Position numbers and translations under genes: made by a program | Shown: in pieces, positions 1 through 64,000 of the stretch | How positions within the stretch are numbered: position 1 is the first letter of the stretch | Layout: every line of letters begins with the position of its first letter | Assembly: GCA_944388575.1 (NCBI GenBank) | Contig: CALXJF010000003.1 | Coordinates: forward strand, 12,926 to 76,925 | DNA length: 64,000 nucleotides | Source: an uncultured Clostridia bacterium | GTDB lineage: Bacteria > Bacillota > Clostridia > TANB77 > CAG-465 | Direction: 5' to 3' | Notes under the pieces: generated by a model | Database searches by the model: none | Told to the model about the DNA's origin: nothing | The model's input: only the letters and a program-made list of their open reading frames with translations

Positions 1-197
1 ACCATAGTCATAGTAAATACACAAAGTATAAAAGCTATTATTGATATATTATTTTTCTTTTTTATTTTCTCTCTTTTTAAACTTTTATTCTTACCTGTTT
101 TAACATTTTTTCTAGGGCTTACTTTTGTATAATCACTATATTTTCTTGCTGTAGAACCAGACTCATAATAGTCATCATATAGCTTTTTAGCTGGCAT
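1..197 (-). CDS. small bitopic membrane protein, FtsL-like by position (5' part only; runs off window start)
   Basis: ATG at 195-197 (minus) preceded by a GAGGTG RBS. My translation is MPAKKLYDDYYESGSTARKYSDYTKVSPRKNVKTGKNKSLKREKIKKKNNISIIAFILCVFTMTMV: a basic N-terminus followed by a hydrophobic helix. It lies directly downstream of mraZ-rsmH, where ftsL sits in dcw clusters. Confidence 0.45.
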   Translation of the reverse strand, partial: MPAKKLYDDYYESGSTARKYSDYTKVSPRKNVKTGKNKSLKREKIKKKNNISIIAFILCVFTMTM

Positions 198-226
198 CAA
201 ATTTCACCTCTTTTTTTGCCTGAATA

Positions 227-1081
227 TTAGTTTCTTTCAAAAACTCTAAGCTTTGCACTCCTCGCTCTTGGATTTTGACTTAATTCCTCTTCAGTTGGTA
301 TTATTGGTTTTTTAGTAATTATTTTTCCATAAGATTTAAAATTACAAACACATACTGGAAAATCTTTTGGACAAGTACATCTACCTTCCATTTCTTCATA
401 TGTATGTTTTACTATTTTATCTTCCAAAGAATGAAAAGTTATTATTGCAAGTCTTCCATTTCTATTTAAAGCTTTAATACTATCTATTACAGTTTTTTTT
501 AACAAAGCTAACTCTTCATTTACCTCTATTCTTATAGCTTGAAATACTCTTTTTGCAGGATGCTGCTTTTCATTTAATGATTTACTTGGCATTGAAGATT
601 TTATTATATCTACTAATTCAAAAGTCGTTTCTATATTCTTTTCTGTTCTTCTTAAACAAATATTTTTTGCAATACTTTTTGAATATCTTTCTTCTCCAAA
701 CTCAAAGAATATTTTAGCCAATTTTTCTTCACTATAATTATTCACAACTTCATATGCACTGATACTATCTTCTGTATTCATCCTCATATCTAACTTACTA
801 TCTTGCATATAACTAAATCCACGGGATGGTTCATCTAATTGATAAGAAGATACTCCTAAATCCAATAAAATGCCATCTACACCAGCTAAATCTAATGCTC
901 TTAATATATTTAATATATTAGCATGATTATCATGTATAATTTTAAAATTAGCAAATTCTTTCAATTTTTCTTTTGCTGCCTCAATTGCTGTTTTATCTCT
1001 ATCTATCCCTATAAGTCTTCCACTTCCATCTAGTCTCTTTAAAATTTCATAAGAATGTCCGCCTCCGCCGCAAAGTTCCAT
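227..1081 (-). CDS. rsmH: 16S rRNA (cytosine1402-N4)-methyltransferase RsmH. The N-terminal 26 codons lie in another frame (1082-1160), so there is an apparent 1-nt insertion near 1070.
   Basis: GGGGHS SAM-binding motif at the ORF start, DLGVSSYQLD motif, and position after mraZ. The upstream frame from the ATG at 1158-1160 encodes MEFKHKSVLLNECIEKLNIRSGLIYVDGTL, the normal RsmH N-terminus. Confidence 0.9.
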   Translation of the reverse strand: MELCGGGGHSYEILKRLDGSGRLIGIDRDKTAIEAAKEKLKEFANFKIIHDNHANILNILRALDLAGVDGILLDLGVSSYQLDEPSRGFSYMQDSKLDMRMNTEDSISAYEVVNNYSEEKLAKIFFEFGEERYSKSIAKNICLRRTEKNIETTFELVDIIKSSMPSKSLNEKQHPAKRVFQAIRIEVNEELALLKKTVIDSIKALNRNGRLAIITFHSLEDKIVKHTYEEMEGRCTCPKDFPVCVCNFKSYGKIITKKPIIPTEEELSQNPRARSAKLRVFERN

Positions 1082-1397
1082 CTACATATATTAATCCACT
1101 TCTAATATTTAATTTTTCTATACATTCATTAAGAAGTACTGACTTATGTTTAAATTCCATTTTCCTTTTATTCCTTGTCTATTAAATTATAATATATTCT
1201 AATGCTTTATCTTTTGTTTATTATAATTTTTTCTTTTGTTTTAAATTATATCTTATCCAAATAGGATTTTATCCTTTGTTATTAAATTTTATTTTATCTT
1301 TTGTCAATACATTTTTCATTTGTTCTTTAATATTTTTTCTTTTGTTATTAATAAATCATTTTTCTTTTGTACATTAATACTCTTTTGTTTTATATAG

Positions 1398-1829
1398 TTA
1401 AATGCCTAAATCAGACATTTGACTTGCTATTTCATCTACATTTAAATTTTCATCAGAATTATAAACATTCCATTTATCTCTATCCCAAATTTCTGCTCTT
1501 GTACCAACCCCAACAATTGTTACATCTTTAGTAATACTAGCATATTCTCTTAAATTTTGTGGAATATTTATCCTTCCTTGTTTATCAATTTCACATTCAG
1601 TGGCACCTGAAAAAAAGAATCTTACAAAGTTACGAGCATTAGTATTAGTTAATGGTAAAGTTTTTAATTTAGTTTCAAAAGTCAACCATTCTTCTTTAGA
1701 ATAAACAAATAAGCAGTTATCCAGACCTTTAGTAACGATAAAAGACTCTCCTAAATCCATTCTCAACTTAGAAGGAACACTAACTCTACCTTTTGTATCT
1801 AAACTATGATTGTACTCTCCAAGTAACAT
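1398..1829 (-). CDS. mraZ: transcriptional regulator MraZ
   Basis: 143 aa with two SpoVT/AbrB-like repeats, each carrying the DxxGR signature ([10 protein letters not shown] and [10 protein letters not shown]). First gene of the dcw cluster. Confidence 0.92.
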
Positions 1830-1840
1830 TAAAAACTCAC

Positions 1841-1880
1841 CTCACTTTGTACCACTTTATACCACTTTGTACCACTTGTT
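1841..1880 (-). promoter_or_regulatory. MraZ-box operator: four 10-bp direct repeats (minus strand AAGTGGTACA AAGTGGTATA AAGTGGTACA AAGTGAGGTG)
   Basis: Plus-strand units ctcactttgt/accactttat/accactttgt/accacttgtt form an exact 10-bp phased array just upstream of the mraZ start. GTGG-type pentamers with 5-nt spacers match the repeat architecture described for MraZ operators (E. coli TGGGN repeats with 5-nt spacers). Confidence 0.7.
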
Positions 1881-1884
1881 TATA

Positions 1885-1913
1885 ATTTTAGTACAAAAAA
1901 ATGTAAAAATCAA
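1885..1913 (-). promoter_or_regulatory. candidate sigma-A promoter of the mraZ/dcw operon
   Basis: Minus strand reads TTGATT, a 17-nt spacer, then TAAAAT. The MraZ boxes lie immediately downstream. Confidence 0.4.
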
Positions 1914-2003
1914 TACTTTTTCAAAAAAAACTTATAAAATTATATAAATTTCACAAAAAAAGCTATACATAAAATACGTATAACTCATTTTTTTTAGTAA
2001 CAT

Positions 2004-3149
2004 CTATTTTTTCCTATAATTTATTACTACATTTTTTAGTACATATGCTATATACTTTATATCTTCCATTGTATTTTTATCACCTAATGTAATTCTAATT
2101 GTGCTTAAAGCCTGTTTTAAGGATAATCCCATTGCTGTTAAGACATGTGATGGAGCAATACTATTTGAATTACATGCGCTACCACTTGAAACACATATTC
2201 CATTCATATCTAACATTAATAATAAATTCCTCGAATCTACACCATCTATAGATAGGCTTATACTACCTGGTAACTTATTTTCTATATCCGCATTTATTAT
2301 TACTCCATCTATATTATTTTTTATCTCTTTTAATAAGCAATCTCTTAAGCATGATATATTATAGTTATGATCTTCTAGGTTTAAATTTGCAATCTCAATA
2401 GCTTTACCTATTCCAACGATACCAGGTACATTTTCAGTTCCTGCCCTTTTACAATGTTCCTGATGTCCACCAAGTATAACAGGATCAAAATCTATATTTC
2501 TTTTTATATATGCAGAACCTATTCCTTTTGGACCATAGAATTTATGAGCTGAAATAGATAATGCATCAATATTCATATCGTTTACATCAATAATTATATG
2601 TCCCACCGCTTGAACTGCATCTGTATGAAAAATAATGTTATTTTGTCTTGCAATATCTCCTATTTCTTTTATAGGTTCAATTACTCCAACTTCATTATTA
2701 GCCATCATAATTGATATTAAAATTGTATCATCTCTTATAGAATTTCTTAATTCATCTAAATTAACAATACCATTTTTATCTACATTTAAATAAGTAACTT
2801 CAAATCCTTCTCTTTCAAGCTCCTTGCAAGTATTAAGTACAGCTAAATGTTCTATTTTTGAAGTTATAATATGTCTTCCTTTATTCTTATTTGCTCTAGC
2901 TATACCAAGTAAAATCATATTATCAGCTTCACTACCACTAGCAGTAAAATATACTTCATCACTATTACAATTTAATGCCAAAGCAACTTTTTTTCTTGAA
3001 ATATCTATTGCTTCTCTTGACTTTCTTGCAATAGAGTATACTGCAGATGCATTGCCAAAATTAGTACTAAAATATGGTAGCATTTCTCTTAAAACTTCCT
3101 GTTTTACAAATGTTGTAGCACTATAATCACAATAAACTAATCTCTCCAT
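2004..3149 (-). CDS. cysteine desulfurase (class V aminotransferase, NifS/IscS-like)
   Basis: PLP-lysine motif SAHKFYGPKG and catalytic-Cys loop SSGSACNS. 381 aa. Confidence 0.85.
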   Translation of the reverse strand: MERLVYCDYSATTFVKQEVLREMLPYFSTNFGNASAVYSIARKSREAIDISRKKVALALNCNSDEVYFTASGSEADNMILLGIARANKNKGRHIITSKIEHLAVLNTCKELEREGFEVTYLNVDKNGIVNLDELRNSIRDDTILISIMMANNEVGVIEPIKEIGDIARQNNIIFHTDAVQAVGHIIIDVNDMNIDALSISAHKFYGPKGIGSAYIKRNIDFDPVILGGHQEHCKRAGTENVPGIVGIGKAIEIANLNLEDHNYNISCLRDCLLKEIKNNIDGVIINADIENKLPGSISLSIDGVDSRNLLLMLDMNGICVSSGSACNSNSIAPSHVLTAMGLSLKQALSTIRITLGDKNTMEDIKYIAYVLKNVVINYRKK

Positions 3150-3233
3150 AGTATGTTTCCCCCAATAAAAAATATAACTAATACTATTATATAATATGTA
3201 TTAGTTATATTTTTGAAACCTTTTTATAAAAAT

Positions 3234-4316
3234 TTATACTTTAACACTTTCTTTTTCCAAAAGCTTTAATGCTTCAGCTTTTCTATTTTTGGCATCCTCT
3301 AAATCAACTTCTGCCCTAGCCAAAGCTTCCTTAGCTTTTTTTATTCTCTTTTCACGTTCTTTTTGTATAGCAACTTCTTCAGTATCACCATCAATATTAA
3401 GTCCATTACTATCAAACTTTGTACCAGTATCTTTATGGATATAACCTGCATTAAATCCTCTAGTTGTATATCCATTAAATCCAACTTTATATGGTTCATC
3501 TTGAAATACACCATAAGCAGACATTCCATTTAAATCAAAATCTGTATTAGTATCTCTATGTTTACCACAAAAAGAAAAGCCATTAACATCAAAAAAGCTT
3601 CCAGTAACAAAATTCTTTCTTCTTCTGTCAAATCCATTAATATTATATCTAGTCTTAGGATTTACATTTTGATTAAACATGTCTAAGATATTAGGAACTT
3701 TTAATAAATCTTCTTTAGATAATTTTTCACTTAATAATACTCTTTCACATTCATTAGAAAGTTGTCTATCAATAAAATTAATTAAAAAGTCAAACATTCC
3801 CTCCTTATATCCTTCTAGTGTTTTAATATCTTCTATATCCCAAAATTGAAAATAATTAAAACTATAATCTACAGTTACAATCCCTCTCAAAATATGGTTA
3901 GAATCTAATATTATTCCATATATTCCAAGTGTAGTAATACTTCTATATATTATCCACTCATTATCCAATAGAACTCCGCAATAACTCATATTACTATCAA
4001 TAAAGTTTTGCTTTATATTACTCCTATATCTCTTTATATAATCTATTCTATTTTTAAATATATGTTCTCCCTTAGATAAATTATATAACATCAAACAAGC
4101 ATCAATCTTTTTAGAATCATATTTATTTCTAGTAAAACTATTTTTGCAAAATTCTAAACTTCTATTTTGACAAACTTTATGTATTGGATCATTAGAAAAT
4201 ATAGATGATTTATCAATTATAGCTAAGAATTGGTCTTTATCTTTTTTAAAAGGATAAAAATAATAATTACCACATAGAAAATGTCCTGCACTCATCATTA
4301 ACTTATAAAAATTCAT
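3234..4316 (-). CDS. hypothetical protein with C-terminal F(D/N)xNG repeats and a coiled-coil tail
   Basis: The ORF track gives 3234-4364. The internal start MNFYKLMM at 4316 has an AGGAGG RBS. The repeats read NINGFD, FDVNGF, FDLNGM, GFNGY, FDSNGL. Confidence 0.6.
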   Translation of the reverse strand: MNFYKLMMSAGHFLCGNYYFYPFKKDKDQFLAIIDKSSIFSNDPIHKVCQNRSLEFCKNSFTRNKYDSKKIDACLMLYNLSKGEHIFKNRIDYIKRYRSNIKQNFIDSNMSYCGVLLDNEWIIYRSITTLGIYGIILDSNHILRGIVTVDYSFNYFQFWDIEDIKTLEGYKEGMFDFLINFIDRQLSNECERVLLSEKLSKEDLLKVPNILDMFNQNVNPKTRYNINGFDRRRKNFVTGSFFDVNGFSFCGKHRDTNTDFDLNGMSAYGVFQDEPYKVGFNGYTTRGFNAGYIHKDTGTKFDSNGLNIDGDTEEVAIQKEREKRIKKAKEALARAEVDLEDAKNRKAEALKLLEKESVKV

Positions 4317-4397
4317 AATAATACCTCCTATAATCAACTCGGTTTTTATATTTATGTATACCATATTATATCAAAAGTTTTTATTTATGTCAATACA

Positions 4398-4428
4398 CAA
4401 AAAACTTGAGTATTTTTTATACTCAAGC
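4398..4428 (-). terminator. rho-independent terminator after ileS
   Basis: Minus strand: CTTGAGTAT, loop AAAA, ATACTCAAG, then a T6 run. Confidence 0.75.
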
Positions 4429-4437
4429 TTTATATCT

Positions 4438-7212
4438 TTACATATTTTTATAACATTTCATACAAATTCCATCATCAGAAAATTCATGCGAGTAAGTCCA
4501 ACATCTTGGACATTTAACTCCAGTTGATTTTTCTACTTCTACATTAAAGTCTTCATTAGTTTCTTCAACATTTAACTCAGAAATTATTGCAACGAGTTCA
4601 ATTTCTTTTAAATTTTCCTTTATAAACTCATAATCTTTTTCTTTAGTATATATTGTTACTTGTGCATCTAATGCACTACCAATCTTTTTATCTGCTCTTG
4701 CATTTTCTATAGGTTTTGCTAACAATTCTTTTATTTCAAAAATTCTGTTCCACTTTTCAATTAGTTTATCATCCATATATTTATTGTCTACATTTGGGAA
4801 ATCTTCAAGTAAAATACTTACTTTCTTTTCACCTTTTATATTCATATATGAGTATATTTCTTCAGAAGTAAACGCCAAAATTGGAGAGATTACTCTAGTT
4901 AAAGTATAAAGTATATCATACATTGTTGATTGAGAACTTCTTCTTAAAGGATGTGATACATTAAAAGTATATAATCTGTCTTTTATAACGTCTAAATACT
5001 TAGCTGATAACTCTACTGTGCAAAATCTATGAATTTCACTATATACTAAATGATAATCATAATTTGAATACGACTCATTAACATACTCTATAAACTTATT
5101 TAATTTATACATCATATATCTATCTAATTCGTCTCTATTTTCATATTCAAGATAATCTTTATTTGAATCAAAGTCATTAGTATTTCCAATAAGAAATCTT
5201 ACTGTATTTCTTATTTTTTTGTAATTCTCTGATACCTGTTTTAAAATATCTTTTGAAAGTCTGATTTCACTATGATAATCTGAAGACGTAACCCACATTC
5301 TTAAAATATCAGCCCCATACTCATCAACTATATCAAGTGGTGCTATTCCATTTCCTAATGATTTAGACATCTTCTTACCTTCACCATCAACTACCATACC
5401 ATGAGTTACTACTTCTTTATATGGAGCTTCTCCCTTAGTCGCAACAGCAGTTAATAATGAAGATTGAAACCATCCTCTATATTGATCATTTCCCTCCATA
5501 TATACATCAGCTTTTCCCTCTGGTAATCCATATTTTTCATTTAATACAGCTGCATGTGAAGATCCAGAATCAAACCATACATCCATTATATCTGTTTCTT
5601 TAACCAATTTTTTACAACCACATGAACAAGTTGGAATTCCTCCTAATATTTCTTCAGGTGTTTTTTCAAACCAAGCGTTTGAGCCATAATTTGCAAATAA
5701 TTCTTGTACCTTTTTTATTGTATCTTCATTTATATATTCTTTTCCACATTCTTCACAATAAAATATTGGAATTGGAACTCCCCATGAACGCTGACGAGAA
5801 ATACACCAATCTGATCTGTCTTTTATCATATTAGTCATTCTTTCAGCACCCCAACTAGGATACCATTTTACATTATTTATTTCACTTAATGCTTTATCTC
5901 TAAAGCCATCAATTGATGCAAACCACTGTGTAGTAGCTCTATATATTACAGGCTTTTTACATCTCCAACAGTGTGGATAAGAGTGAGTTAATTCACAAGC
6001 TGCAAATAAATCTCCCGTATCCTCTAAGAATTTTATGATTTCTTTATTCGCTTTTTTATAGAACATACCAGAAAATCTTCCAGCTTCTTCTGTCATATGA
6101 CCATGTTTATCTACTGGAACAATTATTTCTATATCTTTATATCTTTTACAGCAAAGATAGTCCTCATGACCATGTCCGGGTGCAGTATGTACACAACCTG
6201 TTCCAGCATCTAAACTAACATATAAATCTTTATCAGATCCAAGTATTACTCTAGAAGTTTTATTTTCAATTACAGGGTTTAAACAAATAATATTTTCAAG
6301 TTCTTCTCCTTTAAATTCAGCTAATATGTTATATTCTTCAATATTTTTAAGTTTCATTACTTGAGCTGCCAAATCTTTTGCCATAATATATCTTTCATTA
6401 TTAGCCTCAATTAAGGCATATATATAATCAGGATTTAAAGTTATAGCCTGATTACCAGGTAAAGTCCAAGGTGTTGTAGTCCAAATAACAATATATGTAT
6501 TATTTAAATCTCCATATTTACTAAATAATCCTTTATCTTCTTTAACTTTAAATTTTACATATATTGATGTAGATGTTTCATCTTTATATTCAATTTCTGC
6601 CTCTGCTAAAGCTGTTTCACAATCACTACACCAATATACAGGTTTTAAGTCTCTATATATATAACCTTTTTTATACATATCTCCAAAAACACCTATTTGA
6701 GTTGCTTCAAAATTTTTATGCAAAGTTAAGTATCTTTTTGTTTCATCTCTATAATCTCCAAGTCCACCTAAACGTTCAAATTGTGTTGCGGTTTTTCTTA
6801 CTGCATTTAAAGCAAAATCTTCACAAATCTCTCTAAACTTAGCTACACCCACATCTGCTTTTTCTACTTTTAATTCTTGTTGTACCTTTTTCTCGATTGG
6901 AAGGCCATGTGTATCCCACCCAGGTATATATGGACTGTAATATCCATTCATTGTTTTATATCTAATAATTATATCTTTTAAAATTTTATCAAGTGCATGA
7001 CCTGTATGAATGTCACCATTAGCATATGGAGGTCCATCATGAAGTACAAAAGTTTTTCCTGTATCTTTATTTTTTTCTAAAGCTAAATAATATATCTTAT
7101 TATCTATCATTGACTTTAAAATATCTGGTTCTTTTTTAGGCAAATTTCCTCTCATTTCAAACTCTGTTTTAGGTAAATTCAAAGTTTTTGAATAATCCTT
7201 TTTATCTTCCAT
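4438..7212 (-). CDS. ileS: isoleucine--tRNA ligase
   Basis: 924 aa. HIGH-type motif PYANGDIHTGHAL, KMSKS motif, and a C-terminal zinc-finger cysteine pair. Confidence 0.97.
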   Translation of the reverse strand: MEDKKDYSKTLNLPKTEFEMRGNLPKKEPDILKSMIDNKIYYLALEKNKDTGKTFVLHDGPPYANGDIHTGHALDKILKDIIIRYKTMNGYYSPYIPGWDTHGLPIEKKVQQELKVEKADVGVAKFREICEDFALNAVRKTATQFERLGGLGDYRDETKRYLTLHKNFEATQIGVFGDMYKKGYIYRDLKPVYWCSDCETALAEAEIEYKDETSTSIYVKFKVKEDKGLFSKYGDLNNTYIVIWTTTPWTLPGNQAITLNPDYIYALIEANNERYIMAKDLAAQVMKLKNIEEYNILAEFKGEELENIICLNPVIENKTSRVILGSDKDLYVSLDAGTGCVHTAPGHGHEDYLCCKRYKDIEIIVPVDKHGHMTEEAGRFSGMFYKKANKEIIKFLEDTGDLFAACELTHSYPHCWRCKKPVIYRATTQWFASIDGFRDKALSEINNVKWYPSWGAERMTNMIKDRSDWCISRQRSWGVPIPIFYCEECGKEYINEDTIKKVQELFANYGSNAWFEKTPEEILGGIPTCSCGCKKLVKETDIMDVWFDSGSSHAAVLNEKYGLPEGKADVYMEGNDQYRGWFQSSLLTAVATKGEAPYKEVVTHGMVVDGEGKKMSKSLGNGIAPLDIVDEYGADILRMWVTSSDYHSEIRLSKDILKQVSENYKKIRNTVRFLIGNTNDFDSNKDYLEYENRDELDRYMMYKLNKFIEYVNESYSNYDYHLVYSEIHRFCTVELSAKYLDVIKDRLYTFNVSHPLRRSSQSTMYDILYTLTRVISPILAFTSEEIYSYMNIKGEKKVSILLEDFPNVDNKYMDDKLIEKWNRIFEIKELLAKPIENARADKKIGSALDAQVTIYTKEKDYEFIKENLKEIELVAIISELNVEETNEDFNVEVEKSTGVKCPRCWTYSHEFSDDGICMKCYKNM

Positions 7213-7247
7213 ACAAACAACATTCCTTTCTTTACATATAATATATA

Positions 7248-7482
7248 GAAAAAATCACACATACCTGTATATAAAGGATGCGTGATTATATCAAACAATT
7301 TATACCTTAATATACAACATACCAACATATGTGTCCTTTGTAACGTAAAGGTTACGGCGACGCTTACTTCTTTTTTTCAGCTAGCAACTCGGAGATGATT
7401 TTCAAAATATACTAATCTAACTAGGCTTTCACCGTCCCTAGCTCGCTAATGTATTTCATATATATTTACTCTTTCTCGTCAT
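7248..7482 (-). promoter_or_regulatory. T-box leader (Ile) with terminator/antiterminator upstream of ileS
   Basis: Minus strand shows stem-I-like GACGAGAAAGAGUA and AGCGAGCUAGGGACGGUGAAAGCCUAG. There is a candidate specifier AUC (about 7394-7399) in GAAAAUCAUC. A terminator AAUCACGCAUCC..GGUAUGUGUGAUU plus U6 lies at 7248-7287. The T-box core is degenerate: UUGGUAUG is seen, but the canonical GGUGGUACCGCG is not. Confidence 0.65.
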
Positions 7483-7620
7483 AGTTTTTAAATATTTTTC
7501 TATTTAAATCAAATTTATTATATCAAATATCTATATATAAGTCAATTATTTTAAATTTATAAATATAATTCATTCATATTTTATTTTTCTGTATTATCTA
7601 AAAAACTATCTGAAAGAACT

Positions 7621-8271
7621 TCAAAATCTTCTTTTTTTATACCGGTGAATATAAACTACAAATTCTTCTGACGTATTTTTTGAGATAACATTTGCTTCAT
7701 ATCCAACAAAATTTGAACTTATAATTCCATTATACGTATAGTCCCTTTCAATATTAGTAACTCTAAAATCTTCATCACCATATCTTTTAGTTAAATAATC
7801 CTCTATATACTCTTTAGCATCAATTTCTGCTCTTTTTATTCCTTGCAATTCTATTTCATATGGCAAGAATAATACGACTATATATACTAATAATAAAATT
7901 ATACCTATCTTAAATGAATTTCTTCTATTTCTTGTCAGCTCCTCTTCATTTTGGTCTTTTAATTTGCTTTTGGAAATTTTTCTTAATATCAATGCTATTA
8001 TACATGTTATAAAATCAACGCCAAAAACTATTAATCCGATAAAAAAGTATAAAAGTTTATTCCAACCACCATTACCTATAATATCATCATCTGCACCACT
8101 TAAAAAAGCTAATAAAATAATTAAAGATATTACAATTGAAATTATAATCGAAAATACTCTTGTAAAATAATTAACATCTTTTCTTTTAAAAGCTTTATAT
8201 AATATAATCCATTGCAATAATATTACTACAACATAAAATAATATAACTAAAATAAACTTAATATCTAACAT
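7621..8271 (-). CDS. hypothetical polytopic membrane protein
   Basis: 216 aa with about four hydrophobic helices and then a soluble C-terminal domain. No motif recognised. Confidence 0.55.
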   Translation of the reverse strand: MLDIKFILVILFYVVVILLQWIILYKAFKRKDVNYFTRVFSIIISIVISLIILLAFLSGADDDIIGNGGWNKLLYFFIGLIVFGVDFITCIIALILRKISKSKLKDQNEEELTRNRRNSFKIGIILLLVYIVVLFLPYEIELQGIKRAEIDAKEYIEDYLTKRYGDEDFRVTNIERDYTYNGIISSNFVGYEANVISKNTSEEFVVYIHRYKKRRF

Positions 8272-8301
8272 ATATTTCTCCCCTCATATTATTTATATAT
8301 C

Positions 8302-8883
8302 TTACTTTTTTATAATACTTCTCTTTAACAACTCAATTTGCTCACTATCATCTATAACTGCTTTAATACTTGCATTTAAAATATCATTATAATCAATTAA
8401 ATACCAATTAATCTCATATCCTAAATCTTCAAGTAATTCTCTTATAAACTCTCTTGTTGCTCTTCCATTGCCCTCACGAAATGGATGAAGAACATTTAAA
8501 TCGGTCATTATTTCGGAGATTTTCTTTACTAAAATATCAAAATCACAAAATCTAAAAAGTTTTAAATCTATCTTCTTCATTATAATCTTTATATTATCTT
8601 CAATATAATGAAAATCTGAAAATAAAAAATTTTCCTTAGTAATATTTTCTAGACGATACTTACCAGCAAAATCATATATTTCAAAAAATAAATATTGATG
8701 TATAAATCTTAAATGATTTTCATCATAAGTTCTATTAAACTTTAATTTTTGAATAGTAAGTAATTTAAAAGCAACCATTTTAGTTTCATACTCTTTTAGT
8801 TTTTTTTCACTCTTTATATTAAGTTTATTTTTTAATACTTGACTTCCTTTATATGTATATCTTGAATTTATAGCATCATACAT
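8302..8883 (-). CDS. Fic/DOC-family protein (AMPylase-type toxin)
   Basis: Canonical Fic motif HPFREGNGRATREF (HxFx[D/E]GNGRxxR). Confidence 0.88.
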   Translation of the reverse strand: MYDAINSRYTYKGSQVLKNKLNIKSEKKLKEYETKMVAFKLLTIQKLKFNRTYDENHLRFIHQYLFFEIYDFAGKYRLENITKENFLFSDFHYIEDNIKIIMKKIDLKLFRFCDFDILVKKISEIMTDLNVLHPFREGNGRATREFIRELLEDLGYEINWYLIDYNDILNASIKAVIDDSEQIELLKRSIIKK

Positions 8884-8890
8884 AAATTAA

Positions 8891-9073
8891 TCACTCCAAA
8901 GATAAAAAATCTCTTTTTATTTTTTCTATACCTTGCATTTCTGTAATCTCATTATTTAAAAAGCTATTCATAAGATTAATATCATTTTCTTGTAAATTAC
9001 AACCTTCAATTTGCATAGTCCATTTTATATTTTCAATTATTTTTTGATTATCTTTAACATTATTATTTTGCAT
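8891..9073 (-). CDS. class-I Fic antitoxin (VbhA-like small inhibitor)
   Basis: 60 aa, 7 nt upstream of fic. It contains TMQIEG, which matches the inhibitory-helix motif [S/T]xxxE[G/N]. Confidence 0.7.
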   Translation of the reverse strand: MQNNNVKDNQKIIENIKWTMQIEGCNLQENDINLMNSFLNNEITEMQGIEKIKRDFLSLE

Positions 9074-9091
9074 TTTTATATTCCTTCCTTT

Positions 9092-10282
9092 TTATATAAT
9101 CACTAAAGGAATTGTTGTTTCTTCTTTAGTTAAGCCTGAGTGATTACCTTTTGTATTCATCTTATCATTTAATGTTATTCTATCACATACCATAAACTTA
9201 TTATTAACTATTACAGCAACATATTCTCCTAAAGATTTATATGCATGTTCAGAAAATTTATTATTTCCAAATAAATTAAACTCCTCTATTTGTTCTTTTT
9301 TTAATAAAATAACATCTTGTCCAAATTCTTTTATAAATTTTTCTTCAAACTCTTCTTTATACTTATCTTTAACAAAAAAACTAATCATTCTTGTATCTAT
9401 ACTTGGCATTGCATAAAAATAATTTATAAAATTAATATTCTGATTTAAATATAGCATACTAACCATATCAACTTGTCCATGGTCAGCCGTTAAAACAACA
9501 CTAACATCAATAACTTCATTTAATAAATGTTTTATTCCTTTTTCAACAGCTTCAATAATCATAGTTACTTCTCTACTATTTATACCATAAAGATGTGAAT
9601 TTAAATCAAGTCCATCTATGTATAGATAATTAAACGTATTTTCTTTTGAATTTTTTAAACGATTTGCCATTGATGTAAATGCTTGTTTTATAGAATAGTA
9701 ACCATATCTATTTGCTTTACTACCAGACATCATTTTAGAATAAGTTGTATTTATAATTTCTCTACTTTCATAAATATTTACTTGAGTCTCATATTTATCA
9801 AAAATAGTTTTAAATTTAAATATATCCTCTACTTTTATACCTTTTTTTTCTAAGGGTATAGCTGAACGTCTTTCTGTAAATAATAGTGGATAATAACTCA
9901 ATTCAAAATCAATATTATAATCCCACCATCCAAAAATCCCATGCTCTGAAGGATAAGAAGCTGACACTATACTTGTAAGTATACATGCTGTAGAAGTTGG
10001 ATTTACAGTTTTTATTTTAGTTTTTAAATTTTGTTTTAATATTGAATTTTCAGGTAAAGACTTTAATTTATAATATCCAAACCCATCCAATAATATAAAT
10101 ACAGTATGTTTTTTATGGGGTATAGTCTTATTAAGTTTAATCTGATTTTCATTTAAGTTTATATTAACACCATTTTTATATGCTAATACTTTAGCTAAAT
10201 CAACTATATCAATCTTTATTTCATCTCTTTTTTTTATATAATTATTCAACTTATCTATATTCTCTTGTAAATTATTTATCAA
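9092..10282 (-). CDS. alkaline-phosphatase-superfamily phosphodiesterase/nucleotide pyrophosphatase-like protein
   Basis: Metal-ligand and nucleophile pattern FILLDGFG .. NPTSTACILTS .. TADHGQ, typical of type I phosphodiesterase/AlkP-core enzymes. Confidence 0.65.
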   Translation of the reverse strand: MINNLQENIDKLNNYIKKRDEIKIDIVDLAKVLAYKNGVNINLNENQIKLNKTIPHKKHTVFILLDGFGYYKLKSLPENSILKQNLKTKIKTVNPTSTACILTSIVSASYPSEHGIFGWWDYNIDFELSYYPLLFTERRSAIPLEKKGIKVEDIFKFKTIFDKYETQVNIYESREIINTTYSKMMSGSKANRYGYYSIKQAFTSMANRLKNSKENTFNYLYIDGLDLNSHLYGINSREVTMIIEAVEKGIKHLLNEVIDVSVVLTADHGQVDMVSMLYLNQNINFINYFYAMPSIDTRMISFFVKDKYKEEFEEKFIKEFGQDVILLKKEQIEEFNLFGNNKFSEHAYKSLGEYVAVIVNNKFMVCDRITLNDKMNTKGNHSGLTKEETTIPLVII

Positions 10283-10301
10283 TGTTTACCCACCTTTTCT
10301 A

Positions 10302-10724
10302 CTAAGATAAATATTGTTCCTTTTCTAAATAATTTATTACATTTTCTATAGTCTTTACATATTTATCTTTTATAATTTTAAATATGTTTTGTGCTAATTT
10401 CTCATCATATAAACGAGTAGTACTATTTCTATCAATTAACATATCACTATATACTTGTTCATTATTTATAATATTATTTTTAAATGTAAATTTTAAAACT
10501 CCTTTTGAACCTTGTGAAAAATCAGAAAAGCCTAAATATTCAATATAATCTTCTAAAACTTTCCACATAAGTTCAAATGTAAACTCAAACCTTTAAATAG
10601 TAACATCAATAAATATCTTTTCGATTTTTTTATTTTTATTTAAATTATATTCATTTAGCACTTCCGTTAACCTATAAAAAGCGTCTTTAAAAGAATTATA
10701 TCTAACTTCGTTTTTACTACCCAT
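10302..10724 (-). pseudogene. HEPN-type nucleotidyltransferase substrate-binding protein (HI0074-like) with an in-frame TAA at codon 44
   Basis: The ATG at 10722-10724 lies 1 nt after the MNT stop. Reading through gives MGSKNEVRYNSFKDAFYRL..DVTI*RFEFTFELMWKVLEDY.., with the TAA at 10593-10595. FEFTFELxWK and RNSTTRLYDE are family signatures. Confidence 0.7.
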
Positions 10725-10725
10725 A

Positions 10726-11034
10726 CTATCGTTCATAAATTATACATCCATCTTTCTTTATTTGAAATAATAAAGCTTTAGAAGAATTAGAAGATACATA
10801 TACAATATCAAATGAATATAACGTTGCTATATCATTTATCATTTCATTTAATTTCCACTTATTATTTTTTACTCCATAAATTGCTAAATCAATATCTAAA
10901 TTTTCTTTATTATCTTTTCTTGATCTTGATCCAAATAGAACAACTTTCTCAATTTCATTAAATGATGAAAAAATAATATCTAACTCTTCCACTATTCTTT
11001 GAGGAATATTAATCTTCTCTAAATTAATAATCAT
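10726..11034 (-). CDS. minimal nucleotidyltransferase (MNT antitoxin-type)
   Basis: GSRSR..(x)..DIDLAI, which is the GSxS..DxD pol-beta nucleotidyltransferase motif. 102 aa. Confidence 0.8.
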   Translation of the reverse strand: MIINLEKINIPQRIVEELDIIFSSFNEIEKVVLFGSRSRKDNKENLDIDLAIYGVKNNKWKLNEMINDIATLYSFDIVYVSSNSSKALLFQIKKDGCIIYER

Positions 11035-11040
11035 ATAATC

Positions 11041-11110
11041 TCATTTTTAAATTTTAGCTAAAGCATTTTTAAATCTCATTTTTAAATTTTAGCTAAAGCA
11101 TTTTTAAATC
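11041..11110. repeat. perfect 35-bp tandem duplication covering the gltX 3' end
   Basis: tcatttttaaattttagctaaagcatttttaaatc occurs at 11041-11075 and again at 11076-11110. The unit encodes MRFKNALAKI plus the stop of gltX on the minus strand. Confidence 0.95.
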
Positions 11111-12785
11111 TCATTTTTGTTTCTTCTTCTCCAAGTAATTGCATTACTTGATATATATCTGGTGAATTTTTTCTATTTGTTATTGCAACTCTAATAATAG
11201 TTGCAAAATCAGCTGTACTACCAATATATTGATCTGGATTTTGTTTATATAATTTCATATCAGTACAAAAACCTAGATTATTTGCTTGCTCTTTCATATT
11301 AGCAAACCATTCATCTTTAGTATGTAAATGATTATAACTGTTGTAATATACTTCCAAAACTTTTTTTACTATATCTTTTGTTATATTTTCGTTAAATTCA
11401 AAACTATATCCATTTACTTTTACATCTTCTTTAAATAAAACATCAAAGAAATAAAAGAAATTATCTTTAATATCTTCCCACTTTATTATATCTTTACGTA
11501 TCTTTTTTACGTTTTCTCTTTCAAGTCCAAATACTTTTAAAGAATACTCTAAATCTGAAGAAATAATGTTATATAATGTTTCATCATTATCTTTAGTCCA
11601 TTTAATAACATTATCTAACACCTCTTTACTAGACATTTTGGAAATTATTTCACGACTAATATCATTTAGTTTTGCAATATCTAGAAGTGATCCTGCTGAA
11701 CTCATTTTATTTAATTTGAATTTAAATTCATCTCTACTTGCCTCTTTATTTTTATTTCTCCATATTTCATAATCAGAATTAAGAATTGTATATAAATATT
11801 CTATAACAGCTTCTGTTGGATAGCCTGACTTTAAAAAATATGAAACAGCTGCCTCTTTATCTTTTCTTTTACTCAATTTTCTTTTGCTATTTCCTTCTTT
11901 AACTAACAAAAGTGGAATGTGTATATAAGTTGGCGTCTCAAATCCCATTGCCTCAAATAATTGAATATGTATTGGAGTTGATGGTATCCATTCCTCGCCT
12001 CTTACCACATGAGTTGTACGCATAAAATGATCATCACAAACATGTGCGAAATGATAAGTTGGAAGACCATCAGCTTTTATTAATACAACATCTTGATCAT
12101 TTTCAGCTATTTCAATCTTTCCTCTTGCACCATCAGTAAATGATGTTTTTCTTAAATGAGAACCGTTTGATCTAAATCTTAAAATAAATTTCTCTCCTGA
12201 TTTTACTCTTTTAATTGATTCATCTATTGATATATTTCTACATTTAGCATAAATCCCATAATAACCAGGAACCACTTTATTTGTTTCCTGTGCATCATGT
12301 GTAGCTGCAAGCATTTCTGGTGTACAAAAACAAGGATAAGCAAGTCCCTTTTCTACTAAATGTTTTGCACATATTTTATATATATCGGCTCTTTTACTTT
12401 GAGTATATGGGCCATAAAAGCCTTCTTCTTTTCCTTCTGCAATAACTCCCTCATCAGGTTCAAGACCAAAAGCTTTTAACTCTTCTGTAAATAATTTTAC
12501 ACTTCCTTTTACTTCTCTTTTTTGATCAGTATCTTCAATTCTTAAAAAAAATCTTCCTCCTGTTTGATGAGCTAATATTTTATTTACTAAAGACGTAAAT
12601 AAAGCTCCAGTATGTAAAAAACCAGTTGGAGATGGTGCAAATCTTGTTACACAAGCCCCTTCTTTTAATCTTCTAACTGGGTATTTTACTTCTAAATCCT
12701 CCACCGTATCATGTACATCTGGAAATATTAAATAAGCTAACTCATAGCACTTTCTTGTCATTTCTTTATCCATTTTTTCTCTCAT
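11082..12785 (-). CDS. gltX: glutamate--tRNA ligase
   Basis: 567 aa. APSPTGFLHTGAL (HIGH-type) and KLSKRK (KMSKS-type) motifs. Confidence 0.93.
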   Translation of the reverse strand: MREKMDKEMTRKCYELAYLIFPDVHDTVEDLEVKYPVRRLKEGACVTRFAPSPTGFLHTGALFTSLVNKILAHQTGGRFFLRIEDTDQKREVKGSVKLFTEELKAFGLEPDEGVIAEGKEEGFYGPYTQSKRADIYKICAKHLVEKGLAYPCFCTPEMLAATHDAQETNKVVPGYYGIYAKCRNISIDESIKRVKSGEKFILRFRSNGSHLRKTSFTDGARGKIEIAENDQDVVLIKADGLPTYHFAHVCDDHFMRTTHVVRGEEWIPSTPIHIQLFEAMGFETPTYIHIPLLLVKEGNSKRKLSKRKDKEAAVSYFLKSGYPTEAVIEYLYTILNSDYEIWRNKNKEASRDEFKFKLNKMSSAGSLLDIAKLNDISREIISKMSSKEVLDNVIKWTKDNDETLYNIISSDLEYSLKVFGLERENVKKIRKDIIKWEDIKDNFFYFFDVLFKEDVKVNGYSFEFNENITKDIVKKVLEVYYNSYNHLHTKDEWFANMKEQANNLGFCTDMKLYKQNPDQYIGSTADFATIIRVAITNRKNSPDIYQVMQLLGEEETKMRFKNALAKI

Positions 12786-12838
12786 AATATATTTAATTAA
12801 TTAAATATATTAATACACTCCTTTCTTTTTATTGTCAT

Positions 12839-13180
12839 TTATTTTAAATTTCTTTTTATATCATCAATTACAATATCAAAATCTTTTAAATTCTCTTTTA
12901 TAACAGTATATGGAACTTCTTTAGATATCCTTTCATAATCATGTACTATTTTATTTCTCATACCAATCATCTTTTTATATAAAGGCAAATTTTCTTCTAA
13001 AAGAATATTATTATCAACCAATACTTCGAAACATTCATAGTAAGTAGAACATGGACCGAAGCCTTTCTTTAGATACAATATCTTCAGCTAAGCCTATGAC
13101 TACTTGTAATGCTTTTCTTAAATAATTTTAAACAGCTGAAAAACACAAACTGGATTTTAAAAATTCTTTTTTATATACTC
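12839..13180 (-). pseudogene. HepT/DUF86-type HEPN toxin remnant (N-terminally truncated, in-frame TAA, frameshift)
   Basis: The C-terminal ORF carries the Rx4H motif (MRNKIVHDY). Upstream, another frame reads ..EFLKSSLCFSAV*NYLRKALQVVIGLAEDIVSKE, with the TAA at 13128-13130. A 1-nt frame change occurs near 13066-13072. No partner MNT is present. Confidence 0.65.
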
Positions 13181-13235
13181 TATAAATTTATCTTTGTTTT
13201 TTTCAAATATATTTTTTATTTTACATCACAAAAAT

Positions 13236-13264
13236 ATTATACAATATTTATGTCTAATATTCAA
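13236..13264 (-). promoter_or_regulatory. candidate sigma-A promoter (drives the HepT remnant and gltX)
   Basis: Minus strand reads TTGAAT, exactly 17 nt, then TATAAT. Confidence 0.5.
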
Positions 13265-13295
13265 GGAAAAATCAAGTATTAATGAATGTTATAAA

Positions 13296-13336
13296 AAAGT
13301 AAAAAGGCTACTATAAATCAAAAGATGTATAGTAGC
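13296..13336 (-). terminator. rho-independent terminator after RNase J
   Basis: GCTACTATA..TATAGTAGC stem followed by a T-rich run on the minus strand. Confidence 0.6.
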
Positions 13337-13344
13337 TTTTGTTG

Positions 13345-15264
13345 TTATTTATTTTCTTTTTTAAATCTATCAATATCAACATCCATAAGAATTGGAAGTA
13401 TCATAGGTTGTCTTTTAGTTTTAGAGTATATATAATGTATAAGTGACTCCCTTAAGGCAGATTTAATATTTGACCATTCACGAATATTTTCTTTATCACA
13501 TTTATCTAATTCTTTTCTAGCTATTTCTCTAATTTCTTCCATTAAATCTTCGCTTTCTCTAACATATACAAAACCACGAGTAACTATATCCGGTCCAGAT
13601 ACAACTTTTGAAGTTTTCCTATCTAAACTTACCACAATTATAATCATACCATTTTCTGATAATAGTTGTCTATCACGAAGTACAATATTTCCTACATCTC
13701 CTACTCCAAGACCATCAACAAGCACCATTCCAGATGGAACTTGTGTAGTCATTTTAGCTTCATCCTTACCGATTTCTAACGTTCTACCATTTTCCATAAT
13801 AAATATATTTTCTTTTTGCATACCAATACTTACAGCTAATTCACCATGTTGTTTTAAAAATCTATATTCACCATGAACAGGCATAAAATATTTTGGTTTT
13901 GTAAGACTCAACATAAGTTTTAATTCCTCTTGGCATGCATGACCTGAAACGTGTACATCTGCCAACTGATTATATATAATTTCTGCTCCTAATTTTTCTA
14001 ACTCATCAATCACTCTACCAACAGATTTTTCGTTCCCTGGTATTGGTGACGAAGAAAATATAACTAAATCATCAGGAGTAATTTGAACTTTTTTATGCTC
14101 ACCTACAGACATCCTAGAAAGAGCTGCCATAGGCTCTCCTTGCGATCCTGTTGTTATAATAACAAGTTGCTCAGGATTATAATTACCAATTTTATCAATA
14201 TCAATCAAAGTTCCCTCTGGCATATTTATATAGCCAAGCTCTTGAGATACAGTCATAACATTTAACATACTACGACCAACAACTGCTACTTTTCTTTTAC
14301 ATTTTACAGCTGAATTTACAATCTGTTGCATTCTATGTATATTTGAAGCAAAAGTTGCTACTATTATTCTCTTTGTACAATTTGTAAAGATCTTATCAAA
14401 TTCTTTTCCAACACTACTTTCTGACATTGTATAACCTGGTCTTAAAACATTAGTACTATCAGACATCAGTAATGTAATTCCTTCTTTTCCAAGTTCTGCT
14501 ACTCTTTGAAAATCCATCATTTCACCATCAATTGGTGTATAATCAATTTTAAAGTCACCTGTATGAAATATAACTCCAACAGGTGTAGTTATAGCTACTG
14601 CCACTGAGTCAGCAATAGAATGTGTCATTTTTATAAATTCGACCTTGAAATGTTTTCCAAATTTAACAACGTCACGTGGTTTAACGCATTTTAACTTTGT
14701 GGTTTTTTCCATATTATGTTCAATCAATTTATTTTTTATAAGACCCAAAGTCAATTTAGTTCCATATACTGGAACATTTATCTTCTTTAAAAAATATGGT
14801 ATAGAACCAATATGGTCTTCATGTCCATGGGTAATTACTACAGCTTTTACTTTATCTTTATTTCTCTCTAAATATGTAATATCAGGTATTACTAAATCTA
14901 CACCTAACATATCATCTTCTGGAAAAGCTAAACCACAATCTACAACAATTATTTCATTATCATATTCAAATACTGTAATATTTTTTCCGATTTCATTCAT
15001 TCCACCAAGTGGAATAATTTTTAATTTAGGTTTTACAAATATACTAGGCTTATTAGTTTTAGCTAATACAGGTTTTGTATCTACATTTTCAAACTCCACT
15101 TCAAAACCACTCCTAGAACTTAATTTTTCTTTAGTATCCTTTATCAATTTTGAATTTCTTTCTCTATCATCATCTGTCTTATTCTTTCTTAATCCTTTTT
15201 TATTATTTATTTTACTATGATTAGAATTATTAATTTTTCTAACCGTACGCTTTTTTTCTTCCAT
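13345..15264 (-). CDS. rnj: ribonuclease J
   Basis: Metallo-beta-lactamase/beta-CASP pattern with the HGHEDHIG motif. 639 aa with a Lys-rich N-terminal extension. Confidence 0.92.
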   Translation of the reverse strand: MEEKKRTVRKINNSNHSKINNKKGLRKNKTDDDRERNSKLIKDTKEKLSSRSGFEVEFENVDTKPVLAKTNKPSIFVKPKLKIIPLGGMNEIGKNITVFEYDNEIIVVDCGLAFPEDDMLGVDLVIPDITYLERNKDKVKAVVITHGHEDHIGSIPYFLKKINVPVYGTKLTLGLIKNKLIEHNMEKTTKLKCVKPRDVVKFGKHFKVEFIKMTHSIADSVAVAITTPVGVIFHTGDFKIDYTPIDGEMMDFQRVAELGKEGITLLMSDSTNVLRPGYTMSESSVGKEFDKIFTNCTKRIIVATFASNIHRMQQIVNSAVKCKRKVAVVGRSMLNVMTVSQELGYINMPEGTLIDIDKIGNYNPEQLVIITTGSQGEPMAALSRMSVGEHKKVQITPDDLVIFSSSPIPGNEKSVGRVIDELEKLGAEIIYNQLADVHVSGHACQEELKLMLSLTKPKYFMPVHGEYRFLKQHGELAVSIGMQKENIFIMENGRTLEIGKDEAKMTTQVPSGMVLVDGLGVGDVGNIVLRDRQLLSENGMIIIVVSLDRKTSKVVSGPDIVTRGFVYVRESEDLMEEIREIARKELDKCDKENIREWSNIKSALRESLIHYIYSKTKRQPMILPILMDVDIDRFKKENK

Positions 15265-15392
15265 TAAAATCCCCCTTCAATATTAAATTTTCAATCTACA
15301 AAATTAAACCACGTTCCTTTTATACATATAGCCATAGCTATTACATTACTTTTTTAGAATTTTTACTCGCATCATTACAAAATAACATATTT

Positions 15393-15421
15393 ATTATACT
15401 ATATTTTTAAGCTTTTGTCAA
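15393..15421 (-). promoter_or_regulatory. consensus sigma-A promoter upstream of rnj
   Basis: Minus strand reads TTGACA, 17 nt, then TATAAT, about 125 nt upstream of the rnj ATG. Confidence 0.55.
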
Positions 15422-15513
15422 ATTATTATATAGAATTATTTTTCTGCTAATAAAATTTAAAATTTATTATATAGAAAAGAGTGTTATATTTAATATATTT
15501 ATAATGAAAATAT

Positions 15514-15562
15514 TAAAAAAATCCCTTAAAGTTTAACTAAAATATTAGAAACTTTAAAGGAA
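15514..15562 (-). terminator. rho-independent terminator after the acyltransferase gene
   Basis: TTAAAGTTT..AAACTTTAA stem flanked by A and T runs (bidirectional shape). Confidence 0.6.
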
Positions 15563-15571
15563 TTTTTTATT

Positions 15572-16387
15572 TTATATATTGTTTTTACAAATATCCTCTA
15601 TTCTCTTAGATAACTCTTCATTATATTTATCTAAGTAGTATTGTGATTGTGCCTCATACACATTAACAGTAGTACCATCCTTAAACATGACATTATTCTT
15701 AGGATATAATTTTATATACTCATTTTTATACTCTTTATTTAATTTTAAAGCAATAGCTTTCATTGCCTCGTCAATTACACTGTGAAGTGCAATATTTTTC
15801 TCTTCTCTAGTACTACTAGTTATATATTTTTTAAAATATGTATAATATTCAATTTCCTTAAGTATATAAACATTTATTTTATCGTCAGTTATCCTATATC
15901 CATCTAAGTTCAATTGTTTAGAATTTATTTCTATCGCTACTGGAACTATTCTTGCTTTTATTCCACTTAATTTTGCATTATACAATATTCTAGCAGCACC
16001 AGTTCTACCTTTAAAAATTTGATTACTCGATTCAATATATGCACCTTCTGGGAAAATATTAACGCTAATATTATTTTGTAATAGCTTTAAAGCCTCATTT
16101 AAGCACATCTTTGAATACTCAGGGCCACCATGAGCTTCAATTGGAAAACTATATAATAAATTGTCTATCATTGCTTTTCTTTCCTTTAATGTTTTATAAA
16201 TAAGACGAGCACTGATTAAACTTACTGTTCCAATTGGAAGAGATGCCGGTAAATAAAAAATATCCATCAAACAATTATGATTAGCCACAAAAATTATAGG
16301 TTGATCTGTTTTTAAATCTTCTATACCAAATATATTAATTTTTAACCGTTTCTGAAGTTTGCATAATTCCATCTTCTTGCTTAACAT
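15572..16387 (-). CDS. 1-acyl-sn-glycerol-3-phosphate acyltransferase-like protein (PlsC family)
   Basis: HX4D motif NHNCLMD and FPEGA block. The annotated start overlaps the upstream SGNH remnant, so the true start may be the internal Met (MELCK). Confidence 0.75.
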   Translation of the reverse strand: MLSKKMELCKLQKRLKINIFGIEDLKTDQPIIFVANHNCLMDIFYLPASLPIGTVSLISARLIYKTLKERKAMIDNLLYSFPIEAHGGPEYSKMCLNEALKLLQNNISVNIFPEGAYIESSNQIFKGRTGAARILYNAKLSGIKARIVPVAIEINSKQLNLDGYRITDDKINVYILKEIEYYTYFKKYITSSTREEKNIALHSVIDEAMKAIALKLNKEYKNEYIKLYPKNNVMFKDGTTVNVYEAQSQYYLDKYNEELSKRIEDICKNNI

Positions 16388-17034
16388 TTTCCAACAACTC
16401 CTTTACTTTAAATGCAATTTTTTTATGTCCTTCATAATCTAAATGTATTCCATCATTAAATAAAGATATATTGTTTATAATGATTGAATATGCATTAGAA
16501 ATATAATTGAAAAAATTTGATATTACTAACTGTCTATTTTTTTCCGATTCTTCATCAAATATTATTGACGCATTTTCCTCATAATCAAAATTCACTGGTA
16601 ATACATAAATAAAAGTCGGTAAAGTATTGTTAACAAAATATTTTTTTCTATCTTCTAAATCATTAAACATTTCATATATAACATCTTTGTACCAAGATAA
16701 GTCTTTTAAAATTTTTTTGTATCCTTTTTTATACTTTATTTGTAAGTCATTTGTACCAAGAGATATAATTACTACGTCAACTGGAGCTTGACTTCTAAAT
16801 GTTGAAATAAAGGTATCTTTTCCATTTTTATATTTTTTTTCCTGTTCTTCATTTCCAGCAATTCTTCCGAGGAAGACCTTCAGATATTATTTTATATTTA
16901 TCCCCAAGTGCATTTTGCAAAATATTTGGCCATTGATATTCATCTGGAATTCTTTGACCTAATATAAAATTATCTCCCCATGTATTTGAATCTCCATATA
17001 TAAAAATTTTTTTCATAACCTCACCCTTATACAT
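16335..17034 (-). pseudogene. SGNH/GDSL hydrolase split by a 1-nt insertion
   Basis: The N-terminal piece has block I, IYGDSNTWG, and ends ..EGLPRKNCWK*. Deleting the base at 16869 restores EGLPGRIAGNEEQ..VVIISLGTNDL.., which runs into the 16335-16670 ORF. Confidence 0.75.
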
Positions 17035-17335
17035 TATAGCATTTATTATATAAATATTAAATAAATTTAATTAATTTAAAACTAAATATAACTCACAATA
17101 AACAAAAAAATTAGTTAATCTCTTATAATGATTATTTTACAGTATAATATCATACAAGATTTATTAAGTCAATTAATTTTAGATTCTATTATAGAAAAGA
17201 TTATTAGTATAAAACATAAATTATATTAAACTTTTATAAATAAATCATTTACATACTTTGACTTTTTAGTATATATTTGATACAATTTAAATATAGAATA
17301 TATGTAACGGACTTTTAATAAAGGAGGTATTTAGC

Positions 17336-17803
17336 ATGAAACATTATGATGTAAAAACTATAAAAATAGTTTGTGAAAAATATGCCTATGAACGTTTTTC
17401 AACTCTACAAACTATAGCTGAAGATGAAGAACTAATAGAGAAAAAATTATCTCCAAGCAAAGTTTCAAAATATCTACATTTAGGAATTACGCAAAATATT
17501 ATAGATGATATAACTGCCGAAATGATTAAACAAAAAGCAATCAATAACTCTACCAGATACACTGGTTCTGGACAAAAAATAACAGATACTTACCGGAGAT
17601 TATTTAAAGAACGCGAACAGTTCAAAAAATTTGGAGACAAATTACCACCTATAACTAAAGTTGAACCAACTTCAAATGAAACTATTCAACAACTATATAA
17701 AGAATTTTTTATAAGTACTTTTTCAAGTGTGTTTAGTGATAGTGATGAATTTCCTGTTTCAGGAGATAATATAGAAGAACTTGAAAAATATTTATGCATT
17801 TAA
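17336..17803 (+). CDS. hypothetical protein
   Basis: Strong RBS AAAGGAGG 8 nt upstream of the ATG. 155 aa. Followed by a hairpin at about 17812-17840. Confidence 0.6.
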   Translation: MKHYDVKTIKIVCEKYAYERFSTLQTIAEDEELIEKKLSPSKVSKYLHLGITQNIIDDITAEMIKQKAINNSTRYTGSGQKITDTYRRLFKEREQFKKFGDKLPPITKVEPTSNETIQQLYKEFFISTFSSVFSDSDEFPVSGDNIEELEKYLCI

Positions 17804-17837
17804 GCTAGCTAAAGGTAAGTGTTTAATGCACTTACCT

Positions 17838-19130
17838 TTAATCTTTTAATATACCAGTCTTATCCATATATATTTTTTTTGAAACAACCCTTGAATTCTT
17901 TCTTTTAAACTCTCTTTCAAAGTACTCATAATACGTTCCTGGAGCTATCAATCCAGATATTTTTAATATATCTATTCCTGATGTACCTAGTATTTCATCT
18001 GCTAATAATACACAATTAGTATTTAACACAAAAAATGTTTTAAACTTTCCACTAGTAAATTTATAAAAATTTGCTTAAGTAAAATCATATAATATACTTG
18101 CATAATCTTTAAAATTTCCCTTACCATTTAATCTACTCTTTGGATACCATACATATGTAGAACTTTTTATCTCTTTTATTTTTTCATCAATTGCTTTTTT
18201 TTGTACATCTGTTAATCTTAATCCAAATCCTACAACTGTTTTCTTTACCTGAGTATTACAAAATTCTAAATATTTATCTTTATCGCATTCAAACAATACT
18301 CCATCTCCTATAGACGAGCTTAATATTACTCTTGATTCATCATATGAACCATAAGAAATAATCTTCCCTTTATAATATAAATCAACATGTCCAAATGAGG
18401 CACTAAATCCTTTTTTCAAGTGTACTAAAACTTCAATGTCTCCTATCTCGTTTTCTTTTTCTATAATAATTTCTTTTCTATTTCTATATGGACTAAAAAC
18501 TTCATTTATTTCTTTTAATGCCCTTCTTGGAATAAAAGCTGCAACAAATATTGGTAAAGCAATTCTAACCTTCTTTTTTAACTTATTCATCTTTCTTATT
18601 GGTATCATACTTTCTATACCAGATAAAATATATGACGTAGCAAGCAAAATAAAATATATTCCAGCTAATATATACGTAACATTTTCCCTAATAAGAGGAT
18701 AAAACATCATTATTGCAAAAAAAATATATGAAACTATACTTCTAAATAATACCGAAAACCTTCCACTTATATCATTTTTTAAATATATAATAAATACTAC
18801 CATTTTTATAACAGCATCTATAAAAATATATATTGTAAATAAAAATGGAAATAATGATACAAATAATCTAGTATTAAAATATATAAAAGCACCAGACACT
18901 ATATTTGCAACTGAATATATAAAATTCAAAGTAATTATTTTATCTGTTTTAGAAACTATGTTTTTTATAGAATTTACAATTCCTATTATAATTAAAAGTA
19001 AAGAAATAGCATATGCTATAACATCTACGAAGGAATCTCTTCCTAAAATCAATAAAACTCCTAAAGCAACAAGTAAGAGACCTTGTATAACTGTAGAAGT
19101 AGAATCAACGAATCTCTCCTTTTTATTCAT
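17838..19130 (-). pseudogene. HdeD/DUF308-like membrane protein fused to a permuted-papain (His..Cys) domain, interrupted by an in-frame TAA at 18075-18077
   Basis: The 351-aa and 63-aa ORFs share one frame: ..ASILYDFT*ANFYKFTSGKFKTFFVLNTNCVLLADE... No RBS precedes the downstream GTG. The candidate catalytic Cys (NTNC) lies after the stop and the His (SFGHVDLYY) before it. Confidence 0.5.
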
Positions 19131-19229
19131 AACACAACATTCTTCTCTTTCAAAAGATTATATCATAAATATTTTTATTGTCAAATAAAGTAAACAGACC
19201 ACCTAATATTAGGTAGTCTGTTTGTTTTT

Positions 19230-21698
19230 TCAATAAATATGGAATGGTAATGTAGCTGTGTTTCCTTTTTCATCCTTTGCAATCAGAATAGTATCTCCTG
19301 GAGTTACTCCAACTACTCTTCCATTTTCCATTCTAGCTATTCCATCTATACTAAATGAAAATGTAACATTATTATATGTTCCCGCCAAAACAGAATATGG
19401 ATTAAACTCCATTCCCACTTTTAAGTTTATTGTATCTGTCACAAGAAATTCTAAAGTATCAGTAGATGGTTCAGGTGTAAAGGTAGGTGTCGGAGGATCA
19501 CTTGGAATGGGTGTTGGACTAGTACCGTTTTGGCTAACAGTAACTGTAACATATCTTTTTATATTTCCTGCTTCAACTGTAATAGTTACAGTTCCAGGTG
19601 CGTATGCATCCATCCTTCCACTAACTGTCCCTACATTTACTATACTATAATTAGATGAAGTATAATAAGCCGTGTTATTAGTAGCATTATTTGGTAATAC
19701 TGTTACATCATTTGACAGATAATAAACATCACCAACATTTAAAGAAATATTAGTATTCTTTAAATTAATATTTGTAACAGGTATTTCATTATCATCTGTT
19801 CCGGAGTATCCAACTTGTACTGTAACATATCTTTCAACGTTACCAGAATATACTTTTATTTGTGTTGTACCATAAGAAACACCAGTTATAATTCCATTAC
19901 GTGTTCCAACCTCAGCAACACTTGTATCTAAGCTTCTATACCTTAAATCTGATCTATCTGCATTATATGGGTAAATATCTATCCATTCATCTAAATCAAA
20001 AGTCCCACCCACAGAAATATTCACATAAGTTTTATTTAAGGTAATTGAAGTTATATCATAGTCGTAGTCTGGATAATAACTATTTGATGATACTGTTAAG
20101 TAAAAAATCAACTGCCGTCCATTACAAGTTATAAGTATCTGAGTAAAACCAGAACGTTTACCAGTAACTATACCATTTGTACTAACTGTAGCACGAGTAG
20201 TATCCATACTCTTATACGTAATCTTATATCCAGTATTATTATAGATATACCTCTTAAGATCAAGTGTATTTCCAACATATACTGTACCTATATTATTGGA
20301 TAACCTAAAATCAGTATAATAGTTATTATCACCTGGATAATATGAATAGCCACTCACATTAACAGTTATTCTCCTACTTGCTCCGTAAGTCACAATATAT
20401 ATATATGCTGTACCACTACCATTTGCAGTAATCTGCCCACTTAAATAATTAACAGACGCTACAGATGGATTTGAAGATGCATAATATATACCATTATACA
20501 CTGCATTAGAAGGTGAAATACTAACTAAATTAGACAACATATATGATTCACCCACACTAAGTGAAATACTACTTTCATTTAAATTAATACTTGTTGCTTT
20601 ATTCGTGCTATATTCACGTACAAATACTGGTATAAACAATGTTTCATAATCCGAAGCTCCACTTGTATACTCACATTTAAGGAATCCATTTCCCTCAGAA
20701 ATTCCTTTAACTTGGACTGTATATACTCCTGAACTTGAAGTACTACTTGTTACTTTTATATTGCTATTTACAGAAGTAATATTAAGTCTACGACTTGAGC
20801 TACACCTAACTTTTACAGTTACAGTAGAATTTGGTCGTACAGTATAATAGTAATTATCAGATGTAATAGGTGTCCTATAATTACTTGAAGTTGATGATGA
20901 ACTTGATGAATTATTTTCTTCATCATAAGAAGTCGTCACATAAAACGTTTCATTTAACGCCTTTGCAACATTTCTTGCAGATATACCATTAATATCATAT
21001 TTTTCTATCATATTAATTAAAATCTGTATAACTTCCTCTTTAGTTACAAGTCCATCAGGATCAAAGAAATTTGCACTTTTTCCATTAAGCAACTCCCTTT
21101 GATAACAATATTCAATATACTGCTCTGCCCAATGTCCTCTAATATCATCAAAATCAGATAATCCTCTTGTAACAGAAACATTTGACTTTAACTTATCATA
21201 AAATACACTTAAAATTTTTGCTGTTTCAGCTCTTGTAATATCATCTGCCATATCCATATATAGCAAACCATCTTCTGTTAGACGTCCTTCAAGAAGACCA
21301 AGTCTTACCATTATCTTAGCTTCACCTTGTGCAACATATGGTTCAAGACTTCCAGAATCTTCAAATTGATCTAAAGTATAACCATTTGAAGTTAATAATG
21401 TTTGATCTGTCGTTTTTAGATAATTTTGATACGTTCTAAGAACACCCGCAAATACATTCCATCTAGATGCAGGAACTGTTAAATCTTCATAAGATGTTAA
21501 ATCAAGTTCAGGACAAGAATTATACAACCAAGAACTTACGTTATACTCTCTATCATAACTTGTTGGAACATAGTTTATCTTTGCTCCTGAATTCCACAGC
21601 CTATTGGTCTCAGCAAATATAACAATATTACAAATTGTCATAAGCATAGAAACAATAAGTACTATAGAAAATACCTTCCGTACATTATTTTTTTTCAT
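19230..21698 (-). CDS. secreted cell-wall protein with SLH-like module and multiple Big_2 (bacterial Ig-like) repeats
   Basis: Signal peptide. SLH-like segment FDDIRGHWAEQYIEYCYQRELLNGKSANFFDPDGLVTKEE. Repeated Big_2-type segments (..YYASSNPSVASVNYLSGQITANGSGTAYIYI..). Pro/Thr linker. Confidence 0.75.
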   Translation of the reverse strand: MKKNNVRKVFSIVLIVSMLMTICNIVIFAETNRLWNSGAKINYVPTSYDREYNVSSWLYNSCPELDLTSYEDLTVPASRWNVFAGVLRTYQNYLKTTDQTLLTSNGYTLDQFEDSGSLEPYVAQGEAKIMVRLGLLEGRLTEDGLLYMDMADDITRAETAKILSVFYDKLKSNVSVTRGLSDFDDIRGHWAEQYIEYCYQRELLNGKSANFFDPDGLVTKEEVIQILINMIEKYDINGISARNVAKALNETFYVTTSYDEENNSSSSSSTSSNYRTPITSDNYYYTVRPNSTVTVKVRCSSSRRLNITSVNSNIKVTSSTSSSGVYTVQVKGISEGNGFLKCEYTSGASDYETLFIPVFVREYSTNKATSINLNESSISLSVGESYMLSNLVSISPSNAVYNGIYYASSNPSVASVNYLSGQITANGSGTAYIYIVTYGASRRITVNVSGYSYYPGDNNYYTDFRLSNNIGTVYVGNTLDLKRYIYNNTGYKITYKSMDTTRATVSTNGIVTGKRSGFTQILITCNGRQLIFYLTVSSNSYYPDYDYDITSITLNKTYVNISVGGTFDLDEWIDIYPYNADRSDLRYRSLDTSVAEVGTRNGIITGVSYGTTQIKVYSGNVERYVTVQVGYSGTDDNEIPVTNINLKNTNISLNVGDVYYLSNDVTVLPNNATNNTAYYTSSNYSIVNVGTVSGRMDAYAPGTVTITVEAGNIKRYVTVTVSQNGTSPTPIPSDPPTPTFTPEPSTDTLEFLVTDTINLKVGMEFNPYSVLAGTYNNVTFSFSIDGIARMENGRVVGVTPGDTILIAKDEKGNTATLPFHIY

Positions 21699-21842
21699 TT
21701 AAAACATCTCCTTCTATAATATTTATTATTGGATAGATATACTTTTGCATATATATTATATCACGTTATTATAGCAAAAGCAATCGTTTACATAAAAAAC
21801 ATTTACGAATAGTATAATTTAGTTATATTAATTTAAATATAC

Positions 21843-21871
21843 ATAAAAAGACCCGGAAATATTTCCGAGTC
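21843..21871 (-). terminator. rho-independent terminator after the GC-rich SLH/Big_2 gene
   Basis: Minus strand: GACTCGGAAA..TTTCCGGGTC followed by TTTTTAT. Confidence 0.65.
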
Positions 21872-21896
21872 TTCTTTCTTGTTTGTTTTTTATGAA

Positions 21897-23558
21897 TCAG
21901 TCACCTGTGTAGAACACATACGGCTCTGATTCATATACTTTTACTCCGTTTTGGTAAACACACACAACTATCGTGTCTGTGCCACCTTCAGGATACAGGC
22001 CCTGAACCGCATATTTACCCCAAGTGGCAACACGATACTGTTCCACAAGGGAATAGTCACTGTCATCATTGACAGTAACTGTACAACTACTGTCTATTCC
22101 CCTAACTATAAAGTTAAGGTTGCCAGCAGTGTTGTTATCGGCAAACTCTACCGATATGTCAAGGTCTGTTGAAACATTATTATCAACTACTTGAACAACC
22201 ACCGTAGCAGTCTGTCCGTTACAGTTAGCCGTTATAGTTGCTCTACCAACTGCAATACCCGTTGCTGTAGAACCAGCAATCGACACATAACTGTTACCAC
22301 CAGTATATGTTACTGTACCGAACGCATTCTCCAGATATCCAGATAAATCTACCGAATTACCTCTCTGGATAGTTATGGTAGCTTGAGTAAAGTACAAATC
22401 TGGACTTGGAGTCTCTACAGGTCTATTCGAACCTGAAGCTGAGATAACGATGGATACAGTATCACTTACTCCATAACTATCTCTAGCAGTTATAGTTACA
22501 GTTCCAATTCCTACAGGAGTAATTAGTCCTGTAGAATTTACACGAGCTACATTGGTATTACTCGATGTAAATGTAATGGTATTGTTCCAACCGCTCATAA
22601 TAGAACGAAGATTAAAACTATCATTCTCGTTCATATAAACGGTGTCTCTAGTAAATCTCCAGGAACTTGTACTAGTATTGTCATTATTGTCCCAGTAAAC
22701 CTCAGTAATGCGGGCAACATCTCCACTATTTACCATGTCGATGAAGTTCTGAACACTGTATCTACTAGAACGATCTATTACATTACAAAAGACCGTGAGC
22801 ATCTCTTGGTTAGTTAATGTTGAATCAGGATTGAAATAATTACTTCCTACTCCATTAACTATACCAACAGCATAAGCCTGGGCAACTTCGTTTTTAGCCC
22901 AATGATCATACATGTCATTGAATATCAATGATTGTCTCACTGTTGGTAATCCCCACCACGCATCATTTGTGCGAATACAGAGCTTTGCTGCTTCTGCTCG
23001 TGTAATGCATGAATCAAAGTCCAGATAAACCTGGCCTTCAATTTCACGCCCATCAAGGACGTTATTGTTTAAATACCCTCCGCCTGTACCGTTTAATACC
23101 GCTATCAAACGATTATACTGTGAATACTTCCAATAATCTGCAAATATCTGCGGGTTACCGGTTGTATATGAATATGAGTTATTGTTATAGCTCATCTGCA
23201 TATCATACACAGCCCGGAAGTAATCACCTCTAATGGCCGGTGCCTGTGGACTTTTAATCCACTGAAATTTAAAACGTGAGCCATACTGATTCGTGAACCA
23301 ACTATCTGGCTCATAGCCGCTAAGACTATAACTATTCCCATAGTAGTCATAATAACTACCATTATTATAATAACCATAATAACTAGTGTTATTATAATTA
23401 TCATAGTTGTAGTTGTAACTGCCGTTATAATACGATCCGTTACCAGAATAGTCTGAAACGTATCCAGATGTGGTTGTAGCCGTATCACTATACGCTGATG
23501 CTACTGTACCAATCCCTATTGCCATAACCATGGATAAAACAAATGCAAACATTTTCAT
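21897..23558 (-). CDS. secreted SLH-like + Big_2 wall protein with a Tyr/Asn/Gly/Ser-rich N-terminal region; compositionally atypical
   Basis: Start MKMFAFVL preceded by an AAAGGAGGAAGG RBS (the ORF track extends to 23603). SLH-like segment FNDMYDHWAKNEVAQAYAVGIVNGVGSNYFNPDSTLTNQE. Big_2-like segment FTSSNTNVARVNSTGLITPVGIGTVTITA. The gene is much more GC-rich than its neighbours. Confidence 0.75.
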   Translation of the reverse strand: MKMFAFVLSMVMAIGIGTVASAYSDTATTTSGYVSDYSGNGSYYNGSYNYNYDNYNNTSYYGYYNNGSYYDYYGNSYSLSGYEPDSWFTNQYGSRFKFQWIKSPQAPAIRGDYFRAVYDMQMSYNNNSYSYTTGNPQIFADYWKYSQYNRLIAVLNGTGGGYLNNNVLDGREIEGQVYLDFDSCITRAEAAKLCIRTNDAWWGLPTVRQSLIFNDMYDHWAKNEVAQAYAVGIVNGVGSNYFNPDSTLTNQEMLTVFCNVIDRSSRYSVQNFIDMVNSGDVARITEVYWDNNDNTSTSSWRFTRDTVYMNENDSFNLRSIMSGWNNTITFTSSNTNVARVNSTGLITPVGIGTVTITARDSYGVSDTVSIVISASGSNRPVETPSPDLYFTQATITIQRGNSVDLSGYLENAFGTVTYTGGNSYVSIAGSTATGIAVGRATITANCNGQTATVVVQVVDNNVSTDLDISVEFADNNTAGNLNFIVRGIDSSCTVTVNDDSDYSLVEQYRVATWGKYAVQGLYPEGGTDTIVVCVYQNGVKVYESEPYVFYTGD

Positions 23559-23888
23559 TGTCCTTCCTCCTTTATTAGTTGAAAAATTTTTGCCTACTGT
23601 CATTTTAAACTCCTCCTAAAAAAAATATTTATATATATAAACCCGTATTAATTAAGGTTATTAACACAGGGACTGATAAAGAAATATATGTTTAACTTGT
23701 TGTGAAGTAACAAACAAGATTGAAAAAATGATGAAACTTACTTTTGTAAGTAATTGTCAACTCGAGTAAGCGTTGACTAATAAACTAAATCTATAATTAT
23801 TATAGCATATTTTACATAAATAGTCAATATGTTTTTTATATATTTTATGTAATCTTTTGTAAAAAAATGTATTATAAAATGAGTATAA

Positions 23889-24476
23889 TTATTTTATACT
23901 CATTTTACTATAACCAATATATTTTTTATAACATTTTCTGCATACAGATTTATATGATTCATTTCCACCTATAAAAACTTGTTCTCCATCTGTAACAGCT
24001 TTTGAGTCAACAAAACGCATATTAACAGTTGCCTTAGCTCCACACTCACATATAGTTTTTATTTCTTCAATTTTATCTGCAATTTCCATAAGTGGACCCG
24101 AGCCCTCAAAAAAATTAAGTCTAAAATCTGATCTTAAACCATAACAAATAACAGGAATATCTAGTAAATCTACAACATCACTAAGCTCCCATACTTGCTT
24201 CCTAGTTAAAAAATTAGCTTCATCAACTAAAATACAATCTGGTCTTTCTTTTTCTTTTTTTATATATTCAAAAATATCAAATTCTTTATTTACTGCAATA
24301 GCATCTCTTTGTAGACCTACTCTTGTTGTAATTTTACCCACATCATACCTATTATCTAATGCAGAAGTAAAAATCAACACTTTTTGACCTCTTTCTTCAT
24401 AATTATATGCTACTTTCAACAAATCAATTGTTTTTCCAGACCCCATTGCTCCATATCTAAAATATAACTTAGCCAT
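23889..24476 (-). CDS. tdk: thymidine kinase
   Basis: Walker A GAMGSGKT and C-terminal Cys pairs (CECG..CRKC). 195 aa. Confidence 0.93.
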   Translation of the reverse strand: MAKLYFRYGAMGSGKTIDLLKVAYNYEERGQKVLIFTSALDNRYDVGKITTRVGLQRDAIAVNKEFDIFEYIKKEKERPDCILVDEANFLTRKQVWELSDVVDLLDIPVICYGLRSDFRLNFFEGSGPLMEIADKIEEIKTICECGAKATVNMRFVDSKAVTDGEQVFIGGNESYKSVCRKCYKKYIGYSKMSIK

Positions 24477-24670
24477 ATAATAATATCCTCCTAATAAATA
24501 TTTTTATTTCTATAAATTATATATCTATTTTTATTCACATTATATTATATATTTAACTTTTATACAATAGAAAATCTATTACATTTTTTATTTTATAGCT
24601 ATTTTATGCTATTGTTTTTAAACCAAATCTATGATATAATTAGTCAAATTATTTTTAAGGAGGTCTAACT

Positions 24671-25000
24671 ATGACGTATCTAGAAAACATATTTTTTAGT
24701 AATGATGAAAATGTTGATTATGGAGTAACTAATATAATAGAAATTAAAGATTTTTTAGAAAAAACAATATTAGATTTAAAAAACAAAAATGCCAAAAATC
24801 ACATTATATTAATTAGTTTTTTAACAACAAACTATACCATAGAAACACATGTCGTTAAATTTATTATTGGTAAACCTTCTATAAAGAATATATTAGACTC
24901 TTTTTTTAATAATAGTTATATTCCTAATAACTGTAATAATTGTCATAATATAATTAAAATAATAGCAAAAGATAAAAAAGCATATATATATGTAAGATAA
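24671..25000 (+). CDS. hypothetical protein
   Basis: AAGGAGG RBS 7 nt upstream of the ATG. 109 aa. Followed by a terminator. Confidence 0.55.
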   Translation: MTYLENIFFSNDENVDYGVTNIIEIKDFLEKTILDLKNKNAKNHIILISFLTTNYTIETHVVKFIIGKPSIKNILDSFFNNSYIPNNCNNCHNIIKIIAKDKKAYIYVR

Positions 25001-25007
25001 ATTTAGT

Positions 25008-25038
25008 CCCTCGCTACTTATTATAGCGAGGGATTTTT
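25008..25038 (+). terminator. rho-independent terminator (shared, convergent with eno)
   Basis: CCCTCGCTA..TAGCGAGGG stem followed by ATTTTT. Confidence 0.65.
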
Positions 25039-25046
25039 CAACTATA

Positions 25047-26372
<1,326 letters not shown>

Positions 26373-26451
26373 TTATTTTTCATTCATGTTATATATATTT
26401 ACTACCACTAAACAGTAGGAAATAACTTAAATCTATAATTTATTTTGTATC

Positions 26452-27303
26452 TTATTTACTTATAGCTCGTTCTATTCTTCTTTGTTCTCGTAAAGCTGCT
26501 TTTTCTTCAAGAATTTTTCTTCTTTCTTGAAATTCTTGTTCTAAAGCTCTTTCTCTTTCTTTCTTAAACAAGCTTTGTTCCATATTTTCATATTCTTTTA
26601 TTCTTTGTGCCATTTCATAATCTGCTATCGAGTATTTATCATCTTCGATATAGTATTTATACTCAGCTAAATACAATTCGTCTTGTGTTATATCTTGATC
26701 ATATTCTTCCATTATACTCTCTGCATCTGCTTTAACATTATATGCATCTATAACTATTTGACACGACTCAATCATTGTCTTTCTATACTCAATCCAATCA
26801 ATATCTAAATCCTTACCATTTCTCTTTACTATCTTATGTGACAAATTCATAAAAACAGCTACAAATCTTTTTATATCAATTTCATCTTCTAGAACTCTCG
26901 TTTTCAAATCAGAAAGTAAATCCATTAAATCATCTTTTATATTTTCTTTAGCAATGTCTATCTTTCTTTGTTCTTCTTTTTCTTGCATCCTTTTCCTTCT
27001 TCTTACTATTTCTTCCTTTTTTTCCTTATTAATCTTTTTTAAATTTTTAGCAGATGCACCACAGTTTGGACAATTTAATATATTACCATCATTATCTCTT
27101 GTTATTTTTTTATTAGTAGTCTTTTCAAAATCTTTTTCTGTTTCGTCAATAATATAACCACATTTTTCACATTTAAAGATTCCCTTTTCGTATTGAGACT
27201 TTTTTGTTTCTTCTTCTTGTTCTTTAAATTCATCTGGATGAGTTATTTGATAAGTATACCACTCAGAGTCTGTACTAAAGTCCACTCTTGTCTTTTTAGC
27301 CAT
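26452..27303 (-). CDS. hypothetical zinc-ribbon protein with highly charged coiled-coil regions
   Basis: CEKCGY..(x)..CPNCGAS, a four-Cys ribbon. Lys/Glu-rich. Inserted between gpmI and eno. Confidence 0.6.
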   Translation of the reverse strand: MAKKTRVDFSTDSEWYTYQITHPDEFKEQEEETKKSQYEKGIFKCEKCGYIIDETEKDFEKTTNKKITRDNDGNILNCPNCGASAKNLKKINKEKKEEIVRRRKRMQEKEEQRKIDIAKENIKDDLMDLLSDLKTRVLEDEIDIKRFVAVFMNLSHKIVKRNGKDLDIDWIEYRKTMIESCQIVIDAYNVKADAESIMEEYDQDITQDELYLAEYKYYIEDDKYSIADYEMAQRIKEYENMEQSLFKKERERALEQEFQERRKILEEKAALREQRRIERAISK

Positions 27304-27323
27304 AAATAATATTACTCCTTATA

Positions 27324-28871
27324 TTAAAGTTGTACTAAACTTATTCCTGTCATTTCATCTGGAATTTTTTCACCCATAAGTGTAAGCAAAGTAGGAGCTA
27401 AATCACATAACCTTCCATTAACAACACTCTTTACCCTGTTTGAAACAACAATCATTGGAACATCAAAAGTAGAATGTGAAGTTATTGGTTCACCAGTTTT
27501 TAAATCAAGCATATATTCACAATTTCCGTGATCAGCAGTAATTATAGCTTCTCCATCTAGTTCTTCTAATTTAGATACAATTTTGCCAACACAAGTATCC
27601 ACTGCTTCCACAGCTTCAATTGTTTTTTCCATATTACCAGTATGCCCTACCATATCTCCATTTGCAAAATTCATAATTATGACATCATATTTTTTGGATT
27701 CTATAGCTTCAAGTGCTTTATCTGTAATTTCATATGCGGACATTTCGGGTTTTAAGTCATAAGTTGCAACTTTAGGTGAAGGAACAAGTATTCTTGATTC
27801 ACCTTTATATGGTTCTTCTCTTCCACCATTAAAGAAAAATGTTACATGAGCATATTTTTCTGTTTCTGCAAGTCTTAATTGAGTATATCCTAAATTTGAT
27901 ATATATTCACCAAATGTATTTACTAAAATTTGTGGTTTATATGCAATTTCAACATTTTCTAAAGAGTCATCATATTGAGTCATTGTAACAAAAAATAAAT
28001 TATTTAATTTTTTGGCATCAAACTCCTTAAACTCCTTGATTGTTATCGCTTTAGTTAATTCCCTTGCTCTATCAGGTCTAAAATTAAAATATACTACACT
28101 ATCATTATCGCTTATAGTTGATATTGGATTTTGTTCATCATCGATAATTACAATAGGCTTAACAAATTCATCAAATTCTTGAGCTTCATATGATGTTTCA
28201 ACTGCTTTTTGTACAGTTTTAAATGTATTTCCTTTTCCATTTACAATAGCATCATATGCAAGTTTTATTCTTTCCCATCTATTATCTCTATCCATTGCAT
28301 AATATCTACCAGATAAAGTTGCTATCTTTCCTACTCCAATTTCTTTCATTTTATTTTCTAAAGACTTTAAATAATCTATAGCTGATGTAGGAGAAGTATC
28401 TCTACCATCAAGAATTGCATGTACATACACATTTTGTATATTATTTCTTTTAGCAAGTTCAAGCAATGCATATAAATGCTCTATATGACTATGTACACCA
28501 CCATCAGATACTAAGCCAACTAAATGTAAACTACTATTATTATTTTTTACATGTTTAACTGCCTCTTTAAAAACACTATTTTCATAAAATTTTCCATCAT
28601 GTATTTCTTTTGTTATTCTAGTTAATTCCTGATAAACAATTCTACCAGCGCCTATATTGGTATGCCCTACTTCAGAATTTCCCATTTGACCTTCAGGAAG
28701 TCCAACAGCCATACCACTAGTTTTTATATATGTATTTGGATATTTTTCAACATATTTATCAATATTAGGAGTATTAGCTTGTCTAAAAGCATTTCCCTTT
28801 TCTTCATCATTTAATCCTACTCCATCTAATATCATTAGTACGTATTGTTTATTCTTCATACTGTTTACCAT
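27324..28871 (-). CDS. gpmI: 2,3-bisphosphoglycerate-independent phosphoglycerate mutase
   Basis: iPGM pattern LMILDGVG .. GNSEVGHTNIGAGR .. TADHGN. The start may be the internal Met (MKNKQ). Confidence 0.95.
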   Translation of the reverse strand: MVNSMKNKQYVLMILDGVGLNDEEKGNAFRQANTPNIDKYVEKYPNTYIKTSGMAVGLPEGQMGNSEVGHTNIGAGRIVYQELTRITKEIHDGKFYENSVFKEAVKHVKNNNSSLHLVGLVSDGGVHSHIEHLYALLELAKRNNIQNVYVHAILDGRDTSPTSAIDYLKSLENKMKEIGVGKIATLSGRYYAMDRDNRWERIKLAYDAIVNGKGNTFKTVQKAVETSYEAQEFDEFVKPIVIIDDEQNPISTISDNDSVVYFNFRPDRARELTKAITIKEFKEFDAKKLNNLFFVTMTQYDDSLENVEIAYKPQILVNTFGEYISNLGYTQLRLAETEKYAHVTFFFNGGREEPYKGESRILVPSPKVATYDLKPEMSAYEITDKALEAIESKKYDVIIMNFANGDMVGHTGNMEKTIEAVEAVDTCVGKIVSKLEELDGEAIITADHGNCEYMLDLKTGEPITSHSTFDVPMIVVSNRVKSVVNGRLCDLAPTLLTLMGEKIPDEMTGISLVQL

Positions 28872-28913
28872 CTCTTTCTACTGATTATCAGTATTTTCAT
28901 TATAACACCTTTT

Positions 28914-29660
28914 TTAATAATTTACAATAGCTACAAAGTCATCTGTCAAAGAAGCTCCACCAACTAAAGCTCCATCTATATCTTCCATATTTAATATTTC
29001 ATTTGCATTAGATGGTTTTACACTTCCACCATATTGAATTCTTATATTTTCTGCTACTGCATTGTTATACAATTTTCTAATCTCTTCTCTTATATATTTA
29101 CACATTTCTTGAGCCTGCATAGAAGTTGCAGTAACACCTGTTCCTATAGCCCATATAGGCTCATATGCAATAACAATATTATTTTTTACATCATCTTCAG
29201 ATATATCTTTTAGTGCATTTTTTACTTGAGTTGATATAAATTCATAAAGTTCGCCTTTTTCTCTTTGTTCTAAAGTCTCACCTACACAAATAATTGGCTT
29301 AATATTTTTTTCAAGTAATTTTTTTGCTTTCTTATTAACAATTTCATCAGTCTCACAAAAATATTGTCTTCTTTCACTATGACCAATAATACAATACTTA
29401 GCATCAACGGAAAGTAACATATTTGCACTAGTTTCTCCAGTAAAAGCTCCTTTTTCTTCATAATGTACATTTTGTGCCCCAAGTTTTATATTTGTACCTT
29501 CTATTATATCAGATACTCTTTCTAAACAAATGTTATTTGGACATATAACTACATCAACTTCATCTGTATTAATTCTATCTTTAATTTCATTAACAAAATT
29601 GTCTGCCTCTGTTATTGTGTAATTCATTTTCCAATTTCCTGCTATTATTTTTTTTCTCAT
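28914..29660 (-). CDS. tpiA: triose-phosphate isomerase
   Basis: AGNWKMN, IIGHSERR and AYEPIWAIGTG motifs. Confidence 0.96.
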   Translation of the reverse strand: MRKKIIAGNWKMNYTITEADNFVNEIKDRINTDEVDVVICPNNICLERVSDIIEGTNIKLGAQNVHYEEKGAFTGETSANMLLSVDAKYCIIGHSERRQYFCETDEIVNKKAKKLLEKNIKPIICVGETLEQREKGELYEFISTQVKNALKDISEDDVKNNIVIAYEPIWAIGTGVTATSMQAQEMCKYIREEIRKLYNNAVAENIRIQYGGSVKPSNANEILNMEDIDGALVGGASLTDDFVAIVNY

Positions 29661-29708
29661 AAATCATTCCACCCTTTTTAATAATACTTATATTACTTAT
29701 TTAATTTG

Positions 29709-30908
29709 TTATTTTTCTAATAACCACTCGATTATATTTTTATGAATAATTCCATCTTTACTATAATTTATCTTATCCATTGTAATAACATACTTAGGAA
29801 AATTATCAGCTACATATTTATATGCTCCAAATTCTCTGTCTATTACTTCATCACTAGATAAATAATCTGCTACTTGTATATAAAATCTATCACCAAAATT
29901 ATCTACAACAAAATCAACTTCCCCTTTTTCTGTTTTTCCTATATAAACGTCATATCCTCTAGCAATTAATTCATTATATACTATATTCTCAAGTCTTCCT
30001 CCTACCTTCTTTTCAATTGGCGTACTCTTTAATTGCAACAATCCCAAATCTACTAAATAATATTTTTCAAGTAATGTCATTACTGTCTTTCCTCTTATAT
30101 TATATCTATTAGCTTTACTTACAATCATTGAATTATTTATATATTCAATATAATTTAAAATAGTATCTACACTTGTGGTAACATTGTCATTCTTTAAAAA
30201 CTTGGTAATTGAGTTTGCAGATATTGTACCACCAATATTCTCCATCATAAATTGAATTACTCTATTCAAAACATTTACATCTTTAATGCTATTTCTTTCA
30301 ACTATATCTTTTAAAATTACTGTATTATATAAATCTCTTAAATACATTTTTCTTTCTTGAACGCTTGTAGTATTATATATTTGCGGCATTCCTCCCCACT
30401 CTACATAATCCAAAAAAGCTTCATCTTTATTTTTACTTATCTTTTGACTATTTTGAAGTTCTAAATATTCTGAAAAAGTAAATGGCATTATTTTTATACT
30501 AACATATCTACCAGCTAAATGTGTTGACAACTCACCAGAAAAAACTTTACTATTTGAGCCTGTTATAAATATACTAACATTCATTGTAGCTCTAAATGAA
30601 TTTATTACTTTTTCAAAATCTTGAACATTTTGTATTTCATCAAAAAGTAAATAATACTTTTTTTTATCTCTTATTTTATCCTTTATATACTTATTAAATT
30701 CTTTCGGATTGGTATAATCAGTATAATCATAATCTTCAAAATTAATGTATATAATATGATCTTCGTTAACACCGTTTTCTTTTAACTCTTCAATTATTTG
30801 CATCATCAATACAGATTTACCAGAACGTCTAACACCAACTATTATTTTTATAAGCTCACTATCATATAAATTTCTTATTTTCTTTAGGTACATTTCACGT
30901 TTTATCAT
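29709..30908 (-). CDS. AAA-type ATPase (AAA_14/DUF4143-like)
   Basis: Walker A GVRRSGKS and Walker-B-like LLFDEIQ. 399 aa. Inserted between pgk and tpiA. Confidence 0.7.
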   Translation of the reverse strand: MIKREMYLKKIRNLYDSELIKIIVGVRRSGKSVLMMQIIEELKENGVNEDHIIYINFEDYDYTDYTNPKEFNKYIKDKIRDKKKYYLLFDEIQNVQDFEKVINSFRATMNVSIFITGSNSKVFSGELSTHLAGRYVSIKIMPFTFSEYLELQNSQKISKNKDEAFLDYVEWGGMPQIYNTTSVQERKMYLRDLYNTVILKDIVERNSIKDVNVLNRVIQFMMENIGGTISANSITKFLKNDNVTTSVDTILNYIEYINNSMIVSKANRYNIRGKTVMTLLEKYYLVDLGLLQLKSTPIEKKVGGRLENIVYNELIARGYDVYIGKTEKGEVDFVVDNFGDRFYIQVADYLSSDEVIDREFGAYKYVADNFPKYVITMDKINYSKDGIIHKNIIEWLLEK

Positions 30909-31116
30909 AATCTTTCTTTCCTTCCTGTTATCTATATCTATTCTATCATTTTATTTTTCTATTGTCAAATATTTTCGAGTACGCTCTAATGTTTTTTTGT
31001 TTTTTGATAAGATTAGATTTTATACTAATTTAGAATTTATCTACTACTAATATACTTTTTATATACACTTTAATTCACTCTAAGAGTATTTAGATTATAA
31101 TATTACATATAGCCTA

Positions 31117-31668
31117 TTAACTATTAAAAATTATTTTATTATTTAACTCATCATCCTTAGTCCATGATGGTTCTATATCTTTAATTCCAAACTTAAATGT
31201 AACAATACCTTCATCTGTTACATCAAAAGTTCCATTCCAAAATGTCGGCTTATCAATATCAAGTTCAGTCCAATCATCTTTTTTTAATATTTCTTTTAAA
31301 TTGGTTATCAATTGAGAAAATGAAGTATTATCAGTCGTAGAATTATTCATTATATATAATCCTACAGCCCCTTGTATATAATCATAATCTTCTAAGAATT
31401 TTTCTTTGCTTTCATTAGTTTGATACTTATCCAACAATTCTGAAGAATATTTTTTAGAATTCAAACCAGAATAATCATCTACCTTTGATATATCTACTTT
31501 TCTAGTTGAAACTATAAATATAATTAAGATTATAATTATCATTAGAATTATAGCAACTGAAATAATTAATCTTTTAGGATTCTTTATAACTATTTTACCA
31601 TTACTTTTTTCACCATTTTTTTTACTTATACTATTTTTTTTATTTTCATTTATAACATTTTTTTCCAT
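31117..31668 (-). CDS. hypothetical N-terminally anchored protein
   Basis: 183 aa: basic N-terminus, one TM helix, then a soluble domain. Confidence 0.55.
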   Translation of the reverse strand: MEKNVINENKKNSISKKNGEKSNGKIVIKNPKRLIISVAIILMIIIILIIFIVSTRKVDISKVDDYSGLNSKKYSSELLDKYQTNESKEKFLEDYDYIQGAVGLYIMNNSTTDNTSFSQLITNLKEILKKDDWTELDIDKPTFWNGTFDVTDEGIVTFKFGIKDIEPSWTKDDELNNKIIFNS

Positions 31669-31682
31669 AATATACCTTCCTA

Positions 31683-32861
31683 TTATTTATCTAGTAGTGC
31701 TTCTATACCTGGTAGTTTTTTACCTTCCATAAATTCAAGTGAAGCTCCTCCTCCAGTAGATACATGTGACATTTTTTCTTCGAGTCCAAATTTTTCTACA
31801 GCAGCTGCACTATCTCCTCCGCCTATAATAGTGACAGCTTTTGAATTAGACATAGCTCTAGCTATTTCTTCAGTTCCTTTAGCGAACTTATTAACCTCAA
31901 AAACTCCAACTGGTCCATTCCAAACTACTGTATTTGCAACCTCTATCTCTTGCTTATATAACTCTATGGTCTTAGGTCCAATATCAAGCCCCATATATCC
32001 ATCTGGTACTTCATTAATATTTGTAATTATAGTGTCGGCATTTTCACTCATTTCTTTTGCAACCACATTATCAACAGGAAGTAAGATTCTAACTTCTTTT
32101 TCTAATCCTTTATTTAAAATGTCTGCTGCCACTTGTAATTTATCATCTTCACATAAAGAATTTCCTATTCTACCTCCTTGTGCTTTTATAAATGTATATG
32201 TCATAGCACCACCTATAAGTAAAGTATCTACTTTATCAAGTAAACTATTTAATACATCTATTTTACTAGATACTTTAGAGCCTCCAACAATTGCAACAAG
32301 TGGTCTTTTAGGATTATTAATCCCGCCATCTAAAGCATCAATCTCCTTTTTTATTAAAAAGCCACAGACAGATGGTAAAAAATGAGTTACGCCTTCAGTA
32401 GATGCATGAGCTCTATGAGCAGAACCAAAAGCATCATTAACAAATATTTCAGCAAATGAAGCTAATTTTTTAGCAAATTCTTCATCATTTTTTTCTTCTT
32501 CCTCAAACATTCTTGTATTTTCTAATAATACAACCTCACCATCATTAATACTTTCAATCACCTTTTTAGCCTCATCTGAAAAAATTTCCTTAATAAAAAT
32601 TACTTGATTTCCTAAAAGCTCTGATAATCTAACACTTACTTTTTCTAAAGATTTATTTTGACCAGTTTTTCCAATATGAGAACAAAGTATTACCTTAGCA
32701 TTATGTTCTATTAAATATTTAATAGTCTTTAGAGATTCTACTATTCTTTTATCACTTGTTATTTCACCTGTATTTTTATCAAGTGGCACATTAAAATCAC
32801 ATCTTACTAATACCTTTTTATGACTTACATCTATATCTTCAACACTTTTTTTATTTAACAT
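31683..32861 (-). CDS. pgk: phosphoglycerate kinase
   Basis: RCDFNVP and the C-terminal STGGGASLE motif. The start MLNKK is preceded by a GGAGGT RBS (the ORF track extends to 32876). Confidence 0.96.
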   Translation of the reverse strand: MLNKKSVEDIDVSHKKVLVRCDFNVPLDKNTGEITSDKRIVESLKTIKYLIEHNAKVILCSHIGKTGQNKSLEKVSVRLSELLGNQVIFIKEIFSDEAKKVIESINDGEVVLLENTRMFEEEEKNDEEFAKKLASFAEIFVNDAFGSAHRAHASTEGVTHFLPSVCGFLIKKEIDALDGGINNPKRPLVAIVGGSKVSSKIDVLNSLLDKVDTLLIGGAMTYTFIKAQGGRIGNSLCEDDKLQVAADILNKGLEKEVRILLPVDNVVAKEMSENADTIITNINEVPDGYMGLDIGPKTIELYKQEIEVANTVVWNGPVGVFEVNKFAKGTEEIARAMSNSKAVTIIGGGDSAAAVEKFGLEEKMSHVSTGGGASLEFMEGKKLPGIEALLDK

Positions 32862-32928
32862 ATACTTTACCTCCAATTATTATATATATAAATACAGGCT
32901 GGTTTTTAAAGCCAGCCTTATCCTCTTA

Positions 32929-33963
<1,035 letters not shown>

Positions 33964-34070
33964 CTATATTTTACCTCAATATATCTCGTATTTCAATAAT
34001 TTAGACAAAATTTTTACTTTTTTTACCATATAAAGGCCGTGTAATAAAAATATTACACGACCTTTATTGT

Positions 34071-35102
34071 TTATTCTATTATCATATTTGAATTAAACTT
34101 CATATCAACATTTAGTTTATTATCTGATTTACTTTCACCTGGTTTTAATATATCTAAAGTTTTAGTAACCACCTTATATTTTTTACTTTCATTGTCAAGT
34201 TCAAAAACACTAATTGTATTTTCTAAAGTATTTTCAAGCTGCTTTAATTCGGTTGTAAAATACATTTCTGAATCATTTAAAGTTGAACTTACTTTTTTTA
34301 TAATTCTAAACATTTCTGCGATATGTTGAATATCCTCTCCTACAAAAACTAATTGTGGTTTATCATAAAAGCCTGCATCATTTCTTGCAAAATTCTCATA
34401 AAAATCTGAATATAGTTGAACTTTTTCAGCAAACATATTTTGCCAATCTTCGTTTCTCCTAACCACTTCAAAAACAAAGTTTACTTCATCAACGCCATTT
34501 TTTAAAGTCACCATACCACCTGTTGGCTTAAATTTAACATTATATTTTTTAGAATATAACAATATATTTGGGTTAGTTGATTCAAATGCAGCAACTTTTT
34601 GCATATATGCTATAATAACTTGATTTCCAGCAAGTTTTCTTTTTACAGCATATGCAGGTTTAGTATTATCTGTTGGTTGCCATGATGTAGGTATATTTCT
34701 TTGCTTTAAAATATATGTAGCAATTTTATCCATTGCATACGCTCTATATGAGCTTTTTCCAGCTTCACTTTGAAAATAATAACGAGCAATTACTTTTGAT
34801 TTTGTTAAATCTTCTAGCCATTTTGCAACTTTATTTTGCTTTTTATCTTCCTCAATATCATTTAGTTTACCTCTTAAATCAAGTACTTGAGTAACTTGTC
34901 TAGAAGTTACAAATCCAAATTCATTAACAACTTCTAAAGCCTTAATATGATACTCATTAATATATCCCATATCCATTTTAAATACTACTTGATTTATTGA
35001 TGCAAATCCTTCTTTACCATCAAACACCTTTACCTCATTTTCTCTTACAGCAAAAGGTGAAACAACTGTTTTTACTTCTTTATCACTTACCACAAAAAAC
35101 AC
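34071..35102 (-). CDS. hypothetical winged-helix protein, possibly replication-relaxation (Replic_Relax)-like
   Basis: The N-terminal segment HIKALEVVNEFGFVTSRQVTQVL..VAKWLEDLTKSKVIARYYF..RAYAMDKIATYIL resembles the wHTH layout of that family by eye only. It has its own promoter region and a terminator hairpin (34031-34068). The likely start is the second GTG (35093), 8-9 nt after the AAGGAG RBS. Confidence 0.3.
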   Translation of the reverse strand: MFFVVSDKEVKTVVSPFAVRENEVKVFDGKEGFASINQVVFKMDMGYINEYHIKALEVVNEFGFVTSRQVTQVLDLRGKLNDIEEDKKQNKVAKWLEDLTKSKVIARYYFQSEAGKSSYRAYAMDKIATYILKQRNIPTSWQPTDNTKPAYAVKRKLAGNQVIIAYMQKVAAFESTNPNILLYSKKYNVKFKPTGGMVTLKNGVDEVNFVFEVVRRNEDWQNMFAEKVQLYSDFYENFARNDAGFYDKPQLVFVGEDIQHIAEMFRIIKKVSSTLNDSEMYFTTELKQLENTLENTISVFELDNESKKYKVVTKTLDILKPGESKSDNKLNVDMKFNSNMIIE

Positions 35103-35268
35103 TCCTTAAATTTTAATTTTGAAATTTAACATGTACATATTTTAAGTATAATTACTTAAATAAGGGATAAACATTTCCCCTTACACTATTATACTACACA
35201 TTTTTTTCCTATGCAATAGATTTTCTAAAAATTACATAAAACTTTACTTTATTACCATTTTTTACATA

Positions 35269-35300
35269 GAAAAAAAATGGTTCTCATAAAGAGTACCATT
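35269..35300 (-). terminator. rho-independent terminator ending the long T4SS-like operon
   Basis: Minus strand: AATGGTACTC, TTTAT, GAGAACCATT, then T7, immediately after the S1-gene stop. Confidence 0.6.
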
Positions 35301-36146
35301 TTAACCTATTATTATAAGTTTTATCTTTTTCTTTTCTATATTTATTCTTTTTATACTCACTAAAACTTTTTGACCATATTCAATTCCATTTACATGTTCA
35401 GCCAAACCAACTAAATTTGGTTTTAATTCAACAAATACACCAGTTTTAATTCTATTACGTATAATACCCTCTACAATGTCTCCTTCTTTTAGATTTTTTA
35501 CATTTTCTTCAAATGTTCCTAGGAATTCTTTATATGATAGTTCTATTCTTCCAGTATCTCTGTCATATTTTTTTACAATAACTTCAATTCTTTGTCCTAT
35601 CTTAAACATATCGCTTGCATGTTGTAATACTAAATCTGTCATATCTTGTAACTTAAGAATACCAGTTACACCACCACCAACATCTACAAAAGCAGCGTAT
35701 TCTGTGGTACTTACTACTACACCTTTCAATTTCATTCCAGGTTTCAAATGCATATACATCCAACGTCTTACTTTAAGTTCAAGTATTTTTTTTGATAATA
35801 TTAGTTCAATATTATCTCCATTTTGAACTATTTCTTTTATACACGTATGTAAAACTTTTCCTTTTTTATTAATAATATGTTTTTCTTCAACAAGTCCATC
35901 TTCACCAACAATACTTGAAGCTTCATCTCTTGGCATAATAGCCTTAATATTATTTCCAACTATACCAATCATATTAAAACTTTCATCAATTTCTTCTACA
36001 TACATATCTATAACTTGTTGTTCCTTTTTTATATTTTCAAGTTGAGAAAGAGAGTATTTTTTTTCTTTTCTCTTTGTATTTTTTTTATTAATATTTTTTG
36101 GTTTATTTTCATTTTTTAAATCTTGATTTTCTATATTTTCTTCCAT
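35301..36146 (-). CDS. S1 RNA-binding-domain protein (2-3 S1/OB repeats)
   Basis: GMKLKGVVVSTTEYAAFVDVGGGVTGIL and GDIVEGIIRNRIKTGVFVELKPNLVGLAE are S1-type motifs. It starts 11 nt after the preceding operon gene. Confidence 0.75.
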   Translation of the reverse strand: MEENIENQDLKNENKPKNINKKNTKRKEKKYSLSQLENIKKEQQVIDMYVEEIDESFNMIGIVGNNIKAIMPRDEASSIVGEDGLVEEKHIINKKGKVLHTCIKEIVQNGDNIELILSKKILELKVRRWMYMHLKPGMKLKGVVVSTTEYAAFVDVGGGVTGILKLQDMTDLVLQHASDMFKIGQRIEVIVKKYDRDTGRIELSYKEFLGTFEENVKNLKEGDIVEGIIRNRIKTGVFVELKPNLVGLAEHVNGIEYGQKVLVSIKRINIEKKKIKLIIIG

Positions 36147-36157
36147 AATATCCTCAC

Positions 36158-36634
36158 TTAATCTATAACTAAATAAAGTTTATATTCAAAAGGTGAATAT
36201 TCATAAACATACATATACAAATCTTCGTTTCCTATATTTAATAAATAAACATATACATTTTCACCTGTATTTGCCAAATACATATTATTAAGATTATATG
36301 AATATTCAAATCTATTATCTACCCTATATGAATTAATCTTATCTTGGAAATAATTCAATTCACTATTAAAAATATTTATTTTACAGTCATCAGATAACAT
36401 CGAGTATGCAGTATCAAACTTATTATTTTCAATATTATACATAAATTTATCTATATATAGCATAGAAACAAATTTACCATTTTGATTTAAATTATCATAA
36501 TTAATAGAATTATACTTATTAGCTCCTAAAAAATATAATACAAAATAAGCAACTATTAAAAGTATGATATAAATAAATATTTTTATAAAAAATTTTTTTA
36601 TTAGTATACTATTATTCATTAAAACATTCACCAT
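36158..36634 (-). CDS. bitopic protein, N-terminal TM + small Tyr/Asn-rich globular domain (VirB8/NTF2-like candidate)
   Basis: 158 aa. Its start overlaps the upstream gene by 7 nt. The ..FDTAYSMLSDDCK.. pattern resembles NTF2-like lipoprotein/DUF4878-type domains by eye. Confidence 0.35.
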   Translation of the reverse strand: MVNVLMNNSILIKKFFIKIFIYIILLIVAYFVLYFLGANKYNSINYDNLNQNGKFVSMLYIDKFMYNIENNKFDTAYSMLSDDCKINIFNSELNYFQDKINSYRVDNRFEYSYNLNNMYLANTGENVYVYLLNIGNEDLYMYVYEYSPFEYKLYLVID

Positions 36635-37119
36635 TCCTGATCTAATAGACTATCGTAATATACTCTAAAAGATTTATTTAGCTCATTTATTTTTATTATA
36701 ATTTTATTTGTTTGTAGATTCTCAAAATCATCTTTAACAAAATCTGTTCCATAATAATATTCAATAATATATACATTATTAAAACAACTCTCAATATTTT
36801 TTATATAAAAAGTATTATTTTTATCCTTAATATATTTTTGAAAAATATTATTATATACCTCTTTATCTTTTCTTTTAAAAGTAGCAGTACATTTTTTTAA
36901 AGCTTCATAATCACTTGTACTATAATATTCAAGATATTCTCTTAAAGAATTTTCAATATATACATAATTTTTATATTCATTTATTTTTTTACCTTTTGAA
37001 CCATTATTATAAAATAATGGTTCAAAAAAGTAAATAATTACATTTAATAATACATATATAATAGTTAACGATATAACAATATTTATACTTTTATTTAAAA
37101 ACTTCAAATTATCACCCAC
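36628..37119 (-). CDS. bitopic protein, N-terminal TM + small globular domain (VirB8/NTF2-like candidate)
   Basis: 163 aa. It starts 3 nt after the 1,242-aa gene. Confidence 0.35.
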   Translation of the reverse strand: MGDNLKFLNKSINIVISLTIIYVLLNVIIYFFEPLFYNNGSKGKKINEYKNYVYIENSLREYLEYYSTSDYEALKKCTATFKRKDKEVYNNIFQKYIKDKNNTFYIKNIESCFNNVYIIEYYYGTDFVKDDFENLQTNKIIIKINELNKSFRVYYDSLLDQEW

Positions 37120-37122
37120 ACA

Positions 37123-40100
37123 TCACATTGTTTTAGGATTAATTAGATTTGCTGGATCAAGTCCAACATCTTTTGCTGCCTTTTCAATATCATTTAAATA
37201 CTCAGGATTAGTATACACATTCCCCACTACATAAACCTGTTTTATATAATGATTAAACTCCTCTGGTGTAGAAGGTACATCACGCCAGCTACTAGTATAT
37301 CCTTGGAATTCTACCATAGTCTGTCCATTATCATGTCCCCATTCGTTTGCTGGATTAGGATCATAGTATGTTGCATTAAATTGAACTTTTGTATCAGTTA
37401 AAATTACTGGGTAAAAAGTTCCATTATCTTGAATAATAAATACAAAATCACCAACCTGTAATTTTTTTTCTGGATTTCCTTGTGTACCACCTAATTCTGA
37501 CACCATAGCAGAGGCCAACCATTCACCATAGCACACCATTCTTTTCGAATTTGCTGTTATATCACCCGATAACTCTCCATGCAAAGAACGTTCATTATTA
37601 TTAGTTAGATGTAAAATTAACTTTCCTTGATTACTGCTAGCAGGCCATGTAGATTCAGGATTATATTGCTCATTAACATGATTCCAAATAGTCCATGTAT
37701 GAACTTTTCCCAATCCATCTGGCACTTGAACAGCACCTGGAATAGTAGCAATATTTCCACTTATAGCCCCACTATTATTATTTATGCTTACCTGATTAAC
37801 TTTTCCTGCTTTTATCTCATTACTTTCAGTATAAGTATCATATCCAAGTGATTCACCATATATATATGGAACTTTACCATTTTCAAAATACTGTTTAAAT
37901 AATCTTTTTAATTGAGAATATGAAAATGTTAAGAAGCTTCTTGTATAACCAACATGAGGTGAATATCTAGCAGATTTCTTTAAATATTCCAAATAATTAT
38001 CCGAATGCGAATTCATTATATCTATAAGATTAATATAATCTGTTGTTTCTAAAAAATTATAGTAATTTAAATCTTGCACATTAAATTTTTCTGAACTGGT
38101 ATCAGTTTGTGATACAGTAGATTTATTATTTAAAATAACATCCTTTAAATTATTACCCCATAATGAATAATCACTAAAATGAACTCCATCTGTTGTCATA
38201 CTAGAAAGTAAAGTTCCATCGTCATCTATATATCCTTCTGTTGCATCTATATATTTATACCCTTTTTCACTACAATATGCTTCTATTTGATCATTATACT
38301 CTTTAATTACTGAATTAGTTTTTTCTTTATCATAAGAACTATTATTTCCAATAGGAAAAACTCTTTGTACATATATAGTTTTATCTGGATATTTACTAGA
38401 TATCTTTTCTAACAAAGTTTTCATATTATTTACAGAACTAGAAACCACTCCATCAGTACTACCGCCGCTTTGTATATTTAAACTATTAATTCCAAGTTCT
38501 ATACATATACCGCTAACATTTGATGCATCAGGTAAATTAACGTTTGAAAAATCTAAACCTGGATCGCCACCATCTAAATAAGTGTTCCAATGATAAGCAG
38601 AAGAACTTACTACGCCTATTATATTTGCCCCTGAAATACCACCAGATGAAGAAAGTCCTGCAGTTAATGAATCTCCTATAAATAGAAAATTATCTAAACT
38701 AGATATATTATTTGATGAATTTGTTAAATCATTTGAAGTAATCGAAGTCGCAGAAGATATAGTTTGATTAGTATCAGGATTAGAATGCTGATGAGAATCA
38801 TATTCTGTTGGTAGCACTTTACCTTTTATTTTTATACGTCCATAACTGTTAGTCCTAGCCTCATATGCTGCATCTGATTCTCCCTCTTTTCGCTCTACAA
38901 ATATATCAATTCTATTATTCTGATTAAATTCATTAGAACCACCTCTGTCTTCTACTGTAAATAATCCAACACCTTCTAAATATATTTTAGTTCCTATATC
39001 TCTTCCATTATTAATACTATGCCATCCACCTTCACTGCTCATACCTGACCAATAATTACTTGCAACATTACCATAAACTAAGGTATTATCATGAGTTCCT
39101 TTTACTCCACCTTCCATTGCATTATTAATTCCACAATAAAAGGTTAATTCAAATTCAATCTCCTCTCCAGGTAAAGATGCATAATCATAAGTTTGAAGTC
39201 CTCCAGTATCCCATTCATATGCTCCTCCAGAACTTCCTGATTGCCCACTTGAAGATGTAGTACTACTTTTAGGCTTATAATTTTTAACATCTTCAATAGT
39301 ATATGAAGAGAATTCTGTACCTACTTTCTCTATTTCATCTTTCCATACTCTAGTTACGTTTTTATATACTCCAACTTTTTTCCTTGTAGTAAGAGTAACA
39401 TAATTGTTTTTAGAACCATTTGAAGTACTTAATGTTTCATTAATGACAGATCCATCAGTCTCTGTTCTTCCCTGAAAACCTACTCCACCTTCAATTCTAT
39501 TTTCAACATCACTATCACTATACTTAGTATATTCTATTTCTGTAACCAATTTTTTGTCAAATGTTTTTGCTTCTTTTATAAAATAGTTTGGCTCTATATC
39601 AATATTTTTACTGACAAATTCTTCTTCTCCTGTCACTCCACTTTCTACAACAGTTTCATACTCATTAACTTGAGTTAAACCAATCAATTTTCCAGTTTCA
39701 TCATAATTTGGTTGATATTCAATAGTATAATCTATAATATCATAAACAGGATATTTAGTAACCAAGGTACACGTAGTAACATCATATTTATTAACTAAAA
39801 TATCTGACATTGCTTGTTTTATTACTGTATACGGAAACAATGGATTTCTATTTGTTGTAGTATCTTTACCTTGTGCCTCTATTCCAGCATTCATTGCTAA
39901 AGGTATCATCCAAGTTTGTAAATATGGTATGGAAAATTTCATAAACTCACTTAATGATGTATTAGATTCATCTTTTGGATATTTTAAACCTAAATTTGTA
40001 TCTTCTTGCATTTCAATATCTGAGCCTTCATAACCATGCCCATATTTTTTCCACTTAATACTATTAAAATTATATTTCTCAGTAAGTAATATATGCTTAT

Positions 40101-40851
40101 ATAATGGTAATTTATCATTAACATCTACTACTCTACCATTTTGATATCTTTCACTTGCATTTGAAGTTGATGTGTCTGAATCTGTCCAACTATTTGTAAG
40201 CCCACCATTTCCATTAAATATAGTAGTTGCTGATGACTCATTTATACCACTTGCAACACTTTCTTTTATTCTATACGCTACACTATAACCTTGCCCATAT
40301 TGATCTAAAGTTCTCTTTGAAATTGCTCCTCCAGGACCAGCCCCAGCAGAATCTACAATTGTATTATTTCCAACATACACCATAACGTGATGTGAATTAA
40401 CCAAAATATCTCCTGGTTTAATATCTCCAGAAACTCTTTCCATTACTGATAAATCTGTACCAACACAGCTAGTCGGTACGACAAAGAAAGAAAACTTGTA
40501 GCCATCTGCCGAACCAACTATACTAGAGTCAATTCCTAAGGCATGATGAATTGCAAAGCTAACCCAACCAACACAATCCATTGCATACTTATCAGTAAAT
40601 GATGTTCCATTTAATCTTCCACCACTTCCAACAACACCAGAAGCTTTCACGTCATTATATGCTCTAAAACGATGTATATCTGTCCAAGAATATATGGTCT
40701 GATCAGCATAATTATCACAAAAATTTATCGCAAATTCAGCTATATACTGACCAGCTTCCTCTTGTGTTAAAGCTTGTACAGGATTAAACTTAATAAAGTA
40801 TATCCCTATCAATATAAAAACAATTAATAGTAACTTGTTTTTTAACTTCAT
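37123..40851 (-). CDS. 1,242-aa secreted multidomain cell-wall hydrolase: NlpC/P60 + 3D (RlpA/MltA-like) + SGNH/GDSL esterase + unknown C-terminal domain
   Basis: Signal peptide. NlpC/P60: DCVGWVSFA..PGDILVNSHHVMVYVGNNTIVDS. 3D domain: LTFYCG..GTKIYLEGVGLFTVEDRGG..NRIDIFVE. SGNH: FLFIGDSLTAGL..GINSL..DGVHFS. Confidence 0.75.
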   Translation of the reverse strand: MKLKNKLLLIVFILIGIYFIKFNPVQALTQEEAGQYIAEFAINFCDNYADQTIYSWTDIHRFRAYNDVKASGVVGSGGRLNGTSFTDKYAMDCVGWVSFAIHHALGIDSSIVGSADGYKFSFFVVPTSCVGTDLSVMERVSGDIKPGDILVNSHHVMVYVGNNTIVDSAGAGPGGAISKRTLDQYGQGYSVAYRIKESVASGINESSATTIFNGNGGLTNSWTDSDTSTSNASERYQNGRVVDVNDKLPLYKHILLTEKYNFNSIKWKKYGHGYEGSDIEMQEDTNLGLKYPKDESNTSLSEFMKFSIPYLQTWMIPLAMNAGIEAQGKDTTTNRNPLFPYTVIKQAMSDILVNKYDVTTCTLVTKYPVYDIIDYTIEYQPNYDETGKLIGLTQVNEYETVVESGVTGEEEFVSKNIDIEPNYFIKEAKTFDKKLVTEIEYTKYSDSDVENRIEGGVGFQGRTETDGSVINETLSTSNGSKNNYVTLTTRKKVGVYKNVTRVWKDEIEKVGTEFSSYTIEDVKNYKPKSSTTSSSGQSGSSGGAYEWDTGGLQTYDYASLPGEEIEFELTFYCGINNAMEGGVKGTHDNTLVYGNVASNYWSGMSSEGGWHSINNGRDIGTKIYLEGVGLFTVEDRGGSNEFNQNNRIDIFVERKEGESDAAYEARTNSYGRIKIKGKVLPTEYDSHQHSNPDTNQTISSATSITSNDLTNSSNNISSLDNFLFIGDSLTAGLSSSGGISGANIIGVVSSSAYHWNTYLDGGDPGLDFSNVNLPDASNVSGICIELGINSLNIQSGGSTDGVVSSSVNNMKTLLEKISSKYPDKTIYVQRVFPIGNNSSYDKEKTNSVIKEYNDQIEAYCSEKGYKYIDATEGYIDDDGTLLSSMTTDGVHFSDYSLWGNNLKDVILNNKSTVSQTDTSSEKFNVQDLNYYNFLETTDYINLIDIMNSHSDNYLEYLKKSARYSPHVGYTRSFLTFSYSQLKRLFKQYFENGKVPYIYGESLGYDTYTESNEIKAGKVNQVSINNNSGAISGNIATIPGAVQVPDGLGKVHTWTIWNHVNEQYNPESTWPASSNQGKLILHLTNNNERSLHGELSGDITANSKRMVCYGEWLASAMVSELGGTQGNPEKKLQVGDFVFIIQDNGTFYPVILTDTKVQFNATYYDPNPANEWGHDNGQTMVEFQGYTSSWRDVPSTPEEFNHYIKQVYVVGNVYTNPEYLNDIEKAAKDVGLDPANLINPKTM

Positions 40852-40870
40852 TTATTACTGCCTCCTAGTA

Positions 40871-42397
40871 CTACAAGTCTATTTTTATAGTCTTACCATC
40901 ATATGTTAAAGTATTATTTTCATAATTTGTTATTTCGTAATTATCAGTTCCTTCAATAATTGTCTTTTCCTCTTTTGTAACCACATTATATAAATATATA
41001 CCTTGTCCTTTTCTACTATATATAAAATGTATATCATCAGCCCATTCATATGTATACACATTATTTGCAAGTTCTGAATTTGGATATTCATCGGTTAAAG
41101 ACATAAATTTTATTGAAATTGTATCTGTAGATAAATAAGTAGGAACAGCTACAAATTTACTTGTTTGCTTCATATATTTTGTATCAGTATAACTAAAAGC
41201 TCTCATTATTTCATTTTCATATACTAAACTTGTATTTTTTACATATACATATTTTGGAATTTCTTTAGTTTTATTTAATATTTCCTCAAAAGTAACATCT
41301 TCTGTAACATTTCCTGAAAAATCATTATACAATATAATACCATGTTCATTTGTAATATTAAACTGTACTTTTATCCCATATAATGTATAAGTCAATGACC
41401 TAGAATCTTTTTCAGAATCATCTGTACTGTTGTCATAATCAGGCCATATATTAACAAGATCTGAAATCAAGTCTTTAGAATTCTTTTCCTCAATAAACTT
41501 TGTAACAATTTTTGCAAAAGTTGTCTTATCAGGACTATCCAGTCTATATACTGAGATTTGACTTCCTGTAAAAAAAATATACATTTTATCTGATTTATAA
41601 CCAATTAATCCATTATCTTTACTACCAAATTGGGGTTCACCTAATATATTTATAACTTCTGTCAAATCAGAATTAGTGTAAAGATTATTTATAACACTTT
41701 TTTTATATTTTTTTGTAAAAACTATATTAAATACTCTATTTTCCTCAATTTCGCTTTCATCAGTCAAAATCTCATTCCTTATAACTCTTGTTTCTATTCC
41801 TTCATCAAAGAAAATATCATAATTACTATAATAACTATCTTTTGTTCCAAATAATTCTTCACTATATCCCCAATTATTATTAATTAATTTAATCAATTCA
41901 ACTGAATTAATTATAGTGTCAATATTATTAACTTTAGTATAAGAAGATATAGAATTAGTATTGTCATTAACAGAAAAATAATTATCAATATTATTTATAT
42001 TAACATTTACAATACTTCTACTATTAGCATCACATTGAACTCTCACTTCTATTTCATTTTCATCATCTTGTAAAATAAAATTAGAATAATCAATAACTTC
42101 AGCTATAAATCCTATCATTTGATTATAGTAGTTTTCATTACTTGTTTTATCTTCATTATATGGTAAATATTTAAATTTTAATTCAACTTTTCTTTTATAA
42201 CTAGAATTAGTCCTATAATCGTTTATATATTCAGATCCCATATATTCAACTACTTCTTTTATCGTGTCAAAATCTTCAACAGAAGTATATTTTTTATTAT
42301 TATTAAGAATGATAATAATAAAAAATATAACTATCATAGTAAAAAATAATAATAATAAAATTTTTATTAATGAAACTTCTTTTTTTCCAATTTTCAT
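40871..42397 (-). CDS. hypothetical N-terminally anchored 508-aa protein
   Basis: One N-terminal TM helix. No motif recognised. Member of the operon. Confidence 0.5.
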   Translation of the reverse strand: MKIGKKEVSLIKILLLLFFTMIVIFFIIIILNNNKKYTSVEDFDTIKEVVEYMGSEYINDYRTNSSYKRKVELKFKYLPYNEDKTSNENYYNQMIGFIAEVIDYSNFILQDDENEIEVRVQCDANSRSIVNVNINNIDNYFSVNDNTNSISSYTKVNNIDTIINSVELIKLINNNWGYSEELFGTKDSYYSNYDIFFDEGIETRVIRNEILTDESEIEENRVFNIVFTKKYKKSVINNLYTNSDLTEVINILGEPQFGSKDNGLIGYKSDKMYIFFTGSQISVYRLDSPDKTTFAKIVTKFIEEKNSKDLISDLVNIWPDYDNSTDDSEKDSRSLTYTLYGIKVQFNITNEHGIILYNDFSGNVTEDVTFEEILNKTKEIPKYVYVKNTSLVYENEIMRAFSYTDTKYMKQTSKFVAVPTYLSTDTISIKFMSLTDEYPNSELANNVYTYEWADDIHFIYSRKGQGIYLYNVVTKEEKTIIEGTDNYEITNYENNTLTYDGKTIKIDL

Positions 42398-42414
42398 ATT
42401 GTGCTCCTTTAAAT

Positions 42415-43944
42415 TTAATTATCACTATCAATCGTAATAACATAACCAATATATGGTATAATATCCGATAAATTATTCCAACCACATTTTTGAGTATAAC
42501 TATCATTAGCACCTACATTAGCAATAAATACTTCTGAATTATTTCTTAATTCTAAAAAAGCTATAAGATGACTTGATTTTGTAAATCTAGTATCTGGTGT
42601 AGATTTAACAGAAACTACAACCGGCCTTCCAGCACTTAAATTGTTCTTTATAATACCTTCAAAATTACTTCTATATATTGTATTTTTTATTCCTAGATAG
42701 TTTGCTAAAGTTCCACTAAGAGGTTGATCACCAGTATATCCATAATTTGAATTCATATAATCTGCCACTTCTCCAGGAGTTTTATTTTTACCGTACCCAC
42801 TAGCAATAATAGCTAATGTTGTTGGACCGCATCCAAATTTTTGCATTTTACCTGACCAATAATCATGAGAAGCCCATGGTTCTAAATATTGTTTATATAT
42901 TTTATAATTTCTACCTTTAGAATCTGTAAAACCACTTTGATATCCTTCTGCTTCATTTCCATTAGGATCAAAAGTTCCACTATCACTATTAGTAGCGTTA
43001 GGATTAGTATATCTAACATAATAATTATAACTATTTAAATTTACATCTTTATGTTTTGGTCCTCTCCAATCAGTTGAACAAGCACAATCACTACCACCTG
43101 GGCCACCATTATCAACTAGTTTTCCATCACCAACATATAATGCCGCATGAGTATTTCTTAAAAGTATATCTCCGGGTTGTAATTCATCCATACTAGTCAA
43201 ATTATGAATTTCTGCAGTCCATCCATTTTCTGAATGTCCACTCTGACCTCTACTAATCATTTCACTTGTATATGCACCAACATCTATATTTAAATATACC
43301 TTAAATAAAGAATAAACGAAACCGCTACAATCTGTTTTTTCCATAGCTTCTAATTCCTCTAATGTAGTAGCTAATTGTCTATCAGGCTGACAATACTTTA
43401 TACCTCCTTTTTCTGCCATAGATATAGCTTTTTGAACCATATTAGATATATCATTAGAAGCTGAAGAATCATTAGAAGATGTACCATCACCTCCATCTTT
43501 TACTTCCTTTGTACCTAAAATATAATCATAATTTCTAATAGTAGCTGTTCTTGTATCTTCATTATTTTTAAATTTATCATATATAGCATTGATATCTTTT
43601 AAAGGCATCGCCAACAAACTAGCATATTCCTCAAAAAACTTTTTGCCCTCTTCATCAACACCTTCAGACAATATATATGAATTTAAATTGTCAGTTACTG
43701 CACTAGTATTCTCATCTGCATTTGCAACCAAAATTACTACTACCAAAATAACAATAACTAAAATTATAATTAGTCCTATTTTTATCGGCAAAGGTATCGC
43801 TGGATTAGTAAAAAATTTAATTGCTCCTCTTGTAAATTTAAACGTAGTATTTACAACAGTTTTACCAGTCGTTTTGGCTCTTTTTAAAGGATTACTAGGC
43901 TTTTTTACTTCTTCATCTTGTGGCACATTATTTTCTTCTTCCAT
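42415..43944 (-). CDS. membrane-anchored NlpC/P60 endopeptidase fused to a papain-like C39-type domain
   Basis: TM helix. NlpC/P60: DCSGFVYSLF..PGDILLRNTHAALYVGDGKLVDNG. C-terminal FGCGPTTLAIIASGYG..GRPVVVSV..SSHLIAFLE, which is the Peptidase_C39-like Cys/His pattern. Confidence 0.7.
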   Translation of the reverse strand: MEEENNVPQDEEVKKPSNPLKRAKTTGKTVVNTTFKFTRGAIKFFTNPAIPLPIKIGLIIILVIVILVVVILVANADENTSAVTDNLNSYILSEGVDEEGKKFFEEYASLLAMPLKDINAIYDKFKNNEDTRTATIRNYDYILGTKEVKDGGDGTSSNDSSASNDISNMVQKAISMAEKGGIKYCQPDRQLATTLEELEAMEKTDCSGFVYSLFKVYLNIDVGAYTSEMISRGQSGHSENGWTAEIHNLTSMDELQPGDILLRNTHAALYVGDGKLVDNGGPGGSDCACSTDWRGPKHKDVNLNSYNYYVRYTNPNATNSDSGTFDPNGNEAEGYQSGFTDSKGRNYKIYKQYLEPWASHDYWSGKMQKFGCGPTTLAIIASGYGKNKTPGEVADYMNSNYGYTGDQPLSGTLANYLGIKNTIYRSNFEGIIKNNLSAGRPVVVSVKSTPDTRFTKSSHLIAFLELRNNSEVFIANVGANDSYTQKCGWNNLSDIIPYIGYVITIDSDN

Positions 43945-43959
43945 AAATAAATACCTCCT

Positions 43960-44877
43960 TTAAAAATGTATAGTCAAGTTATTTTCAATATCTCCTAATT
44001 TCACATTATAAAAAGTTAACCCTAAAATTTTATTATGATACTGCATATTAACAGGAAAAAATAAATTTTTTACAAAAAATGAGCCTTTAGGAATTTCATA
44101 TTTTGTTGATGATAATATAGTTGTAGCTTGTTTTGTACTTCCACCATCTTGCATATTTAACTCTACATCATTAATACTGTTAAAGCTAAATTGCACTGTA
44201 TAATCATTATTATTAGTAACTTTTAGTTTATAACCTATATCAGTACTTGTCCTATATAATTCGGATATTTCAAATATCAAGCCACTTTGATTTATTGTAT
44301 AATTATGATTAACTACTGTTGGTATTTCATCTTGACTAAAATCAACAGTATATTCATAAGGCTTAGTTTCAATAAAGTTAATATATCTATAACATTTTCC
44401 ATTCTCCATATAATTTATATATGTAATACGATATACACAAACATTGTTTTCTTGAAGAGAATATTGCATAGATACAACAGCTGGAAGTTCACCAACCAAT
44501 TTATTTTGAACTAAATAATCTTCAAAATTATCTCTATTTAAATTATTTTCATTTAAAAAACTAGCATTCATTTTACTATATAATTCATCAATATTTTTTA
44601 TATTAGTTAATCTTTCTACATCTTCAAAATATTGATCCTTTACAGACAAATTTACATCATTATTTGTTTGAGAATCTATATAAACAGAATATTTATTAAT
44701 TCCAGAAGAACTTATAGTCTCTTTTGTTCTTTTTTTATCTACAGATACCACCTCAATTTTCTTTGAGTTCCATATACTTATTGTATAAATAACTACTCCA
44801 ATTAAAACGATACCGATAATACAACAAAGTATAAATAAGATCTTACTTTTTGTTTTATTTTTTTTCATTATATACAC
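43960..44877 (-). CDS. bitopic protein with C-terminal beta-sandwich-like domain
   Basis: N-terminal TM helix. The likely start is MKKNKTK, with an AGGTG RBS overlapping the upstream TAG stop. Confidence 0.45.
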   Translation of the reverse strand: MYIMKKNKTKSKILFILCCIIGIVLIGVVIYTISIWNSKKIEVVSVDKKRTKETISSSGINKYSVYIDSQTNNDVNLSVKDQYFEDVERLTNIKNIDELYSKMNASFLNENNLNRDNFEDYLVQNKLVGELPAVVSMQYSLQENNVCVYRITYINYMENGKCYRYINFIETKPYEYTVDFSQDEIPTVVNHNYTINQSGLIFEISELYRTSTDIGYKLKVTNNNDYTVQFSFNSINDVELNMQDGGSTKQATTILSSTKYEIPKGSFFVKNLFFPVNMQYHNKILGLTFYNVKLGDIENNLTIHF

Positions 44878-45492
44878 CTATTCTAAATAAAAAATCGAAA
44901 AAGTCGTTGAACGTTCATTTAACTTAATTCCAATATAAACATACTCTTCTTCTACATTTGGAACCTTTATTTGACACAAGTACATAGATTCCCCATACGT
45001 AGCTTCATCAAGTAAATATACTGTATCTATTGAAATGTTATTAGGAATATATTCTCCATACATACTTTTAGTTACAAATTTCTCTATGATTTGTTTAGAG
45101 ATTTCCATATATTCATTTTTACTTATATTATAATTATTTGATAAAATGTAATAATAATCTTCTCTGGTAAATTTTATATTATTGTAGTCTACATCTCCTT
45201 TATATGCATTTAATTCTAAATTATATGACGAAAAAAATGTATTTACAATATTATTTAATGACCAAAATTTACCTCGTTCAGTAGTTTCTATTGAATTTAA
45301 TATCATATTATCTATATTTAAGAGACTGCTTTCTATTCTATTATTTTTTTTATCTAACGAATATAAAAAATTAGCTACTACTACTGATAAAATAAGTAAA
45401 GTAGTAGCTAAAATCAATTTTTCTTTTATTGACAACTCTTCTACATTAATAATTTTTTTAAAATTAAATTTCTTAATCTCCAAGAATTTCAC
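44878..45492 (-). CDS. bitopic protein (VirB8/NTF2-like candidate)
   Basis: 204 aa with one TM helix (LILATTLLILSVVVANFLY). It abuts the upstream stop (TAGGTG junction). Confidence 0.35.
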   Translation of the reverse strand: MKFLEIKKFNFKKIINVEELSIKEKLILATTLLILSVVVANFLYSLDKKNNRIESSLLNIDNMILNSIETTERGKFWSLNNIVNTFFSSYNLELNAYKGDVDYNNIKFTREDYYYILSNNYNISKNEYMEISKQIIEKFVTKSMYGEYIPNNISIDTVYLLDEATYGESMYLCQIKVPNVEEEYVYIGIKLNERSTTFSIFYLE

Positions 45493-46554
45493 CTACATAT
45501 CAGAAATATCAAAATCCTGCATTCTTTTATCAAGTTCTGCTCTAGCCTTACTATAACTCATACGAATTTTTTTATCTTTATTTAAAGCACCTTTAACATC
45601 AGAATTCATATTTTCTACAGATTTTACAAAATCCTTTCTGGCTTTTAAAATACCATCAACTCCGCTAGCAATATCAGTTCCTTTTTCAACAGTTTTTATA
45701 GGAAGAGCACCTAATTTATCTCCTATACCTATACCCGTAAGACCACCTTTTATAATATCGCTACCTTCTCCCATAGAAGCACCAATAGTAGCACCAGTAA
45801 CACCTCCAAAAACCGCTCCAATAGTCTCGGCACCACCAGAAAGAGCTTTAAATACTGATTTCCTTCTTTGTTCCTTAAGTTCAAGCATTTTATTTTCATA
45901 ATCTTCATATGCCTTAGCTAAATCAGATTTTTTATTACCACCCGAATTTGCAGAAGAAGCTTTTTCTGCTTTTAGTGCCGCTTCTGCCAAATCTAAATTC
46001 TTTTTATACTCATCCATATTTCCTGTATCTTTAGCTTTATTTGCTTTATCAAGATATTGACCTGAAACACTATCACCAGAACCACTATCTGTTGACTTAC
46101 CAGTAGATCCTTTTTGATTAGGATCAGCAGCGGCAAGTTTCTTAGCTAAACCTGTTCTAGCAATATTCATCTTTTTATTTGCCATGAATGCTCCTCCAAC
46201 ACCTCCAGCTACCTTACCAGCATTATCAAGTACACCCTTAGCTAAATTAGCAGCCATTAGAGTAGTAGCAAGAGATTTCATACCTCCACGCATTCCAGGA
46301 TCTGTAACAGAAGGCTTTACACCAAATATTTTTTTTACTAATTCTTCCATTTTAGATATAGAGGCTAAAGCAATAATAGCCATAAATCCAGTACTAGACA
46401 TATAATCATTTTGTTGTGCCTCAACTACTGATCCACTAGTCATAACATATATTATTAAAACCATTATTATAGCAAATACAAAAGCTTGTATTGATTGTAT
46501 AAATACTAACGTACAAAATTCTCTTAACCATGTACTAAATATATCTTTATTCAC
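45493..46554 (-). CDS. membrane protein with two N-terminal TM helices and a Gly/Ala-rich tail (possible C-terminal half of a VirB6/TrbL-like protein)
   Basis: GTG start 5 nt after a GAGGTG RBS. It is in frame with the upstream VirB6-like ORF and separated from it by TAG plus 5 codons. Confidence 0.45.
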   Translation of the reverse strand: MNKDIFSTWLREFCTLVFIQSIQAFVFAIIMVLIIYVMTSGSVVEAQQNDYMSSTGFMAIIALASISKMEELVKKIFGVKPSVTDPGMRGGMKSLATTLMAANLAKGVLDNAGKVAGGVGGAFMANKKMNIARTGLAKKLAAADPNQKGSTGKSTDSGSGDSVSGQYLDKANKAKDTGNMDEYKKNLDLAEAALKAEKASSANSGGNKKSDLAKAYEDYENKMLELKEQRRKSVFKALSGGAETIGAVFGGVTGATIGASMGEGSDIIKGGLTGIGIGDKLGALPIKTVEKGTDIASGVDGILKARKDFVKSVENMNSDVKGALNKDKKIRMSYSKARAELDKRMQDFDISDM

Positions 46555-46569
46555 TATTTCACCTCTATT

Positions 46570-48120
46570 CTAACTTAAAGATTTACCTAAAAAGTCTAAA
46601 ACAACTATTGCAGGAGCCATTATAGCCAATACAATAATATAGAAAAATCTTTTGGTATATGAAAATAAATACATTATAGATTGCGTTACAAAAATAGCAT
46701 ATAATAAAGCTCCTGTTACTGACACGTCAGAAGGTATCCAACCAGTAACTTCTCCTGTATCATCATCTGTTTCATATGTCCATGCAGACTTTTTAAAGAA
46801 TTCTGCCATTTTTGCCAAAATATCTGCTCTTCCTAAATTTATTTTTTTTCCTTCAACATATTTTTCATGTAAACTTACAATAATTTTATGAAACTGATAT
46901 TCTTTTCTTATTAGAGTTTTAATCTTCTTATTATCGCCTGTAAGTTTAGAGAATAATTCAGAGCTTGAATTCATTTCCTCATTTCTGTATTTTTCTATAG
47001 TTGCATCATCATTTAATTTACTTGGTGCATATGTTTCCAAAAAAGCTTTATCATCCGAACAATCATCCTCTAAGATATGCTTAACATCTGCCGCTAAAAT
47101 TTTAATCGATTGTTCCCCATCATTTTCCAATGTTTCAAACATACCATCAAAATTTTGCCAAAAACTAGTTTTAGTTAAAGCCATTGGTATCCTATATTCA
47201 ACATAATCATTTGTTGCTTCCATCAATTCTGATGCAACTTCAGCTACATTTTCTTGACCAGATTCAAGATAAGCTTTAGCTTCCTCTGTACCATTAAATT
47301 TAGATGCAAGGGCGTCTATGACAGGATCTAAAAATATCCCAGCACCACCAGTTACTAAAGTAAAAAGTGGATTAGGCACTAAATCACCTGCAGTAAACTG
47401 TTCTTGTTGCGTTATAAAATTATCTACTCTATCTTGTGCATTACCATTCCAACTCATACTTTCAAAAGCTTTTTGTACTTTTTCATCATTTAAGGCTGTA
47501 TTTACCATACTACTTGCTACTTCTACCATTTTTTCATTAGCCCATAAAACAAACGACATTAAATTATGTATTAAAAACAATAAAACAATAGAAAACAACC
47601 ATTTTGTCAAAGCTTCTTTATATTTAGCTTTTTCACTTGCAATAGAACTTAGCGCCAACCTTGTAGCCGCTACTCCTACGATTATTGTTAAAAAGCCTGT
47701 AGCAATCGTTAAAATTGTAAAATAAGTATTTCTAATTATATTAGCAAAATCAGTATAGTTTCCTGAATCTGCAGTTTTAAACAAAGAACCATTACTTGCA
47801 TTGAAAAAATTAACATCTAAAATAGGTATTGCATTAAATAAAATTCTATCTGCCCATGGAAAAACACTATCTCCAGATATATATTGAAACAAATTTCCAA
47901 CTATACTTTCAACAAATGAAGCAACAGCATAAATAAAACTTCCAAAAGCATCTAAAACTACTGATTCTTTGGCTTTTTCATTAAGTGCATTCTCTTCAAC
48001 AGTAGTACTAGGAGTATAATCAGAGTTTACTGCCGCATATAATGTAGATGATGTTACTGAAAATACTAACAAAAATATAAAAAATATCATCATACAATTT
48101 TTAAATAACCTTTTATTCAT
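46570..48120 (-). CDS. polytopic VirB6/TrbL/ConG-like T4SS channel protein
   Basis: Signal peptide, several TM helices and a large extracytoplasmic loop. It lies immediately downstream of VirB4, as in Tn916/ICEBs1-type systems. Confidence 0.55.
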   Translation of the reverse strand: MNKRLFKNCMMIFFIFLLVFSVTSSTLYAAVNSDYTPSTTVEENALNEKAKESVVLDAFGSFIYAVASFVESIVGNLFQYISGDSVFPWADRILFNAIPILDVNFFNASNGSLFKTADSGNYTDFANIIRNTYFTILTIATGFLTIIVGVAATRLALSSIASEKAKYKEALTKWLFSIVLLFLIHNLMSFVLWANEKMVEVASSMVNTALNDEKVQKAFESMSWNGNAQDRVDNFITQQEQFTAGDLVPNPLFTLVTGGAGIFLDPVIDALASKFNGTEEAKAYLESGQENVAEVASELMEATNDYVEYRIPMALTKTSFWQNFDGMFETLENDGEQSIKILAADVKHILEDDCSDDKAFLETYAPSKLNDDATIEKYRNEEMNSSSELFSKLTGDNKKIKTLIRKEYQFHKIIVSLHEKYVEGKKINLGRADILAKMAEFFKKSAWTYETDDDTGEVTGWIPSDVSVTGALLYAIFVTQSIMYLFSYTKRFFYIIVLAIMAPAIVVLDFLGKSLS

Positions 48121-48147
48121 TAAAATTCACCTTTTCTATAAATGTAT

Positions 48148-50151
48148 TTAATCTCCTGAATTTCTTCTGTTTCTCATTTCTATCATTTTACTTAAGTTTG
48201 TTTCAACAAATTCAAATTCTCTTTGGGTAGGTCTAATGGCAATAACAGCAGATGAATAACCTATTTTTATTAATCCTTCACCACGTGTACAAGTTATAAG
48301 GAAATTCGCCTCTCCTTCACTTAGTTTAAATACTTCTTGCAAGTATTCTATTTCTGATTTATCCTGAGCCAAAAATAATTTTGTTTCTGCAGAAGTTAAA
48401 ACTGCCTGTACTGACTTATTCTCGTAGAAATCTTGGAATTTTTGTGATACAACAGTAAGTGAAACATTTCTTTTTCTAGCACGTCTAGCCATTGTATTCA
48501 AGAAATCAACAGCCTCTGGATAAGCAAGTAACATCCATGCTTCATCAACAAGAACACGTTTACTTCTAGCTCTAGATTTATCTTCACTATTTTTCTTTAC
48601 ATATTTTTCCCAAATCCAAGAAAGTAATATTTGTTGTGCAAGAGGTCTTGCAAATCTCTCCTCAAGTTGTGAAATATTTATATTAATAAATAAAGAACCA
48701 TCTTGTAATTCAAATGTAGATTGTCCATCAAAATATGCCATTTGACCATCAAATTTTCTTACATATTGTCTCATAACTTTCATTAAATAATCATAGTGAA
48801 ATTTGTAAGTTTCATTATCATTTGTTTGTGCTTTTTTTTCTAATCTATCATACCATGACCCAATTGTTGGCATTTCTTTTTTCTTCTTTGTTACATTAAA
48901 ATCAGTTCCAACATTATCTCCTATACTTCCAAAAGAGTCTTCATATAATGAATTAGGATCATTAGTTATTCCTCTTGCAGAGTATTCTTCAGCAGCAATT
49001 TCTGCAATTATCTGTTTTGTAAGTTCGTTAACTTCTTCTGATTTCGTTGCACCTCTAGCCATTGTAAGTAACGCTTGAGTAACATCTTCAACTTTATTTT
49101 CTACATTTAATACATATCTATCTCTACCTGTAATTTCATCTTTTTCAATTTCTGTTTCTATATCAAATATATTTATTATTGTATTACTATTTGGACTTAT
49201 ATTAACATTAATTCCTCTTAAAGCTTCTGCAACTACGACATATTCACCTTCGGCATCAAGAACTAGGTTTTCAACTCCCATCAAAATAGCAGATCTTGCC
49301 ATAATAGTTTTTATTGTAACAGATTTACCAGCACCAGATTTACCAAATATAATCATATTATAATTTGTTAAAGAATTATTAAAATTATCAAATATAACTG
49401 GCAAGCCTGTTTGTTTATTTATACCTATAGGCACACCTGTTTCATGCCCTGCATCCGCATTAACAAAAGGAAATACAGTAGCCATAGAACCTCTATCAAA
49501 TGTATGTTTCCTAGAGATTTTATTAGTATTAAGAGGTAAATTAGATTTAAAGCCTTCTTCCTGTAAAGCCCATGCAGTCTTTAATCCAAGTAAATTTTTT
49601 GATGCTTCCATAGCTATAAGTTCAGACATTTTATCTAATTCATCTTTTGTATACGCAAACAATGTACATATAATCGTAGCGTCAAATAATTTATTATATC
49701 CTGCAGCAATTTGATCTCTCAAACTTTCCGCTTCTGCTTGCTTAGTAGCTAGTACTGATTCTCTATTTATGTCTCCTCTATCATGAGCAACATATCTTTC
49801 AGATTGTAACTCAACTATTTGTTTATTAAGCTCATTTTGTGATTTAGTTTCTGAAATAGGTGTAATAAATACAGAAGTATTAACATCTCCAAACTCATAT
49901 ATTCCAGATAAAAAATATGGAAATGTAGCTTGTCTAGGAATTGTAGTTAAATAAAAAGTTCTTGCAAATCTTGACACTTTTGAAAATATCTCTAAATAAT
50001 CATAGTGAGTAGCATCAATCCCAGAAGGTGCTAACAGATCCTTTAAAGTTGATTTATTAACCTCTAATGAACTTTCAACTAAATCATTAGAAGTAATCAA
50101 TTCCTCTCTTACTTCTTGATTCACATTTTTTTTATTCTTTTTCTTTCCCAT
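48148..50151 (-). CDS. virB4: VirB4-family T4SS ATPase (TraE/PrgJ/ConE/TcpF-like)
   Basis: 667 aa. Walker A FGKSGAGKS and Walker B RVLVDEAWMLL (the DEAW pattern typical of VirB4). The N-terminal domain is the VirB4 type. Confidence 0.85.
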   Translation of the reverse strand: MGKKKNKKNVNQEVREELITSNDLVESSLEVNKSTLKDLLAPSGIDATHYDYLEIFSKVSRFARTFYLTTIPRQATFPYFLSGIYEFGDVNTSVFITPISETKSQNELNKQIVELQSERYVAHDRGDINRESVLATKQAEAESLRDQIAAGYNKLFDATIICTLFAYTKDELDKMSELIAMEASKNLLGLKTAWALQEEGFKSNLPLNTNKISRKHTFDRGSMATVFPFVNADAGHETGVPIGINKQTGLPVIFDNFNNSLTNYNMIIFGKSGAGKSVTIKTIMARSAILMGVENLVLDAEGEYVVVAEALRGINVNISPNSNTIINIFDIETEIEKDEITGRDRYVLNVENKVEDVTQALLTMARGATKSEEVNELTKQIIAEIAAEEYSARGITNDPNSLYEDSFGSIGDNVGTDFNVTKKKKEMPTIGSWYDRLEKKAQTNDNETYKFHYDYLMKVMRQYVRKFDGQMAYFDGQSTFELQDGSLFININISQLEERFARPLAQQILLSWIWEKYVKKNSEDKSRARSKRVLVDEAWMLLAYPEAVDFLNTMARRARKRNVSLTVVSQKFQDFYENKSVQAVLTSAETKLFLAQDKSEIEYLQEVFKLSEGEANFLITCTRGEGLIKIGYSSAVIAIRPTQREFEFVETNLSKMIEMRNRRNSGD

Positions 50152-50173
50152 TTTATCATACCTCTCATATATT

Positions 50174-51610
50174 TTAAATAATCAAATCGTCTTCAGATGA
50201 ATCTGTACTCTCCTTCTTTTCTGGTTCATTATTAACATTTGAATTTATATTATTTTCTGTATCAAAGCCTAATCTATCATCTAAAACATCAGAAGAAATA
50301 ATATCTGAATTATTATTTAGTTTATTTTCAATAGATGATTTATCATTCTTATCTTCTTCTAACGATCCATCCTTATTATCTTTAGAAATATCTTGTGAAT
50401 TCTTTGTAGTTTCATCAACAGAATCTACACTCTCTAGAATTCTTTTTTTATCTTCTTTATATTCTTCAACCAATATTGTATTTGCTTTTTTCTTAACATC
50501 ATCCGGTAAATTTTCGTTTTTAACAATTTCAGCTGCTTGTTTACTTATTCTATCCACTATATCCAACTGCTCAACTTCTGGAGAAATATATGTTCCCTCC
50601 TTAATAGCTTTTTTCATAGCATCTAAAGCTCTATATTGAGCCTCAATATTTATTTGTTCTTGGAGTTTTTCTTGTTTTTTCATAAACACATCTTCTGAAG
50701 TAGAATATAATCTATAAAATCCAGATTGTATAGCTTCTCTTACACTTAAGAAACCTTTATCATCTCTATTATACGCTGTATACAGTAAATCTGCCAGCTC
50801 GTTAGAAGACAATACTTCACCAGAAACAGAACAAGCCGAAAGAGCACTTATAATAGTTTGAGCTCTAGTTAATAATTCGTTATAACATATATTAACCAAT
50901 TCTTCTTTAGTAAAACTTTCCGCAGAAGTAATTTCAGTAGTATAATAAGAAACTAAAACGTAAAAATTTCTTTGTAATAAGTTTTTATTTAAGCTCAACC
51001 TCTCAACATAATTAATAATATCTTCAGCATATTCATATACATTTAGTACTCTTTCTCTTCTTTCTTCAGCTACTCTTATATCCTCTTCATTGGCATCAAA
51101 TTGTTCAATTAAATTATTATATTTCTTATTCGCTTCTTCATATTCTTCTCTTATACTACTAGCATTTGCTTTATAAGTACTAATTGCAGACTTTAAATCT
51201 ATATTTTGAGCTTGAACATATAATTGGATTGGATATCTTAATGTATTTAAAAAAGTAATAAATCCTTCTTCAACAGATATTTGTTCAACATCAGACATAA
51301 GGTCATAATTAATGCCTTTACATTTTATAGCCATAGTAAACTTTGTACCATCACTTTGAACAATCATATTATCTAAAATTCTATCAAACTCCATAAATTT
51401 AAAAATATCTTCTTTAGGAGTTTCTTTCGTATTACTCTTTACATTACCTTTTGTACTTTTTTTAGAATTTGACATATTTCTATCATTTTGATTTTTCACA
51501 TCTATACTAGCATTCCTCTTTTGTTTATTTATTACTATCAAAAAAATTCCTCCAGCAAGTAATAATATTCCTAACAATATAGCAGGAAATATTAAAGCAG
51601 TTAAATCCAT
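50174..51610 (-). CDS. TM-anchored 478-aa protein; the region after the anchor resembles a VirB4 N-terminal domain without an ATPase; acidic C-terminus
   Basis: N-terminal TM helix. FDRILDNMIVQSDGTKFTMAIKCKGINYDLMSDVEQISVEEGFITFLNTLRYPIQLYVQAQNIDL parallels, by eye, the N-terminal pattern of the adjacent VirB4. No Walker motifs. Confidence 0.35.
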   Translation of the reverse strand: MDLTALIFPAILLGILLLAGGIFLIVINKQKRNASIDVKNQNDRNMSNSKKSTKGNVKSNTKETPKEDIFKFMEFDRILDNMIVQSDGTKFTMAIKCKGINYDLMSDVEQISVEEGFITFLNTLRYPIQLYVQAQNIDLKSAISTYKANASSIREEYEEANKKYNNLIEQFDANEEDIRVAEERRERVLNVYEYAEDIINYVERLSLNKNLLQRNFYVLVSYYTTEITSAESFTKEELVNICYNELLTRAQTIISALSACSVSGEVLSSNELADLLYTAYNRDDKGFLSVREAIQSGFYRLYSTSEDVFMKKQEKLQEQINIEAQYRALDAMKKAIKEGTYISPEVEQLDIVDRISKQAAEIVKNENLPDDVKKKANTILVEEYKEDKKRILESVDSVDETTKNSQDISKDNKDGSLEEDKNDKSSIENKLNNNSDIISSDVLDDRLGFDTENNINSNVNNEPEKKESTDSSEDDLII

Positions 51611-51611
51611 T

Positions 51612-51959
51612 TTATTTTCCTCCTCTGTTTAAATTATATACATATATTTTTTTCTTTCTACCAAAAGTCAAAAATCTAAATGAAATATCGCTTAAGTTCT
51701 CTCCGCCAGCTTTTCTAAACTTTCCCATAGCAGGAATATCTGGTATTTTTAAAGTTCCAAATCCAAAACCAATAGCTCCAAAAATCACTGTAATTATTAT
51801 TCCAGGTACAAGTCCTAAACCAAATAAAGAGCCCAAATACCAAATTCCTGCACCAACTAAACCGATAGCAACTGTAGTAACAAATGATTTTATAGAAAAA
51901 ATATATAGAAGTCTTGTCTCTCCTTTTACACTACGTGGAACATAGTATGTTTTACCCAT
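51612..51959 (-). CDS. PrgI/VirB3-like small membrane protein
   Basis: 115 aa. YYVPRSVKGETRLLYIFSIKSFV followed by two TM helices. Located just upstream of the VirB4 module. Confidence 0.6.
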   Translation of the reverse strand: MGKTYYVPRSVKGETRLLYIFSIKSFVTTVAIGLVGAGIWYLGSLFGLGLVPGIIITVIFGAIGFGFGTLKIPDIPAMGKFRKAGGENLSDISFRFLTFGRKKKIYVYNLNRGGK

Positions 51960-51977
51960 ATATCATATCCTCCTTTT

Positions 51978-52637
51978 TTACTTACTAAAGACCTGTGTCA
52001 CAATTGTCGAAATAAGATTTAAAAAACCTACCGCGCAAAATGACATAATAATCCCTAATATAAATTGTCCTGATTTTGCTTTTAAATCAGCTTTACCTTT
52101 TGCACCAGTAAATATATATCTTAATCCAATATATAAAACAGCTCCTATTGCTAAAAAATTAGCAACATTAGTTAAAGTATTAAAAACTTTTGCTACTACA
52201 GTTTCATAACTTGTTGCATTACTTGGATTTAATACTAAATATCCATCTTGAAATAACAAATTCCAAATAGATGTCCAGCCAAAAAAGAAAATACAAGCCA
52301 CTAACAAATTCATTAAACTTTCTTTTACATCACCTTTTGCTTCAAAAGAACCAAACATATACTTTATTCCTAAAAAAATTGTTACAGTAACAATGACAGT
52401 GGTTCCAATAACGTTAACCATATCAGAAAGTGTTTTAATAACCTCAGAAGCTCCAGATGCAACAGTTTCCACATTTTCAACATTACCAGGACCAATTGTA
52501 TTGTCATATCCATCCCCAGAATACCAACTATTGGCATCTGTCCAAAAACCCGCATACACAAATGATTTGCTAAGAAAAAAAACAAAAATTAAACTAAATA
52601 GAAATATATAACTCCTCTTATTTTTTATCACAACCAT
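51978..52637 (-). CDS. tandem-duplicated VirB2/TrbC-like pilin module protein (two pilin-like repeats in one polypeptide)
   Basis: Signal peptide. Repeat 1: ..TIFLGIKYMFGSFEAKGDVKESLMNLLVACIFFFG... Repeat 2: ..VLYIGLRYIFTGAKGKADLKAKSGQFILGIIMSFCAVG... Both match the core of the three upstream paralogs. Confidence 0.55.
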   Translation of the reverse strand: MVVIKNKRSYIFLFSLIFVFFLSKSFVYAGFWTDANSWYSGDGYDNTIGPGNVENVETVASGASEVIKTLSDMVNVIGTTVIVTVTIFLGIKYMFGSFEAKGDVKESLMNLLVACIFFFGWTSIWNLLFQDGYLVLNPSNATSYETVVAKVFNTLTNVANFLAIGAVLYIGLRYIFTGAKGKADLKAKSGQFILGIIMSFCAVGFLNLISTIVTQVFSK

Positions 52638-52675
52638 TCCTCCATACTATTTTTTATATTATATCAATAACACAC

Positions 52676-52712
52676 AAAAAAGTCTACGCTTTTAACAAAA
52701 AAAACGTAGACT
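52676..52712 (-). terminator. intra-cluster hairpin terminator/attenuator between the pilin genes and the rest of the operon
   Basis: Minus strand: AGTCTACG, a 16-nt loop, CGTAGACT, then TTTTTGTGTG. It is followed by an extended -10 (TGATATAAT). Confidence 0.5.
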
Positions 52713-52761
52713 TTCTTTCTTTGCAATATTAATGAAACAAAAAAATAACAAATATGTAATA

Positions 52762-53139
52762 TTATACTATTTCAAAAAATACTCTTTTTACAAAATCTAT
52801 TACAAAAGTAGCTCCAAAGAAAATAACTATACCAATAAGCATAGGAAGTAAACTTTTCTTTATATCTGCTTTTTTGTCAGCATTTGCAAAAATATATGTC
52901 AAACCAATTATAAAAATCCCAATAAAAGCTGCTACTCTAGCTACATATATAAAAGTATTCCAAATTCTATTAAATTGTTTTGTAAAAAGTGGATCGGCAT
53001 TGTCAGCATCTTGTGCGATATTATCAATTTCAAAACCACTACCAAGTGGTTTCCTATCCGCAAAAACAAAAGTTTGAAAACTTATAAATATACTTATAAA
53101 AATCAATATAACTATCGATAATAATACATATCTCTTCAT
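52762..53139 (-). CDS. VirB2/TrbC-like pilin paralog 3
   Basis: 125 aa: signal peptide, hydrophilic segment, TM, loop ANADKKADIKKS, TM. Confidence 0.55.
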   Translation of the reverse strand: MKRYVLLSIVILIFISIFISFQTFVFADRKPLGSGFEIDNIAQDADNADPLFTKQFNRIWNTFIYVARVAAFIGIFIIGLTYIFANADKKADIKKSLLPMLIGIVIFFGATFVIDFVKRVFFEIV

Positions 53140-53151
53140 TTTCTACACCCT

Positions 53152-53529
53152 TTACAAAATTTCATCTGCAATTTTATATATCAAATCTACAAAAGTTGCT
53201 GTTCCAAAAACCAATACCAGACCTAAAAAAACATAGCCCATACTTTTTTTTATATCAGCCTTATCAGAAGAACTCGCTAACATATAGCTTATACCTGTAA
53301 AAATAATACCACAAAATGCAACCACTTGGACAATAGTTTTTGCAGTTGTCCATACACTAGAGGAAATCTCATGTATTTTATCAACTTCATACTCACCAGT
53401 GTCATCAATTTGACTGGACAATGGTTCATCATCAGCATATACCATTGGTATAAACATTAGACTAACTAATAAAAATATAATTAAACTCTTTAAAGTTACT
53501 TTTTTTGAATTACTCATTATATTCTCCAT
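53152..53529 (-). CDS. VirB2/TrbC-like pilin paralog 2
   Basis: 125 aa with the same topology. Loop ASSSDKADIKKS. Confidence 0.55.
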   Translation of the reverse strand: MENIMSNSKKVTLKSLIIFLLVSLMFIPMVYADDEPLSSQIDDTGEYEVDKIHEISSSVWTTAKTIVQVVAFCGIIFTGISYMLASSSDKADIKKSMGYVFLGLVLVFGTATFVDLIYKIADEIL

Positions 53530-53537
53530 ATTAAAAA

Positions 53538-53921
53538 TTATATATTTATATCTGCAGCTTCATTAAATATATCCATTAATAATTGAACAACAGTTGATGC
53601 ACCAAATACAAATATAGCACCTACAACTAAAATTACAGTTTGTTTCTTTATATCAGCTTTTGCATCTGCTGAGGCAAACATATATCTTATACCTGCAAAT
53701 ATAATTGCTACAAAAGCTATTATTTGTGCTACAACGGTAACAGTACTCCATATATTTTTTGCTAAACTAGTAACATTTGTTATTTCATCTCCTGCCTCTG
53801 GATACTCAATAAGAACTCCATCACCAGCAAAAACAGCTGTTCCGCAAGTAGCAGAAACTATTGTTAAACATAACAATAACACAGGTATTAATCTTAATAT
53901 AATTTTTTTAGATTTTTTCAT
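53538..53921 (-). CDS. VirB2/TrbC-like pilin paralog 1
   Basis: 127 aa. Signal peptide ending ..AVFA|GD. Core FAGIRYMFASADAKADIKKQTVILVVGAIFVFG. AAGGAGG RBS. Confidence 0.55.
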   Translation of the reverse strand: MKKSKKIILRLIPVLLLCLTIVSATCGTAVFAGDGVLIEYPEAGDEITNVTSLAKNIWSTVTVVAQIIAFVAIIFAGIRYMFASADAKADIKKQTVILVVGAIFVFGASTVVQLLMDIFNEAADINI

Positions 53922-53955
53922 ATTTTTTCCTCCTTAAGTTATATATTACTTTTTT

Positions 53956-53983
53956 ATTATATCAATAAATAACAAAAAATCAA
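53956..53983 (-). promoter_or_regulatory. candidate promoter of the pilin/T4SS-like operon (extended -10)
   Basis: Minus strand reads TTGATT, 16 nt, then TGATATAAT, about 35 nt upstream of the first pilin ATG. Confidence 0.5.
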
Positions 53984-54082
53984 TAGTTTTTTTAGATTTT
54001 TTATATATTTGATTAAAATGTAATATTTTTGTAATATTACTATATGTATGTATAAATTCTAAGCTTTTGTCATTTTTTATAT

Positions 54083-54619
54083 ATGAAATTTTCTTTACTT
54101 TTTAACTGGTTTATATATAATAATAGTATGAGCAAAAAAATATTACCTATTATATTATTAATAATTTTTACAATTTTATTTCAAAATCCAAATAAATCTA
54201 CTAATATTGGGTACATTTACCCTACATATGAACATAACATTTCATCTTATTTTGGATACAGAAATATATTTGGAAGTAGAAGTTTTCATAACGGAATTGA
54301 TTTTCCCGTACCTCAAGGTACTCCAGTATACTCAACACAAACAGGAATAGTAAAATATTGTTCTTTTATAAAAGGATATGGAAACTCCGTTATAGTACAA
54401 AATATTGATGGAAATACTGCTTTATATGCTCACTTAGAAGAAAATTATATTGTAAAAGTTGGACAAGAAGTAAATCAAGGAGAGCAAATAGCAATTGTAG
54501 GACCAAAATATCTATCAAATGGTATTTTAAATGGATTAACAACAGGACCGCATCTTCATTTTACAATATATAATAATGATGGAAATGCAATAGATCCATT
54601 ATCTCTTAATTTAAAATAA
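54083..54619 (+). CDS. M23-family (LytM-type) peptidoglycan endopeptidase
   Basis: HNGIDFPVPQGTPV .. GYGNSVIV .. LYAHL .. GPHLHFTIY. Divergent from the pilin operon. Confidence 0.85.
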   Translation: MKFSLLFNWFIYNNSMSKKILPIILLIIFTILFQNPNKSTNIGYIYPTYEHNISSYFGYRNIFGSRSFHNGIDFPVPQGTPVYSTQTGIVKYCSFIKGYGNSVIVQNIDGNTALYAHLEENYIVKVGQEVNQGEQIAIVGPKYLSNGILNGLTTGPHLHFTIYNNDGNAIDPLSLNLK

Positions 54620-54685
54620 TATTACTTTATAATAACAAAAAAGCTATTGAATTAATTACTTAAACTCAATAACTTTAAATATATT

Positions 54686-55339
54686 CTATACATTCTCACT
54701 TTTTAAATCACTTTCATCAGCTCTATCAACAGAAAGTTTAGCAATAGAGACTTCATAAGCTACTTTAGGTATTACCGTTCCATCTTCTAACTTTTTCTCA
54801 TAATTTCTTGATTGAATTCTTCCATTTAATTTCAATCTTGTTCCAACTTCAACTTTTTCACAAAACTTGGCATTTCTTCCCCATAATATACATGGTATAT
54901 AGTCAGACTTTTTATATGTTCTATTAACTGCTAATAAAACATCCGCAATTTCTCTTCCTAGTGGAGTTTTTCTATATATTGGTTTTTTACATATAAACCC
55001 AATAAAAGTTGCATCGTTAAGAGTTAGTATGCTTTCATCCTGAACTAATTCTATATCTTTTGCAAATATAGACAGTACTAATTTACTTTTTCCTTCAATT
55101 ATTTGATTATATGATCTAAACTGACCCTCAACATGCACAATTTCTCCGATCTTAATATCACCAATATTTACTAACCTTTCAGATATTATAATAGGAAGTT
55201 TATCAGTATAATCACTCATTCTTTTAGTTTCAACATAAAATCTATAAAATTTCTCTTCATATATTTCATGACTAAATTCTAATTCGGTTACTACTTTACC
55301 ACCAAGTTCAACTATATTATTATCGTTATAGTTCTCCAT
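54686..55339 (-). CDS. SSB-like protein with two tandem OB folds
   Basis: Two internally similar halves. Half 1: NNIVELGGKVV..GEIVHVEGQFRSYN..KLVLSIFAKDIELV. Half 2: NDATFIGFICK..GTRLKLNGRIQSRNY..VAYEVSIAKLSV. Both follow the SSB OB pattern. Confidence 0.5.
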   Translation of the reverse strand: MENYNDNNIVELGGKVVTELEFSHEIYEEKFYRFYVETKRMSDYTDKLPIIISERLVNIGDIKIGEIVHVEGQFRSYNQIIEGKSKLVLSIFAKDIELVQDESILTLNDATFIGFICKKPIYRKTPLGREIADVLLAVNRTYKKSDYIPCILWGRNAKFCEKVEVGTRLKLNGRIQSRNYEKKLEDGTVIPKVAYEVSIAKLSVDRADESDLKSENV

Positions 55340-55388
55340 AAAAATTTTCCTCCTTCGAACCTTATACTACTATTCTTATGTTTAATAT

Positions 55389-55431
55389 AAAAAAAAAATT
55401 ACTATGATATACATATTATATCATAGTAATT
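55389..55431 (-). terminator. strong rho-independent terminator after the 1,029-aa surface-protein gene
   Basis: 14-bp perfect stem AATTACTATGATAT..ATATCATAGTAATT followed by T9 on the minus strand. Confidence 0.8.
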
Positions 55432-55490
55432 TTATTTTGTAAATAGTTTATGTAAACATTACATTTAAAAGAAATAATCTATATCAATTT

Positions 55491-58400
55491 TTATGGTTTA
55501 TTTATACTTAAATTACGCCTTAATACATAATAAATTTCCCCATTATATTTAATTTGTGCATAATTATTATTAGGATTTCCTATAGATACAAGCTCTACTT
55601 TTGTTCCTTTTTCTACAGGTTTACTACCTCCAGAATTAGCTAAAATACTTTTATGTATAGAAACATAAGAGTTACTTATGTATCTATATTCTGTATTCTT
55701 TGAAGAACTATTATCCTTCTTCTTTTCTAATATATCTCTAGCAGTCATTTTTGTACCTGTATTTGGTGATTTTTCTGATAAATATTTATCACTCATATAA
55801 CCATTTGTATTTGTACTATCTATACTTATTTTAGTCCAACCATTTGCATCTTTACTTTCAGCATAAACTTTCGTTCCTTTATTTAAAGTAGTTATAATAC
55901 TTCCTCCAGGTGATGATCTTAAATTAACACTATTTCCTGTCACATATCTATTTGCTTTTATAGTTTTTACAGGATTATAACCACTTGAAGAACCTGAACT
56001 ACCTGAACCACTCGAGCTACTTGAAGAACTAGAACTACTATTTGATGAGTTTGAGTTTGAACTACTACTTGAAGTAGTTGTTTTCTTTTCTTTCTTTATT
56101 GTTTTTTCTTTTGTATCTGCTAAATACTTAGCTTCTACATATAAATTTTCATTTCCATTATATGCAATTCTAGCATATCCATTGGTATATTTCTCAAATG
56201 TCCAAACAGCAGTACTTCTTGGAATAGTAGTAAACTCAGAATTTCCCTCCGCATCAGATGCGATCTTTAATGAATCAGTATTTACATATCTTGTCTCTTT
56301 TATTTCTTTTGACACCTTAAGTCCAGCTTCTTGATTTTGTAAAACATATGGACTTTTTATTTCTATAGTTGTTTCGGCTGAAATATTGTTATCAGCATGA
56401 ACTACCATTTTTATTTTACATTTTCCTTCATATACAGTAGTAATAACATTATTAGTATTTCCATTACTTAAATATGTATAATTTAAAAGCGATGTAGCGT
56501 CTACAAAATCCCCACTTATCTTACCATTAACTAGTCCCACTTGTTCTAAAAACTGTTGATATTCTTCTGATTCTACAACACCTTCTTCTGTAGGATCTAA
56601 TTTTGTACCTTCACTTAAAGTAAATATTGGATTAAAACTAATTGTTTCGCCTGGTGCTACTTCATATTCTTTTTGAACAAAAGATATCTTTTTTATAGTT
56701 TCTATTACTTTTCCCACGGCTTCAAAATTTGTCTGAGCTACAATATCTTCAGATTCTTCTGTTCCTCTTGAATTCTTAGTTTTATCATATTCCATTTTTA
56801 AAATACCCGTACCATTAACACCTTTTTTTAGCTTAATTTTATTACCACTTACATCAACTACATCTTCATCTTCACATGATATTTTTACATTTTTCTTTAA
56901 AGCTTTATATACATCATCCTCTACTATAGTTGGATCTGCTACTGGATCATAGATTTTTCCAGACTCCATAAAAAATATTGGATTAAATTCATAAGACTTA
57001 TATTTATTTATATCAAGCTTATTTTCGCCAACATACTCTTTAGCAAATGAAATTGCTTTTACATTTCCTATACTTGATTTTAATTTTATTTTTGTTTCAA
57101 CTTTTGGGTTAGACTTAGAACTTGCTATTAAATCAGTTGTTTTATTTGGTTTTAAAGCAGTAATAGTACCATTTTCTATTATAAAATCCTCTGTATTAGA
57201 TAATTCTAAATTTAAATCATCTATTGAAGCTGTAACTGGTGATATATTTAATGTAAATTCATATCCAACTCCAACTTCTAATGGATAATCTTTAACATAA
57301 TCTTTTTCTTTTTCAGGATCATCAGGATCTTGAATAGCTTTAATTTTTTGAATAGACTTTTCTTTATCATAATTACTACCCGCATCTGATTCTACAGTAT
57401 TATTCAATACTGTCTTATCAATATAATTACCTGAGGTTATTTTTATTATATCTTGCATACCAGCATAATCTACAGTGATAGTAGCAGCTCCATCTTTTAA
57501 ACCTTTAACTGTTATTGTATTTTCATCATTTGATATTTCAATTATATCTTTATTATTATTTGTAAATTTAGCGGTTGAGCCATAATCATTTAGAATAGAA
57601 ATTATACCATCTTTATCAACTTTATATGAACCATCATTTTGAACTATTGTTTGAGTAGTATATGAAGAAATTTCAGAAGTTTTTACTTCTTTATATTCTC
57701 TTTCAGCTCTTACTTCAACATTAACCTCGGTACTTATTTCAGGATTAGATACTGAAATTATTTTCACTACTGTATTTCCATCTGATTTACCTTTAACAAC
57801 TCCCTTTGTATTAACAGTAGCAATATCTTTATCTTCAATTTCAAATTTTACTCTAGAATTAGCAGCAGATTCTGGTAGTACAGTATAACCTATAGTCACA
57901 TCTTCTTGTACATATGTAAGTACATTTTCTTCATCTACAATTATCTCTTCAACAGGAGTAGCAACTGAAATTCTTAACGTAGCTTTTACCTTTGGATTAT
58001 CTTTTAAACTTGCTGTAATAACGGCTGACCCATTTTCTAAGGTTTTAACTTTACCATATTCATCCACAGTACAAATATTTTCTTTACTACTTTTCCACTC
58101 TACTTCAGAATCAACAATTGATTGTGCCTCATCTTGAAGTTGAAAAGTTTTTTCTTCATCTTTACTCATTACAATTGTACCTTTAACTTGTGCATTATCT
58201 TCTTCATAGTAAATTGATACCTTACCTGGAATTACAGTTAAATTATAACTTGCAGTAAGTCCATCTACACTTACAGTGATTGTTGTTGTTCCCCTTGAAA
58301 CACTAGTTACTCTTCCTTTTTCATCTACTACTGCAACTTCTGGGTTACTACTACTCCAAACCATTTCAGCTTTAGAACTAATTTTCTTTTTGAGTGGAGA

Positions 58401-58580
58401 GTATCTTAGACTTTTCCCAAGTGAAAGGGTTTTCTCTTGAACTGAGAAACTCAACTCTTTCTGTGAAGTTATTTCTGTTGCCATAACACTTGCTATATTA
58501 ATAACACCAGAAAAATTCATGGTTATTAAACATACTACTAAAAGACATGCAACAATTTTATTTAATTTCAAGATACTCAC
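55491..58580 (-). CDS. 1,029-aa secreted surface protein: multiple Big_2 Ig-like domains, poly-Ser linker, two C-terminal SH3b-like wall-binding domains
   Basis: Signal peptide. Big_2 pattern WSSSNPEVAVVDEKGRVTSVSRGTTTITV (several copies). TTSSSSSNSNSSNSSSSSSSSSSGSGSSGSSSG linker. SH3b-like NSVNLRSSPGGSIITTLNKGTKVYAESKDANGWTKI. Confidence 0.75.
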   Translation of the reverse strand: MSILKLNKIVACLLVVCLITMNFSGVINIASVMATEITSQKELSFSVQEKTLSLGKSLRYSPLKKKISSKAEMVWSSSNPEVAVVDEKGRVTSVSRGTTTITVSVDGLTASYNLTVIPGKVSIYYEEDNAQVKGTIVMSKDEEKTFQLQDEAQSIVDSEVEWKSSKENICTVDEYGKVKTLENGSAVITASLKDNPKVKATLRISVATPVEEIIVDEENVLTYVQEDVTIGYTVLPESAANSRVKFEIEDKDIATVNTKGVVKGKSDGNTVVKIISVSNPEISTEVNVEVRAEREYKEVKTSEISSYTTQTIVQNDGSYKVDKDGIISILNDYGSTAKFTNNNKDIIEISNDENTITVKGLKDGAATITVDYAGMQDIIKITSGNYIDKTVLNNTVESDAGSNYDKEKSIQKIKAIQDPDDPEKEKDYVKDYPLEVGVGYEFTLNISPVTASIDDLNLELSNTEDFIIENGTITALKPNKTTDLIASSKSNPKVETKIKLKSSIGNVKAISFAKEYVGENKLDINKYKSYEFNPIFFMESGKIYDPVADPTIVEDDVYKALKKNVKISCEDEDVVDVSGNKIKLKKGVNGTGILKMEYDKTKNSRGTEESEDIVAQTNFEAVGKVIETIKKISFVQKEYEVAPGETISFNPIFTLSEGTKLDPTEEGVVESEEYQQFLEQVGLVNGKISGDFVDATSLLNYTYLSNGNTNNVITTVYEGKCKIKMVVHADNNISAETTIEIKSPYVLQNQEAGLKVSKEIKETRYVNTDSLKIASDAEGNSEFTTIPRSTAVWTFEKYTNGYARIAYNGNENLYVEAKYLADTKEKTIKKEKKTTTSSSSSNSNSSNSSSSSSSSSSGSGSSGSSSGYNPVKTIKANRYVTGNSVNLRSSPGGSIITTLNKGTKVYAESKDANGWTKISIDSTNTNGYMSDKYLSEKSPNTGTKMTARDILEKKKDNSSSKNTEYRYISNSYVSIHKSILANSGGSKPVEKGTKVELVSIGNPNNNYAQIKYNGEIYYVLRRNLSINKP

Positions 58581-59118
58581 CTCCTATATATCCATAAGTT
58601 TGAAAATCAGTAACTGGTACGATATTATATGTATCTGCTACATCAGAATCAATATTTACTGTTACTTTGTACTTGGATAAAGGAGGAAGTTCTTTACTAT
58701 CTAAATCAATAGTTCCTGCTATACTCCCATCATTATTAACAAATTGTAATCTATACTTAAAGCCCTCAATTTTTTCTTTAGTATGATTTTTTACTGTAAA
58801 AGTTAGTATACTATCTTCAAAATCAGATACAATAGAGAAATCATACATTCCAACTTTATTATCTAATATAAATTTTTCATTAGAAAGTATTGAACTTATA
58901 TTTATTTTTCTATTATTTTCATCAACACTTGCTACCTCATTATCTACATATATAGATGATAAATTTTCGAGCGTTTTAGTAAACTTCATTTCATCTAAAT
59001 AAATATCTTTATATTCTTTATCTGGCATATTTAATAAAACTATTATTGTAACCATTATCCCAATTAAAACTACAAATCCAATTCCTATTACAATCTTTTT
59101 TTTATTTGTCTTTTCCAT
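58558..59118 (-). CDS. bitopic protein with beta-sandwich-like ectodomain (paralog of 59129-59638)
   Basis: 186 aa with an N-terminal TM helix. Shares its layout with the upstream gene. Confidence 0.5.
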   Translation of the reverse strand: MEKTNKKKIVIGIGFVVLIGIMVTIIVLLNMPDKEYKDIYLDEMKFTKTLENLSSIYVDNEVASVDENNRKINISSILSNEKFILDNKVGMYDFSIVSDFEDSILTFTVKNHTKEKIEGFKYRLQFVNNDGSIAGTIDLDSKELPPLSKYKVTVNIDSDVADTYNIVPVTDFQTYGYIGGEYLEIK

Positions 59119-59128
59119 ATATAATCTC

Positions 59129-64000: not shown

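Follow-up and report, generated by a model that had tools for sequence, protein, structure and literature searches.

Gram-positive conjugation systems were pilus-less in the textbook view (PMC12857230, PMC8557374), on which the first-pass annotation of the locus described here had relied. VirB2-like proteins have now been reported from most Gram-positive conjugative plasmids in a December 2025 preprint (10.64898/2025.12.18.695078). The same source states that imaging has so far captured no conjugative pilus in any Gram-positive organism; the pilus of pCF10 rests on modelling, mutagenesis and labelling, with PrgF proposed to form a wall-crossing conduit by polymerising on a VirB6 pentamer (10.64898/2025.12.18.695078). 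Arrays of VirB2 paralogues had been called unusual for any T4SS, which was overstated, since Patescibacteria carry 2–11 divergent VirB2 genes with a mean identity of 25% (PMC12102498), a case termed unique among monoderms in a review (PMC12857230), and Anaplasma carries 8–15 copies (PMC3556328). A VirB2 array of the Bartonella Trw system is cited in PMC12102498, and antigenic or receptor variation is the role proposed for the Anaplasma and Bartonella arrays (PMC3556328, PMC12102498). The array presented below is in keeping with the recent idea that such Gram-positive systems may build pili after all.

The pilin array and its fused gene

The window, a stretch of 64,000 nucleotides from an uncultured Clostridia bacterium, encodes five VirB2/TrbC modules in four minus-strand genes between positions 53921 and 51978:

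53538–53921 (-): pilA, single-module VirB2/TrbC pilin, 127 aa (PF04956, 42.5 bits)
53152–53529 (-): pilB, single-module VirB2/TrbC pilin, 125 aa (PF04956, 28.7 bits)
52762–53139 (-): pilC, single-module VirB2/TrbC pilin, 125 aa (PF04956, 33.4 bits)
51978–52637 (-): fused double pilin, 219 aa from the ATG (PF04956, 44.6 bits, in two stretches)

The reading frames lie where the first-pass annotation had placed them, all on the minus strand, and the motifs that it quoted (..AFVAIIFAGIRYMFASADAKADIKK.., ..FLGIKYMFGSFEAKGDVKES.. and ..YIGLRYIFTGAKGKADLKAKS..) were found. It had described two-helix pilins beside T4SS genes, and this layout was borne out by the VirB2/TrbC-family matches and by the VirB3-like and VirB4 neighbours; in the profile search that it proposed, all four proteins exceeded the Pfam PF04956 (TrbC/VirB2) gathering score of 27.9 bits. 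PilB also passed the cut-off of PF18895 (T4SS_pilin; 27.1 versus 26.6 bits), pilA has 360 homologue clusters, and relatives of the array genes are already named 'TrbC/VirB2 family protein' by NCBI. As the annotation had expected, hydropathy predicted a signal peptide with two TM segments in the single pilins and with four in the fused one.

The array proteins share one predicted layout: after a Sec signal peptide come a variable, acidic stretch and then a hairpin of two helices joined by a Lys-rich loop. In pilA, the signal peptide (..AVFA|GD) is followed by the acidic variable segment, TM1, the loop ADAKADIKK and TM2, and the AF2 model places helices at residues 46–82 and 85–125. In each signal peptide a K-rich n-region precedes a hydrophobic core and a site of the V-x-A type; cleavage is predicted, and a heuristic prediction found an SPase-I-type site in 150 of 156 family members. 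Lys residues are invariant in the loops of the five modules (ADAKADIKK, SDKADIKK, DKKADIKK, EAKGDVKES and AKGKADLKAKS). Pairwise identity among the modules is 20–36% (36% for pilA and pilB), with BLASTP E values of 1e-8 to 1e-23 between the array genes, and by these similarities they are real but old paralogues. A single-pilin profile (41 sequences) searched against the PDB gave Agrobacterium VirB2 (8cue) as its sole relevant match, weak (E = 0.036) and spanning both helices. Nothing relevant was found among PDB sequences with the fused-pilin profile, and Foldseek searches with both AF2 models (pLDDT 67 and 71) gave no significant match to a solved pilin (best E at least 0.7 for the fused protein and at least 3.4 for pilA). 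A weaker sixth pilin-like module lies at residues 127–190 of a 516-aa protein downstream of VirB4 (T4SS_pilin, E = 1.8e-3).

The fourth gene encodes two covalently joined modules, as had been noted, and PF04956 matched its product in two stretches; the fusion was less peculiar than had been supposed. The protein consists of a signal peptide, a conserved A|DFWxxAxSWY motif, a variable segment, module D1 (about residues 56–130), an external linker of about 20 aa and module D2 (about residues 145–219), with helices at 56–95, 98–128, 145–176 and 179–217 in the AF2 model. The ribosome-binding site GGAGGA (52643–52638) directly abuts the annotated ATG at 52637, and for this reason the start is more likely the GTG at 52631; the resulting product of 217 aa agrees with homologues of 216–217 aa. 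Full-length homologues form 93 clusters. Across species, D1 and D2 fall into separate clean clades (51 of 54 members for D1 and 49 of 49 for D2), with an identity of 21% between the classes and 44–49% within them. At E ≤ 1e-30, 108 representatives of the family were found, many of them N-terminally extended, and relatives of 280–630 aa carry extra N-terminal domains. To judge from these homologues, the fused pilin belongs to an old and widespread family and is not peculiar to one genome.

The signals around the array are as follows:

53956–53983 (-): promoter-like site upstream of pilA (TTGATT, 16-nt spacer, extended -10 TGaTATAAT)
52676–52717 (-): terminator-like hairpin in the gap between pilC and the fused gene (18-bp stem and U-run, -17.7 kcal/mol)
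52658–52686 (-): second promoter-like site (TAGACT, 17-nt spacer, TGaTATAAT; a consensus match only)

The site upstream of pilA is likewise defined by consensus match only (10 of 12 positions plus the TG extension). Both promoter-like sites share a 30-nt element, 87% identical (repeat D9), and the second overlaps the 3' arm of the hairpin. PilA, pilB and pilC are separated by gaps of 8–12 nt (8 nt between pilA and pilB), and the hairpin stands between this trio and the fused gene, behind which the machinery genes follow. At the same position, 56% of 43 related loci have a comparable hairpin (an energy match only: at least as stable as -12 kcal/mol and followed by a U-run), compared with 0.2% of dinucleotide shuffles; over the surveys, the figures were 56–63% of loci and 0.2–8% of shuffles. 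The stem sequences vary between loci. Similar hairpins also stand between single pilin genes in other loci, so the hairpins could be stabilisers instead of terminators.

Machinery, chromosomal site and strain variation

The genes that surround the array are:

51612–51959 (-): VirB3/PrgI-like small membrane protein, 115 aa, 2 TM (PrgI PF12666, E = 2.3e-3, below cut-off)
50174–51610 (-): 478-aa protein with one TM, VirB4 N-terminal-domain-like (split VirB4; 'TraC-like'; VirB4_plasma, E = 7.7e-6)
48148–50151 (-): VirB4-type ATPase, 667 aa (P-loop_TraG, AAA_10, DUF87)
46570–48120 (-): 516-aa polytopic protein with an embedded pilin-like hairpin and an ectodomain of about 280 aa (T4SS_pilin)
43960–46554 (-): three conserved bitopic proteins of 353, 204 and 305 aa, one N-terminal TM each
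37123–43944 (-): cell-wall hydrolases of 509 aa (NlpC/P60 and C39_2) and 1242 aa (NlpC/P60 and GDSL)
34071–35102 (-): 343-aa protein with weak Replic_Relax similarity (PF13814, E = 6.5e-4, below cut-off)
54083–54619 (+): M23 peptidase, divergently transcribed (PF01551, 90 bits)
54686–55339 (-): two-OB-fold SSB of the PRK05813 type (NCBIfam, 298 bits versus a cut-off of 171)

The fused pilin gene is followed, after an 18-nt gap, by the PrgI-like gene, the VirB4 N-domain-like gene and that of the VirB4 ATPase. The VirB3-like gene stands between the pilins and VirB4 in 50 of 54 loci (median identity 61%), and the gene for the 478-aa protein, which matches NCBIfam VirB4_plasma positions 93–272 and whose homologues carry PF26593 (TraC-like), is present in 51 of 54. 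VirB4, with the Walker A motif GKSGAGKS, is the only Walker-A protein of the cluster, and it matches the NCBIfam CD1110 (216 bits) and Mbov_0397 (194 bits) families. The pilin-like module of the 516-aa protein was found with a custom module HMM in nearly every locus, and it recurs in the protein encoded after VirB4 on the C. botulinum plasmid (E = 8e-5); the 516-aa protein is a candidate for a VirB6-like or pilus-associated component. The 353-, 204- and 305-aa proteins, syntenic across loci at 22–51% identity, gave no family match in profile searches and are candidates for VirB8-like or scaffold positions. A 508-aa bitopic protein sits between the two hydrolases, and equivalent large hydrolases likewise end the cluster in relatives. 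Linkage to the array holds for the M23 peptidase in 38 of 54 loci, some of which have a different upstream context. Of the 37 loci whose upstream sequence is long enough, 32 have the SSB, and some of these lack pgi/traX.

No coupling protein (VirD4/TraG) was found by tblastn in the window, and profile searches there gave no match to relaxase families. The gene for the 343-aa protein lies two genes past the end of the cluster; of its 1014 homologues, the best 120 are 73–94% identical and a few reach PF13814. To our knowledge, Replic_Relax is not an established relaxase class. In two related loci (L067 and L068), a VirD4-type coupling protein adjoins a Replic_Relax-like gene at the cluster end, and in L070–L074 the VirD4-type gene is located elsewhere, apart from the cluster; such a protein may also be encoded elsewhere in this genome.

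The cluster lies between glyA-pgi and glycolysis genes, and the flanking genes are glyA, pgi, gap, pgk, tpi, gpmI, eno and those for IleRS, GluRS and RNase J. The window encodes complete glycolysis and aminoacyl-tRNA synthetases, which says little on a dependent lifestyle either way. Its GC content is even, no integrase, tRNA or att-like or flanking repeats were found in it, and near-identical DNA was absent from 72,556 plasmid records. About 50 species-level gut Clostridia MAGs carry the cluster, in 54 non-redundant loci and mostly at the same site (of the 37 loci whose sequence reaches far enough upstream, 28 have pgi there), and the 55 genome records that hold it are all Clostridia, Clostridium or Bacillota MAGs. 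The VirB3-like/VirB4 gene order is kept in 50–51 of the 54 loci, and the single pilins vary from 1 to 4 copies per locus through birth and death. Compared with the window, VirB4 has a median identity of 83%, pgi one of 72% and the pilins one of 41%; by this measure, VirB4 is conserved at the housekeeping level, like pgi. On such sequence evidence the window belongs to the core chromosome and not to a plasmid or ICE; a mobile conjugation element is contradicted by the housekeeping flanks, the lack of an integrase in the window and the same context in most species.

The contrast between machinery and pilins recurs between the window and one near-identical strain. The VirB3-like protein, the 478-aa protein and VirB4 are 99.4–100% identical (dS 0–0.03; dN/dS of VirB4 = 0.047), whereas pilA, pilC and the fused pilin are 85–93% identical, with dS values of 0.16–0.28. 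The differences cluster in the segments after the signal peptide (pN of 0.29 in pilA and 0.17 in pilC, versus 0.02–0.03 outside them), forming hypervariable patches at 53721–53840 in pilA and 53003–53062 in pilC. The N-terminal segments had been proposed as the diversifying part, and strain-level divergence is indeed confined to them. Positive selection is not demonstrated, since pN/pS in the patches is 0.6–0.8 and thus below 1; relaxed constraint together with recombination would also fit these values.

Proposed working of the system and rival readings

The array proteins are probably VirB2-family subunits of a monoderm-type, VirB4-powered T4SS that is chromosomally fixed across a lineage of uncultured, low-GC gut Clostridia and vertically inherited. 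The pilins would be exported by the Sec pathway and, after removal of the signal peptide, held in the membrane as N-out/C-out helical hairpins with the Lys-rich loop in the cytoplasm. A platform of the VirB3-like protein, the split VirB4 and the VirB6-like candidate would then pull them out and assemble them as a polymer, either a tube or a short pilus, which would cross peptidoglycan opened by the hydrolases (M23, NlpC/P60, C39-like and GDSL) and then the S-layer. Operon position suggests a division into major and minor subunits: the single-module genes, as a unit of their own (promoter, pilA-B-C, terminator), would supply abundant shaft subunits, whereas the fused D1-D2, transcribed with the machinery genes, would be a specialised low-copy subunit, a covalent heterodimer that may serve as base or tip adaptor and whose N-terminus could bear extra domains. 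The acidic N-terminal segments of the single pilins would face outward and diversify via allele exchange between strains. A DNA substrate is a conjecture for this genome, because the window holds no coupling protein or clear relaxase; single-stranded DNA is proposed as the probable substrate on account of the linked SSB and the VirD4-type and Replic_Relax-like genes of relatives. More tentatively, and with considerable doubt, a conjugation machine might have been domesticated throughout a lineage of uncultured gut Clostridia with small genomes into a core cell-surface organelle with a heteropolymeric VirB2 pilus, its shaft subunits diversifying by strain-level allele exchange and its architecture dependent on the ancient covalent D1-D2 pilin, for chromosomal DNA exchange or cell or host contact instead of mobile-element transfer. 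If so, Bacillota would have in this organelle an equivalent of the essential patescibacterial T4SS, with a D1-D2 pilin that in relatives is extended to four modules or bears large N-terminal display domains.

That these genes are an ordinary ICE or plasmid segment, with pilins serving its own transfer, is very improbable: the closest annotated VirB4 relatives do lie on plasmids of C. beijerinckii and C. botulinum in the same local order, and some relatives have a VirD4-type coupling protein, but the cluster stands among housekeeping genes in a similar insertion context in most of about 50 species, VirB4 is at least as conserved as pgi within uniform GC, and neither the mobility features sought in the window nor a near-identical plasmid record was found. 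The same chromosomal location and lineage-wide conservation at the housekeeping level would suit a co-opted, non-conjugative T4SS like that of Patescibacteria, serving a dependent or contact lifestyle (nutrient or DNA uptake, cell attachment) and not DNA export. Array divergence comparable to the patescibacterial mean (PMC12102498), the window's lack of a detected relaxase or coupling protein, the reduced genomes of related uncultured gut clades (PMC11680825) and one homologue on a 1.44-Mb contig also point this way; DNA handling is nevertheless favoured by the VirD4-type and Replic_Relax-like genes of L067 and L068 and the linked SSB, and the co-opted reading is considered unlikely. Least credible is the suggestion that the proteins are unrelated small membrane proteins (holins or bacteriocin-immunity proteins) merely resembling pilins, the first-pass annotation having itself considered an unrelated family such as holins, for which Pfam and PHROGs were searched. 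A single sub-threshold Pfam holin match of pilA (E = 0.23) covers the signal-peptide region only, PHROGs gave no holin match and the window no phage genes; holin or other unrelated-family identity is effectively refuted by the PF04956 scores of all four proteins, the tight VirB3-like/VirB4 linkage in 54 loci and the PHROGs result.

Two further readings concern what the pilins do. The main use of the paralogues may be antigenic or receptor variation, with the pilins exposed one after another or together as a mixed coat, against host IgA, phages or competitors, an explanation with some appeal but still on the doubtful side. Strain hypervariability is limited to the N-terminal segments, the raised dS indicates allele import, the single pilins evolve by birth and death, and there are precedents (PMC3556328, PMC12102498); on the other hand, pilA, pilB and pilC lie close together behind one promoter-like site, an arrangement that speaks against their alternate expression in this genome; D1 and D2 each remain a separate, conserved class, which suggests fixed structural roles; and pN/pS stays below 1. 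For the single pilins, such variation is compatible with the VirB4-powered T4SS proposed above and may be part of it. Alternatively, and rather improbably, the proteins could be VirB2 homologues without an extended pilus, acting as components of a T4SS channel embedded in membrane or wall. No Gram-positive VirB2-type pilus has been visualised (10.64898/2025.12.18.695078) and the fold searches of the AF2 models were uninformative, yet N-terminal hypervariability is hard to explain unless the segments face the environment, and a terminator-bounded unit of single pilins suits a subunit needed in bulk.

Comparison with described systems

Agrobacterium VirB2 and RP4 TrbC likewise belong to PF04956 and share the long signal peptide and the two helices that form a hairpin around a basic loop, although their sequence identity to the array pilins is very low and the match to 8cue is the weak one given above. 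The T-pilin and TrbC are cyclised head-to-tail. In the fused D1-D2, unlike in these pilins, a peptide linker takes the place of one intermolecular contact.

The TANB77 Tad (type IVc) cluster is likewise a pilin array conserved within a lineage of uncultured gut Clostridia with low GC and small genomes, and its seven pilin-like genes lie behind those for assembly (PMC11680825), but it is a different machine, with a CpaF/TadA ATPase, a TadB/C platform and single-TM type IV pilins that are not VirB2-homologous. In Anaplasmataceae and the Bartonella Trw system, tandem VirB2 paralogues likewise stand beside a virB4 copy, and VirB4 is conserved while VirB2 is the most strain-diverse component, in short hypervariable regions, as here (PMC3556328, PMC12102498); these are diderm Alphaproteobacteria whose effector-translocating or adhesion T4SSs have outer-membrane components, and a fused pilin is not described for them.

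The closest annotated VirB4 proteins (40–42% identity) are those of C. botulinum p12/29 and C. beijerinckii p1, whose gene order is as here: a small 2-TM protein, a VirB3-like protein, a 478-aa-like protein, VirB4, a large protein that likewise has a pilin-like module, and a C39 hydrolase. These clusters, in which all genes are annotated as hypothetical, are plasmid-borne, with one pilin-like gene below the Pfam cut-off and no fused pilin. PrgF of pCF10 is likewise a small 2-TM protein with a charged loop from a Gram-positive T4SS operon. PrgF-type proteins have almost no VirB2 sequence similarity and were found by topology and AlphaFold, whereas the pilins of the present array are recognised directly by the VirB2 model of Pfam, above its cut-off, and carry long signal peptides with predicted cleavage; only one candidate per plasmid modelled as a pilus in that study, whereas three to six modules are conserved together here, and the PrgF systems are plasmid-borne and conjugative while this cluster is chromosomal and fixed (10.64898/2025.12.18.695078).

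Patescibacteria likewise have a chromosomal, lineage-conserved monoderm-type T4SS with VirB3, VirB4, VirB6-like proteins and hydrolases (Wang et al. 2023, cited in PMC12857230; PMC12102498). The fused D1-D2 pilin found here is unmentioned in the patescibacterial papers (PMC12102498, PMC12857230). A divergent VirB2 array near virB4 is common to both, with a mean identity of 25% there and 20–36% here (PMC12102498). Most patescibacterial clusters are without an obvious relaxase, and their hosts are uncultured with small genomes, likewise as here. The likeness is one of gene content and based on descriptions, and the host in the present case is a gut lineage of Clostridia (Bacillota).

Architecture of the pilin array

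The first-pass annotation had described four genes carrying five pilin modules, and this observation was confirmed, with exact coordinates and with all four genes on the minus strand. All four proteins exceeded the gathering score of the Pfam TrbC/VirB2 family (27.9 bits), and the fused pilin, whose first and second modules are termed D1 and D2, was matched over two stretches.

Pilin genes and their scores against the TrbC/VirB2 family
53538-53921, minus strand: pilA, 127 aa, PF04956, 42.5 bits
53152-53529, minus strand: pilB, 125 aa, PF04956, 28.7 bits
52762-53139, minus strand: pilC, 125 aa, PF04956, 33.4 bits
51978-52637, minus strand: fused pilin, 219 aa, 44.6 bits

The mutual identity of the five modules (20-36%) and the BLASTP E values between genes (1e-8 to 1e-23) argue for old paralogues and not for chance similarity. 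Every pilin presents a predicted signal peptide, K-rich, hydrophobic and with V-x-A at its end, followed by an acidic segment of 25-35 residues and two hydrophobic helices with a Lys-rich loop; the fused pilin has four such helices, and the layout first put forward for these proteins was seen in all of them. The same helix boundaries were obtained in AF2 models of moderate confidence (pLDDT 71 and 67). Fold searches of the models against the PDB gave best matches at chance level, V-ATPase c subunits for the fused pilin (E = 0.7) and DgkA for pilA (E = 3.4), which is uninformative and not negative, as short helical hairpins at pLDDT ~70 do not discriminate. The position of the RBS suggests that the fused gene starts at a GTG at 52631, which matches its homologues of 216-217 aa. 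The topology of the fusion is self-consistent, with both hairpins N-out/C-out, so that the ~20-residue D1-D2 linker would lie outside the membrane. The fusion limits subunit packing, placing the D1 C-terminus within the reach of that linker from the D2 N-terminus, a testable constraint that bears on subunit arrangement in Gram-positive T4SS pili.

pilA is preceded by a promoter-like site whose -10 element is extended, and the fused gene by a second promoter-like site; a strong hairpin with a U-run comes after pilC. Copies of a 30-nt element, 87% identical (52652-52681 and 53950-53979), cover the extended -10 of both promoter-like sites, and this common element suggests that the pilA and fused-pilin units are co-regulated. 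Of 43 loci, 56% had a hairpin of -12 kcal/mol or lower before a U-run at the post-pilC position, compared with 0.2% of dinucleotide shuffles, and the stem sequences vary from locus to locus. In other loci, single pilin genes can also be separated by comparable hairpins, for which reason the post-pilC hairpin could be a terminator or a stabiliser.

Surrounding machinery and probable substrate

Downstream of the pilins, the order is a VirB3-like protein, p478 (cluster proteins are named by aa length), VirB4, p516, three bitopic proteins without assigned function and, at the far end, large NlpC/P60, C39-like and GDSL hydrolases. On the upstream side are an M23 peptidase gene, transcribed divergently, and a gene for a two-OB-fold SSB (PRK05813 type). 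Outer-membrane core components were not seen in the pilin neighbourhood.

Further genes of the cluster and its surroundings
Directly downstream of the pilins: PrgI/VirB3-like protein, 2 TM
50174-51610, minus strand: p478, bitopic, matching positions 93-272 of the mycoplasma-ICE VirB4 model
48148-50151, minus strand: VirB4 ATPase, 667 aa, best NCBIfam matches CD1110 and Mbov_0397 families
46570-48120, minus strand: p516, polytopic, weak VirB2-like hairpin at aa 127-190
34071-35102, minus strand: 343-aa protein, sub-threshold Replic_Relax similarity
55491-58580, minus strand: secreted 1029-aa protein with Big_2 repeats, Ser-rich linker and SH3 domains
59778-60515, minus strand: TraX-family gene (PF05857, 105 bits)
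19230-23603, minus strand: two large SLH + Big_2 surface proteins

VirB4 appears to be split, p478 resembling its N-terminal domain and the 667-aa ATPase the remainder of the mycoplasma-ICE model, and the split is kept in 51 of 54 loci and in clostridial plasmids. The hairpin of p516 is followed by a ~280-aa ectodomain and two C-terminal TM helices; a protein of this kind was also noted in locus L002 (10911-13505), the homologue on a C. botulinum plasmid carries the hairpin at aa 87-154 (T4SS_pilin, E = 8e-5), and in relatives the protein is duplicated up to three times. An extended VirB6 is one candidate role for it, a pilin-anchored tip protein or adhesin another. Searches of the PDB with the sequences of the 343-aa, 516-aa and 305-aa proteins gave nothing useful.

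VirB4 is the sole Walker-A ATPase of the cluster, and no coupling protein is encoded within the 64-kb window, though the rest of the genome may differ. The idea of a system lacking a coupling protein was softened by two related loci, L067 (10001-13634) and L068, where an 844-aa VirD4-type protein is encoded at the cluster end, directly beside the homologue of the 343-aa protein; homologues of this VirD4-type protein (58% identity) were found elsewhere, in low-GC gut contigs. The 343-aa protein itself, two genes beyond the hydrolases and followed in the window by glycolysis genes, has 1014 homologues, the best 120 at 73-94% identity. The linked SSB, together with the VirD4-type gene beside the Replic_Relax-like protein in relatives, makes ssDNA the most probable substrate, which might be exported, exchanged or taken up.

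The TraX-family gene lies between pgi and the SSB gene in 23 of 54 loci. TraX of the F plasmid, which acetylates the F-pilin N-terminus, offers the testable idea that the pilins are N-acetylated after signal-peptide cleavage; the linkage may also be coincidental, the family being widespread. The 1029-aa protein, between traX and the SSB gene, is a possible cluster-linked adhesin, and a shorter SH3 protein occupies its position in relatives L003-L005. The two SLH + Big_2 proteins are probably associated with the S-layer, a layer that any T4SS conduit must pass through, and the GC maximum of the window (0.355, at 22001-24000) falls on this stretch.

Conservation, array evolution and strain-level variation

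The rest of the window encodes housekeeping functions (RsmH, IleRS, GluRS, RNase J, thymidine kinase, enolase, iPGM, TPI, PGK, GAPDH, PGI and SHMT). An AAA_14/DUF4143 ATPase gene (29709-30908, minus strand) was found inside the gap-pgk-tpi-gpmI-eno block, between pgk and tpi, and is not at that position in the relative L066. When species-representative genomes were scanned with the alignment of fused pilins, 55 loci were returned (54 after removal of duplicates), all in MAGs of uncultured gut Clostridia from humans, rabbits, ruminants and chickens, including Clostridium sp. CAG:465, CAG:921 and CAG:1219. Their common order is (glyA)-pgi-(traX)-SSB-M23-pilins-fused pilin-VirB3-like-p478-VirB4-p516-p353-p204-p305-hydrolases; of the 37 loci whose flanking sequence is long enough, 28 have pgi upstream and 32 have SSB. 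Median identities of relatives to the window were 83% for VirB4, 79% for glyA and 72% for pgi, against 41% for both the single pilins and the fused pilin and 29-33% for the downstream envelope proteins. These values describe a core system passed on vertically, whose motor is conserved and whose exposed parts evolve fast, a pattern that an ICE does not fit. No integrase, tRNA, Rfam family or att-like repeat was found in the 64-kb window, the GC content of the cluster (~26-31%) is unremarkable in a window of 23-36%, mostly 25-31%, and neither a near-identity DNA search of the cluster nor tblastn of pilA returned anything among plasmids. The system behaves like a core organelle and not like a mobile element. 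Among annotated clusters, the closest to it are plasmid-borne T4SSs of C. botulinum and C. beijerinckii, whose VirB4 is 40-42% identical; these share the local gene order but have only one pilin-like gene, below threshold. On these grounds, the chromosomal system appears to derive from a clostridial conjugation module by domestication and pilin expansion.

With a module HMM built from the five modules of the window and iterated over all loci, nearly all loci showed one to four single pilins, then one double, and a pilin-like module in the protein after VirB4. The number of paralogs was surveyed in 38 complete arrays.

Composition of complete arrays (singles + doubles)
2 + 1: 25 loci of 38, the commonest
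3 + 1, the type of the window: 7 loci of 38
1 + 1: 4 loci of 38
4 + 1: 1 locus of 38
2 + 2: 1 locus of 38

In a tree of 219 modules, D1 (51/54 members) and D2 (49/49) formed clean clades, with identities of 44-49% within each class and 21% between them, whereas the single pilins were not sorted by position, a sign of birth-and-death turnover. In place of the fusion, the three most distant loci present an unfused D1-like gene, probably the state before the fusion arose. These loci (L059, L060 and L061) have four single pilins and no fused gene, and the last, D1-like pilin scores 35 bits against PF18895 and 27.1 bits against PF04956. When 1.84 billion representative proteins were searched exhaustively with a profile of the fused-pilin family, 108 matched at E ≤ 1e-30 and 505 at E ≤ 1e-10. 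Many relatives are 280-630 aa long, with a C-terminal D1-D2 core behind an N-terminal extension (100-450 aa) that matched no Pfam family, and one (P0251, 450 aa) has four VirB2 modules in one chain, four stretches being matched in both Pfam pilin families; the extended and four-module proteins are gene calls and could be artefacts.

When the window was compared with the contig of a near-identical strain (L063), the VirB3-like protein, p478 and VirB4 were 99.4-100% identical (dS 0-0.03), whereas pilA, pilC and the fused pilin were 87%, 85% and 93.5% identical, respectively (dS 0.16-0.28). The differences are confined to discrete patches (53721-53840, 53003-53062 and 52343-52522) encoding the segments just behind the signal peptides, in line with the divergent N-terminal segments noted earlier. 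Patch pN was 0.29 in pilA and 0.17 in pilC; outside the patches, these two genes had values of 0.02-0.03. Positive selection (pN/pS > 1) was not found in the patches, where values ranged from 0.24 to 0.83 (0.6-0.8 in pilA and pilC, 0.24 in the fused pilin). The raised dS, next to flanking genes that hardly differ, points to recombination that brought in divergent alleles. Such a pattern would be difficult to explain unless the segments behind the signal peptides face the environment, and the conserved motor, the fast-evolving subunits and the hypervariable patches together point to surface exposure.

The cluster is best explained as a T4SS domesticated in the chromosome, with a conduit or pilus made of several VirB2 subunits, in which the single pilins would serve as variable shaft subunits and the fused pilin as a specialised subunit expressed with the machinery. 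The earlier interpretation is supported in part. The analysis establishes the VirB2 family, the synteny and the evolutionary pattern; that a pilus forms, what roles the subunits have and what is moved are inferences. Guts of humans and animals commonly harbour the host lineage, so that a pilus both variable and exposed could affect how the immune system recognises these bacteria, how phages adsorb to them and how genes flow within the microbiome.

Comparison with known systems

Until 2025, Gram-positive T4SSs were viewed as being without VirB2 pilins; the present proteins, from classical Clostridia, can be identified as VirB2 homologues directly from their sequences. A December 2025 nomenclature review described VirB2 and VirB5 as absent from these systems, with Patescibacteria as the sole exception, their T4SS being chromosomal, essential and equipped with an array of six divergent VirB2-like pilins (PMC12857230). 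In that group, 441 VirB2 arrays of 2-11 genes were reported, with a mean identity of 25% and mostly without relaxase (PMC12102498). A December 2025 preprint found PrgF of pCF10 to be VirB2-like and essential for conjugation, and among 174 Gram-positive plasmid classes it identified VirB2-like candidates in 95% (10.64898/2025.12.18.695078). In Anaplasma, 8-15 virB2 paralogues, which contain hypervariable regions, lie beside a conserved virB4 (PMC3556328). The 'conserved pilin' reported for TANB77 belongs to a Tad pilus (PMC11680825), a different machine from the VirB2 system of the window. Some relatives of the present pilins are already named 'TrbC/VirB2 family protein' at NCBI. The unusual character first attributed to the array holds only in part, since VirB2 in Gram-positive organisms and VirB2 arrays each have precedents (PMC12857230, PMC12102498, 10.64898/2025.12.18.695078). 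As far as could be found, what is new is the combination of a VirB2 array with true Clostridia as a syntenic core-genome system, the strain-level hypervariable patches of the pilins, and the ancient fused D1-D2 pilin family, no description of a fused VirB2 having been found in the literature.
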